This document shows positions 1 to 64,000 of a DNA stretch of 64,000 nucleotides, piece by piece. Each line of letters starts with the position of its first letter. The first letter of the stretch is position 1. The stretch is from NCBI GenBank assembly GCA_965366815.1, contig CBDUGV010000002.1:758-64757 (forward strand), given 5' to 3'. Under the pieces are notes generated by a model. It did not search any database, was not told the origin of the DNA, and saw nothing but the letters and a program-made list of their open reading frames with translations. Position numbers and translations under genes: made by a program. Source of the stretch: an uncultured Bdellovibrionales bacterium (GTDB lineage: Bacteria; Bdellovibrionota_C; UBA2361; SZUA-149).

Positions 1-239
1 GAGCTTGCCGAAACTACGTTCAACAGTTTAGAAATCGATGGTTGAGCGAAAACGCCCAGATGGAGCGATCGACGAGTCTTCCGTTAAGGCCTTGATTAGC
101 TTGATTATTTCCCTGCCCTCGCCAGTAAAGCCAGGGGCAAATTCTCTCGACGCAACTATAATGACAATTTCCATGGGTAATGTTAATTTGGCTGTCAAAT
201 TGTCGCACTGCATTCCTATAACGGGTTGATTCGAACCAA

Positions 240-1298
240 ATGAATTGGGCATCTGTTAGCAAAAAAGTAGTCAAAGTCTTGTTTGTAAATGCGCTGATCT
301 TTGCCGCTCTTGTCGGCACGTCCGAACTCGCAGTGTATTATCTCTATCGCTACCCCCCTGCTATCGAGTTTATTCGAAATAGCGCTCGCAAGTACTATCG
401 CAATTTCCATGCGAGTATTATCAGTTTTGATCCGCGGTGTGCGGTCTACAGCCCTACCCTTTCGTATATATTAAAACCTGGGACATGCACCTTCTCGAAC
501 CCCGAGTTTTCCACCAAAGTCGACGTCAACTCTCGCGGGCTACGAGATGATGAGATATCCCTGAAGGCCCCTGAAATTATCGCCCTGGGCGATTCCTTCA
601 CCATGGGCTGGGGCGTCGAACAGGAGGAAACATATCCACAACAAATTGAAGCAATGACTGGCATCAGGACGCTCAACACCGGCATTGCCTCTTATGGAAC
701 TGCACGTGAGTTTATTCTTCTCGAAACTCTCGATACCTCAAATCTCAAACACCTAATCATTCAGTACAACGGCAACGATGTGAACGAGAATATGGCCTAT
801 ATGTCGACGGGTAATCGTCTGCATACCATGCGTCAATTCGACTATCAGTTTGCTCGAGAGCAAAGACGCCAACAATTGCGTCCGAACTACTACTTTGGCA
901 AATATTTGCGAGAGTTTCTCCCGCGCATGTATGAGAGCGGCAAGAAGTGGGCCAGTGGTGAGCGAAATGATAGTTGGCATACGAATCGCAAAATCACCCA
1001 AGAAGTCGACTTCTTCTTGAATGTTATTCAACACACCAAAGTTGACCTGCGAGGGGTCCAGCTCTATGTCTTCGACCTTTCGAGCTATGGGAGAAACACC
1101 TCGACGTTTGTCGACGAACTCAAACGACGACCAGCGCCAATCCTGCTGAACTATGAGAATGCGCCCGTTTCGATAAAGACGTTTAACGTGAGCGACATTA
1201 TCTCGGATGATGAGTACTACGTGCTCGATAGCCATTTACGACCTGAGGGTCAGCGTCGAGTGGCTGAAAAACTGGTTCAGATGATTAAAGAGGGTTAG
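240..1298 (+). CDS. SGNH/GDSL-family hydrolase with N-terminal TM anchor
   Basis: N-terminal hydrophobic helix. GDSF block (IALGDSFTMGWG), a Gly block (IASYGT) and a GxND-like block (NGNDV) are typical of SGNH hydrolases. Confidence 0.6.
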   Translation: MNWASVSKKVVKVLFVNALIFAALVGTSELAVYYLYRYPPAIEFIRNSARKYYRNFHASIISFDPRCAVYSPTLSYILKPGTCTFSNPEFSTKVDVNSRGLRDDEISLKAPEIIALGDSFTMGWGVEQEETYPQQIEAMTGIRTLNTGIASYGTAREFILLETLDTSNLKHLIIQYNGNDVNENMAYMSTGNRLHTMRQFDYQFAREQRRQQLRPNYYFGKYLREFLPRMYESGKKWASGERNDSWHTNRKITQEVDFFLNVIQHTKVDLRGVQLYVFDLSSYGRNTSTFVDELKRRPAPILLNYENAPVSIKTFNVSDIISDDEYYVLDSHLRPEGQRRVAEKLVQMIKEG

Positions 1299-1324
1299 GG
1301 CGGTTCGATGGCCTACCTACTGCA

Positions 1325-1996
1325 CTAGTGCGCGTCATCCGCCAATCGACCATGGCGAACAATTTCCCCTTCGCGCATATAGATTACTTCTTCAGCCACA
1401 TTCGACGCATGATCGGCAATTCGTTCTAAGTGCTTAGAGACAGAGACTAGGTAGAGGTATTGTTTCGCATATTCGGGGCTCTTCCCAAGTTCAACAGCAG
1501 TCCAATTGTGAAATTCAAAGTTCAAACGATCAACTTCGTCATCAGAACGTAGCACCCTACGTGCTAGTTCCGCGTCAAGCTCAAGAAAGGAAAGCAGGGC
1601 TTTTCGAAGCATTAACTTCGTTTTCTTCGCCATCACAACAATTGTCTCGGGTACTTCGACTCTCTCGAACGGTTCAATCCCCAAAGCACACTTGGCGATA
1701 TTAGTTGCCAAGTCACCAATTCGTTCGAGGTCGTTATTTATCTTTAACGCCGCAACAATAAGTCGCAAGTCGTTGGCCACAGGTTGATGAAGCGCCAAGA
1801 GCTTTAAGCAGTCTTCTTCGATATCGACCTCTAAGAAATCTACTTCCTTGTCTCGCTTTATTACTTCTTCGGCCAAATCTAAGTCAGACAAAACAAGACA
1901 TTTCACCGAGTCGCGAACTTGGCCCTCTACTTGTTTCGCAATCTCGAAAACTTTGTCTTTTAGCTTTACCGTTTCACGGTCAAACAGTTTAGTCAT
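1325..1996 (-). CDS. phoU: Phosphate transport system regulator PhoU
   Basis: 223 aa. Two-repeat PhoU helical pattern (EVDFLEVDIEEDCLKLLALHQPVANDLR...LERIGDLATNIAK) directly downstream of pstB. Confidence 0.85.
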   Translation of the reverse strand: MTKLFDRETVKLKDKVFEIAKQVEGQVRDSVKCLVLSDLDLAEEVIKRDKEVDFLEVDIEEDCLKLLALHQPVANDLRLIVAALKINNDLERIGDLATNIAKCALGIEPFERVEVPETIVVMAKKTKLMLRKALLSFLELDAELARRVLRSDDEVDRLNFEFHNWTAVELGKSPEYAKQYLYLVSVSKHLERIADHASNVAEEVIYMREGEIVRHGRLADDAH

Positions 1997-2021
1997 GCGG
2001 TCCCGCTTAATTCTTTATGTA

Positions 2022-2945
2022 TTATCCAAAACGCCCAGTGATATAATCTTGAGTTCGAGAATCTTTCGGGTTCTGAAAGATGGTAATTGTACTGTCAAAC
2101 TCAACGAGATCGCCCAAATGAAAAAACCCGGTGCGCTGAGACACTCGCGATGCCTGTTGCATAGAGTGTGTTACGATCACAATCGTGTAGTTCTCTCTCA
2201 GCTCATCAATTAAATCTTCAATTTTACCAGTCGCAATAGGATCGAGTGCCGAACAAGGCTCATCCATCAGAATAACTTCTGGATCTACTGAAATAGTTCG
2301 AGCGATACAGAGACGTTGCTGCTGTCCACCCGACAGGCCCGTTCCCGGCGCATCCAGTCGATCCTTTACTTCATCCCAAAGTCCGGCGCGTCGAAGACTT
2401 CGTTCAACTATAGAATCAAGTTCTGCTCGTGAATCGCAAAGCCCATGAATACGAGGCCCGTACGCAATGTTGTCATAGATGGACTTGGGAAAGGGATTGG
2501 GCTTTTGAAATACCATCCCAACCCGTTCACGAAGTTGAACGACATCTACAGCCGAACTATAGATGTCTTCTCCATCAATCAATATCTCTCCGGTAACCCG
2601 ACACCCATCAATCACGTCATTCATCCGATTGATACAACGGAGAAATGTTGACTTTCCGCAGCCAGAAGGTCCAATGAGTGCAACTACTTCATTGCGGGGG
2701 ATAGTCATACTAATGTCCCGTAACGCCAACGTATCTCCATAGTGAACCTGCACGCCACGAGTCGAAATCTTCGAAGAAGCTGCCTCCGTAGACTTTGCCT
2801 CACTCCCCGTCTCAGGTGTTGACTTCTGGGAATCAGCGTTCGTGCCACTTTCTTCTTCTAGGTGCGAACCATTCATCAACAACTCATCATTATGCGATTT
2901 AAGTAAAACACTCGACTCTGCCATATCACTACCACCTCCTCTCAA
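2022..2945 (-). CDS. pstB: Phosphate ABC transporter ATP-binding protein PstB, with a ~50-aa Ser/Glu/Thr-rich N-terminal extension (true start uncertain)
   Basis: Walker [10 protein letters not shown], signature [15 protein letters not shown], Walker [12 protein letters not shown]. PstB-specific LRCINRMND motif. Confidence 0.9.
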
Positions 2946-4215
2946 ACTTCGACCGCAAAAACACTGCCGTTGAATTCATGCAGACTAAGAAAAAGAGAAT
3001 CGCCATAATAGCCGCTGAAGTCTTTTCGACGAAACCCCGCTCAGCACTCTCGGCCCAAAGGTAAATCTGAACTGGTAGCGCAGTTGCTGGCTCGGACCAG
3101 CTCGATGGCACATCCACAATAAAGGCTACCATCCCAATCATCAACAATGGAGCCGTCTCGCCCAGTGCTCGAGAAAGTCCAATAATAGCTCCCGTAAGTG
3201 TCCCTGGCAGCGCCAGAGGCAGAACATGATGCAAGACCACTTGCATCGGAGAAGCGCCCATAGCCATCGCTCCCTGTCGAATCGAGGGAGGAACTGCCTT
3301 GAGGGATGCCCGGCAGGCAATAATAATAACCGGTAGGGTCATCAAAGCCAGCACCACGCCACCTGCGATCGGGGTGCTTCTCGGCAAACCCACTACATTG
3401 AGCAGAACCGCTAGGCCCAGAAGTCCGTAAATTATCGAAGGAACGGCCGCGAGATTATTGATGTTTACCTCAATCAGATCCGTTATTCGGTTCTTTGGAG
3501 CAAACTCCTCAAGATACACAGCAGCAGCGACTCCAAGCGGAAAAGATAGCAGCAAACATACGATCAAACTGAACACCGTTCCAACCATCGCACCGCCGAT
3601 ACCAGCCTCCTCCGGAGCACGCGAATCTCCCGACGTAAGGAAGTTCCAATCAAACTTCTTGACGATCTTAGAATCACTTTGCAAACGATTATACCAAAGC
3701 AGCTGTCTATCGCTTACGCTGCGTCGCTCTGCAGAAAGCTCCTTCGAGATATTGCCCTTGTGGAGCTGGTCGATTTCAGAAGATGCGCGCAAAAGAATAC
3801 GTTGCGTAGTTCCAAGAATGTTTGGATTCCCTGCTACTTTTTCACGAAGCGCGTCCCCTGCATAGGCACTCAACATCTTGCTAAGCTCTCGCTTTTCAGA
3901 GCGATTCGTAACTTCTGAAAAAACGGCATACAGTGAACGCTTGGCCAGCAACATATAGTTGGCATCCTCCAACTCCTCTGCACTGCTCGATGCAGTAATG
4001 CCTAGAGCTTCCGTGTCAAAATGAACCGAAGCCTCGATAAATGTGCCAAAAAAAGCCGAATAACCACTGGAGAAAATGCTGAATAGCAAGAAGAACAAGA
4101 AAGCACAGGCCACAGAAACCGCCGAAGCACCATAGAGTCGAAATCGACGCTCAGCGGCATATCGCGACTTTAGCCGTTTGCTCTTCCTTGCTAGCAAGGC
4201 TTCGTCCTTATTCAT
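2929..4215 (-). CDS. pstA: Phosphate ABC transporter permease PstA (enlarged, 428 aa)
   Basis: Multi-TM protein with ABC permease EAA-like loop ([14 protein letters not shown]). Located between pstC and pstB; 17-nt overlap with pstB. Confidence 0.85.
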
Positions 4216-5581
4216 ATTTCTCCCGATATCGCTTGACGATTTTTAGAGCGAAGACATTGAGCACGAGGGTAATACAAAAAAGCACTAAACCAAGTGCAAA
4301 CGCCGCAAGTGTCTTCGGGCTATTAAATTCTTGGTCGCCTACGAGAATGGTAACAATCTGCACTGTGACTGTAGTTACATTCGACAGCGGGTTCGCTGTT
4401 AGATTTGCAGCAAGACCAGCGGCCATCACCACTATCATCGTTTCACCGATCGCTCGAGAAATTGCCAAAAGCACCGCGCCGACGATGCCCGGCAGCGCCG
4501 CCGGAAACACGACCTTCTTAATTGTCTCAGACTTTGTCGCACCAAGTGCCAAAGAGGCATCTCGAAGTGACTGAGGAACGGCATTGATTACGTCATCAGA
4601 GAGCGAAGATACGAAGGGAATTATCATTATTCCCATAATCGACCCCGCAGCCAGTGCGCTCTCTGATGACACCTGCAATCCGGCCCACTCGCCAATGAGT
4701 CGCACGTGCGGAGCAACGGTGATAGCGGCAAAGAAGCCATACACCACCGTCGGAATCCCGGCCAGCACCTCCATCACGGGCTTTGCAATACCCCGAACTC
4801 GCTTACTCGCGTACTCTGAAAGATAAATCGCCGAAAGTAAGCCGATCGGAACCGCGACGAACATCGCGATCGAGGCAATTAACGCGGTGCCGGCGAACAA
4901 AGGTAACGAGCCAAAGGCGCCCGAGCTACCGACTTGGTCAGCTCGTATTGCCATTTGCGGGCTCCACTTGGTCCCAAACAGAAACTCGGTGAACGGAACC
5001 AGTTGAAAGAAACGCCAACTCTCAAAGATCAGTGAGCAAATAATGCCAACCGTTGTCAGCACTGCGACCGTCGAGCTGAGAAAGAGAAATCCGCGAAAGA
5101 CCCTCTCAACGAAGTCTCGAGCTCGTAGGTCGGCCCGTATGCGGGCCCAGGAAACCCCGAAGCCAATCAAGGCTACCGCGAACAAAAGTATCCAAAGCAG
5201 TCGGTTGCTTGTTTTAGAGAGTGCATTGAATTGCTTGGCCGCTGCTCGAATGGTCTCCGAAAGTGCATCCGGGCGAATTGCTCCACTCGCTGCGTTTCGG
5301 ATCTCAGTGTAGGCAACAGTCGCGGAACTACCCGACGAGAGTAGCTCAGAGTGTCTGTCCAAGACGATGCTCCGCAGCACCATGGGTTCGAAACACATCC
5401 AAAGAAAGAGAACACAAACGACGGGAAGCCCAGCCCAAAGAAGTGAATAGGTCCCGTGATACACCGGGCGAGAACTCAAACGAGTCCGACCGGCCTGGAC
5501 AAGCAATTTCGCTTTTCCAAGGCCGGTCAGATAACTTGCGATCAGCAGACCGCAAAGCAAAATAGATAAGAAAACAGACAT
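4208..5581 (-). CDS. pstC: Phosphate ABC transporter permease PstC (enlarged, 457 aa)
   Basis: Multi-TM permease with ISRAIGETMIVVMAAG motif. Start codon overlaps pstS stop; 8-nt overlap with pstA. Confidence 0.85.
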   Translation of the reverse strand: MSVFLSILLCGLLIASYLTGLGKAKLLVQAGRTRLSSRPVYHGTYSLLWAGLPVVCVLFLWMCFEPMVLRSIVLDRHSELLSSGSSATVAYTEIRNAASGAIRPDALSETIRAAAKQFNALSKTSNRLLWILLFAVALIGFGVSWARIRADLRARDFVERVFRGFLFLSSTVAVLTTVGIICSLIFESWRFFQLVPFTEFLFGTKWSPQMAIRADQVGSSGAFGSLPLFAGTALIASIAMFVAVPIGLLSAIYLSEYASKRVRGIAKPVMEVLAGIPTVVYGFFAAITVAPHVRLIGEWAGLQVSSESALAAGSIMGIMIIPFVSSLSDDVINAVPQSLRDASLALGATKSETIKKVVFPAALPGIVGAVLLAISRAIGETMIVVMAAGLAANLTANPLSNVTTVTVQIVTILVGDQEFNSPKTLAAFALGLVLFCITLVLNVFALKIVKRYREKYE

Positions 5582-6558
5582 TACTGCTTCATTGTTTCCA
5601 TAGTACTTACCGCATTGCGCACTGTTGTGAGCTTCTTAATGTCTAGTGGCACAAGCCCTACGTCGGCGAGATATCCTTCATCTCCCATTGCCGACTCGCT
5701 TGTGAATTCTTTCAAGAAGTCTGCAATACCGGGAATCACGCCAACGTGTGCTTTCTTGACATAGAAGAACAGTGGCCGAGAGACTGCGTATTCATAGCTC
5801 TGAATCGACTCAAGCGTCGGCTCTACGCCCATAACTGTAGCGGCCTGAATCTTATCGCGATTTCCATCGAGATAGCTAAATCCGAAAATACCAAAGGCAT
5901 TCGGATTGGCCGTAAGCTTTTTCACGATGAGCGCATCGTTCTCACCAGCTTCGACTACCGCACCATCCTCACGAAGAAGTTCACAGTCTTTCTCGTTTGT
6001 TTCTTTTACCTTCGGATCACAGCCCGCTTTCATAACCAAGGAGTTCCAAGCGTCTCGAGTTCCCGAAGTAGGAGGAGGGGTAAGAATCTCAATCGCAACA
6101 TCCGGCAGAGCTGGGTCAATATCGCTCCATTTTTTCGGCTTCGGGCCCTTCGCAGCCATGGCCTTCCAAAGCTGATTCAACGTAAAGTCGAGCTTGAGTC
6201 CCTTAACGCTGTTTGAGAAAGCAATTCCATCGTTGCCAACAACTACTTCAACGATATCAGTCACACCATTCTTCTTGCACATCTCGCGCTCTGAATCTTT
6301 GATAGCTCGAGATGCATTGGTGATGTCCGGATGCTTGGCCCCAATGCCAGCGCAAAACAACTTCATACCACCGCCAGTTCCGGTGCTTTCAATAATCGGT
6401 GTCTTAAATTTCCCCTTGCGACCAAACTTCTCAGCGACAACAGTTGAAAATGGATAGACGGTTGAAGAACCGACAATCGTAATCTGATCGCGCGCAAAGG
6501 CTGCTGAGGGCACTGAAAATAACAGCGAAACTGCTATCATCGCGGATAATTTCTTCAT
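5581..6558 (-). CDS. pstS: Periplasmic phosphate-binding protein PstS
   Basis: Signal peptide, ITIVGSSTVYPF start typical of PstS/PBP-like 2 fold, first gene of the pst operon. Confidence 0.85.
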   Translation of the reverse strand: MKKLSAMIAVSLLFSVPSAAFARDQITIVGSSTVYPFSTVVAEKFGRKGKFKTPIIESTGTGGGMKLFCAGIGAKHPDITNASRAIKDSEREMCKKNGVTDIVEVVVGNDGIAFSNSVKGLKLDFTLNQLWKAMAAKGPKPKKWSDIDPALPDVAIEILTPPPTSGTRDAWNSLVMKAGCDPKVKETNEKDCELLREDGAVVEAGENDALIVKKLTANPNAFGIFGFSYLDGNRDKIQAATVMGVEPTLESIQSYEYAVSRPLFFYVKKAHVGVIPGIADFLKEFTSESAMGDEGYLADVGLVPLDIKKLTTVRNAVSTMETMKQ

Positions 6559-6833
6559 CTACGTTTTCTCTCCGATGGAATCTGACTCTCGATCGACTGA
6601 GTCAGCAAAGCAACAGTATGTTGGCATTGCCGCTTTCGCCAAAACGGAACATATACATCCCGCTTGAGAATCAATACATTTATCTGTTCTATGCTCGGAA
6701 TTAACTACTCTGAGCATCTATAGAACCGCTTGCGTTCCAGGCCGAATCAGCGATCGATAAATCCACCGCTAGCGAAGCCCGGTTGCTCGGTTCAGGCAGT
6801 TTCTAACAAGATACTGTTAGAATTAGATTAGAG

Positions 6834-6860
6834 CGGCCGCCTCTGAGGACGAGGCGGCCG
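6834..6860 (-). terminator. GC-rich hairpin (10-bp stem cggccgcctc/gaggcggccg, 7-nt loop) 25 bp downstream of the porin stop. Likely terminator separating the porin from the pstS promoter
   Basis: Perfect inverted repeat read directly. The downstream tract on the - strand is only moderately U-rich. Confidence 0.4.
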
Positions 6861-6884
6861 AGGTAGAGTGGGGGTAAAGAACCT

Positions 6885-8102
6885 CTAAAAATCGACCTGA
6901 AATCGGGTAGTTAAAACGTTTATGGCATCAACATTGTCAAGATCTGCGTACACGTAATTGAGCATGATTCGCGAATTCGGATGCATATACCAGTTCAAAC
7001 CAAGAGTTACGTTCTGAAGTTCACCTCCGGAAACTGCTCCATCGTCCAAATCTACTGAAGAGTATCTCGCAGCGAGTTCCCAAGCACCTGAACCGGGAGT
7101 TTCAGCGATAAAGTCATTGTTGGGTTTTACACGACCGAATGTTCCTTTCCCTAGCTCATAGGGGCGATGCTCACCGGTAATGAAATAGCTGACCATTGCG
7201 TACCAACCTAAGAAATTCGGATCGTCTCCTTCACTGCTATCAACTGAAGCGTTGAAAAATTCGAATTGGGTCGAGAACGGTCCAACGACAGCGGCAAGTT
7301 CCGCACCTGCAATGCCTGCCAGATCTGATTCGAAGGAACCAGTATCAACGTACCGTGGCGATTGATGCACCTCTGGTCGAGATCGAAAACGAATTGAATC
7401 ATCGCTTCGACTTGTAAAGGTGTAAGAGGCACCCAGGTGAATGGTGTTCTGACCTTCTTCTTCATACACAGGCGCAAAAGCTACTCGGCCAGTGTAGTTC
7501 CATGCATCGTCTTCGCCCTGTTCGTTTCCAGCGTCATCAGCGTTTCGAAAAATTCCGGCAGCCCATGTGAGGCGATCTTCTAACGCTGTATTTTGCACGA
7601 GAAAACCAGTATTCCGACTCGGAGTAAATGCTTCTGTTGGCAGCGAGCGTTCGATGAATGTAATATATTTGCTGCTCGTCAATTGTTCCAAGCCAGCAGG
7701 CTCTTTTTGATGCCCGATTCGCAAGCGACCAACTACTGGTATCTTCTTGATACCAACATACATATCCTTAAAGGACGCGTCAGAACCTTCAAAGTCGTAT
7801 TGTGCTTTCCATTCGAAGCGACCATAGAGTTCTCCGGCTACGTAGAGACGAGCCCGACGGAATTCATGTCCGTTTCGTAGCTCCTCTTCAAGAAATTCTT
7901 CGAGCTCGTCGCTACTACTTACATAGGTCGTCCAATCGCTCATGATACGACCACCTAGCTTGATTTTTACATTCTTATCCTCACTCTCGAATCGAATGCC
8001 GTTTTTCCATCCCACATTCAGCGTTTCGGCGGCAACTGTCCCAGGCGCAACCAACAAGCTGAGTCCAAGCACAGAACATACTACTTTACGAAGGTCTCTC
8101 AT
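6885..8102 (-). CDS. Phosphate-selective porin O/P family outer-membrane protein
   Basis: Signal peptide. C-terminal GLNWYMHPNSRIMLNYVYADLDN and RLRIGHQKEPAGLE motifs recalled as Porin_O_P hallmarks. Sits between phoR and pstS. Confidence 0.65.
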   Translation of the reverse strand: MRDLRKVVCSVLGLSLLVAPGTVAAETLNVGWKNGIRFESEDKNVKIKLGGRIMSDWTTYVSSSDELEEFLEEELRNGHEFRRARLYVAGELYGRFEWKAQYDFEGSDASFKDMYVGIKKIPVVGRLRIGHQKEPAGLEQLTSSKYITFIERSLPTEAFTPSRNTGFLVQNTALEDRLTWAAGIFRNADDAGNEQGEDDAWNYTGRVAFAPVYEEEGQNTIHLGASYTFTSRSDDSIRFRSRPEVHQSPRYVDTGSFESDLAGIAGAELAAVVGPFSTQFEFFNASVDSSEGDDPNFLGWYAMVSYFITGEHRPYELGKGTFGRVKPNNDFIAETPGSGAWELAARYSSVDLDDGAVSGGELQNVTLGLNWYMHPNSRIMLNYVYADLDNVDAINVLTTRFQVDF

Positions 8103-8204
8103 CGGATCCTTCCTCCTTAGGTTTGTCTCTTGATGAATTTGTACAACGATAATGAATCGATCTGCCTATTCCGTTTTTTCGGAGCAGAACCCTCATCCGA
8201 AGAC

Positions 8205-8255
8205 GGTTAGGTGATTTCGGTTAGCGATAAATTAGTGGATTGTTAGGAATTCATC
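8205..8255 (-). promoter_or_regulatory. Candidate Pho box: four TTAGG/TTAG repeats at 14, 11, 11-bp phasing upstream of the porin gene
   Basis: ttaggtgatttcgg ttagcgataaa ttagtggattg ttaggaattc at 8207, 8221, 8232 and 8243. The 11-bp helical phasing matches how PhoB/PhoP-type regulators bind. Confidence 0.25.
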
Positions 8256-8286
8256 TGGCCACTCGCAAAGCGACCTGCGCTGAGAA

Positions 8287-9408
8287 TCAGCAGACTGGAA
8301 TTCTGATAAAAAAAGTACTTCCTTTGCCTAAGGTACTTCGCACCTCAACGCTTCCCCCGTGAACGCTGGCAATATGTTTTACAATCGCTAGACCGAGCCC
8401 TGTGCCGCCTACTGTGCGGCTGCGAGCTTTGTCAATCCGATAGAATCGTTCAAACAAGCGAGGAAGATGCTCTGGTCCAATCCCTGGACCCTGGTCTGTT
8501 ACCGAGATTTCAATCAAGTCCTGTAACTTGTTTCCTTTCACAGAAATACTACTGGAAGGGCCACTGTATTTAATTGCATTGCTGATAAGATTGCCGACTG
8601 CTTGCTCTAGTAGAGACCGATCAAAGACTCCCCGTAGCTTTGATGAACATTGTACTTCTATAGAGATATCCTTTAGCCGGGCAACGTCGCTGCACATAGC
8701 CACTGAGGTATCCAAGACCTTATGAAGGAGTTCTTCTTCGGCAAGCAACATCTCCTCAATCTGCACACTCTCCAATCTCGCCAAGGTGAGTAGATCTTCC
8801 ACGATGAGACCGAGTCTATCCGCCTGTTTCCCAACGATTTCGAGAAATCGCTGTAAATCCTCTCGCTCGTCCATTGCACCGTCGAGTAGAGTTTCGACAA
8901 AGCCCTTGATTGAAGTAACCGGTGTTTTAAGCTCGTGTGAGACATTTGCAACGAAATCTCTGCGCACAGCTTCCAAATGATGCAGCTGAGAACCCATCTT
9001 ATTCATAGCTGTGGCAAGCTTTGCTATTTCTCGTAGGCGGTACTCCGGCAGCTTCTGATCAAACTCGCCTTTTGCAAAACGCTCTGCTCCAAGTCGCATC
9101 TCCAGGAGTGGCGGTTGTAACCAACGATAGAGCAGATAACACACCCCAGACATCAAGAGGCAGAGTATGACAGCTAAACCGACGACATCGATCAGCACAT
9201 CCAGTCCAATTTCATCAAAACGCCGACTCACCTCAGCCCAGTCCCCTCCTGAAATGCCAACATGTTCCTGAGCAAGACGCGTTGCCGCATTCTTGAACAA
9301 ATAGGTCGAATAGACAGTGACCGACAGAATCGACAGAAGCGAAAGCGCAACGATTATTGCATAGTACAGCCAGATGGAGGGCTTCAAACGAGAGCTGCGC
9401 CGTTTCAT
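8287..9408 (-). CDS. phoR: Sensor histidine kinase, PhoR-like
   Basis: Two N-terminal TM helices, HisKA H-box VSHELKTPVTSIKGF, HATPase G-box GGTGLGLAIVK. 4-nt overlap with the upstream response regulator. Confidence 0.7.
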   Translation of the reverse strand: MKRRSSRLKPSIWLYYAIIVALSLLSILSVTVYSTYLFKNAATRLAQEHVGISGGDWAEVSRRFDEIGLDVLIDVVGLAVILCLLMSGVCYLLYRWLQPPLLEMRLGAERFAKGEFDQKLPEYRLREIAKLATAMNKMGSQLHHLEAVRRDFVANVSHELKTPVTSIKGFVETLLDGAMDEREDLQRFLEIVGKQADRLGLIVEDLLTLARLESVQIEEMLLAEEELLHKVLDTSVAMCSDVARLKDISIEVQCSSKLRGVFDRSLLEQAVGNLISNAIKYSGPSSSISVKGNKLQDLIEISVTDQGPGIGPEHLPRLFERFYRIDKARSRTVGGTGLGLAIVKHIASVHGGSVEVRSTLGKGSTFFIRIPVC

Positions 9409-10109
9409 TCCTTGAAGCGGTAGCCAACACCGCGAACTGTTTCGATTAGTTTTCCATACTCGCCGAGCTTGCGTCGCAAGCCAACTACTTGTACATCGAC
9501 CGCTCGCTCGGTGACGGAGTAATCCTCACCTTTCACCGCATCAACTATCTGGTAGCGAGTGAAGACCCATCCAGGATGCCGCGCCAAGAAATGCAGGAGT
9601 CGGAATTCTGTAACGGTAAGCGCAATTTCTTCTGAATCTGCTCGTACCGAAAAACGCCCGGGCTCAATTGAAATGCCGTGCAAATCTACCGTCTCCTCTT
9701 CTCCCGCTGGCTGCTTTTTCGAGCGTCGAAGCACTGCATTGACTCGAGCCGCCAACACCTTGGGGCTAAATGGCTTGGTTACGTAATCATCAGCGCCAAG
9801 CTCCAGACCGCGAATTATATCCGATTCTTCACCACATGCGGAAATCATCACAATCGGAATCTCTTCGGTGTCGTCTCGTTGTTTAAGCATTCTGCAGACT
9901 TCAAGCCCGTCTATGCCGGGAAGCATCAAATCCAGAACGACAAGGTCGGGTTTACTGCTCGTCGCCAAGCTGAACCCTTCCTCGCCTGAGCTGGCAGTGT
10001 GGACGCGATAGCCCTCTTTTTGGAGATTGTAGCGAACAAGCTCGAGAATGCTTTCTTCATCCTCAATGACTAATAGCTGTAGTGTATCCATAATAGCACT
10101 ACCTATCAC
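9405..10109 (-). CDS. phoB: OmpR/PhoB-family response regulator
   Basis: Receiver domain (LLVIEDEESIL...DLVVLDLMLPGIDG) followed by winged-helix C-terminus (GVGYRF). Adjacent to phoR and the pst operon. Confidence 0.75.
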   Translation of the reverse strand: MIGSAIMDTLQLLVIEDEESILELVRYNLQKEGYRVHTASSGEEGFSLATSSKPDLVVLDLMLPGIDGLEVCRMLKQRDDTEEIPIVMISACGEESDIIRGLELGADDYVTKPFSPKVLAARVNAVLRRSKKQPAGEEETVDLHGISIEPGRFSVRADSEEIALTVTEFRLLHFLARHPGWVFTRYQIVDAVKGEDYSVTERAVDVQVVGLRRKLGEYGKLIETVRGVGYRFKE

Positions 10110-10154
10110 TTACTCTTGTTAGGACAGTGTTAGGATTCACAAAGAAGCCACGAA

Positions 10155-10733
10155 CTAAACTAAATTTCGCTTGGCAAGATACTCCCCAAAATGCTTGTCG
10201 GCGCAGTTAGGGCAGACGCTATGGGTCAGGCGTATGTCAGTATGCTCTTCTAGGTAGAGCTCAATTTTTCGCCAATATCCCTCATCGTTTCTGATATTTT
10301 TGCAGTAGCTGCAAATCGGAATCAGGCTCTGTAACTTCTGTAGATCTTCGAGAACCGCCTGGAGCTTCTTCTCGCGCGCCTGCTCTACTATTTTTCGCTC
10401 AGTGATATCACGAGCAACAGAGTAGACTAATCCTGTCTCCATGTCTGGATAGGCAGTCCAGAGCATATAACAATGGCTGTCATCTTTCCGACGATAGCGA
10501 TTTTCGAAAGAAACCGTAGCGTTCCCCTTCGATAACTTTTCCAGCTCCAACAGGGTAGCCACGACATCATCTGGGTGTACATAGTCGACAAATGGGCGAC
10601 TCAGGAGTTCTTCGGAAGTCCAGCCCAGGTTTCGTTCAAATGAGGGGTTGATGTGCTTAAAGTAGCCGTCAAATCCGGCGATACAGAGCATATCAATTGA
10701 GAAGGTAAAAAACTTGCCTAAGTCGAAATCCAT
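10155..10733 (-). CDS. Single-PAS-domain protein with C-terminal 4-Cys module (CxxC...CxxC)
   Basis: PAS-like N-terminal ~110 aa. C-terminus ICSYCKNIRNDEGYWRKIELYLEEHTDIRLTHSVCPNCADKHF. Lies 45 bp upstream of phoB on the same strand. Confidence 0.6.
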   Translation of the reverse strand: MDFDLGKFFTFSIDMLCIAGFDGYFKHINPSFERNLGWTSEELLSRPFVDYVHPDDVVATLLELEKLSKGNATVSFENRYRRKDDSHCYMLWTAYPDMETGLVYSVARDITERKIVEQAREKKLQAVLEDLQKLQSLIPICSYCKNIRNDEGYWRKIELYLEEHTDIRLTHSVCPNCADKHFGEYLAKRNLV

Positions 10734-10955
10734 TGATGGTCGCTACTCCTAACCAGCGCTTCGTTCGCCGCAACTCAACACTAGATTATTAACTTCCCAG
10801 AAGAAAATGTGCAAATCGGCCCTGACCGGAGCTGTCATCGATTCACAACAGATCTGAAGTCGCGAGAAATAGGAGTAGAGCGCTCAATACTGAAGAATCT
10901 AGCTGTTGCCAGTATAGGCACTCTCACGGAGTGCCTGAAATCGGTTCTAGATACC

Positions 10956-11996
10956 TCAGCCTCCTTCCAGGCAATCAGGGGCGGCAAATATCTCTGCCGA
11001 AACCGGAGTGCCAACCGCGCCAACTCGTTCTGCTCGCAACTCTTCTGGAAGTGACTCATTAAAAGCACGAAAATTCTCTGCAGCAGTTTGATTTACATCG
11101 AGAAGCTTCTCTAACCTTGAGAGATGCTCGTCTTCCAATCCGCCAAAATGATCGCGAATAAAATCGGGTAAATGAGAATTGGGCACGTGTTCGTGCAGAG
11201 CGAAACAGCGGTCTCGTACATCCTCCCACTGCTGCACCGACATCTCTGTCTCTTTTTGAAACCAATCAAGACATTCCGTGCTGAGTCGCAAGACTCCCAT
11301 GGTATAGACCACATTGTGATACGCTTCTTCGAGTTGCTCCTCGCTCATCTCTTGGTCTGATTTGCGCGTTTCTCGGTCAAACTCTTCGCGACTCGGTGCC
11401 CCACCACGGCTATTTCGCCAATCCATATCGGCGGCATAAGAATCCTGAAACAGCTTTGCAAATTGCTCAAGCGGAACTGCATCAAACGGTCCCTCTCCTC
11501 GCTCCTGCTCCATCACGGCAAACAAGTCTTCAGCCGAAGCGCCTGCCATGAAGATAGCCCGTTTGCCTGGCCGCAAATCAGCGCTCTCTCCGGAAGGAGC
11601 ACTTGAGACGGTGAGCGACTCGTTCTTTGTTTCACTACATATATCTACCCAAACGGAATCGTCGTAGTCGGTGGCATACACGACACCCATCAACTGTAGT
11701 TCCGGATGAACAAAACCGAGCAAATTGAATCCAAACATCTCGTCTATCTGAAAGGCGCCAGCTTCCTGAAAACCCAACTCGATTAGTTGCGCCTTTGCGT
11801 CTTGAAGTTCCTCCGACTCAAGCCACTCATCATCATCTGGTTTCGACAAAGTAATTCGCGAGGGCGTATTGCCACAGGCACCGACTAAATCCTTCGCAAC
11901 TTTTTTCAAAAATCGCCTCACTCGCCAGATAACGAATCCAACCACAACAACGATGAGCAGAAACAATGCTCCTAGAACTTTCAGAAAGATTCCCAT
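10956..11996 (-). CDS. Hypothetical membrane-anchored protein (one N-terminal TM, acidic cytoplasmic domain)
   Basis: Start chosen at MGIFLKVLGALFLLIVVVVGF, ATG at 11996. No recognisable family. Confidence 0.45.
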   Translation of the reverse strand: MGIFLKVLGALFLLIVVVVGFVIWRVRRFLKKVAKDLVGACGNTPSRITLSKPDDDEWLESEELQDAKAQLIELGFQEAGAFQIDEMFGFNLLGFVHPELQLMGVVYATDYDDSVWVDICSETKNESLTVSSAPSGESADLRPGKRAIFMAGASAEDLFAVMEQERGEGPFDAVPLEQFAKLFQDSYAADMDWRNSRGGAPSREEFDRETRKSDQEMSEEQLEEAYHNVVYTMGVLRLSTECLDWFQKETEMSVQQWEDVRDRCFALHEHVPNSHLPDFIRDHFGGLEDEHLSRLEKLLDVNQTAAENFRAFNESLPEELRAERVGAVGTPVSAEIFAAPDCLEGG

Positions 11997-12228
11997 GTAG
12001 ATCCATGCCTCCAGCGATATATGCGTCGAATACGTACATCGACAGATTCTCTGCACAATCTGAGCTGTACCTGCAGAGCCGTAATTTAACTAGCCATTAT
12101 GGCAACTTAGACAGACAACGGGCCTAGCTTGAATTGGATCTTTCGAAAAAGGAATGTGGGTATTGAGCGCTACGCGAACCGTTCGGGATAGAACGGTTCG
12201 CGCATTCGCGTTCAACGTTCCAATCCGG

Positions 12229-12591
12229 TCAATCAGCCTGCTTATCGCCGGAGGGACCGTCGTCTGGCACTTGCCAGTCGAAGAGCTCCGATCCTCGAGG
12301 TTCGTCCGGGACAACTTCGGTCTGATCTATGACCTGAGTCACCCCTTCAACCCCGCTAAAAGCGTGCGAGATGTGTTGTTTCTGATGCCATGTTCGCAAC
12401 GTTCCATGAACGGTGACGAGACCTTCATGGAAGGTAAACGTCAGTCCACAAAAACGAAGATGACCATGAGCACCGAGCATCTGCTTCAGTCTGCCCTGAA
12501 CCTCTTGTTCATCGGTAGTTACTTGCACGACAGGAGTCACTGCAACTTCTTGCTGTGGCTCTGCCACAAGAGTTCCTTGATCCATAATCAA
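12229..12591 (-). CDS. Small BON-domain-like protein
   Basis: GLVTVHGTLRTWHQKQHISHAFSGVEGVTQVIDQTEV fits the BON pattern (G.VTL.G.V.....K..A...A..V.GV..V.N.L.V). No signal peptide. Confidence 0.4.
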   Translation of the reverse strand: MIMDQGTLVAEPQQEVAVTPVVQVTTDEQEVQGRLKQMLGAHGHLRFCGLTFTFHEGLVTVHGTLRTWHQKQHISHAFSGVEGVTQVIDQTEVVPDEPRGSELFDWQVPDDGPSGDKQAD

Positions 12592-12925
12592 CTAATTCCT
12601 TCGGTTCCAAAGTAAAGATACGCCGGCACAGCGCCGATTGCCGTGGATGCTGTTTTCAGACAGCAACCAAGGCAATCGGTAGTGCTTGGTCAGATCCTAC
12701 TGGCCCAGACAAATTAGCGATGAAAAGAGAATGCAAAGGAACACTACTTGTAGATAACCAACTTAAACCTTTGTAACTACTCAATACCCACCTATGATGG
12801 GAGGCCGATTTTTGCCAGGAATCGCCGGGCATGTCAACGGCAATCGAGGATTTCGTTCAATTTTAGTGTGTAAATAATAAAATAAGCCGAATTTAGGTAA
12901 TAATCGGCTCGGATCTGCTGGATTC

Positions 12926-13405
12926 CTACTTACTATCGGACCCTGTATCGGCAGCATTCCCATCTTCAGGACGCTCCACCCTCCAAGGATCAAACCATAC
13001 GAAGAAGAGGTTGAGCTTCTTCTTTGGGGCAAAGGCCACCGAAGCTCGAGGGAAGCCCTGGAGCGACGGGTCGTCATAGTTGACCCCATCACGACTGACT
13101 CGAACGCCTTCTGGACTATTCCAGAGATAGATCGCTTGTTTGACCCGGATTCGATTGCCCTCTACGACCTCAAACATTTCGCTGGAGCTGAGAACACGGA
13201 CATCGAGCATATCTCCTGGCTCGAACTTAATTATCTTGTCATTCGCCAGATAGTTTCTGGCGTCACTTTCGGAGTTCTCTTTTACTGAATACGCCTTGAG
13301 ATATTCTACCGAGGGCCCGCCGACCGCACTGTGAAACGTGCAGGTTGCAAATGAAACAAGGACGAGGAGCACCACGGCCCACGTCGTTAGCTTTTTGCCA
13401 GACAT
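12926..13405 (-). CDS. Hypothetical secreted protein
   Basis: Internal start MSGKKLTTWAVVLLVLVSFATCTF (signal peptide) with GGAGAG Shine-Dalgarno sequence. 19-nt overlap with the upstream gene suggests an operon. Confidence 0.4.
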   Translation of the reverse strand: MSGKKLTTWAVVLLVLVSFATCTFHSAVGGPSVEYLKAYSVKENSESDARNYLANDKIIKFEPGDMLDVRVLSSSEMFEVVEGNRIRVKQAIYLWNSPEGVRVSRDGVNYDDPSLQGFPRASVAFAPKKKLNLFFVWFDPWRVERPEDGNAADTGSDSK

Positions 13406-13422
13406 AATCTCTCCATACGCGC

Positions 13423-14865
13423 TCAGTTCTTGTTTCGTCTCGACCAGTAGCGCGATGCGAGGTAGTACGAAGCCCACATCGTCAAAAGAACCACTCCATA
13501 CACCGCCAAAGAAAAGCCCCACTCCTTAAAGCCGGAAGTGAGCACGACTCCTTTTGCCATAAGGATGTCATGAGAATGGATCAGCACCTGAGAAACTATT
13601 GCACTGGCGATAAAAGCCACCAGCAATCCAGAAACCGCCGACCCCATTCGAACCACCGTTGCATCCTGATCTTCAGCCTGAGCGTTCAACAAGCTCAAAC
13701 CCCAAACGAGGAAGAACGCCATAACACCTAGAATCGTAGCAGCGGTAACATCAAATTCTTTCGGGTCGAACCGAAAGGCAAATCTGCTAAGCGAGCTATA
13801 TACCGACCGAATAGGCGTGCCTGAGACTGTAACATAGGGTTGTGGTCGAAGCGACTTATCAAGATCTGCAACGTGAGAAACGGTATCTCCGTCAAACGAA
13901 TACAGTCCATTCGAATTACCCAGATAAATATCTCGGGCTGTGTGAAACACAACTGGGGATATCGGCGAGACCACGTGTAGCTTTACCGGCGGCGCGCTTT
14001 GCCCTTCCTGACTCGGTGCAAGCACCTCTGAGCGGGAAAAGCTTCGAAACTCACTATCTCCTTTCGCTAAAAACAACAGCTCCTCGGACGTAAGCAACCA
14101 GGTGCCGGCAGTTGTTACCCGAGCCTGACTCACTCCGGAAATCGCACTGCCAGCATGGAGTACTTCAACAAAGCCTTCCGCCGAGTGTCGATAGAGCTTC
14201 GTCGCTGCAATAAGCCAGAGTTCATTTGAGTCATCGACATAGACCGCGGGCATCCAACCGTTGCCGTCTCGTAACGACACCTCTGGCAGAGCAGTTTCGC
14301 TCCATTGCCCTTGGTTGAAATGAAACAAGCGATAGCTTGAAGGAGAGTCTTTTACGTAACCGAACAGAACCCAGAGGCCATTTGTGCCGGGAGAAAGTTG
14401 TTTGATCATCCCGTCGATTGGCAGGGAGAACTTCTCCCAGCCAGAATCGCTCAGTTGATAGAGCTTTTTCTTGTAGCTTGATCCGACAACAGCCCGATCT
14501 AAACCGACCGCCCAAACTTCCTTGGCTCCGACCGCGACCATCGGCATGCCGATATCTTTGAAAGAAATGGCCGTACGCTTTCCATTCGGCACTTCATACC
14601 GCAGCAAGCGAAACTCGCTGCCATACAACAACTCTTTTAAGGAGCTGCCGTGGCGCTCGATAAAATACCAGGCATCCGTTGATCGATTCGGAATACTCAA
14701 TTCGTGAACGCTTATTTGATCGACCGCATGCCAGCGCCCGTCTCTGAATACTTCGATATTTCGATGCGTGACGTAAGAATCCCGCGTATCGCCGAGTGGT
14801 GGCAAAAAGAGCGCTATGAACAATACTGCAAGCAATTGCAAAGAAACTACCAGAACGCGCCGCAT
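13423..14865 (-). CDS. Hypothetical envelope protein: signal peptide/TM, ~350-aa W/G-rich extracytoplasmic domain, C-terminal 3-4 TM helices
   Basis: Hydropathy read from the translation. No recognisable catalytic motifs. Confidence 0.5.
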   Translation of the reverse strand: MRRVLVVSLQLLAVLFIALFLPPLGDTRDSYVTHRNIEVFRDGRWHAVDQISVHELSIPNRSTDAWYFIERHGSSLKELLYGSEFRLLRYEVPNGKRTAISFKDIGMPMVAVGAKEVWAVGLDRAVVGSSYKKKLYQLSDSGWEKFSLPIDGMIKQLSPGTNGLWVLFGYVKDSPSSYRLFHFNQGQWSETALPEVSLRDGNGWMPAVYVDDSNELWLIAATKLYRHSAEGFVEVLHAGSAISGVSQARVTTAGTWLLTSEELLFLAKGDSEFRSFSRSEVLAPSQEGQSAPPVKLHVVSPISPVVFHTARDIYLGNSNGLYSFDGDTVSHVADLDKSLRPQPYVTVSGTPIRSVYSSLSRFAFRFDPKEFDVTAATILGVMAFFLVWGLSLLNAQAEDQDATVVRMGSAVSGLLVAFIASAIVSQVLIHSHDILMAKGVVLTSGFKEWGFSLAVYGVVLLTMWASYYLASRYWSRRNKN

Positions 14866-15001
14866 TGTTTCCCCCAGTCTCGAATATATTGTCTAGATTA
14901 AACGTAGTGAAAGGTATCTCACAGAAATTGAGTAGCTTGGAAGAAAAAGAAAGGCAACGGGGACCGACACGGTGGTCAATCCCCGTTGCACCCGGATTCA
15001 A

Positions 15002-15433
15002 TTAAGAATCGTCATGCTCGTCTAAAGCAGCGCGAAGCTCTTGTAACGAATGCTCCCCTGACCACTTACGCGGATTACCACACAAGGGACAAGAGCAGCT
15101 AGCCAAGTGATCAGCTAAACGACGTGCAAGAGCATCTACTTCGGCGAGATCAACATCCGACCGAGACGCAAACTGCGCTCGAAGGATTTTGCGAGCTCGC
15201 TCTACTGCTTTACGGGCTTCATCGCGCCGACGGGCGCGAGATGACGAACGACGGGACATAGCGTCCTCCTCAGTCTGAGACATGAAACGGGTCTCAGATG
15301 TGAGCGAGGAAGCTGTGCCGGTCCCATGACTTCCAGCGAAAGCTTCATCTTCATCAATTTTCCTCCTTTCTGGTAGATTGCCTTGCCCACGTGTGAGATC
15401 ACGAAGGTTCGTGAGCGCAGCAGTCAAAAACAT
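15002..15433 (-). CDS. Hypothetical small Arg-rich protein with C-terminal CSCPLCG motif (start uncertain)
   Basis: ORF only; low-complexity N-terminus. Confidence 0.25.
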   Translation of the reverse strand: MFLTAALTNLRDLTRGQGNLPERRKIDEDEAFAGSHGTGTASSLTSETRFMSQTEEDAMSRRSSSRARRRDEARKAVERARKILRAQFASRSDVDLAEVDALARRLADHLASCSCPLCGNPRKWSGEHSLQELRAALDEHDDS

Positions 15434-15676
15434 CGAACCGAACTAGACTGAGTCCAATGCCCATGACAGCTGCGCCCATTACGTGACGGAGACCAGTAAA
15501 AGAGGAAGAAGTTAAAAGATGAAAAACAGTTAAAACACTCTAGAAAACAAATTTCCAAGCTACCCAGAGGAATACTAGCAGTCTCTGAGTAAATTTCAAG
15601 GGTATGATCCTGGGAACGCTCGGTTCCCTCAAATGGGGAAAAACGGGTGGGAAACTACATCGCGTTCGCAAACCTC

Positions 15677-16138
15677 CTAAATAAATTGGCCAAAGTCCTT
15701 CTGCCAGTCTTCCAAACTATTGTTAGAGATTGCGGCATCCAGCGCCCGCATGACCTGAACCAAGGTAGTTTGCTTGGCATGACCTGGGGTTCCGTTTCGG
15801 CCGCTCCAAACGTAGAGCATGTGTGCGCTTACTTCGAAGACATGTACGCCGTCGGTAAAACGCGCACAACCAACTCGCGGTCCGTCGACATAGAACGCCG
15901 GGGTATCACCTACAAGCACCTGTCCAGCCTTGGTTACTTGTTGCAACCCAAACATCTTTACTCCTGCTACGCAGCGCGCAAAATCGCTTCGGCCACGCTG
16001 TGTCGCTTCAGGAAATTGGGGCTCTGGTGTTTTACTTGCGCCAATTACCGTACCTTGAAACGGAGGAGGGTTCGGACCGAGCGGCTGCTTGCGGCCGGCG
16101 GCTCCACCTGCTCCTCTTCCGCTACTTTTCTTAGCCAT
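15677..16138 (-). CDS. Hypothetical protein with Gly/Pro/Lys-rich disordered N-terminus and ~100-aa globular C-terminal domain
   Basis: Start MAKKSSG at 16138 preceded by AAGGAG Shine-Dalgarno sequence 7 nt upstream. Confidence 0.4.
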   Translation of the reverse strand: MAKKSSGRGAGGAAGRKQPLGPNPPPFQGTVIGASKTPEPQFPEATQRGRSDFARCVAGVKMFGLQQVTKAGQVLVGDTPAFYVDGPRVGCARFTDGVHVFEVSAHMLYVWSGRNGTPGHAKQTTLVQVMRALDAAISNNSLEDWQKDFGQFI

Positions 16139-17113
16139 CTGTCGACTCCTTAGCGCAAAGCGCATTAGACAAAAGAACAGTGTGTAAACAACCGTGTCAC
16201 ATTGAGGGAACGAGTATTCCCCTACACTAGCTGGCCACAGGCTGATATACTGTTAAGGCCAGCTCACATCGAGGAATTTCTCAAACGCGTATACTGAGTG
16301 GGAGAGGAAAAGAACAGCTAACCCCTTGAATTTACCATATAAATAAAAAGAGCCCAAATATCGAACCCTTTTGTCGCCAAGCTTCATCTTACATGAACTA
16401 GCGCCCGCTCCTTCTCCGCCCTAAACTGAGTATATGTCCAATTCGACCTGCTTCAGCGGACTACCATAGTATTCCTGCGTTGAGGCAAGGTGCGCATCAG
16501 TCTTCGGTTTTCACATTTTTTTCCGCTCATCAAACCTACCTCGCTCAGCGTTGTAGTGTGCACTTGCCCGAGAGCGGAACATTTTCCCGGGAGCTTACAA
16601 TGGTTGCTTTAACGACCTACACGGCATACCCGGTCAAGCTCGTTTCCCTAGGAGGTACGAAATGCGAATGTCATTCGGGAATCTGTATCGATGGTTTGGG
16701 CACAGTGCCCCTACCAGCCGTCGAGAATATCAGTCGATGGCGGCCATATGGGCCGCTCTTGCCAGAATTCGAAGTGGCACCCGTCCCAGAGTTCCCGCAT
16801 ACGTACCAATTGCGGTCCGTACACGGCAATGTCCTCTTCGCTACCCAAAAAAGGGAACAACCAATTGAGTATAAGCGAGAACTTCGCTACCGGTCCGTTT
16901 ACTCCAATGACAACAGCTTGGCCAAATTCAGTTCAATTCGCCGTTGAACTCTTGGGGGTAGCACAGTGGGTTTCTCACTGGGCACGGTTCTCTAACCGAT
17001 GCGCGCTGCCTCCAAGCCTGTCTTTATTTGTCATCAGCTGTCCTATCTCGATCGAACCTTAAAAAAAGTTCAAGAAATTTAGAAGCATAGACTGTTCTCC
17101 CGCGGATATTGAG

Positions 17114-18250
17114 ATGTGTAGAAGTGCGAGACTGTGTGTGATGACCACGAACCTAAAAATTGGCGATATTATTCAATCGCGCTATGAGATCGTTTGCTGC
17201 CTCGGTGCCGGCAGTATGGGCTACGTCTACGCCTGTCGCGATAAGGAACTCTCGGGTCGCACCGTTGCAATAAAGGTCCTCTACGACGATATCAGTTCTG
17301 ATAAAGCAATCATGACGCGATTTCGAAACGAGGTAAGCTCGTTCTATCGGATAACCCACCCCAATGTTGTTCGGGCCTATGAGTATATACGCGACGGATC
17401 ACTGCACGCCTTTACGATGGAATATGTTGATGGGGGAGATCTTGCCCATCGGCTCGAAGAGGTAGAATGCCTGAGCTACGAAGAAACACTGTCGATTCTA
17501 AAACAGATCGCCAGTGGACTCCAGGCGATTCACGAAACGGGGATAATACACCGAGACATCAAACCTGAAAATGTATTGCTCAGTAGTTCCGGAGTAGTAA
17601 AGATAACTGATTTTGGTATTTCGCTCTGCCCAACGGGACCGCGATTGACCGAGGATGGACGACTCTTGGGAACGATTCCCTACCTTTCGCCCGAGTACCT
17701 TGGCAATGCAACCACAGATGAGCGATCCGACCTCTATTCTGTTGGTATTCTTGCTTATGAAATGCTGACAAACATTCTTCCCTTCGAAGGAAAGAACGTG
17801 TTTGACTCTATGAGAATGCGCCTCGAGCAAGAGGCCGCGCCGCTCGAGCTAATCCGCCGCGATTGTCCAGCAAAGCTCAGCGAGATAATCCGCAAACTCT
17901 TGCAACGCAACCCGGATCGGCGATATCAAAGCGCTGAAACTCTCCTTAACGAGCTAGAAAAAGTGGTGATCGGAGATCAGCCTGCTGAAAACGTGAAGCT
18001 TGAACTACCTACGCCGGAACCGAAGCCGCTCGCTCCAGTTGCCAAGAGGTCGAACCCACGAACGTATCGCAGCGATATCTCAGTCTCAGGGACATATGCT
18101 TCTGGGCAAAGAATGCACGAACTCTATGGTGGCCTCTATCCAATAGAAAATCGAAAAGCCATGCCATTCTCTTTGTTTCTAGGTGGGATCTTTATTCTCG
18201 GACTCATAGTTGGCGGCGCTATTCTCCTGCTCAACGGGACCATAGCCTAA
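17114..18250 (+). CDS. Hanks-type Ser/Thr protein kinase with C-terminal TM anchor
   Basis: VAIKVL (Lys), HRDIKPENVLL catalytic loop, DFGIS, SPE motif. C-terminal FSLFLGGIFILGLIVGGAILLL helix. Real start probably MTTNLK at 17141. Confidence 0.8.
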   Translation: MCRSARLCVMTTNLKIGDIIQSRYEIVCCLGAGSMGYVYACRDKELSGRTVAIKVLYDDISSDKAIMTRFRNEVSSFYRITHPNVVRAYEYIRDGSLHAFTMEYVDGGDLAHRLEEVECLSYEETLSILKQIASGLQAIHETGIIHRDIKPENVLLSSSGVVKITDFGISLCPTGPRLTEDGRLLGTIPYLSPEYLGNATTDERSDLYSVGILAYEMLTNILPFEGKNVFDSMRMRLEQEAAPLELIRRDCPAKLSEIIRKLLQRNPDRRYQSAETLLNELEKVVIGDQPAENVKLELPTPEPKPLAPVAKRSNPRTYRSDISVSGTYASGQRMHELYGGLYPIENRKAMPFSLFLGGIFILGLIVGGAILLLNGTIA

Positions 18251-18268
18251 ACGCAGAAAAGAGAACGT

Positions 18269-19294
18269 CTAAGCAAGTTCTCGCTTTTGTTCTCGAGCTA
18301 AGAGGGCCTCAACTGCTTCTTCCACGGTAGTCTTGCCAGAGAGCAAGGCGTCGGTTTGCTCGACTATTGGCATTTCAATCCCGAGCTTTTTCGCCAACTC
18401 CAATGCCAAGTGAGCCGATTTTACCCCTTCAGCCACTTGTCCGAGATCCTTGGTGATATCCTCGAGTTTTTCACCGCGACCCAAACGCAAGCCAACTTGC
18501 CTGTTCCGACTCAAATCTCCTACTGCAGTAAGCAAGAGATCGCCTAAGCCAGAGAGTCCACCAACGGTTCTCGGATCTGCTCCCATACCAACCGCAAGGG
18601 AGGTCAATTCCGCTAATCCTCGAGTCACCAGAGCTGCTCGCGCATTTTGCCCCATGCCGACGCCATCGACGATGCCGGTGGCCAGAGCAATAACATTCTT
18701 TAGGGCACCTCCGAATTCCACACCGATCACATCGGTGGAAGTGTAAATGCGCAAATTGCCGTGGTGAAAGAAGTCGCTGATACTCTTTGCCGTTTCAATA
18801 TCATGCGCTGCCAGCGTAGCCGCTGTTGGAAACCCCTGTACCAGCTCGGCGGCAAAATTCGGCCCACCGAGCGCACCAATAGAGCCGGGATTTCCCAACT
18901 CCTCGGCAATGATTTGACTGGGACGCTTAAGCGTCGAAGTCTCGAGTCCCTTCACGCCGCTGACCACAAGAAGGTCTTTGGGTATGTGGCCCGACAAAGC
19001 TGACAACACCTGCCGCACACCAGAAGAGGGGACGGCGACGACCAAGAGTTCGGCAGCCGAAACTGCCTTCGTTAAATCCGACTCAGTGCAAAGGCCCTTC
19101 GCCAGCGGAAAACCCTTGAGGTAGCGGGGGTTCATTCCCTGCTCAGTGATGTGCGAAAGCACATCCTCATCTCTACCCCAAAGCGTTACATCCTGACCTG
19201 ATGATTGTAGGTGATTAGCAAGGGCCGTTCCCCAGCTTCCGGCACCAAGTACGGTCACGGAGCGTCCGGTTGTAGGTTTCTTTTGCTCTGACAT
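18269..19294 (-). CDS. gpsA: NAD(P)H-dependent glycerol-3-phosphate dehydrogenase
   Basis: VTVLGAGSWGTALA Rossmann motif, full-length (341 aa) GpsA-like architecture. Confidence 0.85.
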   Translation of the reverse strand: MSEQKKPTTGRSVTVLGAGSWGTALANHLQSSGQDVTLWGRDEDVLSHITEQGMNPRYLKGFPLAKGLCTESDLTKAVSAAELLVVAVPSSGVRQVLSALSGHIPKDLLVVSGVKGLETSTLKRPSQIIAEELGNPGSIGALGGPNFAAELVQGFPTAATLAAHDIETAKSISDFFHHGNLRIYTSTDVIGVEFGGALKNVIALATGIVDGVGMGQNARAALVTRGLAELTSLAVGMGADPRTVGGLSGLGDLLLTAVGDLSRNRQVGLRLGRGEKLEDITKDLGQVAEGVKSAHLALELAKKLGIEMPIVEQTDALLSGKTTVEEAVEALLAREQKRELA

Positions 19295-19308
19295 GCAATC
19301 CTAGAATT

Positions 19309-21828
19309 CTACGCTGTGCCGTTAACCACTGGAGCGCCATCTTCATCCCCTTGCGCACCATCTTCGTCATCTAGAACCCGGGCAACCGCAGCCACGGTCT
19401 CTTCGGAGTCGAGATTCACTAAGCGGACACCCTGGGTATTGCGACCGATGGTAGAGATGGAGTTAGCATTCATGCGGATTATCTTCCCGCGAGTACTAAT
19501 AATCATCACATCATCAGCCTCTTGCGCGAGCACAGCTCCAATGACTTGACCATTGCGATCTGTCGTCTTGATGTCGATAACTCCCTTTCCACCTCGTCCT
19601 TGTCGACGATATTCAGAGATACGCGTTCGTTTGCCGTAGCCGTTCTCACAAACCGAGAGTAGTGAAAGCGAGTCCTGCTTATCTTCCTCAGTACCAGCCT
19701 CAGATGAGACCGAAACGACACTGGCAACGACATCATCACCCTTCAAGCTAATTGCTCGAACACCACGAGCGGTTCGTCCCATTGCCCGAACATCTTTTTC
19801 GCTAAAGCGAATAACCATTCCTGACTTGCTGGAAACTATGATGTCTTGCTCTCCATCTGAGAGCCGTGCACCTGTCAACTCGTCGTTCTCGTCGAGTGTA
19901 GTTGCAATGATGCCACCACGACGAACATTAGAGAAAGCCATGAGGTCTACGCGTTTGATGTAACCTCGTTTTGTGGTCATAACCACGTATTTGCCTTCCT
20001 CAAAGTGCCGCACCGGTAGAATTGCCGATACCTTCTCTTCTTTATCCAAACTCAGCATGTTGACAATCGCGCGCCCTCGGGCAGTTCGACTCGCCTCTGG
20101 CAAGCTGTAGACTTTCAGCCAATAGAGTTTTCCTGCAGTCGTAAACACCAGGAGATAGGCATGGGTCGAAGCAACAAATAGCTCTGAAACAAAATCTTCA
20201 TCGCCCTCTGAGAGCTTCTTGGTTCCCATCACCCCTTTACCACCGCGCCCTTGGGCTCGGTACACAGAAGGAGAACAACGCTTGGCATATCCACGGTGAC
20301 TGATAGAAACCGCCATATCCTCTTCGGCGATAAGGTCTTCATCTTCAATTTCATCACCACCTGCTTCAATGATGGTGCGACGTTCATCGCCAAACTTTTC
20401 GCTTATTTCTTCCAGCTCAGTGATGATTACATTGTTGATTTCTTCAACACTTGAGAGAAGTTTCTGTAGAAATGAGATTCGCTCAGAGACCTCGGCGTAC
20501 TCGTCGTCAATCGCCTTGCGTTCTAAGCCAGTCAATCGACGAAGCGGCATATCAAGAATTTGCTGCGCTTGAATCTCGCTAAACGAAAACCTCGCAATCA
20601 AGTTAACTCTTGCATCAGCAGTAGAGTCGGAAGCCTTAATTACCTTAATCACTTCATCGATGTGATCCAAGGCGATGCGAAATCCCTCAAGGATGTGTAG
20701 CCGCGCTTGCGCTTTTCTCAACTCATATCGACTACGGCGAATAATAACCGTTCTACGATGGTCGATGAAATTCTCAATAACTGGCTTGAGCCCCAGCACA
20801 CGGGGAACCCCATCAACTATCGAGAGCATGTTGACGCCAAACGACTTCTGCAAAGTCGTAAGTTTATACAGTTGGTTTACTACTACATCCTCAACTGCAT
20901 CTCGCTTCAGTTCAATAACTATGCGCATTCCACGGCGATCGGACTCATCACGGAGACGAGCGATACCATCAATTCGCTTTTCGTTGGCAAGTTCGGCGAT
21001 CTTTTCGATCAATCGTGCCTTGTTTACTTGGTAAGGAACCTCGTCAATGATGATTGCCGTGGTTTCCTTCTTGCCGCTAGTGAGCACCTCCGTTCGAAGC
21101 TTCCCGCGAATCTTTATGATTCCGCGACCAGTGCGATAAATCTGCTTAAGCGGCGCATCGCCGTGAATAATTCCACCTGTTGGGAAATCTGGTCCAGGGA
21201 GAACTTCCATCAGGTCTTCAACCGCAACATCTGGATTTTTCACCACCATAACTGCAGCAGCGATTACTTCGGTTAGATTATGCGGTGGAATCTTCGACGC
21301 CATTCCCACCGCAATACCTTCTGCACCATTCACCAAGAGGTGCGGTACCTTGGACGGGAGGACAACTGGCTCTTCCGATGAATCGTCGAAATTCGGTATA
21401 AAATCGACAGTTTCCTTATCAATATCAGTCAGCAATTGCTCAGCGAGCGCCTGCATACGACATTCAGTGTAACGATATGCCGCTGCTGGATCCCCGTCGA
21501 TCGAACCGAAGTTTCCTTGGCCATCGATGAGCGGGTATCGCATGTTCCATTCCTGGGCCATACGCACCAACGCGTCATACACTGCACTATCGCCGTGTGG
21601 GTGGAGTCGCTTGAGCACCTCTCCAACCACACCAGCACATTTGGAAGTCTTTTTATTCGAAGTGAGACCTTCTCCGAGCATCGCGTAGAGAATTCGCCGA
21701 TGCACTGGTTTTAACCCATCGCGAATATCAGGTAGAGCCCGGCCGATGATTACGCTCATTGCGTAGTCCATATAGGACCCGCGCATCTCATCTTCTATAT
21801 TAATTGCTACAATGTTGCTTTGTTCCAT
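19309..21828 (-). CDS. gyrA: DNA gyrase subunit A
   Basis: 839 aa. N-terminus MSVIIGRALPDIRDGLKPVHRRILYAM with catalytic Tyr region. C-terminal repeated beta-pinwheel blades. Confidence 0.95.
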   Translation of the reverse strand: MEQSNIVAINIEDEMRGSYMDYAMSVIIGRALPDIRDGLKPVHRRILYAMLGEGLTSNKKTSKCAGVVGEVLKRLHPHGDSAVYDALVRMAQEWNMRYPLIDGQGNFGSIDGDPAAAYRYTECRMQALAEQLLTDIDKETVDFIPNFDDSSEEPVVLPSKVPHLLVNGAEGIAVGMASKIPPHNLTEVIAAAVMVVKNPDVAVEDLMEVLPGPDFPTGGIIHGDAPLKQIYRTGRGIIKIRGKLRTEVLTSGKKETTAIIIDEVPYQVNKARLIEKIAELANEKRIDGIARLRDESDRRGMRIVIELKRDAVEDVVVNQLYKLTTLQKSFGVNMLSIVDGVPRVLGLKPVIENFIDHRRTVIIRRSRYELRKAQARLHILEGFRIALDHIDEVIKVIKASDSTADARVNLIARFSFSEIQAQQILDMPLRRLTGLERKAIDDEYAEVSERISFLQKLLSSVEEINNVIITELEEISEKFGDERRTIIEAGGDEIEDEDLIAEEDMAVSISHRGYAKRCSPSVYRAQGRGGKGVMGTKKLSEGDEDFVSELFVASTHAYLLVFTTAGKLYWLKVYSLPEASRTARGRAIVNMLSLDKEEKVSAILPVRHFEEGKYVVMTTKRGYIKRVDLMAFSNVRRGGIIATTLDENDELTGARLSDGEQDIIVSSKSGMVIRFSEKDVRAMGRTARGVRAISLKGDDVVASVVSVSSEAGTEEDKQDSLSLLSVCENGYGKRTRISEYRRQGRGGKGVIDIKTTDRNGQVIGAVLAQEADDVMIISTRGKIIRMNANSISTIGRNTQGVRLVNLDSEETVAAVARVLDDEDGAQGDEDGAPVVNGTA

Positions 21829-21859
21829 ACGTGGTCAGATATCCCCAAACAACTTGAGA

Positions 21860-24424
<2,565 letters not shown>

Positions 24425-24531
24425 CTAACTCAGTCACTCAGCTCGTTAATTAGCTCCAGCTATACGAAGCACCAGAGTATACCTAATAATAAGGAGAGGG
24501 GCAAACATAAGAATGTAGTAATTCCAGTGAG

Positions 24532-25698
24532 TTAGCTTAGATTATGAGGGGTTATTTTGCCGTCGGAAACAACGAGCAGAGTTGGCTGCTCAACGGCTTG
24601 AATTAGCTCCTCAGAAACTTCTGTTGCTGTGATGATAATTTGGGAATTAAAGCCGGAAATCATGCGATACAAGGCATCCTTACGGCTTCGATCGAGTTCA
24701 GATTCTACATCGTCTAGGAGAACAACCGGGGCTTCACCAAGTTTCTGTTTCAAGTAGTCGATAGCCGCCATTTTTAGTGCCAGTGCTAGGCTTCTCGCTT
24801 GCCCTTGAGATGCCGCAATGCGAGCTGAGCGAAAGCCGTATCCAGACTCTAGGAGTAAATCGATATCATCCCTATGGGGACCGAGGCTGGTTGTTCTCAG
24901 TGCTATATCTTTCTCGATACGATTACTAAGTAGCTCGTGTGCTCTGTCAGCAGATACCACTGATTTATTTTCTACGAGTTTACTTTGATACTCGATCCTC
25001 ACTTGCTCCTTGCTCTCCGGAAGACCAACGAGCTGTTGGTAGTACGATTCTACGGTAGGGGAGAATTCAGAAATAAGCGCCAAGCGACGACGCACAATTT
25101 CAAGTCCTTGAGAAATCACAAGTTGATTCCAGGGCTCAAGATGGGCAGATACTTGCACTTGCGGGATACTTCCATCTCGCGCTGATGCCAATACGCTATT
25201 TCTGCTCTTAACCGAACGCTGGTATTGGACGATCGTTTCAACATAGGCGCGATCGACCATTGCAAAAATTCGATCGATAAATTTTCGCCTTCCCTGGGGA
25301 GGCCCTTTTACTAATTGTAATTCGTCGGGAGTAAAAACAACGCAAGCGAGTTGCCCATAAAAGGAACTCGCCTTCTCTACGCGATTTCCGTTTATGTATG
25401 CCGAATTCTTGTTACCAGTAATTCGACACTCTATTTCCTTTTGACCCTCTGTAGATTCTATTAAACCCAACAGTCGAGATTCTGGTAAGGAAGACTGGCC
25501 ATTCTCGGACCAACGAATTAGTTCTTTTGTTCTGGATTCGCGAAAGGACTTGGCGTGCGCCAAAAAAAACACTGCTTCAAGCAGACTCGTCTTACCCTGG
25601 CCATTCCTTCCACTAAGGAGAGTAACACGAGACGGAAACTCAATAAGTTGGCTTTCGAGATTACGAAATTGGTTGAGCTCAATATGCTGTAGTTGCAC
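24532..25698 (-). CDS. recF: DNA replication/repair protein RecF
   Basis: Walker A GRNGQGKTSLLEA, C-terminal LLDDVESELD. Position between dnaN and gyrB. Confidence 0.9.
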   Translation of the reverse strand: MQLQHIELNQFRNLESQLIEFPSRVTLLSGRNGQGKTSLLEAVFFLAHAKSFRESRTKELIRWSENGQSSLPESRLLGLIESTEGQKEIECRITGNKNSAYINGNRVEKASSFYGQLACVVFTPDELQLVKGPPQGRRKFIDRIFAMVDRAYVETIVQYQRSVKSRNSVLASARDGSIPQVQVSAHLEPWNQLVISQGLEIVRRRLALISEFSPTVESYYQQLVGLPESKEQVRIEYQSKLVENKSVVSADRAHELLSNRIEKDIALRTTSLGPHRDDIDLLLESGYGFRSARIAASQGQARSLALALKMAAIDYLKQKLGEAPVVLLDDVESELDRSRKDALYRMISGFNSQIIITATEVSEELIQAVEQPTLLVVSDGKITPHNLS

Positions 25699-25731
25699 CG
25701 GCGTATCTCATGCAGCCCGCAGCCGATACAG

Positions 25732-26853
25732 TTACTCAAAGCGCATCGGCATAACAATGCAAGTATAGAGCTCATCATCGCCGGAAAATAATCCTGGACC
25801 AAGATCACCATTAAACTTGATTAAAATGGTTTCAGTCGAAGACATCGCGTTGAGTAAATCAATCAAGTAGCGAGAGCTGAATCCAATAGTGAGATCCCCA
25901 CCTTCTTGTTTCACCTCAACCCCTTCGGAGGCTTCACCGTATTCGGCGCTTGAAGAAGAAATAAGTAAAGTGCCTGAAATAAGCTTACATTTAACCGCTT
26001 TTGTCTTGTCTGTCGTTACAAGAGAAACGCGTTTTACTGCTGAAAGTAGCTCTGTTCTATCGACTTGAACGGTAGTTGTATGCTCAACCGGCACTACCTG
26101 TTTGTAATCGGGGAACTGACCATCAACCAGCCGAACACCTAGTTTCACCAAACCGCTCTCAACGGTAAAGAAACCATCATTTACGCCAATCTTCGCAGCG
26201 CCTTCATTCCCTTCCAGCACTTTCTTAATTTCCTGAATACCCTTTCGCGGAATGATCACCGAATGCGGCAAGCTAACCCCTTCAGCTGGTCGGTCAATCA
26301 TCGCCAAGCGATGGCCATCAGTTGCAACGAAGCGCAAGCAAGGCTTACCAGGCCCAAGTGGCCCTTCAATCGACTCTGCATACACGCCGTTGATGTTGTA
26401 GCGCGTCTCGTCGGTGGAAACCGCAAAGGAGGTCTTATCGAACATTTCATAGAATTTGGCGGCATCAACTGAAATCGGATCTTTTATTTCCACGCCTGCC
26501 ACTGCCGGAAACTCCTCAGATGAAGTTCCGTTAATTTTAAATCGCGACTGGCCACACTCAATCTCAAGACGCTGTTTCTTGGAAACATTGAGCGTCACAT
26601 CTTGTGATGGCAATTCACGCACGATGTCGTGAATTACTTTAGCATCCACCGTGATGGAACCCGGTGTCTTCACTTTAGCTTCCGCTTCGCCGACTAAACT
26701 TACTTCAAGGTCAGTAGCAGAAATTCTCAGTTTATCGTTTTCCGCTGTGAGCTTTACGTTTGCCAAAATCGGCATCGTATTACGCTTCTCAACAATCGTA
26801 TTGGTGAGATAAAGCAAATGGGAAAAGTTCTCTTTTGAAATCGAGAAGTTCAT
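25732..26853 (-). CDS. dnaN: DNA polymerase III beta sliding clamp
   Basis: Start chosen at MNFSISKENFSHLL (ATG at 26853), which aligns to canonical DnaN N-terminus. The six-frame ORF extends to 26922. Confidence 0.9.
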   Translation of the reverse strand: MNFSISKENFSHLLYLTNTIVEKRNTMPILANVKLTAENDKLRISATDLEVSLVGEAEAKVKTPGSITVDAKVIHDIVRELPSQDVTLNVSKKQRLEIECGQSRFKINGTSSEEFPAVAGVEIKDPISVDAAKFYEMFDKTSFAVSTDETRYNINGVYAESIEGPLGPGKPCLRFVATDGHRLAMIDRPAEGVSLPHSVIIPRKGIQEIKKVLEGNEGAAKIGVNDGFFTVESGLVKLGVRLVDGQFPDYKQVVPVEHTTTVQVDRTELLSAVKRVSLVTTDKTKAVKCKLISGTLLISSSSAEYGEASEGVEVKQEGGDLTIGFSSRYLIDLLNAMSSTETILIKFNGDLGPGLFSGDDELYTCIVMPMRFE

Positions 26854-27220
26854 TGTTTGGACTCCAACAACAGTGGGTAAGCGCAGTTCAATTAACTTAG
26901 CAAAGCTTGTTCTGTTTACCAAACTTCATACTAAAAGCAGACAAGGCTAAATACATACTATTGTACAAACAATAATAAATTAATTTTAGTAGTAGTTTTT
27001 AGTTAATGGGATAACTTTCAATGAATAACTAAGCTAATATATTGATCGCTCTAATGATCTTCATGTTGGTACATGGGCAAATACCAGTGGATTATGCTGT
27101 TGGCTTCTGTGAGTAGCTGGGCATAGATCGGGGCTACTGAGTTTCGCCTGTGTATACCTTCATTGTTACCCACAATTATTCAGTGATTGTTCATTGCTAA
27201 ACCACCAGGGTTCTCACAAC

Positions 27221-27229
27221 TTATCCACA
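27221..27229 (+). promoter_or_regulatory. Consensus DnaA box TTATCCACA
   Basis: Exact 9-mer read in sequence. Confidence 0.6.
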
Positions 27230-27329
27230 GAAAAAAATTAGATTTTTTTACTTTTTTTACACCATAAAGGCATAGTAATTAAGAGTACTTATCGAGACAA
27301 TCTACACATCAATAATCTGGGAAATATGA

Positions 27330-27338
27330 GTAATCCAC
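27330..27338 (+). promoter_or_regulatory. DnaA box variant TAATCCACA (8/9)
   Basis: Read in sequence, 109 bp from the perfect box. Confidence 0.45.
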
Positions 27339-27448
27339 AGCTTACTCACAGCCAAAAAATGCATTAAATAAAAGCTAAAAGAAGTGTGTCGAAGAAAGGC
27401 GAGAATTAATGAATGCTTACCCAGATAGGGAGCTACTTAGTCAGGCAG

Positions 27449-29020
27449 TTACCCAGTCAGACTGTTTTGAATGCATCGCAGCTCGTCTTGGAACCCCGGG
27501 TCTCGAGATATCTTGTCAGCGATAACCTTGCGCGCGTGAATAACGGTAGAGTGGTCTCTTCCGCCAAATAGCGCACCGAGTTCGGGATATGAGCAACCGG
27601 TGTGCTCGCGACAGAGAAACATCGCAACTTGCCGAGCAAAGGCAATATTGTGCGTTCGTCGCTTTCCGAGAATGTCGTGCATGCTGACATTATACCGCTC
27701 AGCAACGACTTTCTGAATAAGGTCCGTAGTAATCTCTTTTCGAATCGAGGGTCGGATGCTGTTAATCACTTCCTCAGCTATTTCAGTATTGGGAACACAT
27801 TTCCGCATAGCGCACATAGCATGCAGACGATTTAACGCACCTTCAAGCTCACGAACATTCGTATCGATTTGTTCTGCCAACATTTCGGCAACTTGCTTGG
27901 GCAATTCCATATTTGAGCCCTGTGCTTTCTTGTTGAGAATAGCAACACGAGTTTCAAAATCAGGAGCCTGCAAATCAGCTGAAACACCACAGGCGAATCT
28001 TGTGCGAAGTCGTTCTTCTAGACCAGTGAGCTCTTGAGGGACTTTGTCACAGGTAACGATTATCTGTTTATGTCCGTTATATAATTCATTAAAGGTGTGG
28101 AAAAACTCTTCCTGAGTTCTCTCTTTGCCAATGATGAATTGTATATCGTCGACAATAAGCAAGTCTAGGGAGCGGAACTTGTTTTTAAAACGTTCCATGT
28201 TGTTGCTTCTCAGAGAAGAGATGAGCTCAGTTACAAAACTCTCTGAGGAAACTAGTAGGACTTTCTTTTTTCGCCGCCGCGCTGCATTACCAATCGCATT
28301 AGCAAGATGAGTTTTTCCAAGCCCAACGCCACCATATATGAAGAGTGGGTTGTAATTAGATCCAAGATTCTCCGCGACTTGAAGGCTGACCGCATGTGCA
28401 AACTGATTACAGCCACCAACTACGTAGTTTGAGAAATTGTACTTCGGATTAATGTTGGTAGAGCTATGACTGGCTTCAGCAGATGAAACATCCTTCCTCG
28501 ATACAGTAGGGCGATTCTTCGCCGCAATCTTAGAAGCCCTAACAGGCCCTTTTGTTGCAGTATTTTGCGGCGTTGCTGGAGTAGCATCAGTGTTTCGTGC
28601 TGCAACCTTAAACGTTATATCTACACACGAAACATCGAGAAGGGTCGCCAGAACATCTGAAATGACGCTTCCATAGTGTCGACTTACGTGCTCGCAGCAA
28701 AACTTGTTTGGAGCCAACATAATCGCATCGATTACGTCACGTGTCTCAATGTCTGAAATTTTAACATCCGCAAGCTTCAGTGGTTTAATCCAAGCAGCGA
28801 ATATCTGAGAGTCTAATTGTTGAGAAAGTTTCTGGCAGGTGTTTTGCCATACCGCATCTGGCGTAGATACATCACGACCCGATCCACCCTTCTCGGAACT
28901 AAATTCTTGTTCGGGTGTATTACTAACTACAGCGTTGTTTGAAATCACAGCCTCTCCCTGGTCAAGGGTTTCAGGTAACAAATCCCTTATCCGCTCCATC
29001 CGAAAAATCGCCGCAGACAA
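27449..29020 (-). CDS. dnaA: Chromosomal replication initiator DnaA
   Basis: AAA+ Walker A GGVGLGKTHLANAIG, Walker B LLIVDDIQF. C-terminal DNA-binding domain (ITTDLIQKVVAERYNV...). Start may be the internal MERIRD. Confidence 0.9.
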   Translation of the reverse strand: MSAAIFRMERIRDLLPETLDQGEAVISNNAVVSNTPEQEFSSEKGGSGRDVSTPDAVWQNTCQKLSQQLDSQIFAAWIKPLKLADVKISDIETRDVIDAIMLAPNKFCCEHVSRHYGSVISDVLATLLDVSCVDITFKVAARNTDATPATPQNTATKGPVRASKIAAKNRPTVSRKDVSSAEASHSSTNINPKYNFSNYVVGGCNQFAHAVSLQVAENLGSNYNPLFIYGGVGLGKTHLANAIGNAARRRKKKVLLVSSESFVTELISSLRSNNMERFKNKFRSLDLLIVDDIQFIIGKERTQEEFFHTFNELYNGHKQIIVTCDKVPQELTGLEERLRTRFACGVSADLQAPDFETRVAILNKKAQGSNMELPKQVAEMLAEQIDTNVRELEGALNRLHAMCAMRKCVPNTEIAEEVINSIRPSIRKEITTDLIQKVVAERYNVSMHDILGKRRTHNIAFARQVAMFLCREHTGCSYPELGALFGGRDHSTVIHARKVIADKISRDPGFQDELRCIQNSLTG

Positions 29021-29218
29021 ATAGTAATAATTAAAACTCGAAACGTTTAGGAGATAACCACACTATTGAAGTGTTACTGGTGAAATGAACCCTCTCCGTA
29101 ACCACCCAACGTCAATTTGGGAACCCCGACACTACCCCGAGTTCTCCAACAATACAAATGCCCAGAGCCGAACTTGAGGTGAGTTAAAGTTATAGGTCAA
29201 AGGATTTCAATCGTATGG

Positions 29219-29263
29219 CGTCGAAAAAAATTTTCAAAAAAGTTTCTCAAATTTTTTTCGACG
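29219..29263. repeat. Perfect 15-bp AT-rich inverted repeat (CGTCGAAAAAAATTT / AAATTTTTTTCGACG) with 15-bp spacer
   Basis: Read directly in sequence. Located in the divergent region between dnaA and the atpI-like gene. Confidence 0.8.
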
Positions 29264-29322
29264 AAGCGAAAAGCACATAAACGATACCCGTGCTATCTTA
29301 GGTTATTAATTCAAGTAGGAAA

Positions 29323-29766
29323 ATGAACAGGCAAGTGCAGCAACAAACTATTACAATCGGCCAAGCTGAATTTATATTCTTCGTATCCGCAGTAGTCATT
29401 TTGCTATTCGCCCTACTCGAGTTGGCGCTCGGCACGCCTTCTCCCTTCGTCGACCTTTCGGCAATACTAACCGCGCTCGCTTATTGGACTCTGAGCTTTC
29501 GCGGACTTCGAATGTTGATGAGTGGGCTCACGGCAAGGGATGGAGCCGGACGCATGCAATTAATCGGCGGACTGCTTGTAAAAACGAGTTCCTTACTATT
29601 ATTGGGTGATTTTATGCTAAATATTACCCGAAATAAGGCAATAAGTTTCTTTATAACAATGATGGGTTATTCTTCAATCGGCATTTTCTCTATCCTCTGC
29701 TTCCACTGGTATTTGTCCTCAAAGAACAGGTGCTCAAATCAGCGGGTAGTAGGAGAGTCTGAGTAG
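29323..29766 (+). CDS. Small 4-TM membrane protein, possible ATP synthase protein I (AtpI/AtpZ-like)
   Basis: 147 aa with four hydrophobic helices immediately upstream of atpB. Assignment is by position only. Confidence 0.3.
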   Translation: MNRQVQQQTITIGQAEFIFFVSAVVILLFALLELALGTPSPFVDLSAILTALAYWTLSFRGLRMLMSGLTARDGAGRMQLIGGLLVKTSSLLLLGDFMLNITRNKAISFFITMMGYSSIGIFSILCFHWYLSSKNRCSNQRVVGESE

Positions 29767-29825
29767 AGTTTTTTGCGCTCGGTCCTTCCATATTCCTTGT
29801 AATTATTGTAGGTAGAACCGGTCAA

Positions 29826-30590
29826 TTGGCGTCGCTTATTAAGCGGCAGGTGGAAAATTGTAACTTACGACAGGGCAACGTACGACAGGCGATGGCAGCG
29901 GGATTTACATTCATAGGTGAGCTCGTTGGGGAGCATAGCGCCCCTTTCGTTAACAGCATGATAGTTGTTGGTGTTGTTGGTGCCACTGGTTTAGCCGCGC
30001 GTAAATCGCTTGCTGCGACAAGCAACCCACTTGTTCCCGATGACAAATTCTCTATGCGTACCGTTTTTGAAGTCCTGAGCAATATGTTGATTGCTTTGGG
30101 CGACACCGCAATGGGTAAAGACAATCGCCGCTACCTACCTTTTGTGGCATCGCTCTTTTGCTACATCTTTGTGATGAACATCTTTGGCTTAGTTCCCGGA
30201 TTCGTTCTTTCTACCGATCATTACCAAATCAACGTCGGAATCGCGCTGGTCGCTTTTGCGATGTATAATTTTTGGGGAGTGAAGGAGATGGGAGTGCTTT
30301 CGTATTTGAAGCATTTCTGGGGTCCTATCTGGTGGTTTGGTTTCATGTTGTTCCCGATTGAACTGGTAAGTCACGCAATGCGTCCTCTTACCTTGAGTTT
30401 GCGTTTGTTCGGAAACATGACCGGTGACCACAATCTTTTGTCGGCAATGAATGAATTGGTTGCCGGACCTTTTACGTTTTGGGCGGCGGTGCCGTTCTAT
30501 TTTCTGGGCACTTTGGTTTGCTTCGTGCAGGCCTTAGTTTTTTCCCTACTAACGATGGTATATATCCGCTTAGCGGTTGCTCATCATTGA
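29826..30590 (+). CDS. atpB: F0F1 ATP synthase subunit a
   Basis: LSLRLFGNMTGDH motif containing the essential Arg. 5-6 TM helices. Start may be the internal MAAGF. Confidence 0.85.
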   Translation: MASLIKRQVENCNLRQGNVRQAMAAGFTFIGELVGEHSAPFVNSMIVVGVVGATGLAARKSLAATSNPLVPDDKFSMRTVFEVLSNMLIALGDTAMGKDNRRYLPFVASLFCYIFVMNIFGLVPGFVLSTDHYQINVGIALVAFAMYNFWGVKEMGVLSYLKHFWGPIWWFGFMLFPIELVSHAMRPLTLSLRLFGNMTGDHNLLSAMNELVAGPFTFWAAVPFYFLGTLVCFVQALVFSLLTMVYIRLAVAHH

Positions 30591-30655
30591 GCGCAGCAGT
30601 TGCGAGTGGGTTTTTCAGTGTCAATGTTGTGCAACAACATGAGATGGAGGAATAA

Positions 30656-30955
30656 ATGCGCTTACTGAATTATCTAACTGGGCTTGTAATCGTCACCCTT
30701 GCTCTTGTAACTCCGGCTTTTGCCGCAGATGGTGGAGCTCTGATTACAACCGAAGGAATGAAGTTTCTCGCTCTCGCTCTCGCTATTTTTGGCGGAGCTT
30801 TGGGGCAAAGTCGTGTAATGGCATCTGCGCTAGAAAGCATTGGACGTAATCCAGGCGCTGCTGGTCAGATGTTCGTACCTTGGCTGTTTGGGTTGGCTTT
30901 TATTGAGTCACTATTCATTCTAGCCTGGTTGATTGCTGCCGGATTTATCGGTTAG
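30656..30955 (+). CDS. atpE: F0F1 ATP synthase subunit c
   Basis: 99 aa two-helix hairpin with GGALGQS loop region and carboxylate-helix GLAFIESLFILAWLIA. Confidence 0.85.
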   Translation: MRLLNYLTGLVIVTLALVTPAFAADGGALITTEGMKFLALALAIFGGALGQSRVMASALESIGRNPGAAGQMFVPWLFGLAFIESLFILAWLIAAGFIG

Positions 30956-31013
30956 TGAGAAACCACTCAGCTGACGAGCTCATTGGCCAATGCCGAATAA
31001 GTGAGTCAGCACG

Positions 31014-31064
31014 AGGGAAGCAGCATGTAGAACTACTCTACACACTGCTTCCCTCGCTAAACTG
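31014..31064 (+). terminator. Long imperfect hairpin (agggaagcag..tgtaga/tctaca..ctgcttccct) 59 bp after atpE stop. Terminator or stabiliser, no U-tract
   Basis: 10-bp outer plus 6-bp inner stems read in sequence. Confidence 0.35.
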
Positions 31065-31066
31065 TC

Positions 31067-31876
31067 ATGACTTCTATCATCACCCTGACAACTGATTTCG
31101 GCCAACGCGACTCTTATGTTGCCGAAATGAAGGGTGTTCTCGTTAGCAATTCTCCCTCTTCCACTATTGTTGATGTTTCCCATGACGTACCGATTTGCAA
31201 TGTCTTACATGGCGCTCGCTTGCTCGCTCAAGCGGTTCGGCAGTTTCCAAGCAATAGTATTCACGTAGGCGTAGTCGATCCCGGAGTTGGAAGTCGACGT
31301 CGAAGGATCGTATTGAATGCAAAGCTAGAGCAAGGACCAGTGTTTCTTATTGGACCTGACAACGGCCTCTTCTCGATCATACTTGGTACAGCTGAGTTAC
31401 TTGGTGCTTGGCGTATTGAAGAGATTCCCAAAGGAATGAGTAGGGGGAATTCAACGACCTTTGACGGGAGGGATGTTTTTGCACCAGCCGCTGCACTTAT
31501 TGCTAACGGAACCGAACCGACTGAATTTTGTTCCGAGATAGAGCTGTCGAATGCACCCTTGGTGCAATTGCAGATTCCCGATCCGCAATTGAGAACTGAC
31601 GGAAGCTTGCAAGGTGAGATTGTATCCTTTGATCATTTTGGAAACGCTTTGACCAATATTCACCGCGAAGCGCTCGGAGAAAACTACCGAAGCTACCGTG
31701 GAATGGTTGGAAACCACGAGGTCGCTTGGGTAACGCATTACGCTGAAATACCCCCGAATTCGATAGGCTTATTATTTAACAGCCAAGGCTACGTAGAAAT
31801 AGCAGCGCGCGAGCAGAGTGCGAAGGATTTGCTGCAGCTCAGTAGCGGAACTTCCTGCCAGCTGCTACTTAGCTAA
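31067..31876 (+). CDS. SAM hydroxide adenosyltransferase family protein (DUF62; fluorinase/chlorinase/SAM-hydrolase fold)
   Basis: N-terminal ITLTTDFGQRDSYVAEMKGVL and VGVVDPGVGSRRR motifs characteristic of the family. 269 aa. Confidence 0.65.
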   Translation: MTSIITLTTDFGQRDSYVAEMKGVLVSNSPSSTIVDVSHDVPICNVLHGARLLAQAVRQFPSNSIHVGVVDPGVGSRRRRIVLNAKLEQGPVFLIGPDNGLFSIILGTAELLGAWRIEEIPKGMSRGNSTTFDGRDVFAPAAALIANGTEPTEFCSEIELSNAPLVQLQIPDPQLRTDGSLQGEIVSFDHFGNALTNIHREALGENYRSYRGMVGNHEVAWVTHYAEIPPNSIGLLFNSQGYVEIAAREQSAKDLLQLSSGTSCQLLLS

Positions 31877-31913
31877 TAGTCCGGTCAATCAACACAGATA
31901 GAAGTTCTACGAT

Positions 31914-32828
31914 ATGGCGCTCTTACTTGTAAATCACGACGGCTCGGTTGCAATTGATGAAGCGTCCAAGTCACTCAAGAAAAAAACTCCACTGCTCGAT
32001 GTCGTTGAGCAAGCAATTCGCCAAGTTGAGGCAGATGTTTCGATAAAAGTAGTTGGTTTTGGCGGTTACCCTAATGCGCTTGGCCAGATGGAGCTCGATG
32101 CTGGAATTATGGATGGCACGAGCCGCAAAACTGGTTCGGTAGGTGCGGTCAATAGTTGTCCTCATCCGATTAGTTTGGCCCGAAAGGTGATGGAGCTTCT
32201 CCCGCATGAAATTCTCGTTGGAGAGGGTGCTGATCGATTTGCCGCAGAATGCGGTCTTTCAGGAGACAACCTTCTCTCGGAGGATAGGATGGAAGATTGG
32301 CAAGAATGGGTGAACGAGAATGTCGATGAAGATGCGCAAGACGAATGGCCCGATGTTCCCCTTGTCCCGCTGATGGAGAGTAGCGGCTTTCAAAATGAAA
32401 AAGACACGGTGGTTATGCTTGGTCAGGATGCAAGTGGTGGAATCGTGTCGGCGGCAAGTAGCTCTGGCTGGCCCTATAAATACCCAGGTCGTTTAGGTGA
32501 TTCGCCGATTATCGGTGCCGGTCACTATGCCGATAGCCGCTTTGGTGCAGCGGCCTGCACTCACACTGGCGAAATGAGTATCCGCACCGGTGCCTCACGT
32601 TCTGTAGTTCTCTACATGAAGATGGGCATGAGCCTAGAAGAGGCCTGTCGCGAGACACTCGCCGATGTCCAAACCCTAGAATCTGGCGTGTTGGAACAAT
32701 TGGTAATCTACGGAATAGACAAAGAAGGCAAGCACTACGCCTGTTCAAACGCCCAAGCTAAACCATACTCGATTTGGACTAGCGATATGAAAGCACCGAC
32801 CAAAGCGAAGGTCGCCGTGGTTAAGTAG
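31914..32828 (+). CDS. Ntn-hydrolase asparaginase-2 family (isoaspartyl peptidase/L-asparaginase or glycosylasparaginase-like)
   Basis: Autoproteolytic-site region DTVVMLGQD and GDSPIIGAGHYAD motif. 304 aa. Confidence 0.7.
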   Translation: MALLLVNHDGSVAIDEASKSLKKKTPLLDVVEQAIRQVEADVSIKVVGFGGYPNALGQMELDAGIMDGTSRKTGSVGAVNSCPHPISLARKVMELLPHEILVGEGADRFAAECGLSGDNLLSEDRMEDWQEWVNENVDEDAQDEWPDVPLVPLMESSGFQNEKDTVVMLGQDASGGIVSAASSSGWPYKYPGRLGDSPIIGAGHYADSRFGAAACTHTGEMSIRTGASRSVVLYMKMGMSLEEACRETLADVQTLESGVLEQLVIYGIDKEGKHYACSNAQAKPYSIWTSDMKAPTKAKVAVVK

Positions 32829-32883
32829 AGCCAGTGGTTAAGCAAACCCAGTGGTAAGTAAACCCAGTGGTTAAGTAGACCCT
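32817..32883. repeat. Four tandem ~17-bp repeats GTGGTTAAGYARACCCA overlapping the asparaginase stop codon
   Basis: Units gtggttaagtagagcca, gtggttaagcaaaccca, gtggtaagtaaaccca, gtggttaagtagaccct read directly. Confidence 0.8.
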
Positions 32884-32921
32884 AAGGCAGGCTTCTGTGA
32901 CGGAGCTTCCAACTCAACCGC

Positions 32922-33863
32922 TTATTCGTTTTCACCCAACCAGCGTTCGGTTTCGATAGCGGCCATACAGCCGGTTCCGGCTGCGGTAACTGCCTGGCGA
33001 TAGACGTGATCTTGGACATCGCCGCAGGCGAAAACCCCCTCTATCTTGGTTCTCGTACTATCTGCGTCGGTAATCAAATAACCGTTTTCGTCCATATCGA
33101 GGATGCCTTCAAACAGTTTCGAGTTGGGCGTATGGCCAATTGCGTAGAAAAGAGCGGCGCAACTTATTTCAGTTTGCTCCTTGGTTTCACTATGCTCGAG
33201 AATAGCACCGCTCAGGCCACCAGCCTTTGGATCGCCGAGCAACTCTGTCACAGTGTGATTGTAGATAACTTCGATCTTTGGGTTTGCCAGGGCCCGATCA
33301 GCCATAATTTTCGATGCGCGGAATTCATCCCGGCGTAGCACCAATCTGACCCGTTTACCAAAACGCGTCAGAAATACCGCTTCTTCACAAGCGGAATCCC
33401 CGCCGCCTACTACTACGATCTCTTCGTCGTTAAAGAAGGCACCGTCGCAAGTCGCGCAGGTAGACAAGCCAAACCCCATCAGCTCAGATTCCCGGGGTAG
33501 TCCCAAGGTACGCGCCGTGGCTCCAGTTGAAATAATCAGCGATTCGGTGCTGTGCTCTTCGTCGTCGAACCAAACGCGGAATGGACGTGAGCTCAGATCA
33601 ACTTTCGTAGCGAGTTTTTGCTGAATATCTGCTCCGAAGCGGGCTGATTGCTTGCGCATCATGTCCATCAATTCAGGGCCCATCACCCCATCGGGAAAGC
33701 CAGGGTAGTTCTCGACATCAGTCGTTATAGTAAGCTGGCCTCCCGGCTGAGGGCCCTCGACCACAAATGGTGCAAGCTGGGCCCGAGCTGTATAGAGCGC
33801 AGCGGTAAGACCTGCTGGTCCCGTTCCTAAAATTAGTACTTTGTGGGAATTTTCAGAGCTCAT
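32922..33863 (-). CDS. trxB: Thioredoxin-disulfide reductase
   Basis: FAD motif LILGTGPAGLTAALY, redox CATCDG, NADPH motif VVVGGGDSACEEA. 313 aa. Confidence 0.9.
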   Translation of the reverse strand: MSSENSHKVLILGTGPAGLTAALYTARAQLAPFVVEGPQPGGQLTITTDVENYPGFPDGVMGPELMDMMRKQSARFGADIQQKLATKVDLSSRPFRVWFDDEEHSTESLIISTGATARTLGLPRESELMGFGLSTCATCDGAFFNDEEIVVVGGGDSACEEAVFLTRFGKRVRLVLRRDEFRASKIMADRALANPKIEVIYNHTVTELLGDPKAGGLSGAILEHSETKEQTEISCAALFYAIGHTPNSKLFEGILDMDENGYLITDADSTRTKIEGVFACGDVQDHVYRQAVTAAGTGCMAAIETERWLGENE

Positions 33864-34020
33864 ATCGTCGCTTTTCTCGCTAGTAATACAAAGAGGCTTT
33901 GAACAATAATGAACGAGCGGGCACTACGCAAGTTGAGAAACCTCGCATATTACTGTGTATTTAAACTCGACTCGTCTGAGATTAGTCTCGGATAGAAATT
34001 TCAACTAGACTCAGCAACCT

Positions 34021-35430
34021 ATGAAAAACCTACAGCGAGTATTAGTCGCCAACCGAGGCGAAATTGCCTTGCGGATTATCCGAGCCGCTCAGAGCCTTGG
34101 AGTTGAAACGGTCGCCGTATATTCAGAGCCTGACGAATCGGCGCCGCATGTTCGTTTGGCTGACGCGCGACTGAAGCTGGAAGGGGCAAGTGCTTCTGAT
34201 ACCTATCTCAACCAAGAGAAACTGCTCCTCGCTGCCCTGCAAAGCGGCGCAGATGCAGTGCATCCAGGCTATGGATTTTTTGCTGAAAACGCTGGGTTTG
34301 CCCAGGCGGTAGTTGACCAGGGTTGCACCTTCATCGGACCGACGCCCGAAGTCATCGCCTTGATGGCCGATAAGGAGCAAGCGCGAGCGCGAGCGGCGGA
34401 AGCTGGGGTGCCAGTGGTGCCTGGCACCGCCGCGTCAACCGATGTGAGCAAGCTAGCGGCCGAAGCAAAAAAGATTGGCATGCCAGTGATGGTGAAGGCG
34501 GTTGCAGGAGGGAGCGGTCGCGGAATGCGAGTTGTTCGAGAGGCTGCCGATCTCGAGGCAAAGATTGACGAGGCCATGCGTGAAGCTGAAGCCGGATTCA
34601 AGAATTCCAAAGTGTTCATAGAGAAGTATCTAGAACAGCCAAGACATATTGAGGTGCAAGTTTTCGCGGACGCCCAGGGAACTACGGTGCATGTCGGTGA
34701 ACGAGAGTGCTCTCTCCAGCGAAGGCATCAGAAACTTGTGGAAGAAGCACCGGCGGCAAACCTTGACGAGACATTGGCTACCAAGATTCGCGCTTCAGCC
34801 GTCGACCTAGCGAAAGCCGTGGGATATCGGGGTGCCGGAACGGTTGAATATCTGGTCGATGGTGGCAGGGATGCAAACTCTGCTTTCTATTTTTTAGAGA
34901 TGAATACGCGGATTCAAGTAGAGCATCCCGTAACCGAAATGGTCTCCGGCATCGATCTGGTCGCTGAGCAATTTCGAGTTGCCGATGGGCAAGAACTTTC
35001 GTTTCGTCAGCAGGATGTCAGGATGAACGGCCATGCGATTGAGTTCCGAGTCTACGCTGAAGATCCAGCCAATGAGTTTCGCCCAGCGGCCGGGAAACTT
35101 CTCTATCTCTCACGCCCCAGTGGCGTGGGTGTAAGAGAGGACAGCTGGGTAGAAGCGGGCAGCAAACTTTCACCGTATTACGATGCCCTTTTGTCGAAAC
35201 TGAGCATTTGGGGTCGGGATCGTAGTGAAGCATTGGCCCGTGCACGAGTTGCGCTTGATGAATTTATTGTGGAAGGAGTGCCCACCACGCTTGGCTTTCA
35301 TCGCTGGCTTCTGAGAAACAAGGATTTCCAATCAGGGGAGTTCGATGTGAATTGGATTTCGCGCGCCTATGCCGGCGAACAGCTGCACCCGAAAACAGTT
35401 GGCCCCTTAGTGCTTCCCGAGGAGACCTAA
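34021..35430 (+). CDS. Biotin carboxylase (ATP-grasp), stand-alone
   Basis: N-terminus VLVANRGEIALRIIRA, EMNTRIQVEHPVTE motif, ATP-grasp core. No adjacent BCCP or carboxyltransferase gene. Confidence 0.8.
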   Translation: MKNLQRVLVANRGEIALRIIRAAQSLGVETVAVYSEPDESAPHVRLADARLKLEGASASDTYLNQEKLLLAALQSGADAVHPGYGFFAENAGFAQAVVDQGCTFIGPTPEVIALMADKEQARARAAEAGVPVVPGTAASTDVSKLAAEAKKIGMPVMVKAVAGGSGRGMRVVREAADLEAKIDEAMREAEAGFKNSKVFIEKYLEQPRHIEVQVFADAQGTTVHVGERECSLQRRHQKLVEEAPAANLDETLATKIRASAVDLAKAVGYRGAGTVEYLVDGGRDANSAFYFLEMNTRIQVEHPVTEMVSGIDLVAEQFRVADGQELSFRQQDVRMNGHAIEFRVYAEDPANEFRPAAGKLLYLSRPSGVGVREDSWVEAGSKLSPYYDALLSKLSIWGRDRSEALARARVALDEFIVEGVPTTLGFHRWLLRNKDFQSGEFDVNWISRAYAGEQLHPKTVGPLVLPEET

Positions 35431-35435
35431 GCGAA

Positions 35436-36638
35436 ATGTCTACAGCGATAGGGTCTTCCTTGTCTAAAAAAATGAGTGGGTCCAAGCGAATGAATGAGAT
35501 CCAGGATCCGATAATTCCCATTGTTACATCCTGGATCGCGGATACGCCTGGTACTATTTCGCTCGGGCAGGGAGTTGTCCACTATCCTCCGCCCGCAGAG
35601 GTTTCACAGGGGATTGAACGATTCTTAGCCAACCCACAAAATCACAAATATCAGCCTGGTCAGGGAATTCCCGAGCTTCGGGCGCAAATCGAGAGAAAAC
35701 TTCGAGAAGAGAATGGCATTTCGCTGGATCAGGGATATTCGCTATTCGTTACGGCTGGCGGCAACCAAGCGTTTGTAAACGCCATCTCTGCCATTAGCGA
35801 TCCGGGCGATGAAATCATTTTGATGACCCCGTACTATTTCAATTTTGAAATGGCAATCGGATTGGCGGACTGTCGAGCAGTCTTGGTGCCGATGAACGAT
35901 CAATTTCAGCTTGATATGCAGCGAATTGCCGATGCGATAACGCCGCGGACAAAGGCGATTGTAACGATCTCGCCGAACAATCCCACGGGGTCAATATATC
36001 CCGAGTCTGATCTGCGAGCAGTCAACGAGCTTTGCAGTACCCATGGCCTCTATCACATCGCCGATGAGGTCTATGAATACTTTACCTACGGAGATGCACT
36101 ACATTTTTCACCTGCATCGATTTCGGGAGCTTCTGAGCATACGATCACTATTCAATCATTATCGAAGGCCTATGGATTCGCCAGTTGGCGTATTGGGTAT
36201 ATGCTCGTTCCAAAGCATTTGGAATACTCTGTGGTGAAAGCTCAGGATACGATCGTGGTATGCCCACCAGTTATCTCGCAATGGGCTGCTGCCTCGGCGC
36301 TCGAAGTAGGCGCTGAGTATTGCAGATCGAAGATTCGGCAATTTTCTGTGGTTCGCGATCAGGTCCTTCAGCAACTGGAGAGTATTTCGTCGCTTTGCCG
36401 GGTGCCAAACCCAGAAGGTGCATTCTATGTATTTGCTGATATACGCAGCGAACTAGAGCCGCTTGAACTAGTTCGCCGTTTGATTGAAGAACATCAAGTC
36501 GCAGTGATTCCCGGATCGGCCTTTGGAATGACGGAAGGGTGTTTTCTACGGCTTTCTTATGGAGCATTGCTCGAAGAGACAGTTGTCGAGGGCGTGCGAC
36601 GCTTCGTTGATGGTGTGGTGGCGATAGTCGAGAAATGA
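35436..36638 (+). CDS. PLP-dependent class I/II aminotransferase
   Basis: PLP-lysine motif SLSKAYGFASWRIGY. Start at MSTAIG (ATG 35436, GGAGAC Shine-Dalgarno sequence) only 5 nt after the biotin carboxylase stop. Confidence 0.75.
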   Translation: MSTAIGSSLSKKMSGSKRMNEIQDPIIPIVTSWIADTPGTISLGQGVVHYPPPAEVSQGIERFLANPQNHKYQPGQGIPELRAQIERKLREENGISLDQGYSLFVTAGGNQAFVNAISAISDPGDEIILMTPYYFNFEMAIGLADCRAVLVPMNDQFQLDMQRIADAITPRTKAIVTISPNNPTGSIYPESDLRAVNELCSTHGLYHIADEVYEYFTYGDALHFSPASISGASEHTITIQSLSKAYGFASWRIGYMLVPKHLEYSVVKAQDTIVVCPPVISQWAAASALEVGAEYCRSKIRQFSVVRDQVLQQLESISSLCRVPNPEGAFYVFADIRSELEPLELVRRLIEEHQVAVIPGSAFGMTEGCFLRLSYGALLEETVVEGVRRFVDGVVAIVEK

Positions 36639-36651
36639 TGGTTGAAATAAC

Positions 36652-37575
36652 ATGATTGACAAGCAACGTTTTCTAGTCGATGCGGGCTCGCAGGGCCTAC
36701 GGCTTGACGCCTTTCTTTCGCAGAAGCAACCAGAGCTTTCGCGTGCGAAAGCGCGAAAAGCCTGTGAGCAAAAACAGGTCTTGGTCAATGGAAAGCCAAA
36801 ACGTGCTGGCTATTCATTACAGCTAAGCGATGAAGTACGCGTGCGAGGAGAGATTGAGCAGGTACGGGCGCGCGCCGACCTGGTTCGAGAACAAGGCGGT
36901 GCCTTGTCACATATCCGAATTCTTTTCGAAGACGAACATCTCTTGGCGATTGATAAGCCGAGAATGATGCACAGTGTGACGCTTGGTTCAGATGATCCGA
37001 TAACGGTTGCCGACTGCATTGCCGCACATAGCGCTGCGGCTGCAGAGGCGTCGAGTGATGCACGTGAGGCTGGTTTGGTACAGCGGCTTGACTACTACAC
37101 CAGCGGGGTCTTATTGGCCGCGAAGAGCAGTCGAATCTGGGATTCACTTCATCAACTGCTATTGGGTGAGCAAGTCGAAAAGGAGTATCTCGCATTGGTC
37201 GAGGGAGAAGTCACCTCGAAAAACCGGACTATTTACGAAGCATTGGTTGACGCAGGTGGTGGCAAGAAAGTGGCGGTTGCTGAGGAGGGGCGTCCGGCCC
37301 ACAGCAGAGTAGAGTTGCTCGAAGTCTTGGATAATCAGAGTCTGGTACTGGTTCGCGGATCGGGAATGCGTCGGCATCAGGTACGTGCCCATTTAGCACA
37401 CATCGGTCACCCATTAGTCGGTGATGATCTCTATGGTGCCAAGGCAAAGGAGTTCAAGCTAAAGAGCAGCTCTTTAGAGCTACAAGGCGAAGGCTTTTTC
37501 TTGCACTCCCTGTCAATTCGCCTACGACATCCAGTGAGTGGCGAGGACGTAGTCGTGCGCTCCGAAGTTACGTGA
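36652..37575 (+). CDS. RluA-family 23S rRNA pseudouridine synthase (RluD/RluC-like, S4 domain N-terminus)
   Basis: S4-like N-terminus and catalytic-Asp motif QRLDYYTSGVLLAAKS. Confidence 0.8.
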   Translation: MIDKQRFLVDAGSQGLRLDAFLSQKQPELSRAKARKACEQKQVLVNGKPKRAGYSLQLSDEVRVRGEIEQVRARADLVREQGGALSHIRILFEDEHLLAIDKPRMMHSVTLGSDDPITVADCIAAHSAAAAEASSDAREAGLVQRLDYYTSGVLLAAKSSRIWDSLHQLLLGEQVEKEYLALVEGEVTSKNRTIYEALVDAGGGKKVAVAEEGRPAHSRVELLEVLDNQSLVLVRGSGMRRHQVRAHLAHIGHPLVGDDLYGAKAKEFKLKSSSLELQGEGFFLHSLSIRLRHPVSGEDVVVRSEVT

Positions 37576-37624
37576 CTGATGACACGTCTTTTTCACTTCG
37601 CTTCTGTCGTTGACGAGCGCTTCT

Positions 37625-38224
37625 TTAGTGGTAGACGATGTTGTCTTCGGTAGGAGTAGCGAGTGCAGTGAATAGGCGATCTATCGCTTCGTTGGCTTCA
37701 GATTCATTCTTCTTTAGTTCGCCTTGGATTTCCTTGATGCGCTTTTCATAGTCGGTCTTGCTCCAGTTCGGTAGATCTTTACCGGCTTTTTCTCTCCGGA
37801 ACTTTAGATTAGTGAACGACTCGGTCGCCTTTATAAGCAAGTTTTGCAGTTCTATTCTCTGCATCAAAAAATGCTCAACCTCGGCGATGTTCTCAGCGCG
37901 GCTACCAATTTCTTCTTCGAGAACGAGACAACGGGATAGCACATTTTGATGATGTTCTTTGAGTTTGCGGATGGCTGCCTCATTGAGCGTGGCATCAAGT
38001 AGCACTGCTTTCCTCAGTTGCTTAAGTGCTTCGTCTGCTTTCTTGGACTCGATGAGGTCGTCGATTCGTTTTAGACGTTCCGAATACTTGCGAATCTTCG
38101 AGGAACCCTTTTTACCTCGAACTGTGCCCAGTAGTGGGTTCATCATTGCCCAAGTCAGACCGATCAGGGTCGCAAGCCCCAACCCCAACAGCACCAACGA
38201 AATTATAAAACTTCCAAGACCCAT
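37625..38224 (-). CDS. Hypothetical N-terminally anchored coiled-coil protein
   Basis: Start chosen at MGLGSFIISLVLLGLGL (ATG 38224). Long heptad-like charged helices. Confidence 0.35.
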   Translation of the reverse strand: MGLGSFIISLVLLGLGLATLIGLTWAMMNPLLGTVRGKKGSSKIRKYSERLKRIDDLIESKKADEALKQLRKAVLLDATLNEAAIRKLKEHHQNVLSRCLVLEEEIGSRAENIAEVEHFLMQRIELQNLLIKATESFTNLKFRREKAGKDLPNWSKTDYEKRIKEIQGELKKNESEANEAIDRLFTALATPTEDNIVYH

Positions 38225-38372
38225 AAAGATAATGTAGTGATTTTTGCAGTAAATCCCTAGGTATGCTAACGTCCTTTGCCCTGAAAGGCAAAAGTCTTTT
38301 CTAGGTCCAATCCGCAAAATCATTGAATTTTTTTCGGACTGGCTCAGGTTAGACGAAACACCCATTCTAGTT

Positions 38373-39566
38373 ATGCTATACGCCGATTACAATGCGACTT
38401 CTCCAATTTCTCCGGCGGTCACCCGTGCCATGCAGCCATTTCTGGCCTCGCAATTCGGGAATCCTTCTAGCACATTTCAGCCCCTTGGTGCTCGTGCCAA
38501 AGAGGCAATTGAGCTTGCACGTGAGCAAGTAGCATCTTTCGTTGGGGCCAGACCGAGCGAAATAGTCTTTGTAAGTGGGGGGACTGAGAGCTGCTCGCAC
38601 GCCTTAATTGGGGCTGCTCGGACAAAAAGTTCTCAATGTCGGATCGTCTATTCTTCGGTTGAGCATTCGGCGGTCCTGGAGACGGTGAATTTCTTAAGAG
38701 AATTTCGCTCTTGTAGAACTAGCGAAATAGCGGTCTCTGGAGCAGGGATGCTCGACGAAAAGCAGTTTCTACGAGAATGCCAAAGCTCACGCGAAGTAAT
38801 TGTGAGCTTGATGTCGGCCAACAATGAGACAGGTGTCCGGTTTCCTATTGCTCGACTTGCTGAGCGATGTCGCGAACTGGGTGACACTGAGGTGTTGTTT
38901 CATACTGATGCAGTTCAGACTGTTGGAAAGGAGCGAGTTGATTTTTCCAGACTGGGCGTGGATCTGCTTAGTATCTCAGCCCATAAATTTGGTGGACCAA
39001 AAGGGATTGGTGCACTGATTATTCGCCAAGGCAGTGCGTGGCAGCCAGTCGTTCGAGGTGGTGGACAGGAGTCGGGAAGACGAGGTGGAACCGAAGCGGT
39101 GGCTCAAATAGTTGGAATGGGCCAGGCTGCTCAGCTTCGCCAACAACAGCTATCGGATGGAACCTGGGACCGGGTATCTCAATTGCGCGATCAGTTCGAA
39201 GACTGCATACAGCGCGAAGTTTCGGATGTGCTTATTCACGGAAGCTCGAGCGATCGTTTGACGAACACCTCCAGCCTGATGATCTCGGGGATTAACAGTA
39301 AGCAGTTGAGAAATGAACTAGCTGAACAAGGGGTGATAATTGCCTCTGGCTCAGCTTGTAGCGCCTCGCAGCTTCGCCCTTCTCATGTATTGCGGGCAAT
39401 GGGCAACAGTGTATTCGATTGCTTGGCAACTATTAGAATTTCTCTAGGAGTTGAAACAACTGAGCAAGAGGTGGAACAACTCGTGGCAATCCTCGGCAGG
39501 CAGATAGCACGACATCGTCGCACTGCTCGAGAGGTCGTGCGTGAACGCCTTGTAGCAAATACCTAG
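38373..39566 (+). CDS. Cysteine desulfurase (class V aminotransferase, IscS/NifS-like)
   Basis: PLP-Lys SAHKFGGPKGIGAL, catalytic-Cys loop SGSACSAS. 397 aa. Confidence 0.85.
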   Translation: MLYADYNATSPISPAVTRAMQPFLASQFGNPSSTFQPLGARAKEAIELAREQVASFVGARPSEIVFVSGGTESCSHALIGAARTKSSQCRIVYSSVEHSAVLETVNFLREFRSCRTSEIAVSGAGMLDEKQFLRECQSSREVIVSLMSANNETGVRFPIARLAERCRELGDTEVLFHTDAVQTVGKERVDFSRLGVDLLSISAHKFGGPKGIGALIIRQGSAWQPVVRGGGQESGRRGGTEAVAQIVGMGQAAQLRQQQLSDGTWDRVSQLRDQFEDCIQREVSDVLIHGSSSDRLTNTSSLMISGINSKQLRNELAEQGVIIASGSACSASQLRPSHVLRAMGNSVFDCLATIRISLGVETTEQEVEQLVAILGRQIARHRRTAREVVRERLVANT

Positions 39567-39660
39567 AGAAAGGTGTTTTGTTGGGCATGGCTAGTTTTGG
39601 GTCGCTGGGTTTCCCTCGCTGGGTGGCCTCATTACGGAGTGTCACCACCATAAACAGGAA

Positions 39661-40455
39661 TTAGCGAACTGTAGTTGAGTATTGGCTATTGGTTGTCGTG
39701 CTACTGCCGCCCAAGGCACCTGAGATACCGATTCGAGTCCCTCGACCGATTGTACCAGAACCAGATACACTTATCGCGGCCCCGCCTGCAGTGCGCCGGG
39801 AGTGTCTCCGACCTTGTCTGGTGTAGCTCTTGTCTTTAAAAACAGTTCCGGAATTTGGCCCGGTTCTATGATAACGGATCGGCTTGTGACGATTTGAGTA
39901 GTGATTTGATCCGCGATGACCATCCAGTCGGTAGGGATCGATGTAATATCTTCTGCGCTCACTAATTACTACGGTTGGGTTACTTGCCTCAATCTTGTTT
40001 CGCTCTTGTTGCAGTCTGTTTGCTTCAGCACGGAGTTTATTCGCCTTCTCCTGTTCCTGAACCGAGGCGATCTGTGCGACTTCAGCGTTTAACTCACTGC
40101 GTGCCGATTTTATTTTCGTTTTGCACTCGGCCAGGGTGGATTTCTGCTTGAAGCAAAGCTGCTCAACCTCGTCCAGATCGTATTCAAGTTGATGATCGCG
40201 TTTGGCCCGGATAGCACGCATGGTCAGCTCATGAAATAGTGACCGCTTCTTGCTCAGCTCGAGTGAGTCTCCGGCGTCTTTCGCGGTTTCTTCTTTCGGA
40301 GAATCTGTTCTCGTCTTAACCGAGGCGTCACAGCCTTTATTCGTCCATACGCCGCCACATTCGGTTAAATCGCTCAGAGCCGTAGTGGGGGAAAAGAGCG
40401 CAAGAGCGATTGGTAAGAACGCGAGTTTTCTATAGGAATTTTCGAATACATTCAT
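39661..40455 (-). CDS. Hypothetical secreted coiled-coil protein with Gly/Ser/Thr/Arg-rich C-terminus
   Basis: Signal peptide MNVFENSYRKLAFLPIALALFSPTTALS. No family recognised. Confidence 0.35.
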   Translation of the reverse strand: MNVFENSYRKLAFLPIALALFSPTTALSDLTECGGVWTNKGCDASVKTRTDSPKEETAKDAGDSLELSKKRSLFHELTMRAIRAKRDHQLEYDLDEVEQLCFKQKSTLAECKTKIKSARSELNAEVAQIASVQEQEKANKLRAEANRLQQERNKIEASNPTVVISERRRYYIDPYRLDGHRGSNHYSNRHKPIRYHRTGPNSGTVFKDKSYTRQGRRHSRRTAGGAAISVSGSGTIGRGTRIGISGALGGSSTTTNSQYSTTVR

Positions 40456-40590
40456 ACCTCTCAGTATACCAGAAACTGCGCGTTTTCGGGGCGCTTCTTG
40501 GATTTCCCATAAAGTTCCGATTTGTTTTGAGTTTTTCCTTCTTCTGATTCAATATGCTACTTAGATTATCGGAACTACTCTGATTGAGCG

Positions 40591-40989
40591 ATGATACGTT
40601 TTCAACTGATCTTATTTTCTCTTCGAACGAACAGCGTCCTGTTTGGCCTATTGGCACTTTGGATGATGGCGGTTCATTTCTTGATGGGCAGCTATGTTCA
40701 TTCGAATGGGTTCCTTGCCTGGGGCCTGCTTGCAATAGCTGGATGTATTGCACAAGAGCTCTGCGTGCGTGGCTTGCGAAAACAGCGTTCATGGGCTTGG
40801 ATGTTGGCGACGGTTTTCGGGTTAGTTAATTTGTGGATTGGAATAAATAGTCTCGTTTCTTTTCCTGACGTACGAGCTTCGGACTTTGCTCGTCAGATTG
40901 GTGTTGTGGGTATTACTTTCTACTTCTTGCTTTCGGGATCGATTATTCTCTTTGGTCTGTATCTCGGTAAAGGATCCGAGAGCGAATGA
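40591..40989 (+). CDS. Small 4-TM membrane protein (GtrA-like size/topology, unverified)
   Basis: 132 aa, four hydrophobic helices. 4-nt overlap with the downstream gene. Confidence 0.3.
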   Translation: MIRFQLILFSLRTNSVLFGLLALWMMAVHFLMGSYVHSNGFLAWGLLAIAGCIAQELCVRGLRKQRSWAWMLATVFGLVNLWIGINSLVSFPDVRASDFARQIGVVGITFYFLLSGSIILFGLYLGKGSESE

Positions 40990-41798
40990 ACCCAGATCCT
41001 CGCGATGCGATTTCCTTAGCAGAGCGCCAAGCATTCCTCCTCCAGGCAACGCGATTCGCGGCAAGCTCGAGAGAGATAATACTTTCAGTAGTGCAGAGCG
41101 GGTTCGAGGTTCAGGCAAAAGCTGACAAGACGCTGGTTACCACTGCCGACATTGAAGTCGAACGAGTGATTCGTGAAGAGATTGTTCGCTTGTATCCTGA
41201 TCACGGAGTGCTTGGCGAAGAGTTCTCCGAACATAATCCCGGCGCGGAGTATTGTTGGATTATCGATCCGGTAGATGGGACTGAGGCATTTGCCAATGGG
41301 ATTCCAACCTACGGCACCGTATTGAGTCTTTACTATCAGGGACAACCATTGGTTGGGGTGCTCGATAATCCAGGACTAGATCTATGCACGGTCGGTGGGT
41401 ACGGGCTCGGCGTGAGCTGCAATGGCAAACCACTCAATCAATTCGAAGATATTCGAGCAAAATCGACTGAAGAGATTAGACTGATTGTTTCAAAGAGAAA
41501 GAATTTCTCCCGCTATGGCGAAGACAGGGTATTCGAAGAGCTTACCCGAGAGTTTCCAAACATTCTTGTTTTCGATAGTTGTTACGCCTATACCGCATTA
41601 GCGCACGGCAGTGTTGATGCGATTGTCGATTACAATGTCCGCCTTTGGGACGTGAGTGCTGCTTTGGCGCTTGTTCCAGAGCTAGGTGGCAGCTACGAAA
41701 TTCTGGAACAAAAAGATCGCGGCGATGGTATTCAGACTCTCAGTGTCGCCCTGGGAAAGCAGCACGCAGTTGATCTAATTCGCGAAGCTATTTCTTAG
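40986..41798 (+). CDS. Inositol monophosphatase / CysQ-family phosphatase
   Basis: Metal-binding motifs EE...WIIDPVDGTEAF and WDVSAA. Confidence 0.75.
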   Translation: MNPDPRDAISLAERQAFLLQATRFAASSREIILSVVQSGFEVQAKADKTLVTTADIEVERVIREEIVRLYPDHGVLGEEFSEHNPGAEYCWIIDPVDGTEAFANGIPTYGTVLSLYYQGQPLVGVLDNPGLDLCTVGGYGLGVSCNGKPLNQFEDIRAKSTEEIRLIVSKRKNFSRYGEDRVFEELTREFPNILVFDSCYAYTALAHGSVDAIVDYNVRLWDVSAALALVPELGGSYEILEQKDRGDGIQTLSVALGKQHAVDLIREAIS

Positions 41799-43398
41799 CT
41801 TCCGTTGCGTCGTCCCCAGGCTCACGATTGACGAAAGAATTGTCACTTCCTTGGGCACGCTCTAGCAATCGAAAGGTGCCGTCATCGCTCACATTGCTCC
41901 AACCCCTTGATTCAAGCTCAGATAGGAGCGGATGTTCTCTTGGGAGTAGGAAGAACCCGATGTCATATTGATCGACTAACTGTTCCCAACCCGGTTTGCG
42001 ATTGAGGATAGTCAGATAGTGCAGAAAGGTGTTGCCAGTCGAATGGAAATCTCCTCGTCCGTCGATAAAAGTTCTTTGGTCCGGATACAATGCCCAATTT
42101 AGAATTCCTCCATGATGATATTCTGTGAAAACGCGAGGAGGTGTCGGGTGTGCCTTGAGGTATTCAGTCGCCGCAATCGGATATCGCTCGGCCGGAATAA
42201 GCCAAGAGGACACCGAACCTGGGGTTGCACCTCGATGTCGAGTAGGAACGTAGTAGGTTGTCCAAATGAAAAGCAGCAGCGATAGAGATGCGGCTAGACA
42301 AATCGGGGAAGGGGCAAGATAGAGCTCAACTCGGGCAGCGTACTTTGCAAATTTGGATTCTGATTCGGCAAATAACTGTGTCCACAGGGAGCAGATCAGT
42401 GGAAGTGAGACAATCATAAAGGCGGGTATAAATCGCTGAATCTTGAACGTAGCAAGGAGAAAAACTAGGCAGGGAATGGCTTCCCTTAATCGGATTTTCT
42501 TCTTTCCAAGAACGCCAGCGCCCAAAGCAATACCGCTGAGCACCATATACACCGCCAAGGCCTGTCCGTAACTCGTATGAAAACCGAGCGGGAGTAGCTC
42601 AATCGTGTTTCGATACACCTCTGGAATCATTCTATCGCGATAGCCTAGAATGTACTTTACTGCATCCAGTCCAAGTGGATGAAGGAAAAGAAATCCGCAG
42701 GCACCAAGTACGACCACTACTGAGAGAAGCCAGATGCGGCGACACATCCAAGCTCGTGGCAGAATACTGCGATGCTTCCAGGCTCGCGCCAGGGCAGTTC
42801 CTGCCGCATCGAGTCCGATCAGTCCGTATCCATATATCACGCCACCATGCGAATTATTCCAGATCCAGAAGAGCGGAATGAGAATCAATACATGCAAATA
42901 GGAAAATCTGTCGTCTTCGTCTGGGCTGCTCAGGAGTAGAGTGGTGATAGCCAAGAACGCAAAACTGAACATGCGTGGTCGAACACTAGTGGTTACCCAA
43001 AGCGCATATACAAGAAAGGGGAGTAGCGCGAGGGTTATGAGAGCCCAGCTACCGCGCCTGCTGTTTTGGATCAGATAACAAACGATAACTATTGCAAAGA
43101 GAATTGTTGCAGCATTGATCGCCGAAGCGAACCCATTGACTAAAAAGATACGATAGAAAATGAGCTGGGCTAGCCAATTGATGTTTGTCCAGGTCAGGTC
43201 GCCCGTTGTAAAGCAGAAGGGATCAACGCGGGTGAGTTGGCCTAGCTCGTGGGTGACACGACCTGAGGCTAAGTGCCAGAATATGTCGTAGCCACGGACA
43301 GTTCGTGTTGCGACGAAGCTGAAGAACCCCCAGATCACTACTCCACTAAGGAAAAGCGCCAGGAGGGCCTGATTTAGAAAAATCCGCCTAATACGCAT
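41788..43398 (-). CDS. Large polytopic membrane protein with C-terminal soluble domain (putative GT-C-type glycosyltransferase)
   Basis: ~11 hydrophobic helices followed by a ~150-aa hydrophilic C-terminus. Family not recognised by eye. Confidence 0.45.
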   Translation of the reverse strand: MRIRRIFLNQALLALFLSGVVIWGFFSFVATRTVRGYDIFWHLASGRVTHELGQLTRVDPFCFTTGDLTWTNINWLAQLIFYRIFLVNGFASAINAATILFAIVIVCYLIQNSRRGSWALITLALLPFLVYALWVTTSVRPRMFSFAFLAITTLLLSSPDEDDRFSYLHVLILIPLFWIWNNSHGGVIYGYGLIGLDAAGTALARAWKHRSILPRAWMCRRIWLLSVVVVLGACGFLFLHPLGLDAVKYILGYRDRMIPEVYRNTIELLPLGFHTSYGQALAVYMVLSGIALGAGVLGKKKIRLREAIPCLVFLLATFKIQRFIPAFMIVSLPLICSLWTQLFAESESKFAKYAARVELYLAPSPICLAASLSLLLFIWTTYYVPTRHRGATPGSVSSWLIPAERYPIAATEYLKAHPTPPRVFTEYHHGGILNWALYPDQRTFIDGRGDFHSTGNTFLHYLTILNRKPGWEQLVDQYDIGFFLLPREHPLLSELESRGWSNVSDDGTFRLLERAQGSDNSFVNREPGDDATEAKK

Positions 43399-43627
43399 GG
43401 TGCCCTAGGAATTAAAGCGTTTAGTAGCTGAGAAACATCATATGACTACCTCTATTTTCCTATGCGCGGAAGAGAGAATTGTGCTCGTATTATAAAGTTG
43501 TTTCTTTGGGTAGCTGAGCATCGAACTTTCTGGACAACAAAGGGTGTTTTTCTAGTGCTATGTTCGGGCTATCTCTGACAAGGCAATTTCAAGTACTTGA
43601 ATTCTTGACTAATTCCAAGGCGAACAA

Positions 43628-44626
43628 ATGAGTAGGGGCCTACAGTTCATTTCAGGGATTTTCATAAGCATCCTAACACTTGCGGTAGTTATCTATCTCG
43701 CGGATTGGAGTGGAGTTGGCGATTCATTGGCTCAAATCGAGCTGTTCTATCTAATTCACGTACTGATCGCATTACTGGCGAATTTCTTTTTGCGGGCAGT
43801 TCGCTGGAGGTTCCTGCTTCCGAGCATTGAAGAGCCTCCTTCGATTCGATTGTTGTTTGACTCGATAGTGGGCGGGGCGATCGCGTCGATGATTTTTCCA
43901 CTTCGTGCAGGAGAATTCGTTCGCCCTTATATTTTGAGCCGATTTTCACGGCAGTCGTTTGGATCGTCGTTTGCGTCCGTGGTTATTGAACGTTTTTTTG
44001 ACCTGCTGTCAGTAGTTCTTACCTTCGTATGTTTAATGTCTCTCCTAAAGACGATACCTGACACGGTTTACATTGCAGCACAGGGTTTGGCTCTTATTGT
44101 TCTGATGCTCCTATTTTGTATATTGATAGGGAGCTGGTTTCCGTCGAAGATGTTTCTTTTTGCTAGAGTAATCCTGCAAATTCTCCCACTGAACCCGAGG
44201 GGAAAAATCCTAATTCTCGTAGATGAGTTGCTTTCAAGTTTTGCTATCCTGCACGACCTACGCCGTTTCGCAAGTGTTCTGATTCTGTCGATTGCTGTTT
44301 GGTTCACAACAATTGCTTCTTTTTGGTATTATCTCTCATTGTGCGGTATTGAGCCGACTTGGATCTTTGCGGTAGCTCTTGCCGTGTTCATAGCATTATC
44401 GATCGCTGTGCCGAGCGCCCCAGGATTTGTTGGCGTATATCAGGCTGGATGCCTGCTCGCGTTTAGCGCGTTTGAACAGGGAACTGGGCCCGCAGTTGCT
44501 TTTTCAATTGTTTCTCACGTTGTTGGATATGCACTTGTCTTCTCCATTGGCATGAGCATACTTTGGTACCGCGGCCTATCTTTATCCTTTCTAAGAGGAT
44601 TACAAACTAGGACGACTGAGCAATGA
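43628..44626 (+). CDS. UPF0104 / lysyl-PG-synthase-TM-like 'flippase-like' membrane protein
   Basis: 332 aa, ~8 TM, conserved AVPSAPGFVGVYQAG segment typical of the family. 4-nt overlap with the downstream GT-C-like gene. Confidence 0.5.
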   Translation: MSRGLQFISGIFISILTLAVVIYLADWSGVGDSLAQIELFYLIHVLIALLANFFLRAVRWRFLLPSIEEPPSIRLLFDSIVGGAIASMIFPLRAGEFVRPYILSRFSRQSFGSSFASVVIERFFDLLSVVLTFVCLMSLLKTIPDTVYIAAQGLALIVLMLLFCILIGSWFPSKMFLFARVILQILPLNPRGKILILVDELLSSFAILHDLRRFASVLILSIAVWFTTIASFWYYLSLCGIEPTWIFAVALAVFIALSIAVPSAPGFVGVYQAGCLLAFSAFEQGTGPAVAFSIVSHVVGYALVFSIGMSILWYRGLSLSFLRGLQTRTTEQ

Positions 44627-46398
44627 GAATTTTTCGCGCAGCACTTTTCTCTGTCTTCGTTAATTTAGGCAGTGCTTTTGTGCTTTTGCGGTTCGGCGCA
44701 CTGCACATTCTTTCGTTCTCAGGAGTAGACGAACTTGCCTATCTACCCCAATCACTGAAACTCGCAAGTGGGCACCCCCCAACTTTTTTTCATAAAGAAC
44801 TCGATACGCCTTATGTGCCAGGAGCAAATCTCCTAGATAGCCACTCCACACCATTGGACATTGCGGTGGGTTCTCTTGGCAACTTGTTGGGGTTTGCCCC
44901 GGCTGAGCTTGGATTTGCTCTCGATCTCATTTGTGTATTTCTCTGCTATTTATTGTTTTCCAAGTTCTTTCAACTCTTTGCGGAGAATAAATTGTATGCC
45001 GAAGTTGCAGCCATCATTGCCTTAGCTATTCCGCGCCTCTTTGCGATAGATGGACTCTTTCTTCTTCCATCACCATTTGGTGAATTCGTTTTGAACGAGA
45101 AAATCTCAGTGACTTCAGCCTTGCCTTTCGTCCGGGGCGTATATACGCAGCTAAGTTACCTTTTTTATCCTATGGTGCTCGGACTAGGCAGCTTTGCCAT
45201 ATTGAATAGATACAATCTTCGAGCCTTTTTCTTTTCCGGTTTGCTCGCTGGATTGAGCATTCATCTATATTTTTTTGCATGGGCAGCTGGATGCCTGTTA
45301 ATCCCTGTCACAGCCTGTATATACTTTTTAGGTGCTCGCAATTGGAGGGAGGGTGGTTGGCGCAGCTTTTTGTTTGGCATGCTGGTCTTTGGAATTGCTT
45401 CACTTTCCGGCTCGTTGTTAGGCCTCTATTCGATTCTATTTGGTGCCGGAGGGTTGACGACCGTCGACGCTCCTGAAGTAGGCTGGTATTGGTATTTTTC
45501 GCCTGAGGTATTCTTCCTATTGGTCTCCTGTCTCTTGTGTAGTTGGTTCTCAACGAGCCTATCTCCAAAGGGCCGGCTTATTGCGAGTATTTGTGCCGGC
45601 TGCTTTTTTCTTCAGCTCTTTTTTATGAATGCACAGGCTGCGCTTGGAGTAATTATTTCCCCGTTTCGCATCGTATCCATCTATCTCCAGCCAATCGTGA
45701 CAGGTTTGTTTACGATAGTAGTATTTCGTTTTTTGGAAAGATTTCAATCGAATAGATTGACCATGGTAACTGCGTGCCTGCTTCTTGCAGTTGTTTTTGT
45801 TCCTGCTACAAGAAAACACGTTGAGGCGTACCATTTTAAAGAATCTTGGCTTGATTATGAGCTCTCCAAGTATTTAGTGGAGAACACGGAAGTCGATTCC
45901 GTTCTGGCCATTTGGCTTACCACCGGAGTTCTCGATTTTGTACCGGAAACCTATCCCCTCCGTTTGTTACCGACTACAGTGGCGGCAACTTCCGGTCGGC
46001 CTATTCTTGCACAGAGCTGGATAATTCCTCGCGGGCTAGATCTTGCACAACTGACAGGTCGCGAGCTTCTTCTCGGATGGCTTTACACGGGAACTCCTCG
46101 ATTCGCTGTGCCTTGCATCGAAAAAATACCTTTTCCGGGCGATCTACTAACCCTCACTTGGACTGGTCATTTGCACATAAGAAAGAGCATGTGTGAATTG
46201 CAAGAGAAGAAAAAATTGGACAAATGCGTGCTGCTCAATTCGTTTACAGTGGACTATGTCCTCTGGGATCTGGCCAACCGATCAATTCCCACAGAAGTAG
46301 AACCGTTTCTCTCGAAAGTATGGCAGTTTTCTGAAGGAGAAGCCGTGCTATACAGATTCGACCAAGACGCCGCGATTCGCACGTTGTGTGTCGAGTAG
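44623..46398 (+). CDS. Polytopic GT-C-like glycosyltransferase (PMT/ArnT-like) with DE motif in first extracytoplasmic loop
   Basis: 591 aa, >10 TM, GVDELAYLPQS after TM1, C-terminal soluble domain. Confidence 0.45.
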   Translation: MRIFRAALFSVFVNLGSAFVLLRFGALHILSFSGVDELAYLPQSLKLASGHPPTFFHKELDTPYVPGANLLDSHSTPLDIAVGSLGNLLGFAPAELGFALDLICVFLCYLLFSKFFQLFAENKLYAEVAAIIALAIPRLFAIDGLFLLPSPFGEFVLNEKISVTSALPFVRGVYTQLSYLFYPMVLGLGSFAILNRYNLRAFFFSGLLAGLSIHLYFFAWAAGCLLIPVTACIYFLGARNWREGGWRSFLFGMLVFGIASLSGSLLGLYSILFGAGGLTTVDAPEVGWYWYFSPEVFFLLVSCLLCSWFSTSLSPKGRLIASICAGCFFLQLFFMNAQAALGVIISPFRIVSIYLQPIVTGLFTIVVFRFLERFQSNRLTMVTACLLLAVVFVPATRKHVEAYHFKESWLDYELSKYLVENTEVDSVLAIWLTTGVLDFVPETYPLRLLPTTVAATSGRPILAQSWIIPRGLDLAQLTGRELLLGWLYTGTPRFAVPCIEKIPFPGDLLTLTWTGHLHIRKSMCELQEKKKLDKCVLLNSFTVDYVLWDLANRSIPTEVEPFLSKVWQFSEGEAVLYRFDQDAAIRTLCVE

Positions 46399-46526
46399 CC
46401 ACCACCGTAGCAGGATTCGTATTGGCAAACATTAAGATAACCGATAGGTTAGCCAAGACGGCTTTGAGCACATAGGACCGCATGCGTGTCGAACAGCTTT
46501 TAACCCATCTATGAAAAAATTCTGAA

Positions 46527-47570
46527 ATGACGACTCAGCCAGACAAGCTTATTCTCTCACTCGTCACTCCAGTGTATCGGGGTGAAGAGTACCTTGAAAA
46601 ACTGGCTGATTCTATCGATGCGCTACGCAAAGAATTTGAGCAAGAAAATGCTCCGATTGAATTGGCTGAGGCAATTTTTGTCGACGATAGTTCGATCGAT
46701 AATTCCGACGAAGTACTTCGAATGTTAGAGCAGAAGTATTCTTGGGTCCGGGTAATTTACTTGTCGCGGAACTATGGACAGCATTCTGCAACTATTGCTG
46801 GGATTCTCCATTCGGTCGGTGATTGGATTGCGACAATTGATGAAGATTTACAACATCATCCGGTAAACATTCCATTGATGCTCGCTCAGGCAGTGAGAGA
46901 AAGCCAAGACATAGTATACGCGAAACCGATTGATGCAGTGCATGGCTCTTGGTATCGAGATGTCTCCTCTCGTGCAATTAAGTGGTTTGTAAGTATCTTG
47001 GTTGAAAACGATAATGTAAGAAAGTTCAATAGCTTTCGCCTCATTCGTGGCAGTGTGGCGAGGGCTGCTGCCGCGGTGGCATGTCACGATACATATTTCG
47101 ATATGGCGCTTTGTTGGTTTAGCAATCGAATCACTGGCATTCGACTCAATCTCAAAGATTCGAGGTATCAGCAAGAAGCGGTCAGTGGATATACGTTTCG
47201 CGCTCTGATGGCTCATAGCAGACGCTTGTTAATTTCTTCTCCGAGCCGACTTCTTCGCATGAGTTCGGTGTTTGGAATTATGGCACTGGCTGGAAGTTTG
47301 GTCGTAGCTGTTTTCATTCTTTTCTCAAAGCTTATGTATCCCGATACAATTACGGTGAGTGGTTGGACCACATTAATGATCTGGGTGCTCTTCTTTGGTG
47401 GCCTTACTTCGTTTATGTTAGGAGTAATGCTGGAATATTTTTCAGTAGTCGTACTTCAGGTTCAGGGCAAACCTTCTTTTTTCGTAATCGATCGCAGTAG
47501 TGACTCGATATTAAACAATTGGATCGCTCGGATCCCTCAGCATGCAAATCTTGTGTCAAAAATCGAATAG
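46527..47570 (+). CDS. GT2 polyprenyl-phosphate sugar synthase (GtrB/ArnC/DPM1-like) with two C-terminal TM helices
   Basis: GT-A N-terminus LSLVTPVYRGEEYL, FVDDSSIDNS (DxD), NYGQHSA. C-terminal TM pair. Confidence 0.75.
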   Translation: MTTQPDKLILSLVTPVYRGEEYLEKLADSIDALRKEFEQENAPIELAEAIFVDDSSIDNSDEVLRMLEQKYSWVRVIYLSRNYGQHSATIAGILHSVGDWIATIDEDLQHHPVNIPLMLAQAVRESQDIVYAKPIDAVHGSWYRDVSSRAIKWFVSILVENDNVRKFNSFRLIRGSVARAAAAVACHDTYFDMALCWFSNRITGIRLNLKDSRYQQEAVSGYTFRALMAHSRRLLISSPSRLLRMSSVFGIMALAGSLVVAVFILFSKLMYPDTITVSGWTTLMIWVLFFGGLTSFMLGVMLEYFSVVVLQVQGKPSFFVIDRSSDSILNNWIARIPQHANLVSKIE

Positions 47571-48507
47571 CACTTCAGCTGGCTATTGTGTTGTCTTGTT
47601 TGGACTAGGCTTGATTGGCTCGGAGATCTCGCTTCAGTTGAAACGATCGGGGGCAGAGCTCTGTTTTGAACAAAGGATGCCTTGGTTGGATCATTCGCGA
47701 TACTCTCAGATACTGCAGCAACTCGAAATACAGTTGGGAAGTATCGCCACAGAAGCTAATCACGACAGACCTCGCAATCTGAAGTTTCTTTGGAGCGCGG
47801 GCAAAGCAGGTTTTTCTGCAGGCGAGAAAGACGCAGAGATAGAATTGGCGGTCTTTCAACGATTCTTGAGAAGCGTTGAGTCGATAGAACAAAAGGGTTG
47901 TTTTTCTAGCGTTTCTGTTATCTTGATTAGTTCAATCGGCGGATTGTTTGAAGGGCAACGGCTTGTTTCGAGAGGATCAACCCCGACGCCTTTGCGGCCC
48001 TATGGGGATCTCAAATTACGTCAAGAAGCCTGTATCGCTGAGCTACCTAGGACGATCCGACACCATATTCTACGGGTGACCTCTGTGTATGGCATACCGC
48101 GGACGGGACAAAGGCGTGGACTCATCCCTACATTCATTGTGAACGGTCTGACACAGCGGATCACGAATATTTCGGGTTCGTTGACGACACTGCGCGATTT
48201 CATTTGGAATGCTGATATCGGCAAAGCCGTATTGCAGATTCTTAGAGAGCCGATCGACGGAGATAGAATTAGCAGCAACACTCATGTGCTGGCGAGTGCT
48301 AAACCTTCATCTATTATGGAGATTCAGCAGGCTGTGGAGGAAGTAGTCGGGCGAAAGCTATATATTGCATTGAGTTCTACTCCCTCGAACATGGCAGATA
48401 TCAGTGTCTCGCCGAAATTAACTGCTCGTTTTTTTTCTAGCTCGGAATTGAGAGTTTGTGTTCGCAATATTTACTTGGATATTGTTCGCTCTGGTATGAG
48501 TATATAA
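47542..48507 (+). CDS. SDR-family reductase, RmlD (dTDP-4-dehydrorhamnose reductase)-like
   Basis: GLGLIGSEI Rossmann motif. PLRPYGDLKLRQE resembles RmlD YxxxK region (P.N.YG.TKL.GE). 29-nt overlap with the upstream GT2. Confidence 0.45.
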   Translation: MQILCQKSNSTSAGYCVVLFGLGLIGSEISLQLKRSGAELCFEQRMPWLDHSRYSQILQQLEIQLGSIATEANHDRPRNLKFLWSAGKAGFSAGEKDAEIELAVFQRFLRSVESIEQKGCFSSVSVILISSIGGLFEGQRLVSRGSTPTPLRPYGDLKLRQEACIAELPRTIRHHILRVTSVYGIPRTGQRRGLIPTFIVNGLTQRITNISGSLTTLRDFIWNADIGKAVLQILREPIDGDRISSNTHVLASAKPSSIMEIQQAVEEVVGRKLYIALSSTPSNMADISVSPKLTARFFSSSELRVCVRNIYLDIVRSGMSI

Positions 48508-48524
48508 CGAGGAATGTAGAGAAA

Positions 48525-49541
48525 ATGGCCCTCTCTTGTCGCGTATGCCACAATGCTGATGGAAACCTCTCATACACTTTGCGAGAGATGCAACTTGGTA
48601 TGCGAGATACCTTTAGCTACTTTCAATGTGCTGAATGCCAGTGTATGCAAATTGTTGAGGTTCCTGAGAATCTCGAGAAGTACTATGGGGAGGGGTATTA
48701 TTCTCTTTCTCCAACCTTTGATAGTCCACTGCAAAAACTCTTTTTTGCTTTCGTGGCACTCTTTGCGCCGTTTATCCGAATTGCGATTGCGAGTAGAGGT
48801 TGGTTCGGCAGATCTCTTCGAGAAATTCTTGGACGACTCGATCTGCGACTCTTGATACTTGAATCAGTAAGTCGCTGCAACCTTTCCACTTCATCCCGGA
48901 TATTGGATGTTGGGTCGGGAGCGGGCTTTATATCATACTGTCTTAGGCAAACTGGCTTCGCATATATTAAGGGGATAGACCCTTTCATACAAAAGGATCT
49001 TCACTACCGAAATGGACTTGAGATAGTTAAAGCTGATTTGGTTAATTATGCGCAAAAAACTGAAGAGCGATTCGATGTTATAATGTTTAATCACTCGTTT
49101 GAACATTTGGAGAATCCGAAAGAAGTACTTGATGCAGCAGCTGCTATTCTTAGCGAGGAAGGAACGATTCTTCTTCGTATGCCAGTAATCGATTGTTATG
49201 CGTTTGAAGAGTATGGTGAAGATCTTGTTTCACTCGATGCTCCTCGTCATCTGATAGTTCATTCAAGGCGTTCGACAGAAATAGTCGCCGCAGAATGTGA
49301 GTTAGAAGTTGTTGAAGTGTTTTATGACTCAAACGAATCTCAATTCTGGGCAAGTGAGCAGTATCAGAATGATATCCCACTTGAGGCTCCTGAGTCGTAT
49401 CGACATAATAAGAAAGACTCAATATTCTCAAAGTCCCAGCTGTGCGAGTTTAGGAAACGTGCTCGTGAGCTTAACAGTCAGGAAAATGGTGATTGGGCCG
49501 CTTTTTATTTAAAGAAAAAGCTTCGCTTAAATCAGAAATAG
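48525..49541 (+). CDS. Class I SAM-dependent methyltransferase with N-terminal CxxC...CxxC zinc ribbon
   Basis: CRVCHNADG...FQCAECQC, then motif I LDVGSGAGFISYCL and motif post-I. Start at MALSCRV (ATG 48525). Confidence 0.65.
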   Translation: MALSCRVCHNADGNLSYTLREMQLGMRDTFSYFQCAECQCMQIVEVPENLEKYYGEGYYSLSPTFDSPLQKLFFAFVALFAPFIRIAIASRGWFGRSLREILGRLDLRLLILESVSRCNLSTSSRILDVGSGAGFISYCLRQTGFAYIKGIDPFIQKDLHYRNGLEIVKADLVNYAQKTEERFDVIMFNHSFEHLENPKEVLDAAAAILSEEGTILLRMPVIDCYAFEEYGEDLVSLDAPRHLIVHSRRSTEIVAAECELEVVEVFYDSNESQFWASEQYQNDIPLEAPESYRHNKKDSIFSKSQLCEFRKRARELNSQENGDWAAFYLKKKLRLNQK

Positions 49542-49548
49542 TCTGCTG

Positions 49549-50373
49549 ATGTCTTCTTCATCAATTGTAATACCGGTATTCAATGGAGCCCGCTTTATTC
49601 GGAAAACGATAGAGTCTGTTTTGCTTCAGACACATGAAGATTTTGAATTGCTCATAGTGGATAATGTTTCGACGGATGATACTCTTGAAATTGCTAATTC
49701 TTTTAATGATCCACGAATGAAGGTAATTGCAGAGTCTAATCATGTAAATTTACCTGCTAACTTCAATAGAGCGCTTACCCATGCAAAGGGTAAGTACATT
49801 AAGATTCTTCCTGCCGACGATCTTCTCCATCCAACCTGTCTTGCGAAGCAGTTGCAGTGCTTTGAAGAGCACGCTGACAAAGACATTGCTATTGTCAGCT
49901 GCTATCGAGATATCATTAATGAATCGGGGAAACGATGCGTTCCGGCTAATCCCAAGTTCAAAGGCTTAATTGACGGCAACCATGCGGTTCGTCGAACAGT
50001 TCGAGCTGGAGCCAATATTCTTGGAGAGCCTGGTGCAACTCTAATGCCAAGGCAGCTCTTGATTGATGTTGGTGGCTTTAATGTGACTTTGCCATTTGTG
50101 TCCGACCTCGACCTTTGGTTTCGTGCGCTACGTAATCGAAGCTACTTTGTCTTTCCGGAAGTCCTGACGAGTTTTCGAATTTCACGTTTTTCGATGAGCT
50201 ATGTGCTACAGAGCGAACAAACCAGACAGTACCATCAGCTTATACGAAACGCCGAAGCTGATGCTGACTTTGGGATATCCCTATATGACAGCGTTGTTGG
50301 AAGGTGGAATTCTTTCGTGAGAGCACAGACTCGATGGCTCGCTTATCGCTTGTTGTTGTCACGCCACCATTGA
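49549..50373 (+). CDS. GT2 family glycosyltransferase (soluble GT-A)
   Basis: SIVIPVFNGARFIRKTIESVLLQT, LLIVDNVSTDDT. No TM helices. Confidence 0.75.
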   Translation: MSSSSIVIPVFNGARFIRKTIESVLLQTHEDFELLIVDNVSTDDTLEIANSFNDPRMKVIAESNHVNLPANFNRALTHAKGKYIKILPADDLLHPTCLAKQLQCFEEHADKDIAIVSCYRDIINESGKRCVPANPKFKGLIDGNHAVRRTVRAGANILGEPGATLMPRQLLIDVGGFNVTLPFVSDLDLWFRALRNRSYFVFPEVLTSFRISRFSMSYVLQSEQTRQYHQLIRNAEADADFGISLYDSVVGRWNSFVRAQTRWLAYRLLLSRHH

Positions 50374-51251
50374 ATTGTCTGCTCCAAGCCTTGAGGGAGT
50401 TCGATACTGGGATTCCAACCAAGTGCATCTTGTAAGAGACTCGTATCTGCGGAAATGACATCAGGATCGCCCTCAGGTCGGCTCAAAGCGCCGAAGCTGG
50501 GACCACTGTTAGTGCCGTATAGGTCACAAATAGTTTGAACAACCGTACGTATTGAAACACTTGCTCCTGAGGCTATGTTTACTGCTCCGGTGAAGTTGCT
50601 TTCTAAGAGCCGAACAAGAGCAGAGCCTGCATCTGTGACATGAAGATAGTCTCTCTTTTGAACACCTTCTGAGCAGAGAATCTCTCTACCTTCGATGAGT
50701 GAAAGTATTGTTGCGGCAACAAGTCGCTTGCAATGCTCTCGAGGTCCATACAAGTTAAATAGGCGTGCCCACGCGCATTCAAATCCTGCCCTCTCAGCAA
50801 ACGCTTCGCTGACAGACCGAACAGCGTTTTTACATACGCCATAGAGTGTGCTGGGCCGTAGAGGAGTCTGCGATTCTAAACAGGGTTGATCGGACCACAG
50901 ATATTCGGCACAGGATCCTATTAGCACGGCTCGTGTGCCACCGTATCGAGAAAACGATTCTAGGAGATTTGTCGTCGCAGCAATCCAATGCAAATTCGAA
51001 GTACCATTCCAGAATTCTGACGGCTCTGTTACCCAGGCCAAGTGCAAGAGATGGGTAGGTAAGACTTTTTGTATGAGGGCCTCAACCCCTTTCGGGTCAT
51101 GAAGATTAACTAGGTGATGCGTTACTTGTTGTTGCTCCAGCACAAATGCGTTTCGCGCACAGGTGTGGACTTCCCAATCAGAGGTATTAATTTGGGCGAT
51201 GCAACTATGTCCAATGAAGCCGGTGCCACCGGTAACCAATACTCTATTCAT
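50343..51251 (-). CDS. NAD-dependent epimerase/dehydratase-family SDR (probable nucleotide-sugar 4-ketoreductase or epimerase)
   Basis: VLVTGGTGFIGHS, YGVCK (YxxxK). Last gene of the CDP-sugar operon. 31-nt convergent overlap with the GT2 on the + strand. Confidence 0.7.
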   Translation of the reverse strand: MNRVLVTGGTGFIGHSCIAQINTSDWEVHTCARNAFVLEQQQVTHHLVNLHDPKGVEALIQKVLPTHLLHLAWVTEPSEFWNGTSNLHWIAATTNLLESFSRYGGTRAVLIGSCAEYLWSDQPCLESQTPLRPSTLYGVCKNAVRSVSEAFAERAGFECAWARLFNLYGPREHCKRLVAATILSLIEGREILCSEGVQKRDYLHVTDAGSALVRLLESNFTGAVNIASGASVSIRTVVQTICDLYGTNSGPSFGALSRPEGDPDVISADTSLLQDALGWNPSIELPQGLEQTIQWWRDNNKR

Positions 51252-51260
51252 AACTTCAAT

Positions 51261-51791
51261 CTAAATCGAAAAATCTGCAAACTCTCGATCTCGTCGTGAC
51301 ATAATCGGATCCTGTATCGGCCAGTCGATGTTAAATGTCGGATCGTTCCAACGCACACCGTTTGATGCACCCGGGTCGTAGAGTTCTGACATTTGGTAGT
51401 GAACCTCGGTTTCGTCTTTTAAGGATTGGAATCCATGTGCAAAACCTTCAGGAATATAGAGCGCATTGCGATTATGTTCAGAAAGCTCTATTCCAATCCA
51501 GTTGCAATACGTCTTTGATTCGGGTCGCAGATCAATCACCACATCATAGAGCGCGCCTCGACTGCATCGGACTATCTTAGTTTCGGCTTTCGGTGCATTC
51601 TGAAAATGCATACCCCGTAAGGTTCCTTTGGTTTTATTGAAAGAGATATTACATTGTCGAAAAGAATGGACGAGACCGTGCTCAGCAAATTCTTGTTCAC
51701 ACCAAGAGCGAGCAAAAAAACCTCGTTCGTCTTCAAACTGCTCTAACTCAATTAGAAAAACATCAAGTAGAGCGAGCGGTTTAAAAATCAC
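51261..51791 (-). CDS. RmlC-like cupin, dTDP/CDP-4-dehydro-6-deoxyhexose 3,5-epimerase family
   Basis: 176 aa. RGMHFQ and FARSW motifs of the dTDP-sugar isomerase cupin fold. Confidence 0.75.
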   Translation of the reverse strand: MIFKPLALLDVFLIELEQFEDERGFFARSWCEQEFAEHGLVHSFRQCNISFNKTKGTLRGMHFQNAPKAETKIVRCSRGALYDVVIDLRPESKTYCNWIGIELSEHNRNALYIPEGFAHGFQSLKDETEVHYQMSELYDPGASNGVRWNDPTFNIDWPIQDPIMSRRDREFADFSI

Positions 51792-53014
51792 GATACTACC
51801 GTGGGTTCAGGTATCGCGACGATGAACTTTCCACCGCGATTCGCAAATTCAGCCTGCTGTCGGATTATTTCATTTTTTAGGTTCCAAACAAGAATGACCA
51901 AATAGTCTGGTTGTCGTTTGTCAAACTCTTTTGGTGATACCACTGGAATGTGGACTCCTGGCATAAGACGATCCTGCTTCAACGGATTACGATCGACAAC
52001 AAAATCTATGGTTTCGATTCCTATTTCGCAATAGTTTAGTAGAACAGCCGCCTTCGCTGCTGCGCCATATGCAGCAATCGACTTACCTTCTGCCTTGAGT
52101 TTTGCAAGCATTGTAAGAAGTGAGTCCTTAATTGCAGCTACTCTAGTTGCGAACTGCAGATAATAGCCATCCCTATCGACCCCGCTCTCCTTCTCATTCC
52201 GAATAAGTTGTTCGACACTTGGAGAGGCGGGCAATGTGGTAGATCCTACAGTGATTCGCAATGAACCTCCATGGATTGCTACCTGTTCAACATCGATAAC
52301 GTGCATGTCGTAACGAGCAAACAGGCTCTTCAGAGAATGCAAAGAGAAATAGCAAAGATGCTCGTGATATATAGTGTCGAACTCGACATTCGATATCATT
52401 TCGACGAGGTAAGGTACTTCGATGACCGCAACTCCGGCTGGTTTTAAAATTTCTCGAATGCCAGCAACAAAACCGCCTAGATTCGCTACATGTGCAAGCA
52501 CGTTATTTGCTAAAAAAACATCCGCTTTTTTTCCAGATGCGCTCAACTGTTTGGCTACTTCGAAAGAGAAGAACTCGTTTATCGTATCTATTCCTTGTTC
52601 CTGGGCAATTTTCTGAATATTCGATGCTGGTTCTACGCCTAGGACCGAGATGCCAGCTTCTTGGAACACCTTAAGCATGTACCCGTCATTGCTACCTGCC
52701 TCGATTACGAGGCTCTCTGATCCCAACTTCCGTGATGAAATTATCGCACTAGCAGACTGTGCCGAATGAGCAAGCATAGTTTCCGAAAAACTAGAGAGAT
52801 AAAGATACTCGGAAAACAATATTTCCGGCGGGACTGTTTCAGTAATTTGCACAAGAGTACAAGAAGGACAAAAAACGACATCTAGGGGATAGCGTGGTTC
52901 GTCCTCAATCGAATTGTCTTCGGAAAGGAGACTATTGGCAAGAGGCATCCTACCAAGATCTAAAACCTCAACCAGATTCTCGGAATTGCAGATACGACAA
53001 CTAAAGGCACTCAT
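51788..53014 (-). CDS. Nucleotide-sugar C-methyltransferase (TylC3/NovU-like; Zn-binding N-domain, SAM methyltransferase, C-methyltransferase C-domain)
   Basis: N-terminal CRICNSENL...CPSCTLVQ zinc-binding domain. Central SAM motif, 408 aa as typical for the family. 4-nt overlaps on both sides. Confidence 0.65.
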   Translation of the reverse strand: MSAFSCRICNSENLVEVLDLGRMPLANSLLSEDNSIEDEPRYPLDVVFCPSCTLVQITETVPPEILFSEYLYLSSFSETMLAHSAQSASAIISSRKLGSESLVIEAGSNDGYMLKVFQEAGISVLGVEPASNIQKIAQEQGIDTINEFFSFEVAKQLSASGKKADVFLANNVLAHVANLGGFVAGIREILKPAGVAVIEVPYLVEMISNVEFDTIYHEHLCYFSLHSLKSLFARYDMHVIDVEQVAIHGGSLRITVGSTTLPASPSVEQLIRNEKESGVDRDGYYLQFATRVAAIKDSLLTMLAKLKAEGKSIAAYGAAAKAAVLLNYCEIGIETIDFVVDRNPLKQDRLMPGVHIPVVSPKEFDKRQPDYLVILVWNLKNEIIRQQAEFANRGGKFIVAIPEPTVVS

Positions 53015-53976
53015 TTTTTATTCCTGAAATACTCTCGATACCAATCAACCGTATGTGAAAGAGCTGCGTCGATTGCAAATTTCGGTTTCCAACCCAATAC
53101 TGTCTTTGCTCTCTGAGAATCTAAGATTTGTTCAATTATCTCGCCTTTGTTGCTGCCGAGAACCTCTGGTTCAATCTCGGGCACTTTCATGATGGTCTGT
53201 AGGAGCATTACAATATCTAAAACGCTCATCTTAGTCTCAGCACTAAAATTGAAAGCATTGCCTGGAACTTCGGGGTTTTCGATACTCTCAGCAAGCAAGA
53301 GAAACGCTTGAACTGCATCTTCGACATAAAAGTAGTCGCGAATTAGTGTCCCGTCAGAACGAATCACTGGTGACTCACTATGCAAATAGGCACGTATCGT
53401 TCCTGGAACAATGCGACTCCAGTTCAAATCGCCTCCGCCGAATACATTACCACAGCGCGCGATAGTTACTGGGAGTCCAAAAGAGTGATGATACGAAGAC
53501 GAAAGTAGATCCGTACAGCTTTTAGAGACGTCGTAGGGGTTTCTTCCGACGAGCGGATGATCCTCTTTGTACGGTAATTCGACTCCTTTTCCGTAGGCTT
53601 TATCGCTAGAGGATACGACCACCGCCCTTATCTGTTTCTCGTGCCTTCGACAGGCTTCCAATAAATTATAAGTTCCGCGAATATTTGTCTCAAACGCAGC
53701 TAAAGGATTTCTTTGAGCCGATCCGACAAGCGATTGAGCGCCCAGATGAATAACAGTATCAATTGCGTGGTCAACAATAGCGCGCTCCAGGCATGCAATA
53801 TCTTCAAGAGAGCCTGTCGCCACGGTGATGTTTTTCACCATGGATTCCTTAATCAAGGTTCGCTGGGTGTTCCAGTTGCGAACAAGGGCAACTACGTTTA
53901 CAGAGCGACTCAGCAACTCTGCTACGAGGTGAGAACCAATGAGTCCACTTGCTCCAGTGACAAAAACGTTCCGCAA
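53011..53976 (-). CDS. CDP-glucose 4,6-dehydratase-like extended SDR
   Basis: VFVTGASGLIGSHL, YDVSK. ARCGNVFGGGDLNWSRIVPG resembles the RfbG-specific segment. Adjacent to rfbF. Confidence 0.65.
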   Translation of the reverse strand: MRNVFVTGASGLIGSHLVAELLSRSVNVVALVRNWNTQRTLIKESMVKNITVATGSLEDIACLERAIVDHAIDTVIHLGAQSLVGSAQRNPLAAFETNIRGTYNLLEACRRHEKQIRAVVVSSSDKAYGKGVELPYKEDHPLVGRNPYDVSKSCTDLLSSSYHHSFGLPVTIARCGNVFGGGDLNWSRIVPGTIRAYLHSESPVIRSDGTLIRDYFYVEDAVQAFLLLAESIENPEVPGNAFNFSAETKMSVLDIVMLLQTIMKVPEIEPEVLGSNKGEIIEQILDSQRAKTVLGWKPKFAIDAALSHTVDWYREYFRNKK

Positions 53977-54006
53977 TGAGCTATCCCCTCTGAAGTGCTT
54001 AAAGTA

Positions 54007-54774
54007 TCACCAGATTTTCCACGGCGCTTTGCCCGAGGCCCAAAGGCTCTCAAGCAATCTTAGATCTCTTTGAGTATCCATGCATTGCCAGAAATCGAAG
54101 TGCTTGTATGCCTGCAATTCATTGTTCTTCGCGAGCTTTTCTAGTGGATCGCTTTCCCAAACGGTATCATCGTTTTCGATAAGTTTAATCACACTTGGTT
54201 CGAGTACAAAAAATCCGCCATTCACCCACCCCTCACCTATCTGCGGTTTCTCCTCGAAACTTTGAACTGCGTCGCCCGCTAAGGTGAGACCACCAAATCG
54301 AGCTGGCGGTCGAACCGCAGTCACTGTTGCTTGCTTTCCATGTGCTTCATGAAATTCAAGTAGTTGTGCAATATCCACGTTTGCAACGCCGTCACCATAG
54401 GTGAGAAAAAAACGCTCACCTTCAAGTAGTTGCGAAACTCGCTTTATCCGTCCACCGGTCATCGAGGAAATCCCTGTATCGTGCAGATGGACAGTCCAGT
54501 CTTCGCTTGGAGAGGTTTTAGGAGTGACTTCCCCATTCGCCAGATTGACGCTGAGATCCGACGAAAGTAGGCTGTATTGCATGAAATACTGTTTGATGAT
54601 CTCAGCCTTGTATCCAAGAGCAACAACGAACTCATTAAAGCCATAATGGGAAAAATGACGCATGATATGCCAAATGATTGGGCGGCCGCCAATTTCTACC
54701 ATTGGCTTAGGTCGAGTCGCAGTCTCTTCAGATAGGCGCGTGCCGAAGCCACCTGCGAGAATAACTACTTTCAT
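54007..54774 (-). CDS. rfbF: Glucose-1-phosphate cytidylyltransferase
   Basis: MKVVILAGGFGTRLSEETATRPKPMVEIGGRPIIWHIM is the canonical RfbF N-terminus. Start at the internal Met (ATG 54774). Confidence 0.85.
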   Translation of the reverse strand: MKVVILAGGFGTRLSEETATRPKPMVEIGGRPIIWHIMRHFSHYGFNEFVVALGYKAEIIKQYFMQYSLLSSDLSVNLANGEVTPKTSPSEDWTVHLHDTGISSMTGGRIKRVSQLLEGERFFLTYGDGVANVDIAQLLEFHEAHGKQATVTAVRPPARFGGLTLAGDAVQSFEEKPQIGEGWVNGGFFVLEPSVIKLIENDDTVWESDPLEKLAKNNELQAYKHFDFWQCMDTQRDLRLLESLWASGKAPWKIW

Positions 54775-55033
54775 ACAATTACCGTATTTGCTGATGCGGC
54801 ATAGTCTAGGCCGGTTATTAGATATCAATTAAACGTCAAATTAGGTATTCAATCAACTGTTTTTGACCTGAATGAAAAGGATTGTTGTTGGTCGTTGCAT
54901 CATGAACCCAAGTTACAGAATGCAGATGCAACGCGTGCCAATTCGGTTTCCTAACCAGTCATAACTAAGTAGGATTCAGTTACCCCCACGGAGAGTCTAT
55001 GTAAGAAATTGACCAATTTTAGATTGAAAAGTA

Positions 55034-56254
55034 ATGAGAGAGAGTACTCTATTTCCTCGAGACAGAATCAACCTGTTTTGTTGCCTTCTGTTCCTGGTGT
55101 TGTTTGGAACCTCCGTTGTTATCGATCGGGTCCTCTACGAACCCCAATCTTCTGGTTTTCTCGGACTCGGAACTCATGATTTCATTCAGCTCTGGACCGC
55201 GTTTCGCCTCTTTATCGTTGATAAGAATTTCTACGACCCCGCCTTAATTGGTCCACTTGAATACGCGTTGGGGTGGAATGAAGTTACACCTCTTTTGGTG
55301 TGGTACCCGCCTTGGTTATTTACCGTGATGGGGCCCGTGCTTTCGCTTGAGTCATTTGCGCATTCAGCTAGGCTTTGGACAATCTGCAATATTTTTTTCC
55401 TCGTGGGTAGCATCCGACTCTTGTCATCCCTCTATTGGAGAGATGAAGTTCCAATTCCCCCGATAGTTCTAACTCTCGCGTTCATACCAGTTGCGCAGTG
55501 CTTTGATTTTGGGCAAACTTCCCTACTCATTCTCTTCTTTATTACACTCTTTGTCTGGGCTTCGTCTCGGGGGCACTCGTTTTTGATGGCGCTGTCCTTC
55601 GTGGTTCTCTCAGTAAAACCACATCCACTCTATCTGTTTCATTTTTGTGCCGCCATTTGGATAATTCGAGAGAGAAACTGGAAGCTGATTGGATATTTCC
55701 TTCTTCTGTTTCTAACGCTGCTTACCTTCACTTTCATTATTTCTCCAACTGCGATTCCAAACTGGTTACATAGTTTTAGCTCCCCACCCATGCACTGGAT
55801 TACTGTGACCTTAGCGGGCTTCTGTCGCTTTTCTTGGAGCTTGATTACAGATGGCGAGGTGATCAATTGGCCGGTTTGGGGAATTCCTTTAGCTACTCTT
55901 GTTGGATTTAGTTGTTGGTATGCATCGCGAGTTAGGGCAGATCCAGCATTTACTATTGACTGGCTCAAGATCGCCCCGCCATTGACAGCTCTTTCGATTT
56001 TTACCGCTCCATACGGGTTTCTCTACGACCATGCACCAGTTGTGGTATCGCTCTTTGGAATCTGCAACAGAGAAGTCTGTGTGAGATATTCGTTTCTTTG
56101 GAAGATATTGTTGGTGATGCTAGTTCTTGCTGCGATAGCCCAAGGTAACGGAATGCCCGACCAGTTCTTCTTCTGGATGCCGTTTGCCGTATTGGTGTTT
56201 TGGAGTCGAAGTAGGCGAGTTCCATGGAGGCTGCAAGAAGCAGTTCAGAAATGA
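55034..56254 (+). CDS. Polytopic membrane protein, DUF2029/GT87-like GT-C glycosyltransferase (paralog 1)
   Basis: ~10 TM. YPPW-type motif (VWYPPWLF), APYGFLYD motif shared with paralog 2. Confidence 0.45.
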   Translation: MRESTLFPRDRINLFCCLLFLVLFGTSVVIDRVLYEPQSSGFLGLGTHDFIQLWTAFRLFIVDKNFYDPALIGPLEYALGWNEVTPLLVWYPPWLFTVMGPVLSLESFAHSARLWTICNIFFLVGSIRLLSSLYWRDEVPIPPIVLTLAFIPVAQCFDFGQTSLLILFFITLFVWASSRGHSFLMALSFVVLSVKPHPLYLFHFCAAIWIIRERNWKLIGYFLLLFLTLLTFTFIISPTAIPNWLHSFSSPPMHWITVTLAGFCRFSWSLITDGEVINWPVWGIPLATLVGFSCWYASRVRADPAFTIDWLKIAPPLTALSIFTAPYGFLYDHAPVVVSLFGICNREVCVRYSFLWKILLVMLVLAAIAQGNGMPDQFFFWMPFAVLVFWSRSRRVPWRLQEAVQK

Positions 56255-57558
56255 CAGCTATTGATCGACTACGGCCGCCTGTGTTCTTGCTCTCCGGATT
56301 GCTGCTGAGCTACTGGGGAATCACAGCAGCCTTACACCATAGCTTTCCCACTTTGATTTCCTTGTATCAACAAGTCCCCAACGACTTTTTGGCCTTTTGG
56401 TCGGCATTTCAGGTGTTTGCTGAAGGTGGAGACCCTTATGATTTGGCACTGCTAGAGGAAGTTCAAAAGCAGGTACATCCGGCTTTTGAAGGAGCACAGT
56501 TTTTCCTAAGCCCACCTTGGCTTCTCGTATTGTTTGCTCCAATTTTTTCATTGGATTTCTTTACGGCGAAGGATGCCTTCTTTGCCCTTAGTTGTTTTTC
56601 GTTTGTCGGTATCGGCTATTTTTCAACTGGTCTATTTTCTTCAAAATTCGATTCGCGGAGCGGACGGGCGTTATGTGCTGGCACTGTAACCGCAGCGATA
56701 TGCTTGTTGTTTGGGCAATTGACACTGTTCGTTGGGTTGGCTGTCCTTGGTTTTATCTACTCTATTGAAAAGCGCCATGATTTATCGTGCGGTCTCTGGA
56801 TGCCAGCGATTCTCTTGAAGCCTCATCTTTCCATTTTAGTACTTGCCGCGACTGGACTACTCGTTGTCTTTCAGCGGCGTCAAAAGATTGCGATATCAAT
56901 TCTCATAAGCATGGGTTCGTTTGCCCTGCTACCTGTGTTGCAACGGGCAACTGTATATGTCGATTGGTTTGGTGCCAGAAAACTCGCCGAAAGTAATGTA
57001 AGTGCAACATTGCCCTCAGTGCTATCGTTTCTGCTTCAGCCGCACCTTACCTGTCTCTTGCTCGGAACCGTATTGGGATACTTTGTTCTAAGAAGCTATA
57101 AGTCTCCAGTTGTTGCACTTATTGCTACTCTCTCTTTTGTAGCTGGACCAATTTTTCTCCTAAGTCGAACTGAGTTTGGAGCGGATATTATGGGCCAGGT
57201 GCAGTATATGCCAATTGCTTTAGCTGTTGTGATCATCTGCTATCGTTTGCGAAATGAGCTCGACACCTTTTCGCTGCTAGATTATTCGCCCGCGTTGATT
57301 ACAGCCTCCCTCATATTTGCGCCCTATGCTTGGTTTTATGATTTTGTATTGCTGCTCCCAGTGGCGGTTTACATCGTTTCTAGTCGTAGGGGGCCAGCGT
57401 TACTCCTATTTTCCGCGATAAATCTCCTTGCCGGAGTGCAGTTGTTACTTCACCCAAATCTGGCTGCACTCTTCTGGTATCCATTCTTTGTTGCGGCACT
57501 TTTCCTGTTGCGACCACTGAACAGTATGATCGAGGAGAAGACGAATGGAAGTGTGTAG
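56224..57558 (+). CDS. Polytopic membrane protein, DUF2029/GT87-like GT-C glycosyltransferase (paralog 2)
   Basis: LSPPWLLVLF and APYAWFYDF motifs colinear with paralog 1. 31-nt overlap with paralog 1. Confidence 0.45.
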   Translation: MEAARSSSEMTAIDRLRPPVFLLSGLLLSYWGITAALHHSFPTLISLYQQVPNDFLAFWSAFQVFAEGGDPYDLALLEEVQKQVHPAFEGAQFFLSPPWLLVLFAPIFSLDFFTAKDAFFALSCFSFVGIGYFSTGLFSSKFDSRSGRALCAGTVTAAICLLFGQLTLFVGLAVLGFIYSIEKRHDLSCGLWMPAILLKPHLSILVLAATGLLVVFQRRQKIAISILISMGSFALLPVLQRATVYVDWFGARKLAESNVSATLPSVLSFLLQPHLTCLLLGTVLGYFVLRSYKSPVVALIATLSFVAGPIFLLSRTEFGADIMGQVQYMPIALAVVIICYRLRNELDTFSLLDYSPALITASLIFAPYAWFYDFVLLLPVAVYIVSSRRGPALLLFSAINLLAGVQLLLHPNLAALFWYPFFVAALFLLRPLNSMIEEKTNGSV

Positions 57559-58843
57559 CAGGACATTTCGTCGACTCATTGAAAGCCAGCAGCCCATCTG
57601 GAAGTTTTCTCGTTGGTGCTGCCTTTTCGCGCTGAGCATTGGAGCAATAAAGACATTGCTCGATTCATTCGCCGCCTTGAAGTCCCCTCTCGTGTTTCGC
57701 AAAGATTTCCTGCAGGACTACCTTATTGCGCTCGCTCAACTCGACGGTCAACTTGTATACCAGCCGATAAATAAGCTGGCGGCACGTTTTGTCGAAACTC
57801 AGGGACTGGACCTCTTTTATCATCCTACGCCACATCCACCTTCGCTTCTCCCTTATCTTTTGCCGTTTGGGTTGACGTCCTATTCTGTTGCTGCGGCAAT
57901 TTGGTTGTTGCTCGAATTGCTCTGTCTCCTGCTAATCGCAAGACATTTACAAACGATACTGAGTTTGTCGCTCAAGTCGATGGGCGTAGTTTTTCTATTT
58001 CTTCTTTGTGCGCGTCCGATTTACGTCGAGCTCGTGCTGGGGCAAATAGGTTTGCTACTTGCCGTTTTGGTTTGCCGTTTGCTGTCATCTATTGAGCATG
58101 GCCGCAGTACCGAGGCTGGAGTTCTTCTCGGGTTAAGCATGTCGATAAAGTTCTTTGGAGCACCTATATTGTTGTATCTTCTGCTTAAACGACAATGGAG
58201 AACACTTTTCGCCTCCGCTGCGGTGTTCCTTTCGTCGTGCGCTGCGTTTATTGGGCTTCAGGATTTCAACAGTTTCCTTGGGTACTTTACTCAGGTCGTG
58301 CCTCGTGTATCTCAGTTGTATCGACTTGATGAACACAATCAGTCGCTGTGGACCATCGGAACACGCCTCTTTCAGGGGCTTCAGCCGGGTGGACAGATTA
58401 CGATAACGGCTCCCCCGCTCGTGCATGCACCAGAGATTGCCACTGTCGTTTCGGGGATACTCATTTCTGTCATTCTTCTTGGTTTGTACCTAAAGACAAA
58501 GAAAGATGATTTATTCGTAGGCGTCTGCTGTGTTGCGGCAATTGCTCCAATCGTCTCACCAGTTGCTTGGGTTCATGGCATGCTCGTACAGCTGGCTGTG
58601 CTGCCGTATCTTCTGAGACGCTGTCGGCTCATTGATGCGAGAAACGGAACCTATTGTGCCCTATTCGTCTTGTGTCTCTTTATGTTTTTAGGCGACGAAC
58701 TTCGCAATGCACTTATCGGAGAGCGCTATCACGTCTCATTCATTGAAGGGTGGGTCTCGGCGATTCCGATGATCACTATGATCGCGTTTACCTTCCTTGC
58801 GACCCAGATTCTCACCGAGAGGGGAGAGGCGAAAGTTACTTAA
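57545..58843 (+). CDS. Polytopic membrane protein, divergent DUF2029/GT87-like paralog 3
   Basis: Same size and topology, HPTPHPPS loop, SMSIKFF block colinear with VKPH/LKPH of paralogs 1 and 2. 14-nt overlap. Confidence 0.4.
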   Translation: MEVCSRTFRRLIESQQPIWKFSRWCCLFALSIGAIKTLLDSFAALKSPLVFRKDFLQDYLIALAQLDGQLVYQPINKLAARFVETQGLDLFYHPTPHPPSLLPYLLPFGLTSYSVAAAIWLLLELLCLLLIARHLQTILSLSLKSMGVVFLFLLCARPIYVELVLGQIGLLLAVLVCRLLSSIEHGRSTEAGVLLGLSMSIKFFGAPILLYLLLKRQWRTLFASAAVFLSSCAAFIGLQDFNSFLGYFTQVVPRVSQLYRLDEHNQSLWTIGTRLFQGLQPGGQITITAPPLVHAPEIATVVSGILISVILLGLYLKTKKDDLFVGVCCVAAIAPIVSPVAWVHGMLVQLAVLPYLLRRCRLIDARNGTYCALFVLCLFMFLGDELRNALIGERYHVSFIEGWVSAIPMITMIAFTFLATQILTERGEAKVT

Positions 58844-59660
58844 TTTTTAATGCCGTGTTCCAGAGCACTTCAAATATTAAACTGCGATAGAATGAAACAA
58901 TATCGGTATTTTCAAGTATTGTGCAGCTAATGTTTCTTTGAGAAATAGACTTCAAAGAAATGCAATTATTCCAAGAAATAAACCCAGAACGCCAATCAAA
59001 CGTGCTCGGTAGTAAGCGCACTTGAATCCGATACTCAGCCGCTTTTTCCAGAATTTTCTTGGCAAACTGAGCTTGCTCGGGGAATATCAACCGAGACCTA
59101 ATTCCGGCATCAGCTCGCCTTTGAAAGAAATCTTCAAGATATTCTGGAGTCAGATGCTCCGAGAAGAGTTGTACATCGATAATTGCTAAAAACTCATTTC
59201 GTGCTGAAAGTGTCATTTCAAGCATGCGCTTGAATCCTTCTACGCCTTGATAAAATTTCACATCGGGCGAATCTTGTTCTTCGGTGTGTACTCGTCGAAG
59301 GAGTCCGACTACATACCCAAGGTTTGCCTTGGCAGTGCTCAGCTCATTTTCTTTCACTTGAAAGAGACGAAAAAGAGAGTCAGGCTCCTCGGCTGCAATG
59401 AGTCGACGTTTCCCTTTTGTACTCTCAAACAGCAACCCCTTCTTAATCAGCTGCGCTACCGCACTGTGTACGGTGATTCTATTCTGGCCGAGCAACCCGG
59501 CTAGTTTTTGTATCGATTGAGGTCCGGATTGCAGAGCTGCGAGATAGATATCTACCTCGCGTTCGGTGCACTGGTAGATCAAGAGCTGTTCCCGGATAAA
59601 TCGCTTTTCGGCCTGACTGAGCATTTCGGTAGTATAAAGGGAGAACGAGGATCTACACAA
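58836..59660 (-). CDS. TrmB-family (sugar-responsive) transcriptional regulator
   Basis: N-terminal wHTH CTEREVDIYLAALQSGPQSIQKLAGLLGQNRITVHSAVAQLIKKGLL. C-terminal effector-like domain. Start may be the internal MLSQAEK. Confidence 0.5.
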   Translation of the reverse strand: MCRSSFSLYTTEMLSQAEKRFIREQLLIYQCTEREVDIYLAALQSGPQSIQKLAGLLGQNRITVHSAVAQLIKKGLLFESTKGKRRLIAAEEPDSLFRLFQVKENELSTAKANLGYVVGLLRRVHTEEQDSPDVKFYQGVEGFKRMLEMTLSARNEFLAIIDVQLFSEHLTPEYLEDFFQRRADAGIRSRLIFPEQAQFAKKILEKAAEYRIQVRLLPSTFDWRSGFISWNNCISLKSISQRNISCTILENTDIVSFYRSLIFEVLWNTALKIK

Positions 59661-59701
59661 AAGAAGATAGAATAACCGAGTTAAAAAAGTTGGTTTTCAA
59701 A

Positions 59702-60505
59702 TCAATTGGAGCGGATGGATACGCTGTAATCGATTTCGCAAATCTGAGAAGGGGATGTGAGTAGTTCTTCGCTTCGTTTTTTGAGAACTTTCGCCGCAAG
59801 GCCGGAGCGTTTGAGCCACCACAGCTTGAACAACACGAGTAGAGCCTGAAAAATAGCAGCATGGGATATCTTCGTTTGACCAAATTGTCTATCACGAAAA
59901 TGAATGGGAAATTCGGCCGTTTTTGTTGAGATTTGATTAATCCAGAAAACCGTTTCGACAAAAAACCCGTAGTCTGATGCCTTGAATGGAATAAGCGGCA
60001 ATTGCGTCAGCAAGTTTCGAGAAAAGCCCCGAAATGAGGTTGTCGATTCTTTCGACTTGATACCCAGGAGGACCCTTGTGAGCACGTTCGCACCGCGGCT
60101 GAGTACTTGTCGAAGAAAGCCGTAGTCACAACTTCCCCCAGAAACATAGCGAGATCCGATTACAAATTCGTGATTGTGCAAGAGCTGTATGATGATCGGG
60201 ATGTCGGAAGGTTGGTGTGAGAGGTCGGCATCAAGTGTGATCAGTGCATCGTACTCATTTTCGAGCGCGTATTGCATTATAATCAAATGAGCCGAACCGA
60301 TTCCCAGTTTTCTTGGACGAGAAAGATAGGCAAGTTGTGGGTAGAGATCCTTTGAGGATTCGAGGACTGCGCCAGTTCCATCGGGAGAGTTATCGTCTAC
60401 AACTAAGATATCCCCATCTGGAACTGCATCGACAACTTCAGCCAAGAAACGTCCAATATTGTCTACTTCGTTGTAGCTTGCTGTCGCGATTAGAATCTTG
60501 TTCAT
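59702..60505 (-). CDS. GT2 polyprenyl-phosphate sugar synthase (DPM1/Ppm1-like)
   Basis: ILIATASYNEVDNI, LVVDDNSPDGT, ITLDADLSHQP. C-terminal amphipathic/TM helix. Start at MNKIL (ATG 60505). Confidence 0.75.
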   Translation of the reverse strand: MNKILIATASYNEVDNIGRFLAEVVDAVPDGDILVVDDNSPDGTGAVLESSKDLYPQLAYLSRPRKLGIGSAHLIIMQYALENEYDALITLDADLSHQPSDIPIIIQLLHNHEFVIGSRYVSGGSCDYGFLRQVLSRGANVLTRVLLGIKSKESTTSFRGFSRNLLTQLPLIPFKASDYGFFVETVFWINQISTKTAEFPIHFRDRQFGQTKISHAAIFQALLVLFKLWWLKRSGLAAKVLKKRSEELLTSPSQICEIDYSVSIRSN

Positions 60506-60830
60506 GACGTACGAGAGGAATGAACAACCCAACGAGTGTTGATTCCGATAGTAGTACTCCTTATTCCCTTCAGTATGCGCTCTAAATCTGCTTCGAGAAA
60601 TGTATTCGGAGAATGGACTTCTTATTCTCAAAGTAGCCACTATAGATCGGCCTGACTAGGCATATCTGTCGTGTAAATGTCGAATAGAGTTCTACACAAA
60701 AACGCCAAAATAAAGCTAGAAAAACCACCAGGTTAGCAAAGTCTCCGAGCAAAAAGACGACATCGGTCAGACGAAAAGGGCTCGGCTCGCTACCCTTAGA
60801 CCTCTTCTCAAAGCAGTTCTGGAGGTCCCG

Positions 60831-62276
60831 ATGCTAGTTTGGATAACATTTGCACTATTAGCTCTCTATCTTGTGATTCTCAAGTGGATTAGCCTGCGCA
60901 GTCATTCACGCTCGCGACCAACAGTCGAAGATTTCTTTTTAGTCGGCCGCAGTTTGCAGGGACCACTACTCTGGGCCACCATTCTTGCAACTGTTGTCAA
61001 CAGCTTGGCGTTCACTGCTGTACCGGGCCTTGTCTACACTGGAGGAGTCCTCTTTGCGCAAATGTGGGTGATAGTCCTGGTGCTCCCAATTCTCATTCGA
61101 TTTTTTGGACCGCTGATCTCTCGAGTCGGGTACCGTAAGAAAGCGATAACGCAGGCTGAGGTATACGGAAGGATGTACGATTCGCGCAGTCTCGCACTCG
61201 TCTGTGCAATTATCGGAATACTTTCTATATTTCCCTTTCTCACCATTCAGCTCTCGGCAATTGCCAAGGTTGCGGTCATCGCCAGCAAGGGGTTCATATC
61301 CTATGAAGTCGCGATAGCTGTATTTGCGCTTTCTACTGCGTTCTATCTGTTCTTTGGCGGTGCTCGAGCAGTTGTGTGGACTGATGTGCTACAAGGATTG
61401 TGTTTCTTCCTGCTGTTAGCTGCGGGGGCTTCTCTGTGCATGTATTGGGTTGGGGGGTTTGGCACTGCTTTTTCGGTCATTTCAGAAGCGCGACCAGAGC
61501 TGTTCGCTTTCTCAACCAAGAGCCGCTTACTTTTTTTGAACAATATCTTGTCCTGGCCCTTTGCCTTCTTCCTCTGGCCGCAGCTCTTTCAACGAATGCT
61601 GATGGCCAAAGACGAGGAAGCGATTCGGCGATCAAGTCTGGCAACCTTCTTACTGTTTGCTGTTGTCATGTTCTGCATTATGACTGTTGGAATCATGGCA
61701 ACGGCAACGTTTCTCAGTGGTGAAGTCGCAGCCGATACCTTGTTGGCAAGTATGTTTGCAAAGCACCTACCACTTGCTGGCACCTTCTTAGTCTTGGCAG
61801 TAGTTGCCAGTGGTATGAGCACCCTCGATAGCGGATTGCTTGCAGTGAGCAGTACTATTCAGCGAGATTTCGGGATTGATTGGTTTCGCCACCGTCCGCT
61901 TGCTGCGGCTAAGCTGATTTCTCTAGGGGCAATCAGTCTACTGGCGATCTTAGCTTGTAGTGAGTTCGGTCGAGGCGCCATCGCGCCTTTGGTGACACTT
62001 GGAGCTAGTTTCGCGACCCTTCTGCTCTGGCCTTTGTTGGGAATTCGGCTTGGATGGGCGGCAGATGCGGAGAGTGCGATAGTCGCCATTGTATTGGGTG
62101 CAATTGCGATTCTCGTAAGCGTATTTACTGCCTGGGGACAACAGTATCTGCCTGGACCGGGTGTCTCTGGTTTCTTTAGCGCGGGATTCGTATATCTCAG
62201 TTTAATGAGTGTTCGGCGCGTTTCATCCTCGCTGCTGCCCTTTGCATCGACAGGTAATCTGTGGAATGTGAGATAA
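60831..62276 (+). CDS. Sodium:solute symporter (SSS) family transporter
   Basis: 13-14 TM helices. N-terminal FFLVGRSLQGPLLWATILAT pattern typical of SSS carriers. Confidence 0.65.
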   Translation: MLVWITFALLALYLVILKWISLRSHSRSRPTVEDFFLVGRSLQGPLLWATILATVVNSLAFTAVPGLVYTGGVLFAQMWVIVLVLPILIRFFGPLISRVGYRKKAITQAEVYGRMYDSRSLALVCAIIGILSIFPFLTIQLSAIAKVAVIASKGFISYEVAIAVFALSTAFYLFFGGARAVVWTDVLQGLCFFLLLAAGASLCMYWVGGFGTAFSVISEARPELFAFSTKSRLLFLNNILSWPFAFFLWPQLFQRMLMAKDEEAIRRSSLATFLLFAVVMFCIMTVGIMATATFLSGEVAADTLLASMFAKHLPLAGTFLVLAVVASGMSTLDSGLLAVSSTIQRDFGIDWFRHRPLAAAKLISLGAISLLAILACSEFGRGAIAPLVTLGASFATLLLWPLLGIRLGWAADAESAIVAIVLGAIAILVSVFTAWGQQYLPGPGVSGFFSAGFVYLSLMSVRRVSSSLLPFASTGNLWNVR

Positions 62277-62438
62277 GTCACAGGATATCGCTTACCACCC
62301 GTACATCTGCCTCGTAATCTTTTCCGTTTCGGATCGACAAACACCTATACAAGGCAGTTCTTTCTTCGGCGAACTCTCGCCGCTCATGCAGTGTAGAAGA
62401 TCATACCCTATCACAACGTTGAGTCCATTGGGGTCGAG

Positions 62439-62855
62439 TTGGTTTGGTCCCTTTTCCAATGTTCCTTTTTGGGAGGTACTTCTGTGGTGAGTCGCATACG
62501 CCTATTTCACGAAGACGAAAGAGGGGAAATGCAAGAGCAACAGGCGACTATCGTCGCGCTCGGCATTCTTTTTTGCTCAGTTATGTTGTTCGGCGGTCAG
62601 ATATCTGCCGGAATCGCATGGTTGAATGCAAATGGTGCAGTCATCTTTCACGTCGTCGTTTCGCTCGTGATCTTGTTCGGTGGAAGCTACTTTGCCGGGA
62701 AAACGAGTCGAAGCTTCGATCAAGCTTGGAGCTTGTCGAACGTTTTTCTGGTCCTCGCGCTGATGTATCTTGCAGCCACAGTCGGCCTGCCGATGCTGCG
62801 AGATGCAATCCAGTCCGAAACGGACAAATTCTTCAATCAATTTGGGAGGCACTAG
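62439..62855 (+). CDS. Small 3-TM membrane protein (start uncertain)
   Basis: ORF with three hydrophobic helices downstream of the symporter. Confidence 0.3.
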   Translation: MVWSLFQCSFLGGTSVVSRIRLFHEDERGEMQEQQATIVALGILFCSVMLFGGQISAGIAWLNANGAVIFHVVVSLVILFGGSYFAGKTSRSFDQAWSLSNVFLVLALMYLAATVGLPMLRDAIQSETDKFFNQFGRH

Positions 62856-63053
62856 AATTTTCGAGGAAATTGCTACACTCTCTTTTGGCCGGATCGCCCG
62901 GATGGCCCGCTCAGAGGTTCTTGTCGAGGTTTTCGACTTGCCCCTGATGGTCTCAGCTGTTGTGAGTGATGAGCATTTCCGAATCATTTGACATTGTTTC
63001 GGCAGCCCATTACGAATCTGTGGTGTGTAGGTGCTAAGCCAAAGGAGACCGCC

Positions 63054-63365
63054 ATGCAATTTCTTGTGTTCGGATACGACGGAGCAGATAAAGAAGCTGC
63101 CGCTCGCCGACAAGCGGTTCGGCAGGCTCACATTGAGTATGGTGATACGCTTCGCAACGACGGCAAGATGTTGTACGGAGTGGCCTTGCTCGATGATGAT
63201 GATCAGATGGCAGGTTCTGTAGTCGTATACGACGTCGAGTCCCGTGAAGAGCTTGATTCGATACTTGCCGATGAGCCGTATGTGACCGGTGAGGTATGGA
63301 TGCGAACAGAGATCATTCCTTGTCGGGTCGGTCCGAGTTTTGCCAACATGAAGTTGATTGATTAA
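63054..63365 (+). CDS. YciI-like (dimeric alpha/beta barrel) protein
   Basis: MQFLVFGYDGADKEAAARRQAVRQAHIEY...LYGVALLDDD typical YciI pattern. AAGGAGACC Shine-Dalgarno sequence before ATG 63054. Confidence 0.55.
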   Translation: MQFLVFGYDGADKEAAARRQAVRQAHIEYGDTLRNDGKMLYGVALLDDDDQMAGSVVVYDVESREELDSILADEPYVTGEVWMRTEIIPCRVGPSFANMKLID

Positions 63366-63380
63366 ATTGGTGCTATACTT

Positions 63381-63977
63381 TTGAAGCTGGGATTTTTCGC
63401 ATCACATCGCGGTAGTAATATGCAGGCAGTCATTGATGCCTGTAGTTCTGGAACCATTGCGGCGACTCCCGTCGTTGTCATCAGCAACAACAAAGGCTCT
63501 GGAGCTTTGGAGCGTGCGCAACTTGAAGGCATTGCTGGCTATCATCTCAATAGTAAGACGCACAGCGATCCAGAATTGCTCGATCGGGAAATTCTCGCGA
63601 CCTTGAGAAAACATCAGGTGGAGTTAATCGTCCTTGCTGGTTATATGAGAAAAGTCGGGAATACCACTTTAGAGGCGTATCGAAATCGGATCGTGAATAT
63701 CCACCCGGCGCTTTTGCCAAGGCATGGTGGGCAAGGGATGTATGGAATGCGGGTGCACGAAGCTGTGCTCGCCGCTGGTGAGAAAGAAACTGGTGTAACA
63801 GTACATTTGGCAAGCGACGAGTATGACGAGGGTCCGATCTTGGCGCAAAGCAAGGTACCTGTAGCGGCGGGAGATACTCCTGAGACCCTGGCTGCCCGTG
63901 TCCTGGAAGAAGAGCATCGCTTGTTGGTAGCAACGATAGCCGGGATCTGCTCCGGCGAAATTTCTCTACCGGAATAA
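63381..63977 (+). CDS. purN: Phosphoribosylglycinamide formyltransferase
   Basis: LGFFASHRGSNMQAVIDA, NIHPALLP, formyl-transferase catalytic HEAV region. 198 aa. Confidence 0.85.
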   Translation: MKLGFFASHRGSNMQAVIDACSSGTIAATPVVVISNNKGSGALERAQLEGIAGYHLNSKTHSDPELLDREILATLRKHQVELIVLAGYMRKVGNTTLEAYRNRIVNIHPALLPRHGGQGMYGMRVHEAVLAAGEKETGVTVHLASDEYDEGPILAQSKVPVAAGDTPETLAARVLEEEHRLLVATIAGICSGEISLPE

Positions 63978-64000
63978 ACTACTGCTATCTAGCTATTGTG

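Follow-up and report, generated by a model that had tools for sequence, protein, structure and literature searches.

A five-gene operon of an uncultured Bdellovibrionales bacterium predicted to make a CDP-activated C-methyl-branched 6-deoxyhexose

Known routes to C-methyl-branched and CDP-linked sugars

The late steps of dTDP-L-mycarose synthesis, i.e. methylation of C3 next to the 4-keto group (3-C-methyltransferase TylC3/EryBIII), 5-epimerisation by an RmlC homologue (TylK/EryBVII) and 4-reduction (4-ketoreductase TylC2/EryBIV), are the same as those proposed here for a locus within a 64,000-nt stretch of DNA (the window) from an uncultured Bdellovibrionales bacterium. The methyltransferase of this pathway, as well as MtmC, TcaB9 and KijD1, has its family and catalytic motifs in common with the enzyme of the window. 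However, the mycarose pathway acts on dTDP-linked 2,6-dideoxy substrates in antibiotic clusters of actinomycetes, while the window has a cell-envelope locus with CDP as the predicted carrier and the 2-hydroxyl predicted to be kept. The same five enzyme types as in the window make up the dTDP-linked L-noviose pathway with methylation at C5: a nucleotidyltransferase, a 4,6-dehydratase, an RmlC-like epimerase, a TylC3-family C-methyltransferase and a 4-ketoreductase (NovV, NovT, NovW, NovU and NovS). The CDP-ascarylose pathway of Yersinia pseudotuberculosis (AscA-F) shares with the window the RfbF and RfbG-type entry on CDP-glucose and the final 5-epimerase and 4-reductase acting on a CDP-4-keto sugar, while its middle steps are 3-deoxygenation (E1/E3) in place of C-methylation.

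Okuda, Suzuki and Suzuki reportedly obtained vinelose (6-deoxy-3-C-methyl-2-O-methyl-L-talose), which the original prediction listed among the TDP- or GDP-linked sugars, as CDP-vinelose from Azotobacter vinelandii in the 1960s. Its 2-O-methyl group aside, it belongs to just the class of sugars, CDP-activated 3-C-methyl-6-deoxy-L-hexoses, that a cereose-type pathway would be expected to yield after addition of a 5-epimerase. We know of no genes assigned to vinelose, and a search of a limited set of papers for 'vinelose' gave no match.

As cited in PMC10050317, the CDP-cereose/CDP-cillose pathway of Bacillus cereus ATCC 14579 was characterised by Li et al. (2017, J Biol Chem 292:7636, doi 10.1074/jbc.M117.777417), and PMC7725333 treats it as established. 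The route leads from CDP-glucose through the 4-keto and C-methylated intermediates to the 4-reduced sugar, and the operon resembles that of the window in its CDP carrier, RfbF-type enzyme, CDP-glucose 4,6-dehydratase, TylC3-family methyltransferase and 4-reductase, as well as in supplying a surface glycan, as proposed for the window, with a 3-C-methyl-6-deoxyhexose. A four-gene operon of the same architecture in Bacillus sp. N5-665 encodes proteins 52% (RfbF), 33% (dehydratase), 44% (methyltransferase) and 35% (reductase) identical to those of the window. The window differs by an RmlC-type epimerase added between the methyltransferase and the reductase, by a dehydratase of 321 aa compared to the canonical Bacillus enzyme of 351–359 aa, by its diderm Bdellovibrionota-like host in contrast to a spore former, and by its expected product, the C5 epimer (L-series) of the Bacillus sugars.

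A further relative is found on pSymB of Sinorhizobium meliloti 1021, where SMb21416-21418 are annotated side by side as ddhA, ddhB and NDP-hexose 3-C-methyltransferase (PMC4053727). In this and other clusters of this kind ('type B'), RfbF is directly upstream of the methyltransferase (48% identical to that of the window), as in the window, while the SDR between them has only about 23% identity to the window enzyme and is unrelated in detail, RmlC is absent, and the methyltransferase is followed by one or two more paralogues of the zinc-ribbon type.

Operon structure

The minus strand of the window contains five head-to-tail ORFs at 50343-54774, exactly the span from which a five-gene operon had been predicted, and the coordinates and family assignments of all five were borne out:

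54007-54774, minus strand: rfbF/ddhA-type glucose-1-phosphate cytidylyltransferase (RfbF; ATG start, 255 aa; TIGR02623, PF00483)
53011-53976, minus strand: short CDP-glucose 4,6-dehydratase-like extended SDR (TTG start, 321 aa; TIGR02622 as the best model, below its cut-off)
51788-53014, minus strand: SAM-dependent NDP-hexose C-methyltransferase of the TylC3/TcaB9/MtmC family (ATG start, 408 aa; PF08421, PF13489, PF08484)
51261-51791, minus strand: RmlC-type cupin epimerase (GTG start, 176 aa; TIGR01221, PF00908)
50343-51251, minus strand: extended SDR, putative reductase (ATG start, 302 aa; PF01370, E 1.1e-36)

Strong profile matches for all five ORFs identify them as real genes rather than chance ORFs. 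Instead of the three 4-nt overlaps described originally there are two, in which the stop of the dehydratase and the start of the methyltransferase share ATGA (53011-53014) and the stop of the methyltransferase and the start of the epimerase share GTGA (51788-51791), while the remaining junctions are gaps of 30 nt (RfbF to dehydratase, both in the same frame) and 9 nt (epimerase to reductase). The TTG start of the dehydratase is preceded at 8 nt by a Shine-Dalgarno-like GAGGGG, and the spacer between RfbF and this TTG has no other start codon. Because a scan for consensus promoters and terminators found no more sites than in shuffled sequence, the operon status is based on spacing and conserved synteny, and on these grounds 50343-54774 is a genuine five-gene operon. 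The gene order is also the order of the proposed reactions.

Proposed pathway and product

With the enzyme assignments holding, the reaction series suggested before, from CDP-glucose through the 4-keto-6-deoxy sugar, C-methylation beside the keto group and epimerisation to 4-reduction, is reasonable. RfbF would form CDP-D-glucose from CTP and glucose-1-phosphate, and the short SDR would oxidise C4 and eliminate water across C5/C6, yielding CDP-4-keto-6-deoxy-D-glucose. The TylC3-type enzyme would then deprotonate C3 next to the 4-keto group and add a methyl from SAM, resulting in a quaternary C3 with both OH and CH3. Since the methylated C3 would lack an exchangeable proton, the RmlC-type epimerase would invert C5. 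Reduction of the 4-keto group by the last SDR, at the expense of NAD(P)H, would complete the series. Relative to cereose or cillose of Bacillus, the resulting sugar would be the 5-epimer, i.e. a 3-C-methyl-6-deoxy-L-hexose, presumably of the L-series, with 3-C-methyl-L-rhamnose and 3-C-methyl-6-deoxy-L-talose (the vinelose skeleton) as candidates; 3-C-methyl-rhamnose has been found in a bacterial O-polysaccharide (PMC7203242). Overall, it is quite probable that the operon is a self-contained module for a CDP-activated C-methyl-branched 6-deoxyhexose destined for a surface glycan.

The first enzyme matched TIGR02623 end to end (residues 1-255 of 255; 379.5 bits, cut-off 300.25) as well as PF00483 in profile searches, which places it in the RfbF family and suggests that it makes CDP-D-glucose. 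For the last one, matches were limited to generic SDR models, and none of the specific NCBIfam models reached its cut-off; it contains a TGGTGFIG motif together with S113, Y137 and K141, and the final gene product of the Bacillus sp. N5-665 operon is related to it along all 302 aa (E 3.6e-62), consistent with a NAD(P)H-dependent 4-ketoreductase completing the CDP-sugar. Judged from context alone, the methyltransferase, epimerase and reductase are all likely to use CDP-linked substrates.

Distribution of the gene cassette

Of 67 related loci from many phyla, including Acidobacteriota, Planctomycetota, Chloroflexota, Verrucomicrobiota and Myxococcota, and from one Methanomassiliicoccales archaeon, 60 had an RfbF homologue (47-64% identity) no more than 3.5 kb upstream of the methyltransferase. 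Among the 63 loci with both flanks, 22 had the core of RfbF, short dehydratase, methyltransferase and RmlC ('type A'), with the RmlC homologue directly downstream of the methyltransferase; ten of these also had a reductase of the window type (30-44% identity) downstream of the epimerase. The core was present in the cultured planctomycete Gemmata algarum JC673 and in one archaeon. The cassette is thus common in environmental microbes. A CDP-linked C-methyl pathway with an RfbF/RfbG entry had been thought uncommon and possibly new, which does not agree with the RfbF linkage in 60 of 67 loci, with the CDP-cereose/CDP-cillose pathway of B. cereus or with the annotation of S. meliloti pSymB. With the same chemistry described in 2017 and the cassette this common, the operon represents a variant extended by one epimerase step rather than a pathway of a new type.

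Epimerase and the configuration at C5

The epimerase scored 192.5 bits against TIGR01221 (cut-off 155.75) and matched PF00908 at E 1.1e-65. Its best PDB matches were dTDP-4-dehydrorhamnose 3,5-epimerases (E 5e-45), followed at E 3e-34 by NovW (2c0z), and H62, K72, Y132 and D168 occupy the aligned catalytic positions. It would act on C5 of a CDP-4-keto sugar, and also on C3 if it preceded methylation. Without its epimerase gene the operon would match the four-gene architecture of Bacillus, and it might accordingly make D-series CDP-cereose or CDP-cillose, or a C3 epimer of it, with the RmlC-like protein either acting elsewhere, on a second, unmethylated CDP-6-deoxy-L-hexose, or being only a 3-epimerase or a chaperone-like partner. 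Mono-epimerases are indeed known among RmlC homologues (NovW), the 3-epimerase of the D-allose pathway (4hn0) was also among the matches, and five loci had the short dehydratase and the methyltransferase with no epimerase. Nevertheless, such an outcome is unlikely: the gene begins within the stop of the methyltransferase gene and immediately follows the latter in the 22 type A loci, the protein scores above the equivalog cut-off for RmlC and has the full set of catalytic residues, and its nearest solved relatives are true 3,5-epimerases.

Methyltransferase and the site of methylation

The methyltransferase contained all three domains of the sugar C-methyltransferases (PF08421, E 3e-24; PF13489, E 4.5e-18; PF08484, E 3.4e-59), and its only PDB matches, all of full length, were MtmC (4rv9, E 1.3e-104), KijD1 (5t64, 1.5e-84) and TcaB9 (3ndi, 1.9e-83), so that its grouping with these enzymes was upheld. 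The CxxC...CxxC noted in the 408-aa protein corresponds to a Cys4 zinc motif (C6, C9, C49 and C52) that is conserved along with Y70/Y72, H175 and Y216-H217-E218-H219. The protein was about as similar to MtmC (TDP-linked, 43% identity) as to the CDP-linked enzyme of Bacillus (about 44-45%). In a crude neighbour-joining tree, the RfbF-linked methyltransferases were separate from MtmC and KijD1, both TDP-linked.

The nearest characterised relatives suggest methylation at C3. In a noviose-like order of reactions, for which the five enzyme types and the NovW match of the epimerase would be in place, the epimerase would act first and C5 would then be methylated, giving after 4-reduction a CDP-5-C-methyl (gem-dimethyl) 6-deoxy-L-hexose; moreover, the C5-methyltransferase NovU (Q9L9E7) and the C3 enzymes are listed together as one 'nucleotide-sugar C-methyltransferase' family in the supplement of PMC7725333. 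We consider this order unlikely, since the characterised relatives compared (MtmC, KijD1 and TcaB9, NovU not being among them) are all C3-methyltransferases, another relative belongs to the Bacillus operon with the cereose (3-C-methyl) architecture, and the methyltransferase gene precedes the epimerase gene.

Short dehydratase and its nucleotide specificity

The best NCBIfam model for the 321-aa SDR was that of CDP-glucose 4,6-dehydratase (189.3 bits, below the cut-off of 278.45), with 172 bits for the dTDP-glucose dehydratase model. Searched alone against the PDB, the protein matched epimerases and dTDP-glucose dehydratases with similar strength, the top match, UDP-glucose 4-epimerase 4zrm, being in a near-tie with a dTDP-glucose dehydratase. 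A family profile built from 20 homologues ranked the CDP-glucose 4,6-dehydratases 1rkx (184.5 bits) and 1wvg (181.3 bits) first, above the dTDP-glucose dehydratase 6bi4 (165.3 bits), which goes against dTDP or GDP specificity of the enzyme. In alignment with the CDP-glucose enzymes, SSDKAYG corresponded to TSDKCYD and PYDVSKSC to PYSNSKGC, and GGGD..R was common to both. The Ser-Asp-Lys and Tyr-x3-Lys catalytic motifs are kept, with S124, D125, K126, Y148 and K152 invariant in the family; the Asp125-Lys126 pair we take to be typical of CDP-glucose dehydratases. The homologues are labelled CDP-glucose 4,6-dehydratase in JGI and GDP-mannose 4,6-dehydratase, CDP-glucose 4,6-dehydratase or YfnG in NCBI. 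The family adjoins RfbF in other genomes, in keeping with the earlier assumption that RfbF supplies the substrate of the dehydratase.

The conserved Ser/Asp/Lys and Tyr/Lys set and the fixed place between RfbF and the methyltransferase suggest that the protein makes CDP-4-keto-6-deoxy-D-glucose. That it instead acts as an epimerase, or dehydrates some other nucleotide sugar so that the pathway has a different entry, would fit the sub-cut-off score, the 4zrm match and the GDP-mannose labels but is highly improbable in view of the family profile, the invariant residues, the constant gene position in related loci and an operon with no other dehydratase candidate, where the C-methyltransferase would have no substrate without a 4-keto product.

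Flanking genes

Four glycosyltransferase genes are located around the operon:

46527-47570, plus strand: ArnC/PgfS-like GT2, candidate polyprenyl-phosphate sugar synthase (PF00535)
49549-50373, plus strand: GT2 glycosyltransferase, candidate sugar-nucleotide user (PF00535, E 6e-28)
55034-56254, plus strand: GT87 (GT-C type) membrane glycosyltransferase (PF09594, E 3.8e-10)
57545-58843, plus strand: GT87 (GT-C type) membrane glycosyltransferase (PF09594, E 3e-27)

The sugar is probably used for an envelope glycan of the diderm host, to which the products of the neighbouring GT2, flippase-like and GT87 genes would attach it; the acceptor is a guess, since these glycosyltransferases do not recur with the cassette. 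The GT2 at 49549-50373, for which all NCBIfam matches were below the cut-off, shows only generic GT2 similarity to genes next to the cassette in other loci; it is convergent with the operon, the 3' ends overlapping by 31 nt. The two GT87 genes (55034-58843) are divergent from rfbF and flank a 444-aa ORF with no family match in the Pfam and NCBIfam profiles. The GT2 at 46527-47570 aligned over its full length, though below threshold, with the model of the undecaprenyl-phosphate Ara4FN transferase and with PgfS, at 107 bits each.

Organization of the operon

The gene cluster originally predicted to make a CDP-linked C-methyl-branched 6-deoxyhexose was recovered as five consecutive ORFs on the minus strand, occupying 50343-54774 with exactly the predicted ends:

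54007-54774, minus strand: RfbF, 255 aa from an ATG start, N-terminus MKVVILAGG
53011-53976, minus strand: short dehydratase, 321 aa, TTG start with GAGGGG ahead of it
51788-53014, minus strand: C-methyltransferase, 408 aa
51261-51791, minus strand: RmlC-type epimerase, 176 aa, GTG start
50343-51251, minus strand: SDR reductase, 302 aa

The five-gene observation is real, except for the number of overlaps: 4-nt overlaps had been claimed at three junctions, which is wrong because only two junctions overlap (ATGA at 53011-53014 and GTGA at 51788-51791), while the other two are spacers of 30 and 9 nt. The RfbF and dehydratase ORFs lie in the same frame, and no start codon is present upstream of the dehydratase TTG. 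Scanning of 49400-55200 for consensus promoters and terminators produced fewer sites than shuffled sequence and was, therefore, uninformative on the operon boundaries. Recent horizontal transfer of the operon was considered and rejected, since its GC content (45–47%) is close to that of the surrounding DNA and gives no such signal.

Identity of the five enzymes

The placement of the third protein among sugar C-methyltransferases was confirmed by its domains, all above cut-off (PF08421, 85.4 bits; PF13489, 66 bits; PF08484, 199.7 bits), and by its only PDB matches, the solved C-methyltransferases MtmC (E 1.3e-104), KijD1 and TcaB9. The three-part architecture, consisting of an N-terminal zinc-binding domain, a class I SAM methyltransferase domain and a C-terminal domain, is complete. 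Residues C6, C9, C49, C52, Y70/Y72, H175, Y216, E218 and H219 are conserved in the alignments with 24 homologues and with MtmC and KijD1, as is the YHEH active-site motif; the four cysteines are presumably zinc ligands and the Tyr, His and Glu-His residues presumably act in the active site, as in the TcaB9 work.

RfbF matched the curated equivalog model of glucose-1-phosphate cytidylyltransferase (RfbF/DdhA, TIGR02623) end-to-end (1-255 of 255) with 379.5 bits against a cut-off of 300.25, in agreement with its original assignment. The epimerase likewise proved RmlC-like, scoring 192.5 bits against the RmlC equivalog TIGR01221 (cut-off 155.75), with His62, Lys72, Tyr132 and Asp168 aligned to the RmlC catalytic residues; that it acts on a CDP- instead of a dTDP-linked substrate we infer from its context only. 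As expected, the product of the last gene is an extended SDR; its Ser113, Tyr137 and Lys141 triad is intact, and the protein matched no specific family among the curated NCBIfam models.

The second protein was more difficult to place. It had been described as an RfbG-like CDP-glucose dehydratase, but its score against TIGR02622 (RfbG/DdhB), although the top NCBIfam model, was 189.3 bits, below the curated cut-off of 278.45, and in length it falls some 35 aa short of the CDP-glucose 4,6-dehydratases of solved structure. PDB ranking with the single sequence put an epimerase almost level with a dTDP-glucose and a CDP-glucose dehydratase. With a family profile of 20 homologues, the two solved CDP-glucose 4,6-dehydratases, 1rkx (184.5 bits) and 1wvg (181.3 bits), ranked first, while the best dTDP-glucose dehydratase scored 165.3 bits. 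In the profile alignment the motifs SSDKAYG, PYDVSKSC and GGGD..R correspond to those of 1rkx/1wvg (TSDKCY, PYSNSK), and Ser124, Asp125, Lys126, Tyr148 and Lys152 are invariant among the 20 homologues. The Asp-Lys pair is a trait of the CDP-glucose dehydratases (1rkx, 1wvg), the dTDP-glucose enzymes having Asp-Glu instead. The RfbG-like reading thus stands on profile ranking and catalytic motifs and not on the curated cut-off, and we conclude that the second gene encodes a putative, short-variant enzyme of the CDP-glucose 4,6-dehydratase type, which stays below the formal threshold but has its catalytic machinery intact. Its homologues carry different names in public records (CDP-glucose 4,6-dehydratase, GDP-mannose 4,6-dehydratase, YfnG), and a literature search on yfnG/yfnH matched only sporulation transcriptome papers.

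Comparison with known CDP-linked C-methyl pathways

A CDP-linked C-methyl pathway with an RfbF/RfbG entry point had originally been considered uncommon. This view has to be abandoned: the pathway type is already known (PMC10050317; PMC7725333), and the cassette is common. Cereose on Bacillus cereus spores is mentioned in a passage of PMC10050317, citing Li et al. 2017 (J Biol Chem 292:7636), while a survey of 12,939 genomes listed CDP-cereose and CDP-cillose among the pathways starting from glucose-1-phosphate, with this pathway in 81 of them, representing 22 species (PMC7725333). The same survey included the B. cereus proteins Q81B31 (407 aa), an experimentally characterised nucleotide-sugar C-methyltransferase, and Q81B32, among the CDP-glucose 4,6-dehydratases (PMC7725333). 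In the annotation of Sinorhizobium meliloti 1021, ddhA, ddhB and an NDP-hexose 3-C-methyltransferase stand side by side (PMC4053727).

Exactly the cereose four-gene architecture was found in Bacillus sp. N5-665, whose RfbF (255 aa) and methyltransferase (407 aa) are 52 and 44% identical to those of the window, respectively. Its dehydratase is canonical (359 aa) and only 33% identical to the short one of the window, while its reductase (307 aa), the fourth gene, is 35% identical to the window protein over the full length of 302 aa (E 3.6e-62); this comparison, made with the N5-665 protein, marks the window SDR as a candidate CDP-3-C-methyl-6-deoxyhexose 4-reductase. The 2017 cereose work of Li and co-workers reportedly described four activities, namely CDP-glucose synthase, CDP-glucose 4,6-dehydratase, SAM-dependent C-methyltransferase and 4-reductase, and its products are said to be CDP-3-C-methyl-6-deoxygulose and probably also its allose 4-epimer. 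In contrast to the cereose/cillose operon, which has exactly four activities and no epimerase, and to the N5-665 locus, which lacks RmlC, the window operon has all four with an RmlC-type epimerase inserted. The gene for the latter begins within the last 4 nt of the methyltransferase gene and, as a fifth gene, places the operon outside a strict four-activity definition of CDP-cereose/cillose. Relative to the known pathway the operon is, therefore, new in two respects: it has an additional epimerase, and its dehydratase is short.

Distribution of the cassette in other genomes

An alignment of methyltransferase homologues was used to scan one genome per prokaryotic species; from at least 599 matches the 80 best were retained, and the five window proteins were mapped onto these loci. 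The S. meliloti pSymB and Bacillus sp. N5-665 loci, for which the PLSDB annotation was empty, were annotated by tblastn and ORF listing. Among these best 80 of at least 599 matches, RfbF was present on the same strand within 3.5 kb upstream in 60 of the 67 loci with enough upstream sequence, and 28 loci had the dehydratase gene placed between those of RfbF and the methyltransferase, a fixed arrangement that agrees with the predicted conversion of CDP-glucose to CDP-4-keto-6-deoxyglucose. Two architectures dominated the 63 loci of this set having both flanks: type A (22 loci) and type B (28 loci).

Type A has the gene order of the window, i.e., RfbF, short dehydratase, methyltransferase and RmlC. 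Within the best 80 matches its short dehydratases were 42–56% identical to that of the window, a window-type reductase was also present in 10 of the 22 loci, and the hosts belonged to Acidobacteriota, Planctomycetota, Chloroflexota, Verrucomicrobiota and Myxococcota, together with a Methanomassiliicoccales archaeon (L023). Named hosts were the cultured planctomycete Gemmata algarum JC673, in which all five genes of the cassette are present (L029, 7951-12803), and Candidatus Oscillochloris fontis (Chloroflexota). In many type A loci two proteins stood in place of the window-type reductase, a SDR (about 270 aa) and a second one of about 255 aa; in L008, L013, L030, L036, L051, L060 and L069 these two follow the epimerase gene, the latter protein containing WLGRPIIQLPED, a motif which we take to resemble the CmcI/rhamnosyl O-methyltransferase family. 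If it is CmcI-like, the reductase-less type A loci may produce an O-methylated vinelose-like derivative.

Type B combines RfbF with another SDR, about 350 aa long and unlike that of type A, and the methyltransferase, has no RmlC, and often includes one or two extra zinc-ribbon methyltransferase paralogues after the methyltransferase. It was represented by S. meliloti pSymB (L083), Leisingera plasmids (L085) and further loci (L019, L024, L025, L064, L075, L079), and its gene content suggests another CDP-sugar, possibly multiply methylated. A methyltransferase homologue with 45% identity on a B. cereus plasmid (L084; NZ_CP129006.1, 7001-8224) had neither RfbF nor a reductase nearby, only a 32-aa dehydratase-like fragment just upstream, and had sulfotransferase and IS200/IS605 transposase genes as neighbours; this could be either a remnant or a locus of different organisation.

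Identity of the window methyltransferase was 43% with MtmC, 45% with its Bacillus counterpart and about 52% with the type A and type B enzymes; raw identity does not separate the nucleotide carriers well. In a tree, which was a crude neighbour-joining one without bootstrap, the RfbF-linked methyltransferases (window, types A and B, and Bacillus) were placed apart from the TDP-linked MtmC and KijD1. None of the genes flanking the operon in the window, those for glycosyltransferases, a methyltransferase and a flippase included, was conserved beside the cassette in the mapped loci, so the cassette acts as a sugar-nucleotide module that can be carried from one setting to another. The operon sequence was present on metagenome contigs as well.

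Proposed pathway and product

The operon most likely encodes a pathway of the cereose type to which one step has been added, and the biochemical reading originally proposed for it is sound and strengthened by synteny. CDP-glucose would be made by RfbF and dehydrated to the 4-keto-6-deoxy sugar by the predicted dehydratase, followed by putative methylation at C3 through the enolate adjoining the keto group, epimerisation at C5 by the RmlC homologue and, finally, reduction at C4. Epimerisation would be directed to C5 because the methylated C3 has no exchangeable proton. The C5 epimers of the 6-deoxy-D-gulo and 6-deoxy-D-allo configurations are 6-deoxy-L-manno and 6-deoxy-L-talo, respectively; therefore, with all stereochemistry inferred, the product should be either 3-C-methyl-L-rhamnose or 3-C-methyl-6-deoxy-L-talose, the latter being the skeleton of vinelose. 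Vinelose, which had been listed with the TDP- or GDP-linked sugars, was isolated from Azotobacter vinelandii as a CDP derivative. We know of no genes assigned so far to sugars of the 3-C-methyl-rhamnose or vinelose type. In the literature covered here, searches for vinelose and for C-methyltransferase together with CDP-glucose gave no match. The O-polysaccharide of Burkholderia andropogonis contains 3-C-methyl-rhamnose itself (PMC7203242).

The main rival to C3 methylation is methylation at C5, which takes place in the noviose pathway with an identical set of five enzyme types; against it, the solved relatives of the methyltransferase, in a compared set made up of MtmC, KijD1 and TcaB9, are all C3-methyltransferases. 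We see the chances as evenly balanced that the cassette is the genetic basis of the L-series 3-C-methyl-6-deoxyhexoses (3-C-methyl-L-rhamnose as in the B. andropogonis O-antigen and the 6-deoxy-3-C-methyl-L-talose of CDP-vinelose), widely exchanged across at least six bacterial phyla and a Methanomassiliicoccales archaeon, and containing CDP-glucose 4,6-dehydratases of a separate short class that curated models miss. If so, a common five-gene cassette would be tied to rare branched envelope sugars, while the short dehydratase class is flagged as falling under the curated family threshold and inconsistently labelled in public records; both points would be of use in annotating glycan loci of uncultured bacteria. 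The understanding of sugar C-methylation remains unchanged, since its enzyme families and mechanism, like the CDP carrier, were established before.

Genomic setting

The window includes the following replication genes:

27449-29020, minus strand: dnaA
25732-26922, minus strand: dnaN
24532-25698, minus strand: recF
21860-24319, minus strand: gyrB
19309-21828, minus strand: gyrA

The GC skew turns at about 28–30 kb, with its cumulative minimum just upstream of dnaA; together with these genes this identifies 19309-29020 as a chromosomal replication-origin region. The nearest named GyrB relatives (72–74% identity) were from Bdellovibrionota, Bdellovibrionales and Oligoflexia MAGs. Neither Rfam nor tRNA scanning of the window gave a match, and an exact-sequence cluster look-up of its proteins returned no names.

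A phosphate-acquisition block is located at 2929-10109, and its phosphate-selective porin points to a diderm cell envelope:

2929-4215 and 4208-5581: Pst-type permease genes
6885-8102: phosphate-selective porin O/P
8287-9408: HAMP/HisKA sensor kinase

The operon itself is embedded in a glycan-assembly locus (43628-50373 and 55034-60640):

43628-44626: flippase-like protein
44623-46398: 591-aa ORF of no known function
46527-47570: ArnC/PgfS-like GT2
48456-49541: class I methyltransferase
49549-50373, plus strand: GT2, convergent with the reductase gene
55034-56254 and 57545-58843: GT87/GT-C enzymes, with a 444-aa ORF of no known function between them
58836-59660: TrmB-like regulator
59702-60640: further GT2

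This gene content resembles that of periplasmic glycosylation with polyprenyl-phosphate sugars and, as a guess, suggests transfer via such a carrier to an envelope acceptor. A dedicated sugar O-methyltransferase role for the 361-aa methyltransferase near the operon was considered and dropped because the flanking genes do not travel with the cassette. The 321-aa ORF at 47542-48507 showed similarity to NAD-dependent epimerases/dehydratases confined to the C-terminal part (residues 140-240, E 1e-6) and may represent an SDR that has degenerated or diverged; its last 52 nt are shared with the beginning of the next methyltransferase ORF, counted from the annotated TTG of the latter. The reductase gene on the minus strand and the GT2 gene on the plus strand converge, and their 3' ends have 31 nt in common (50343-50373).
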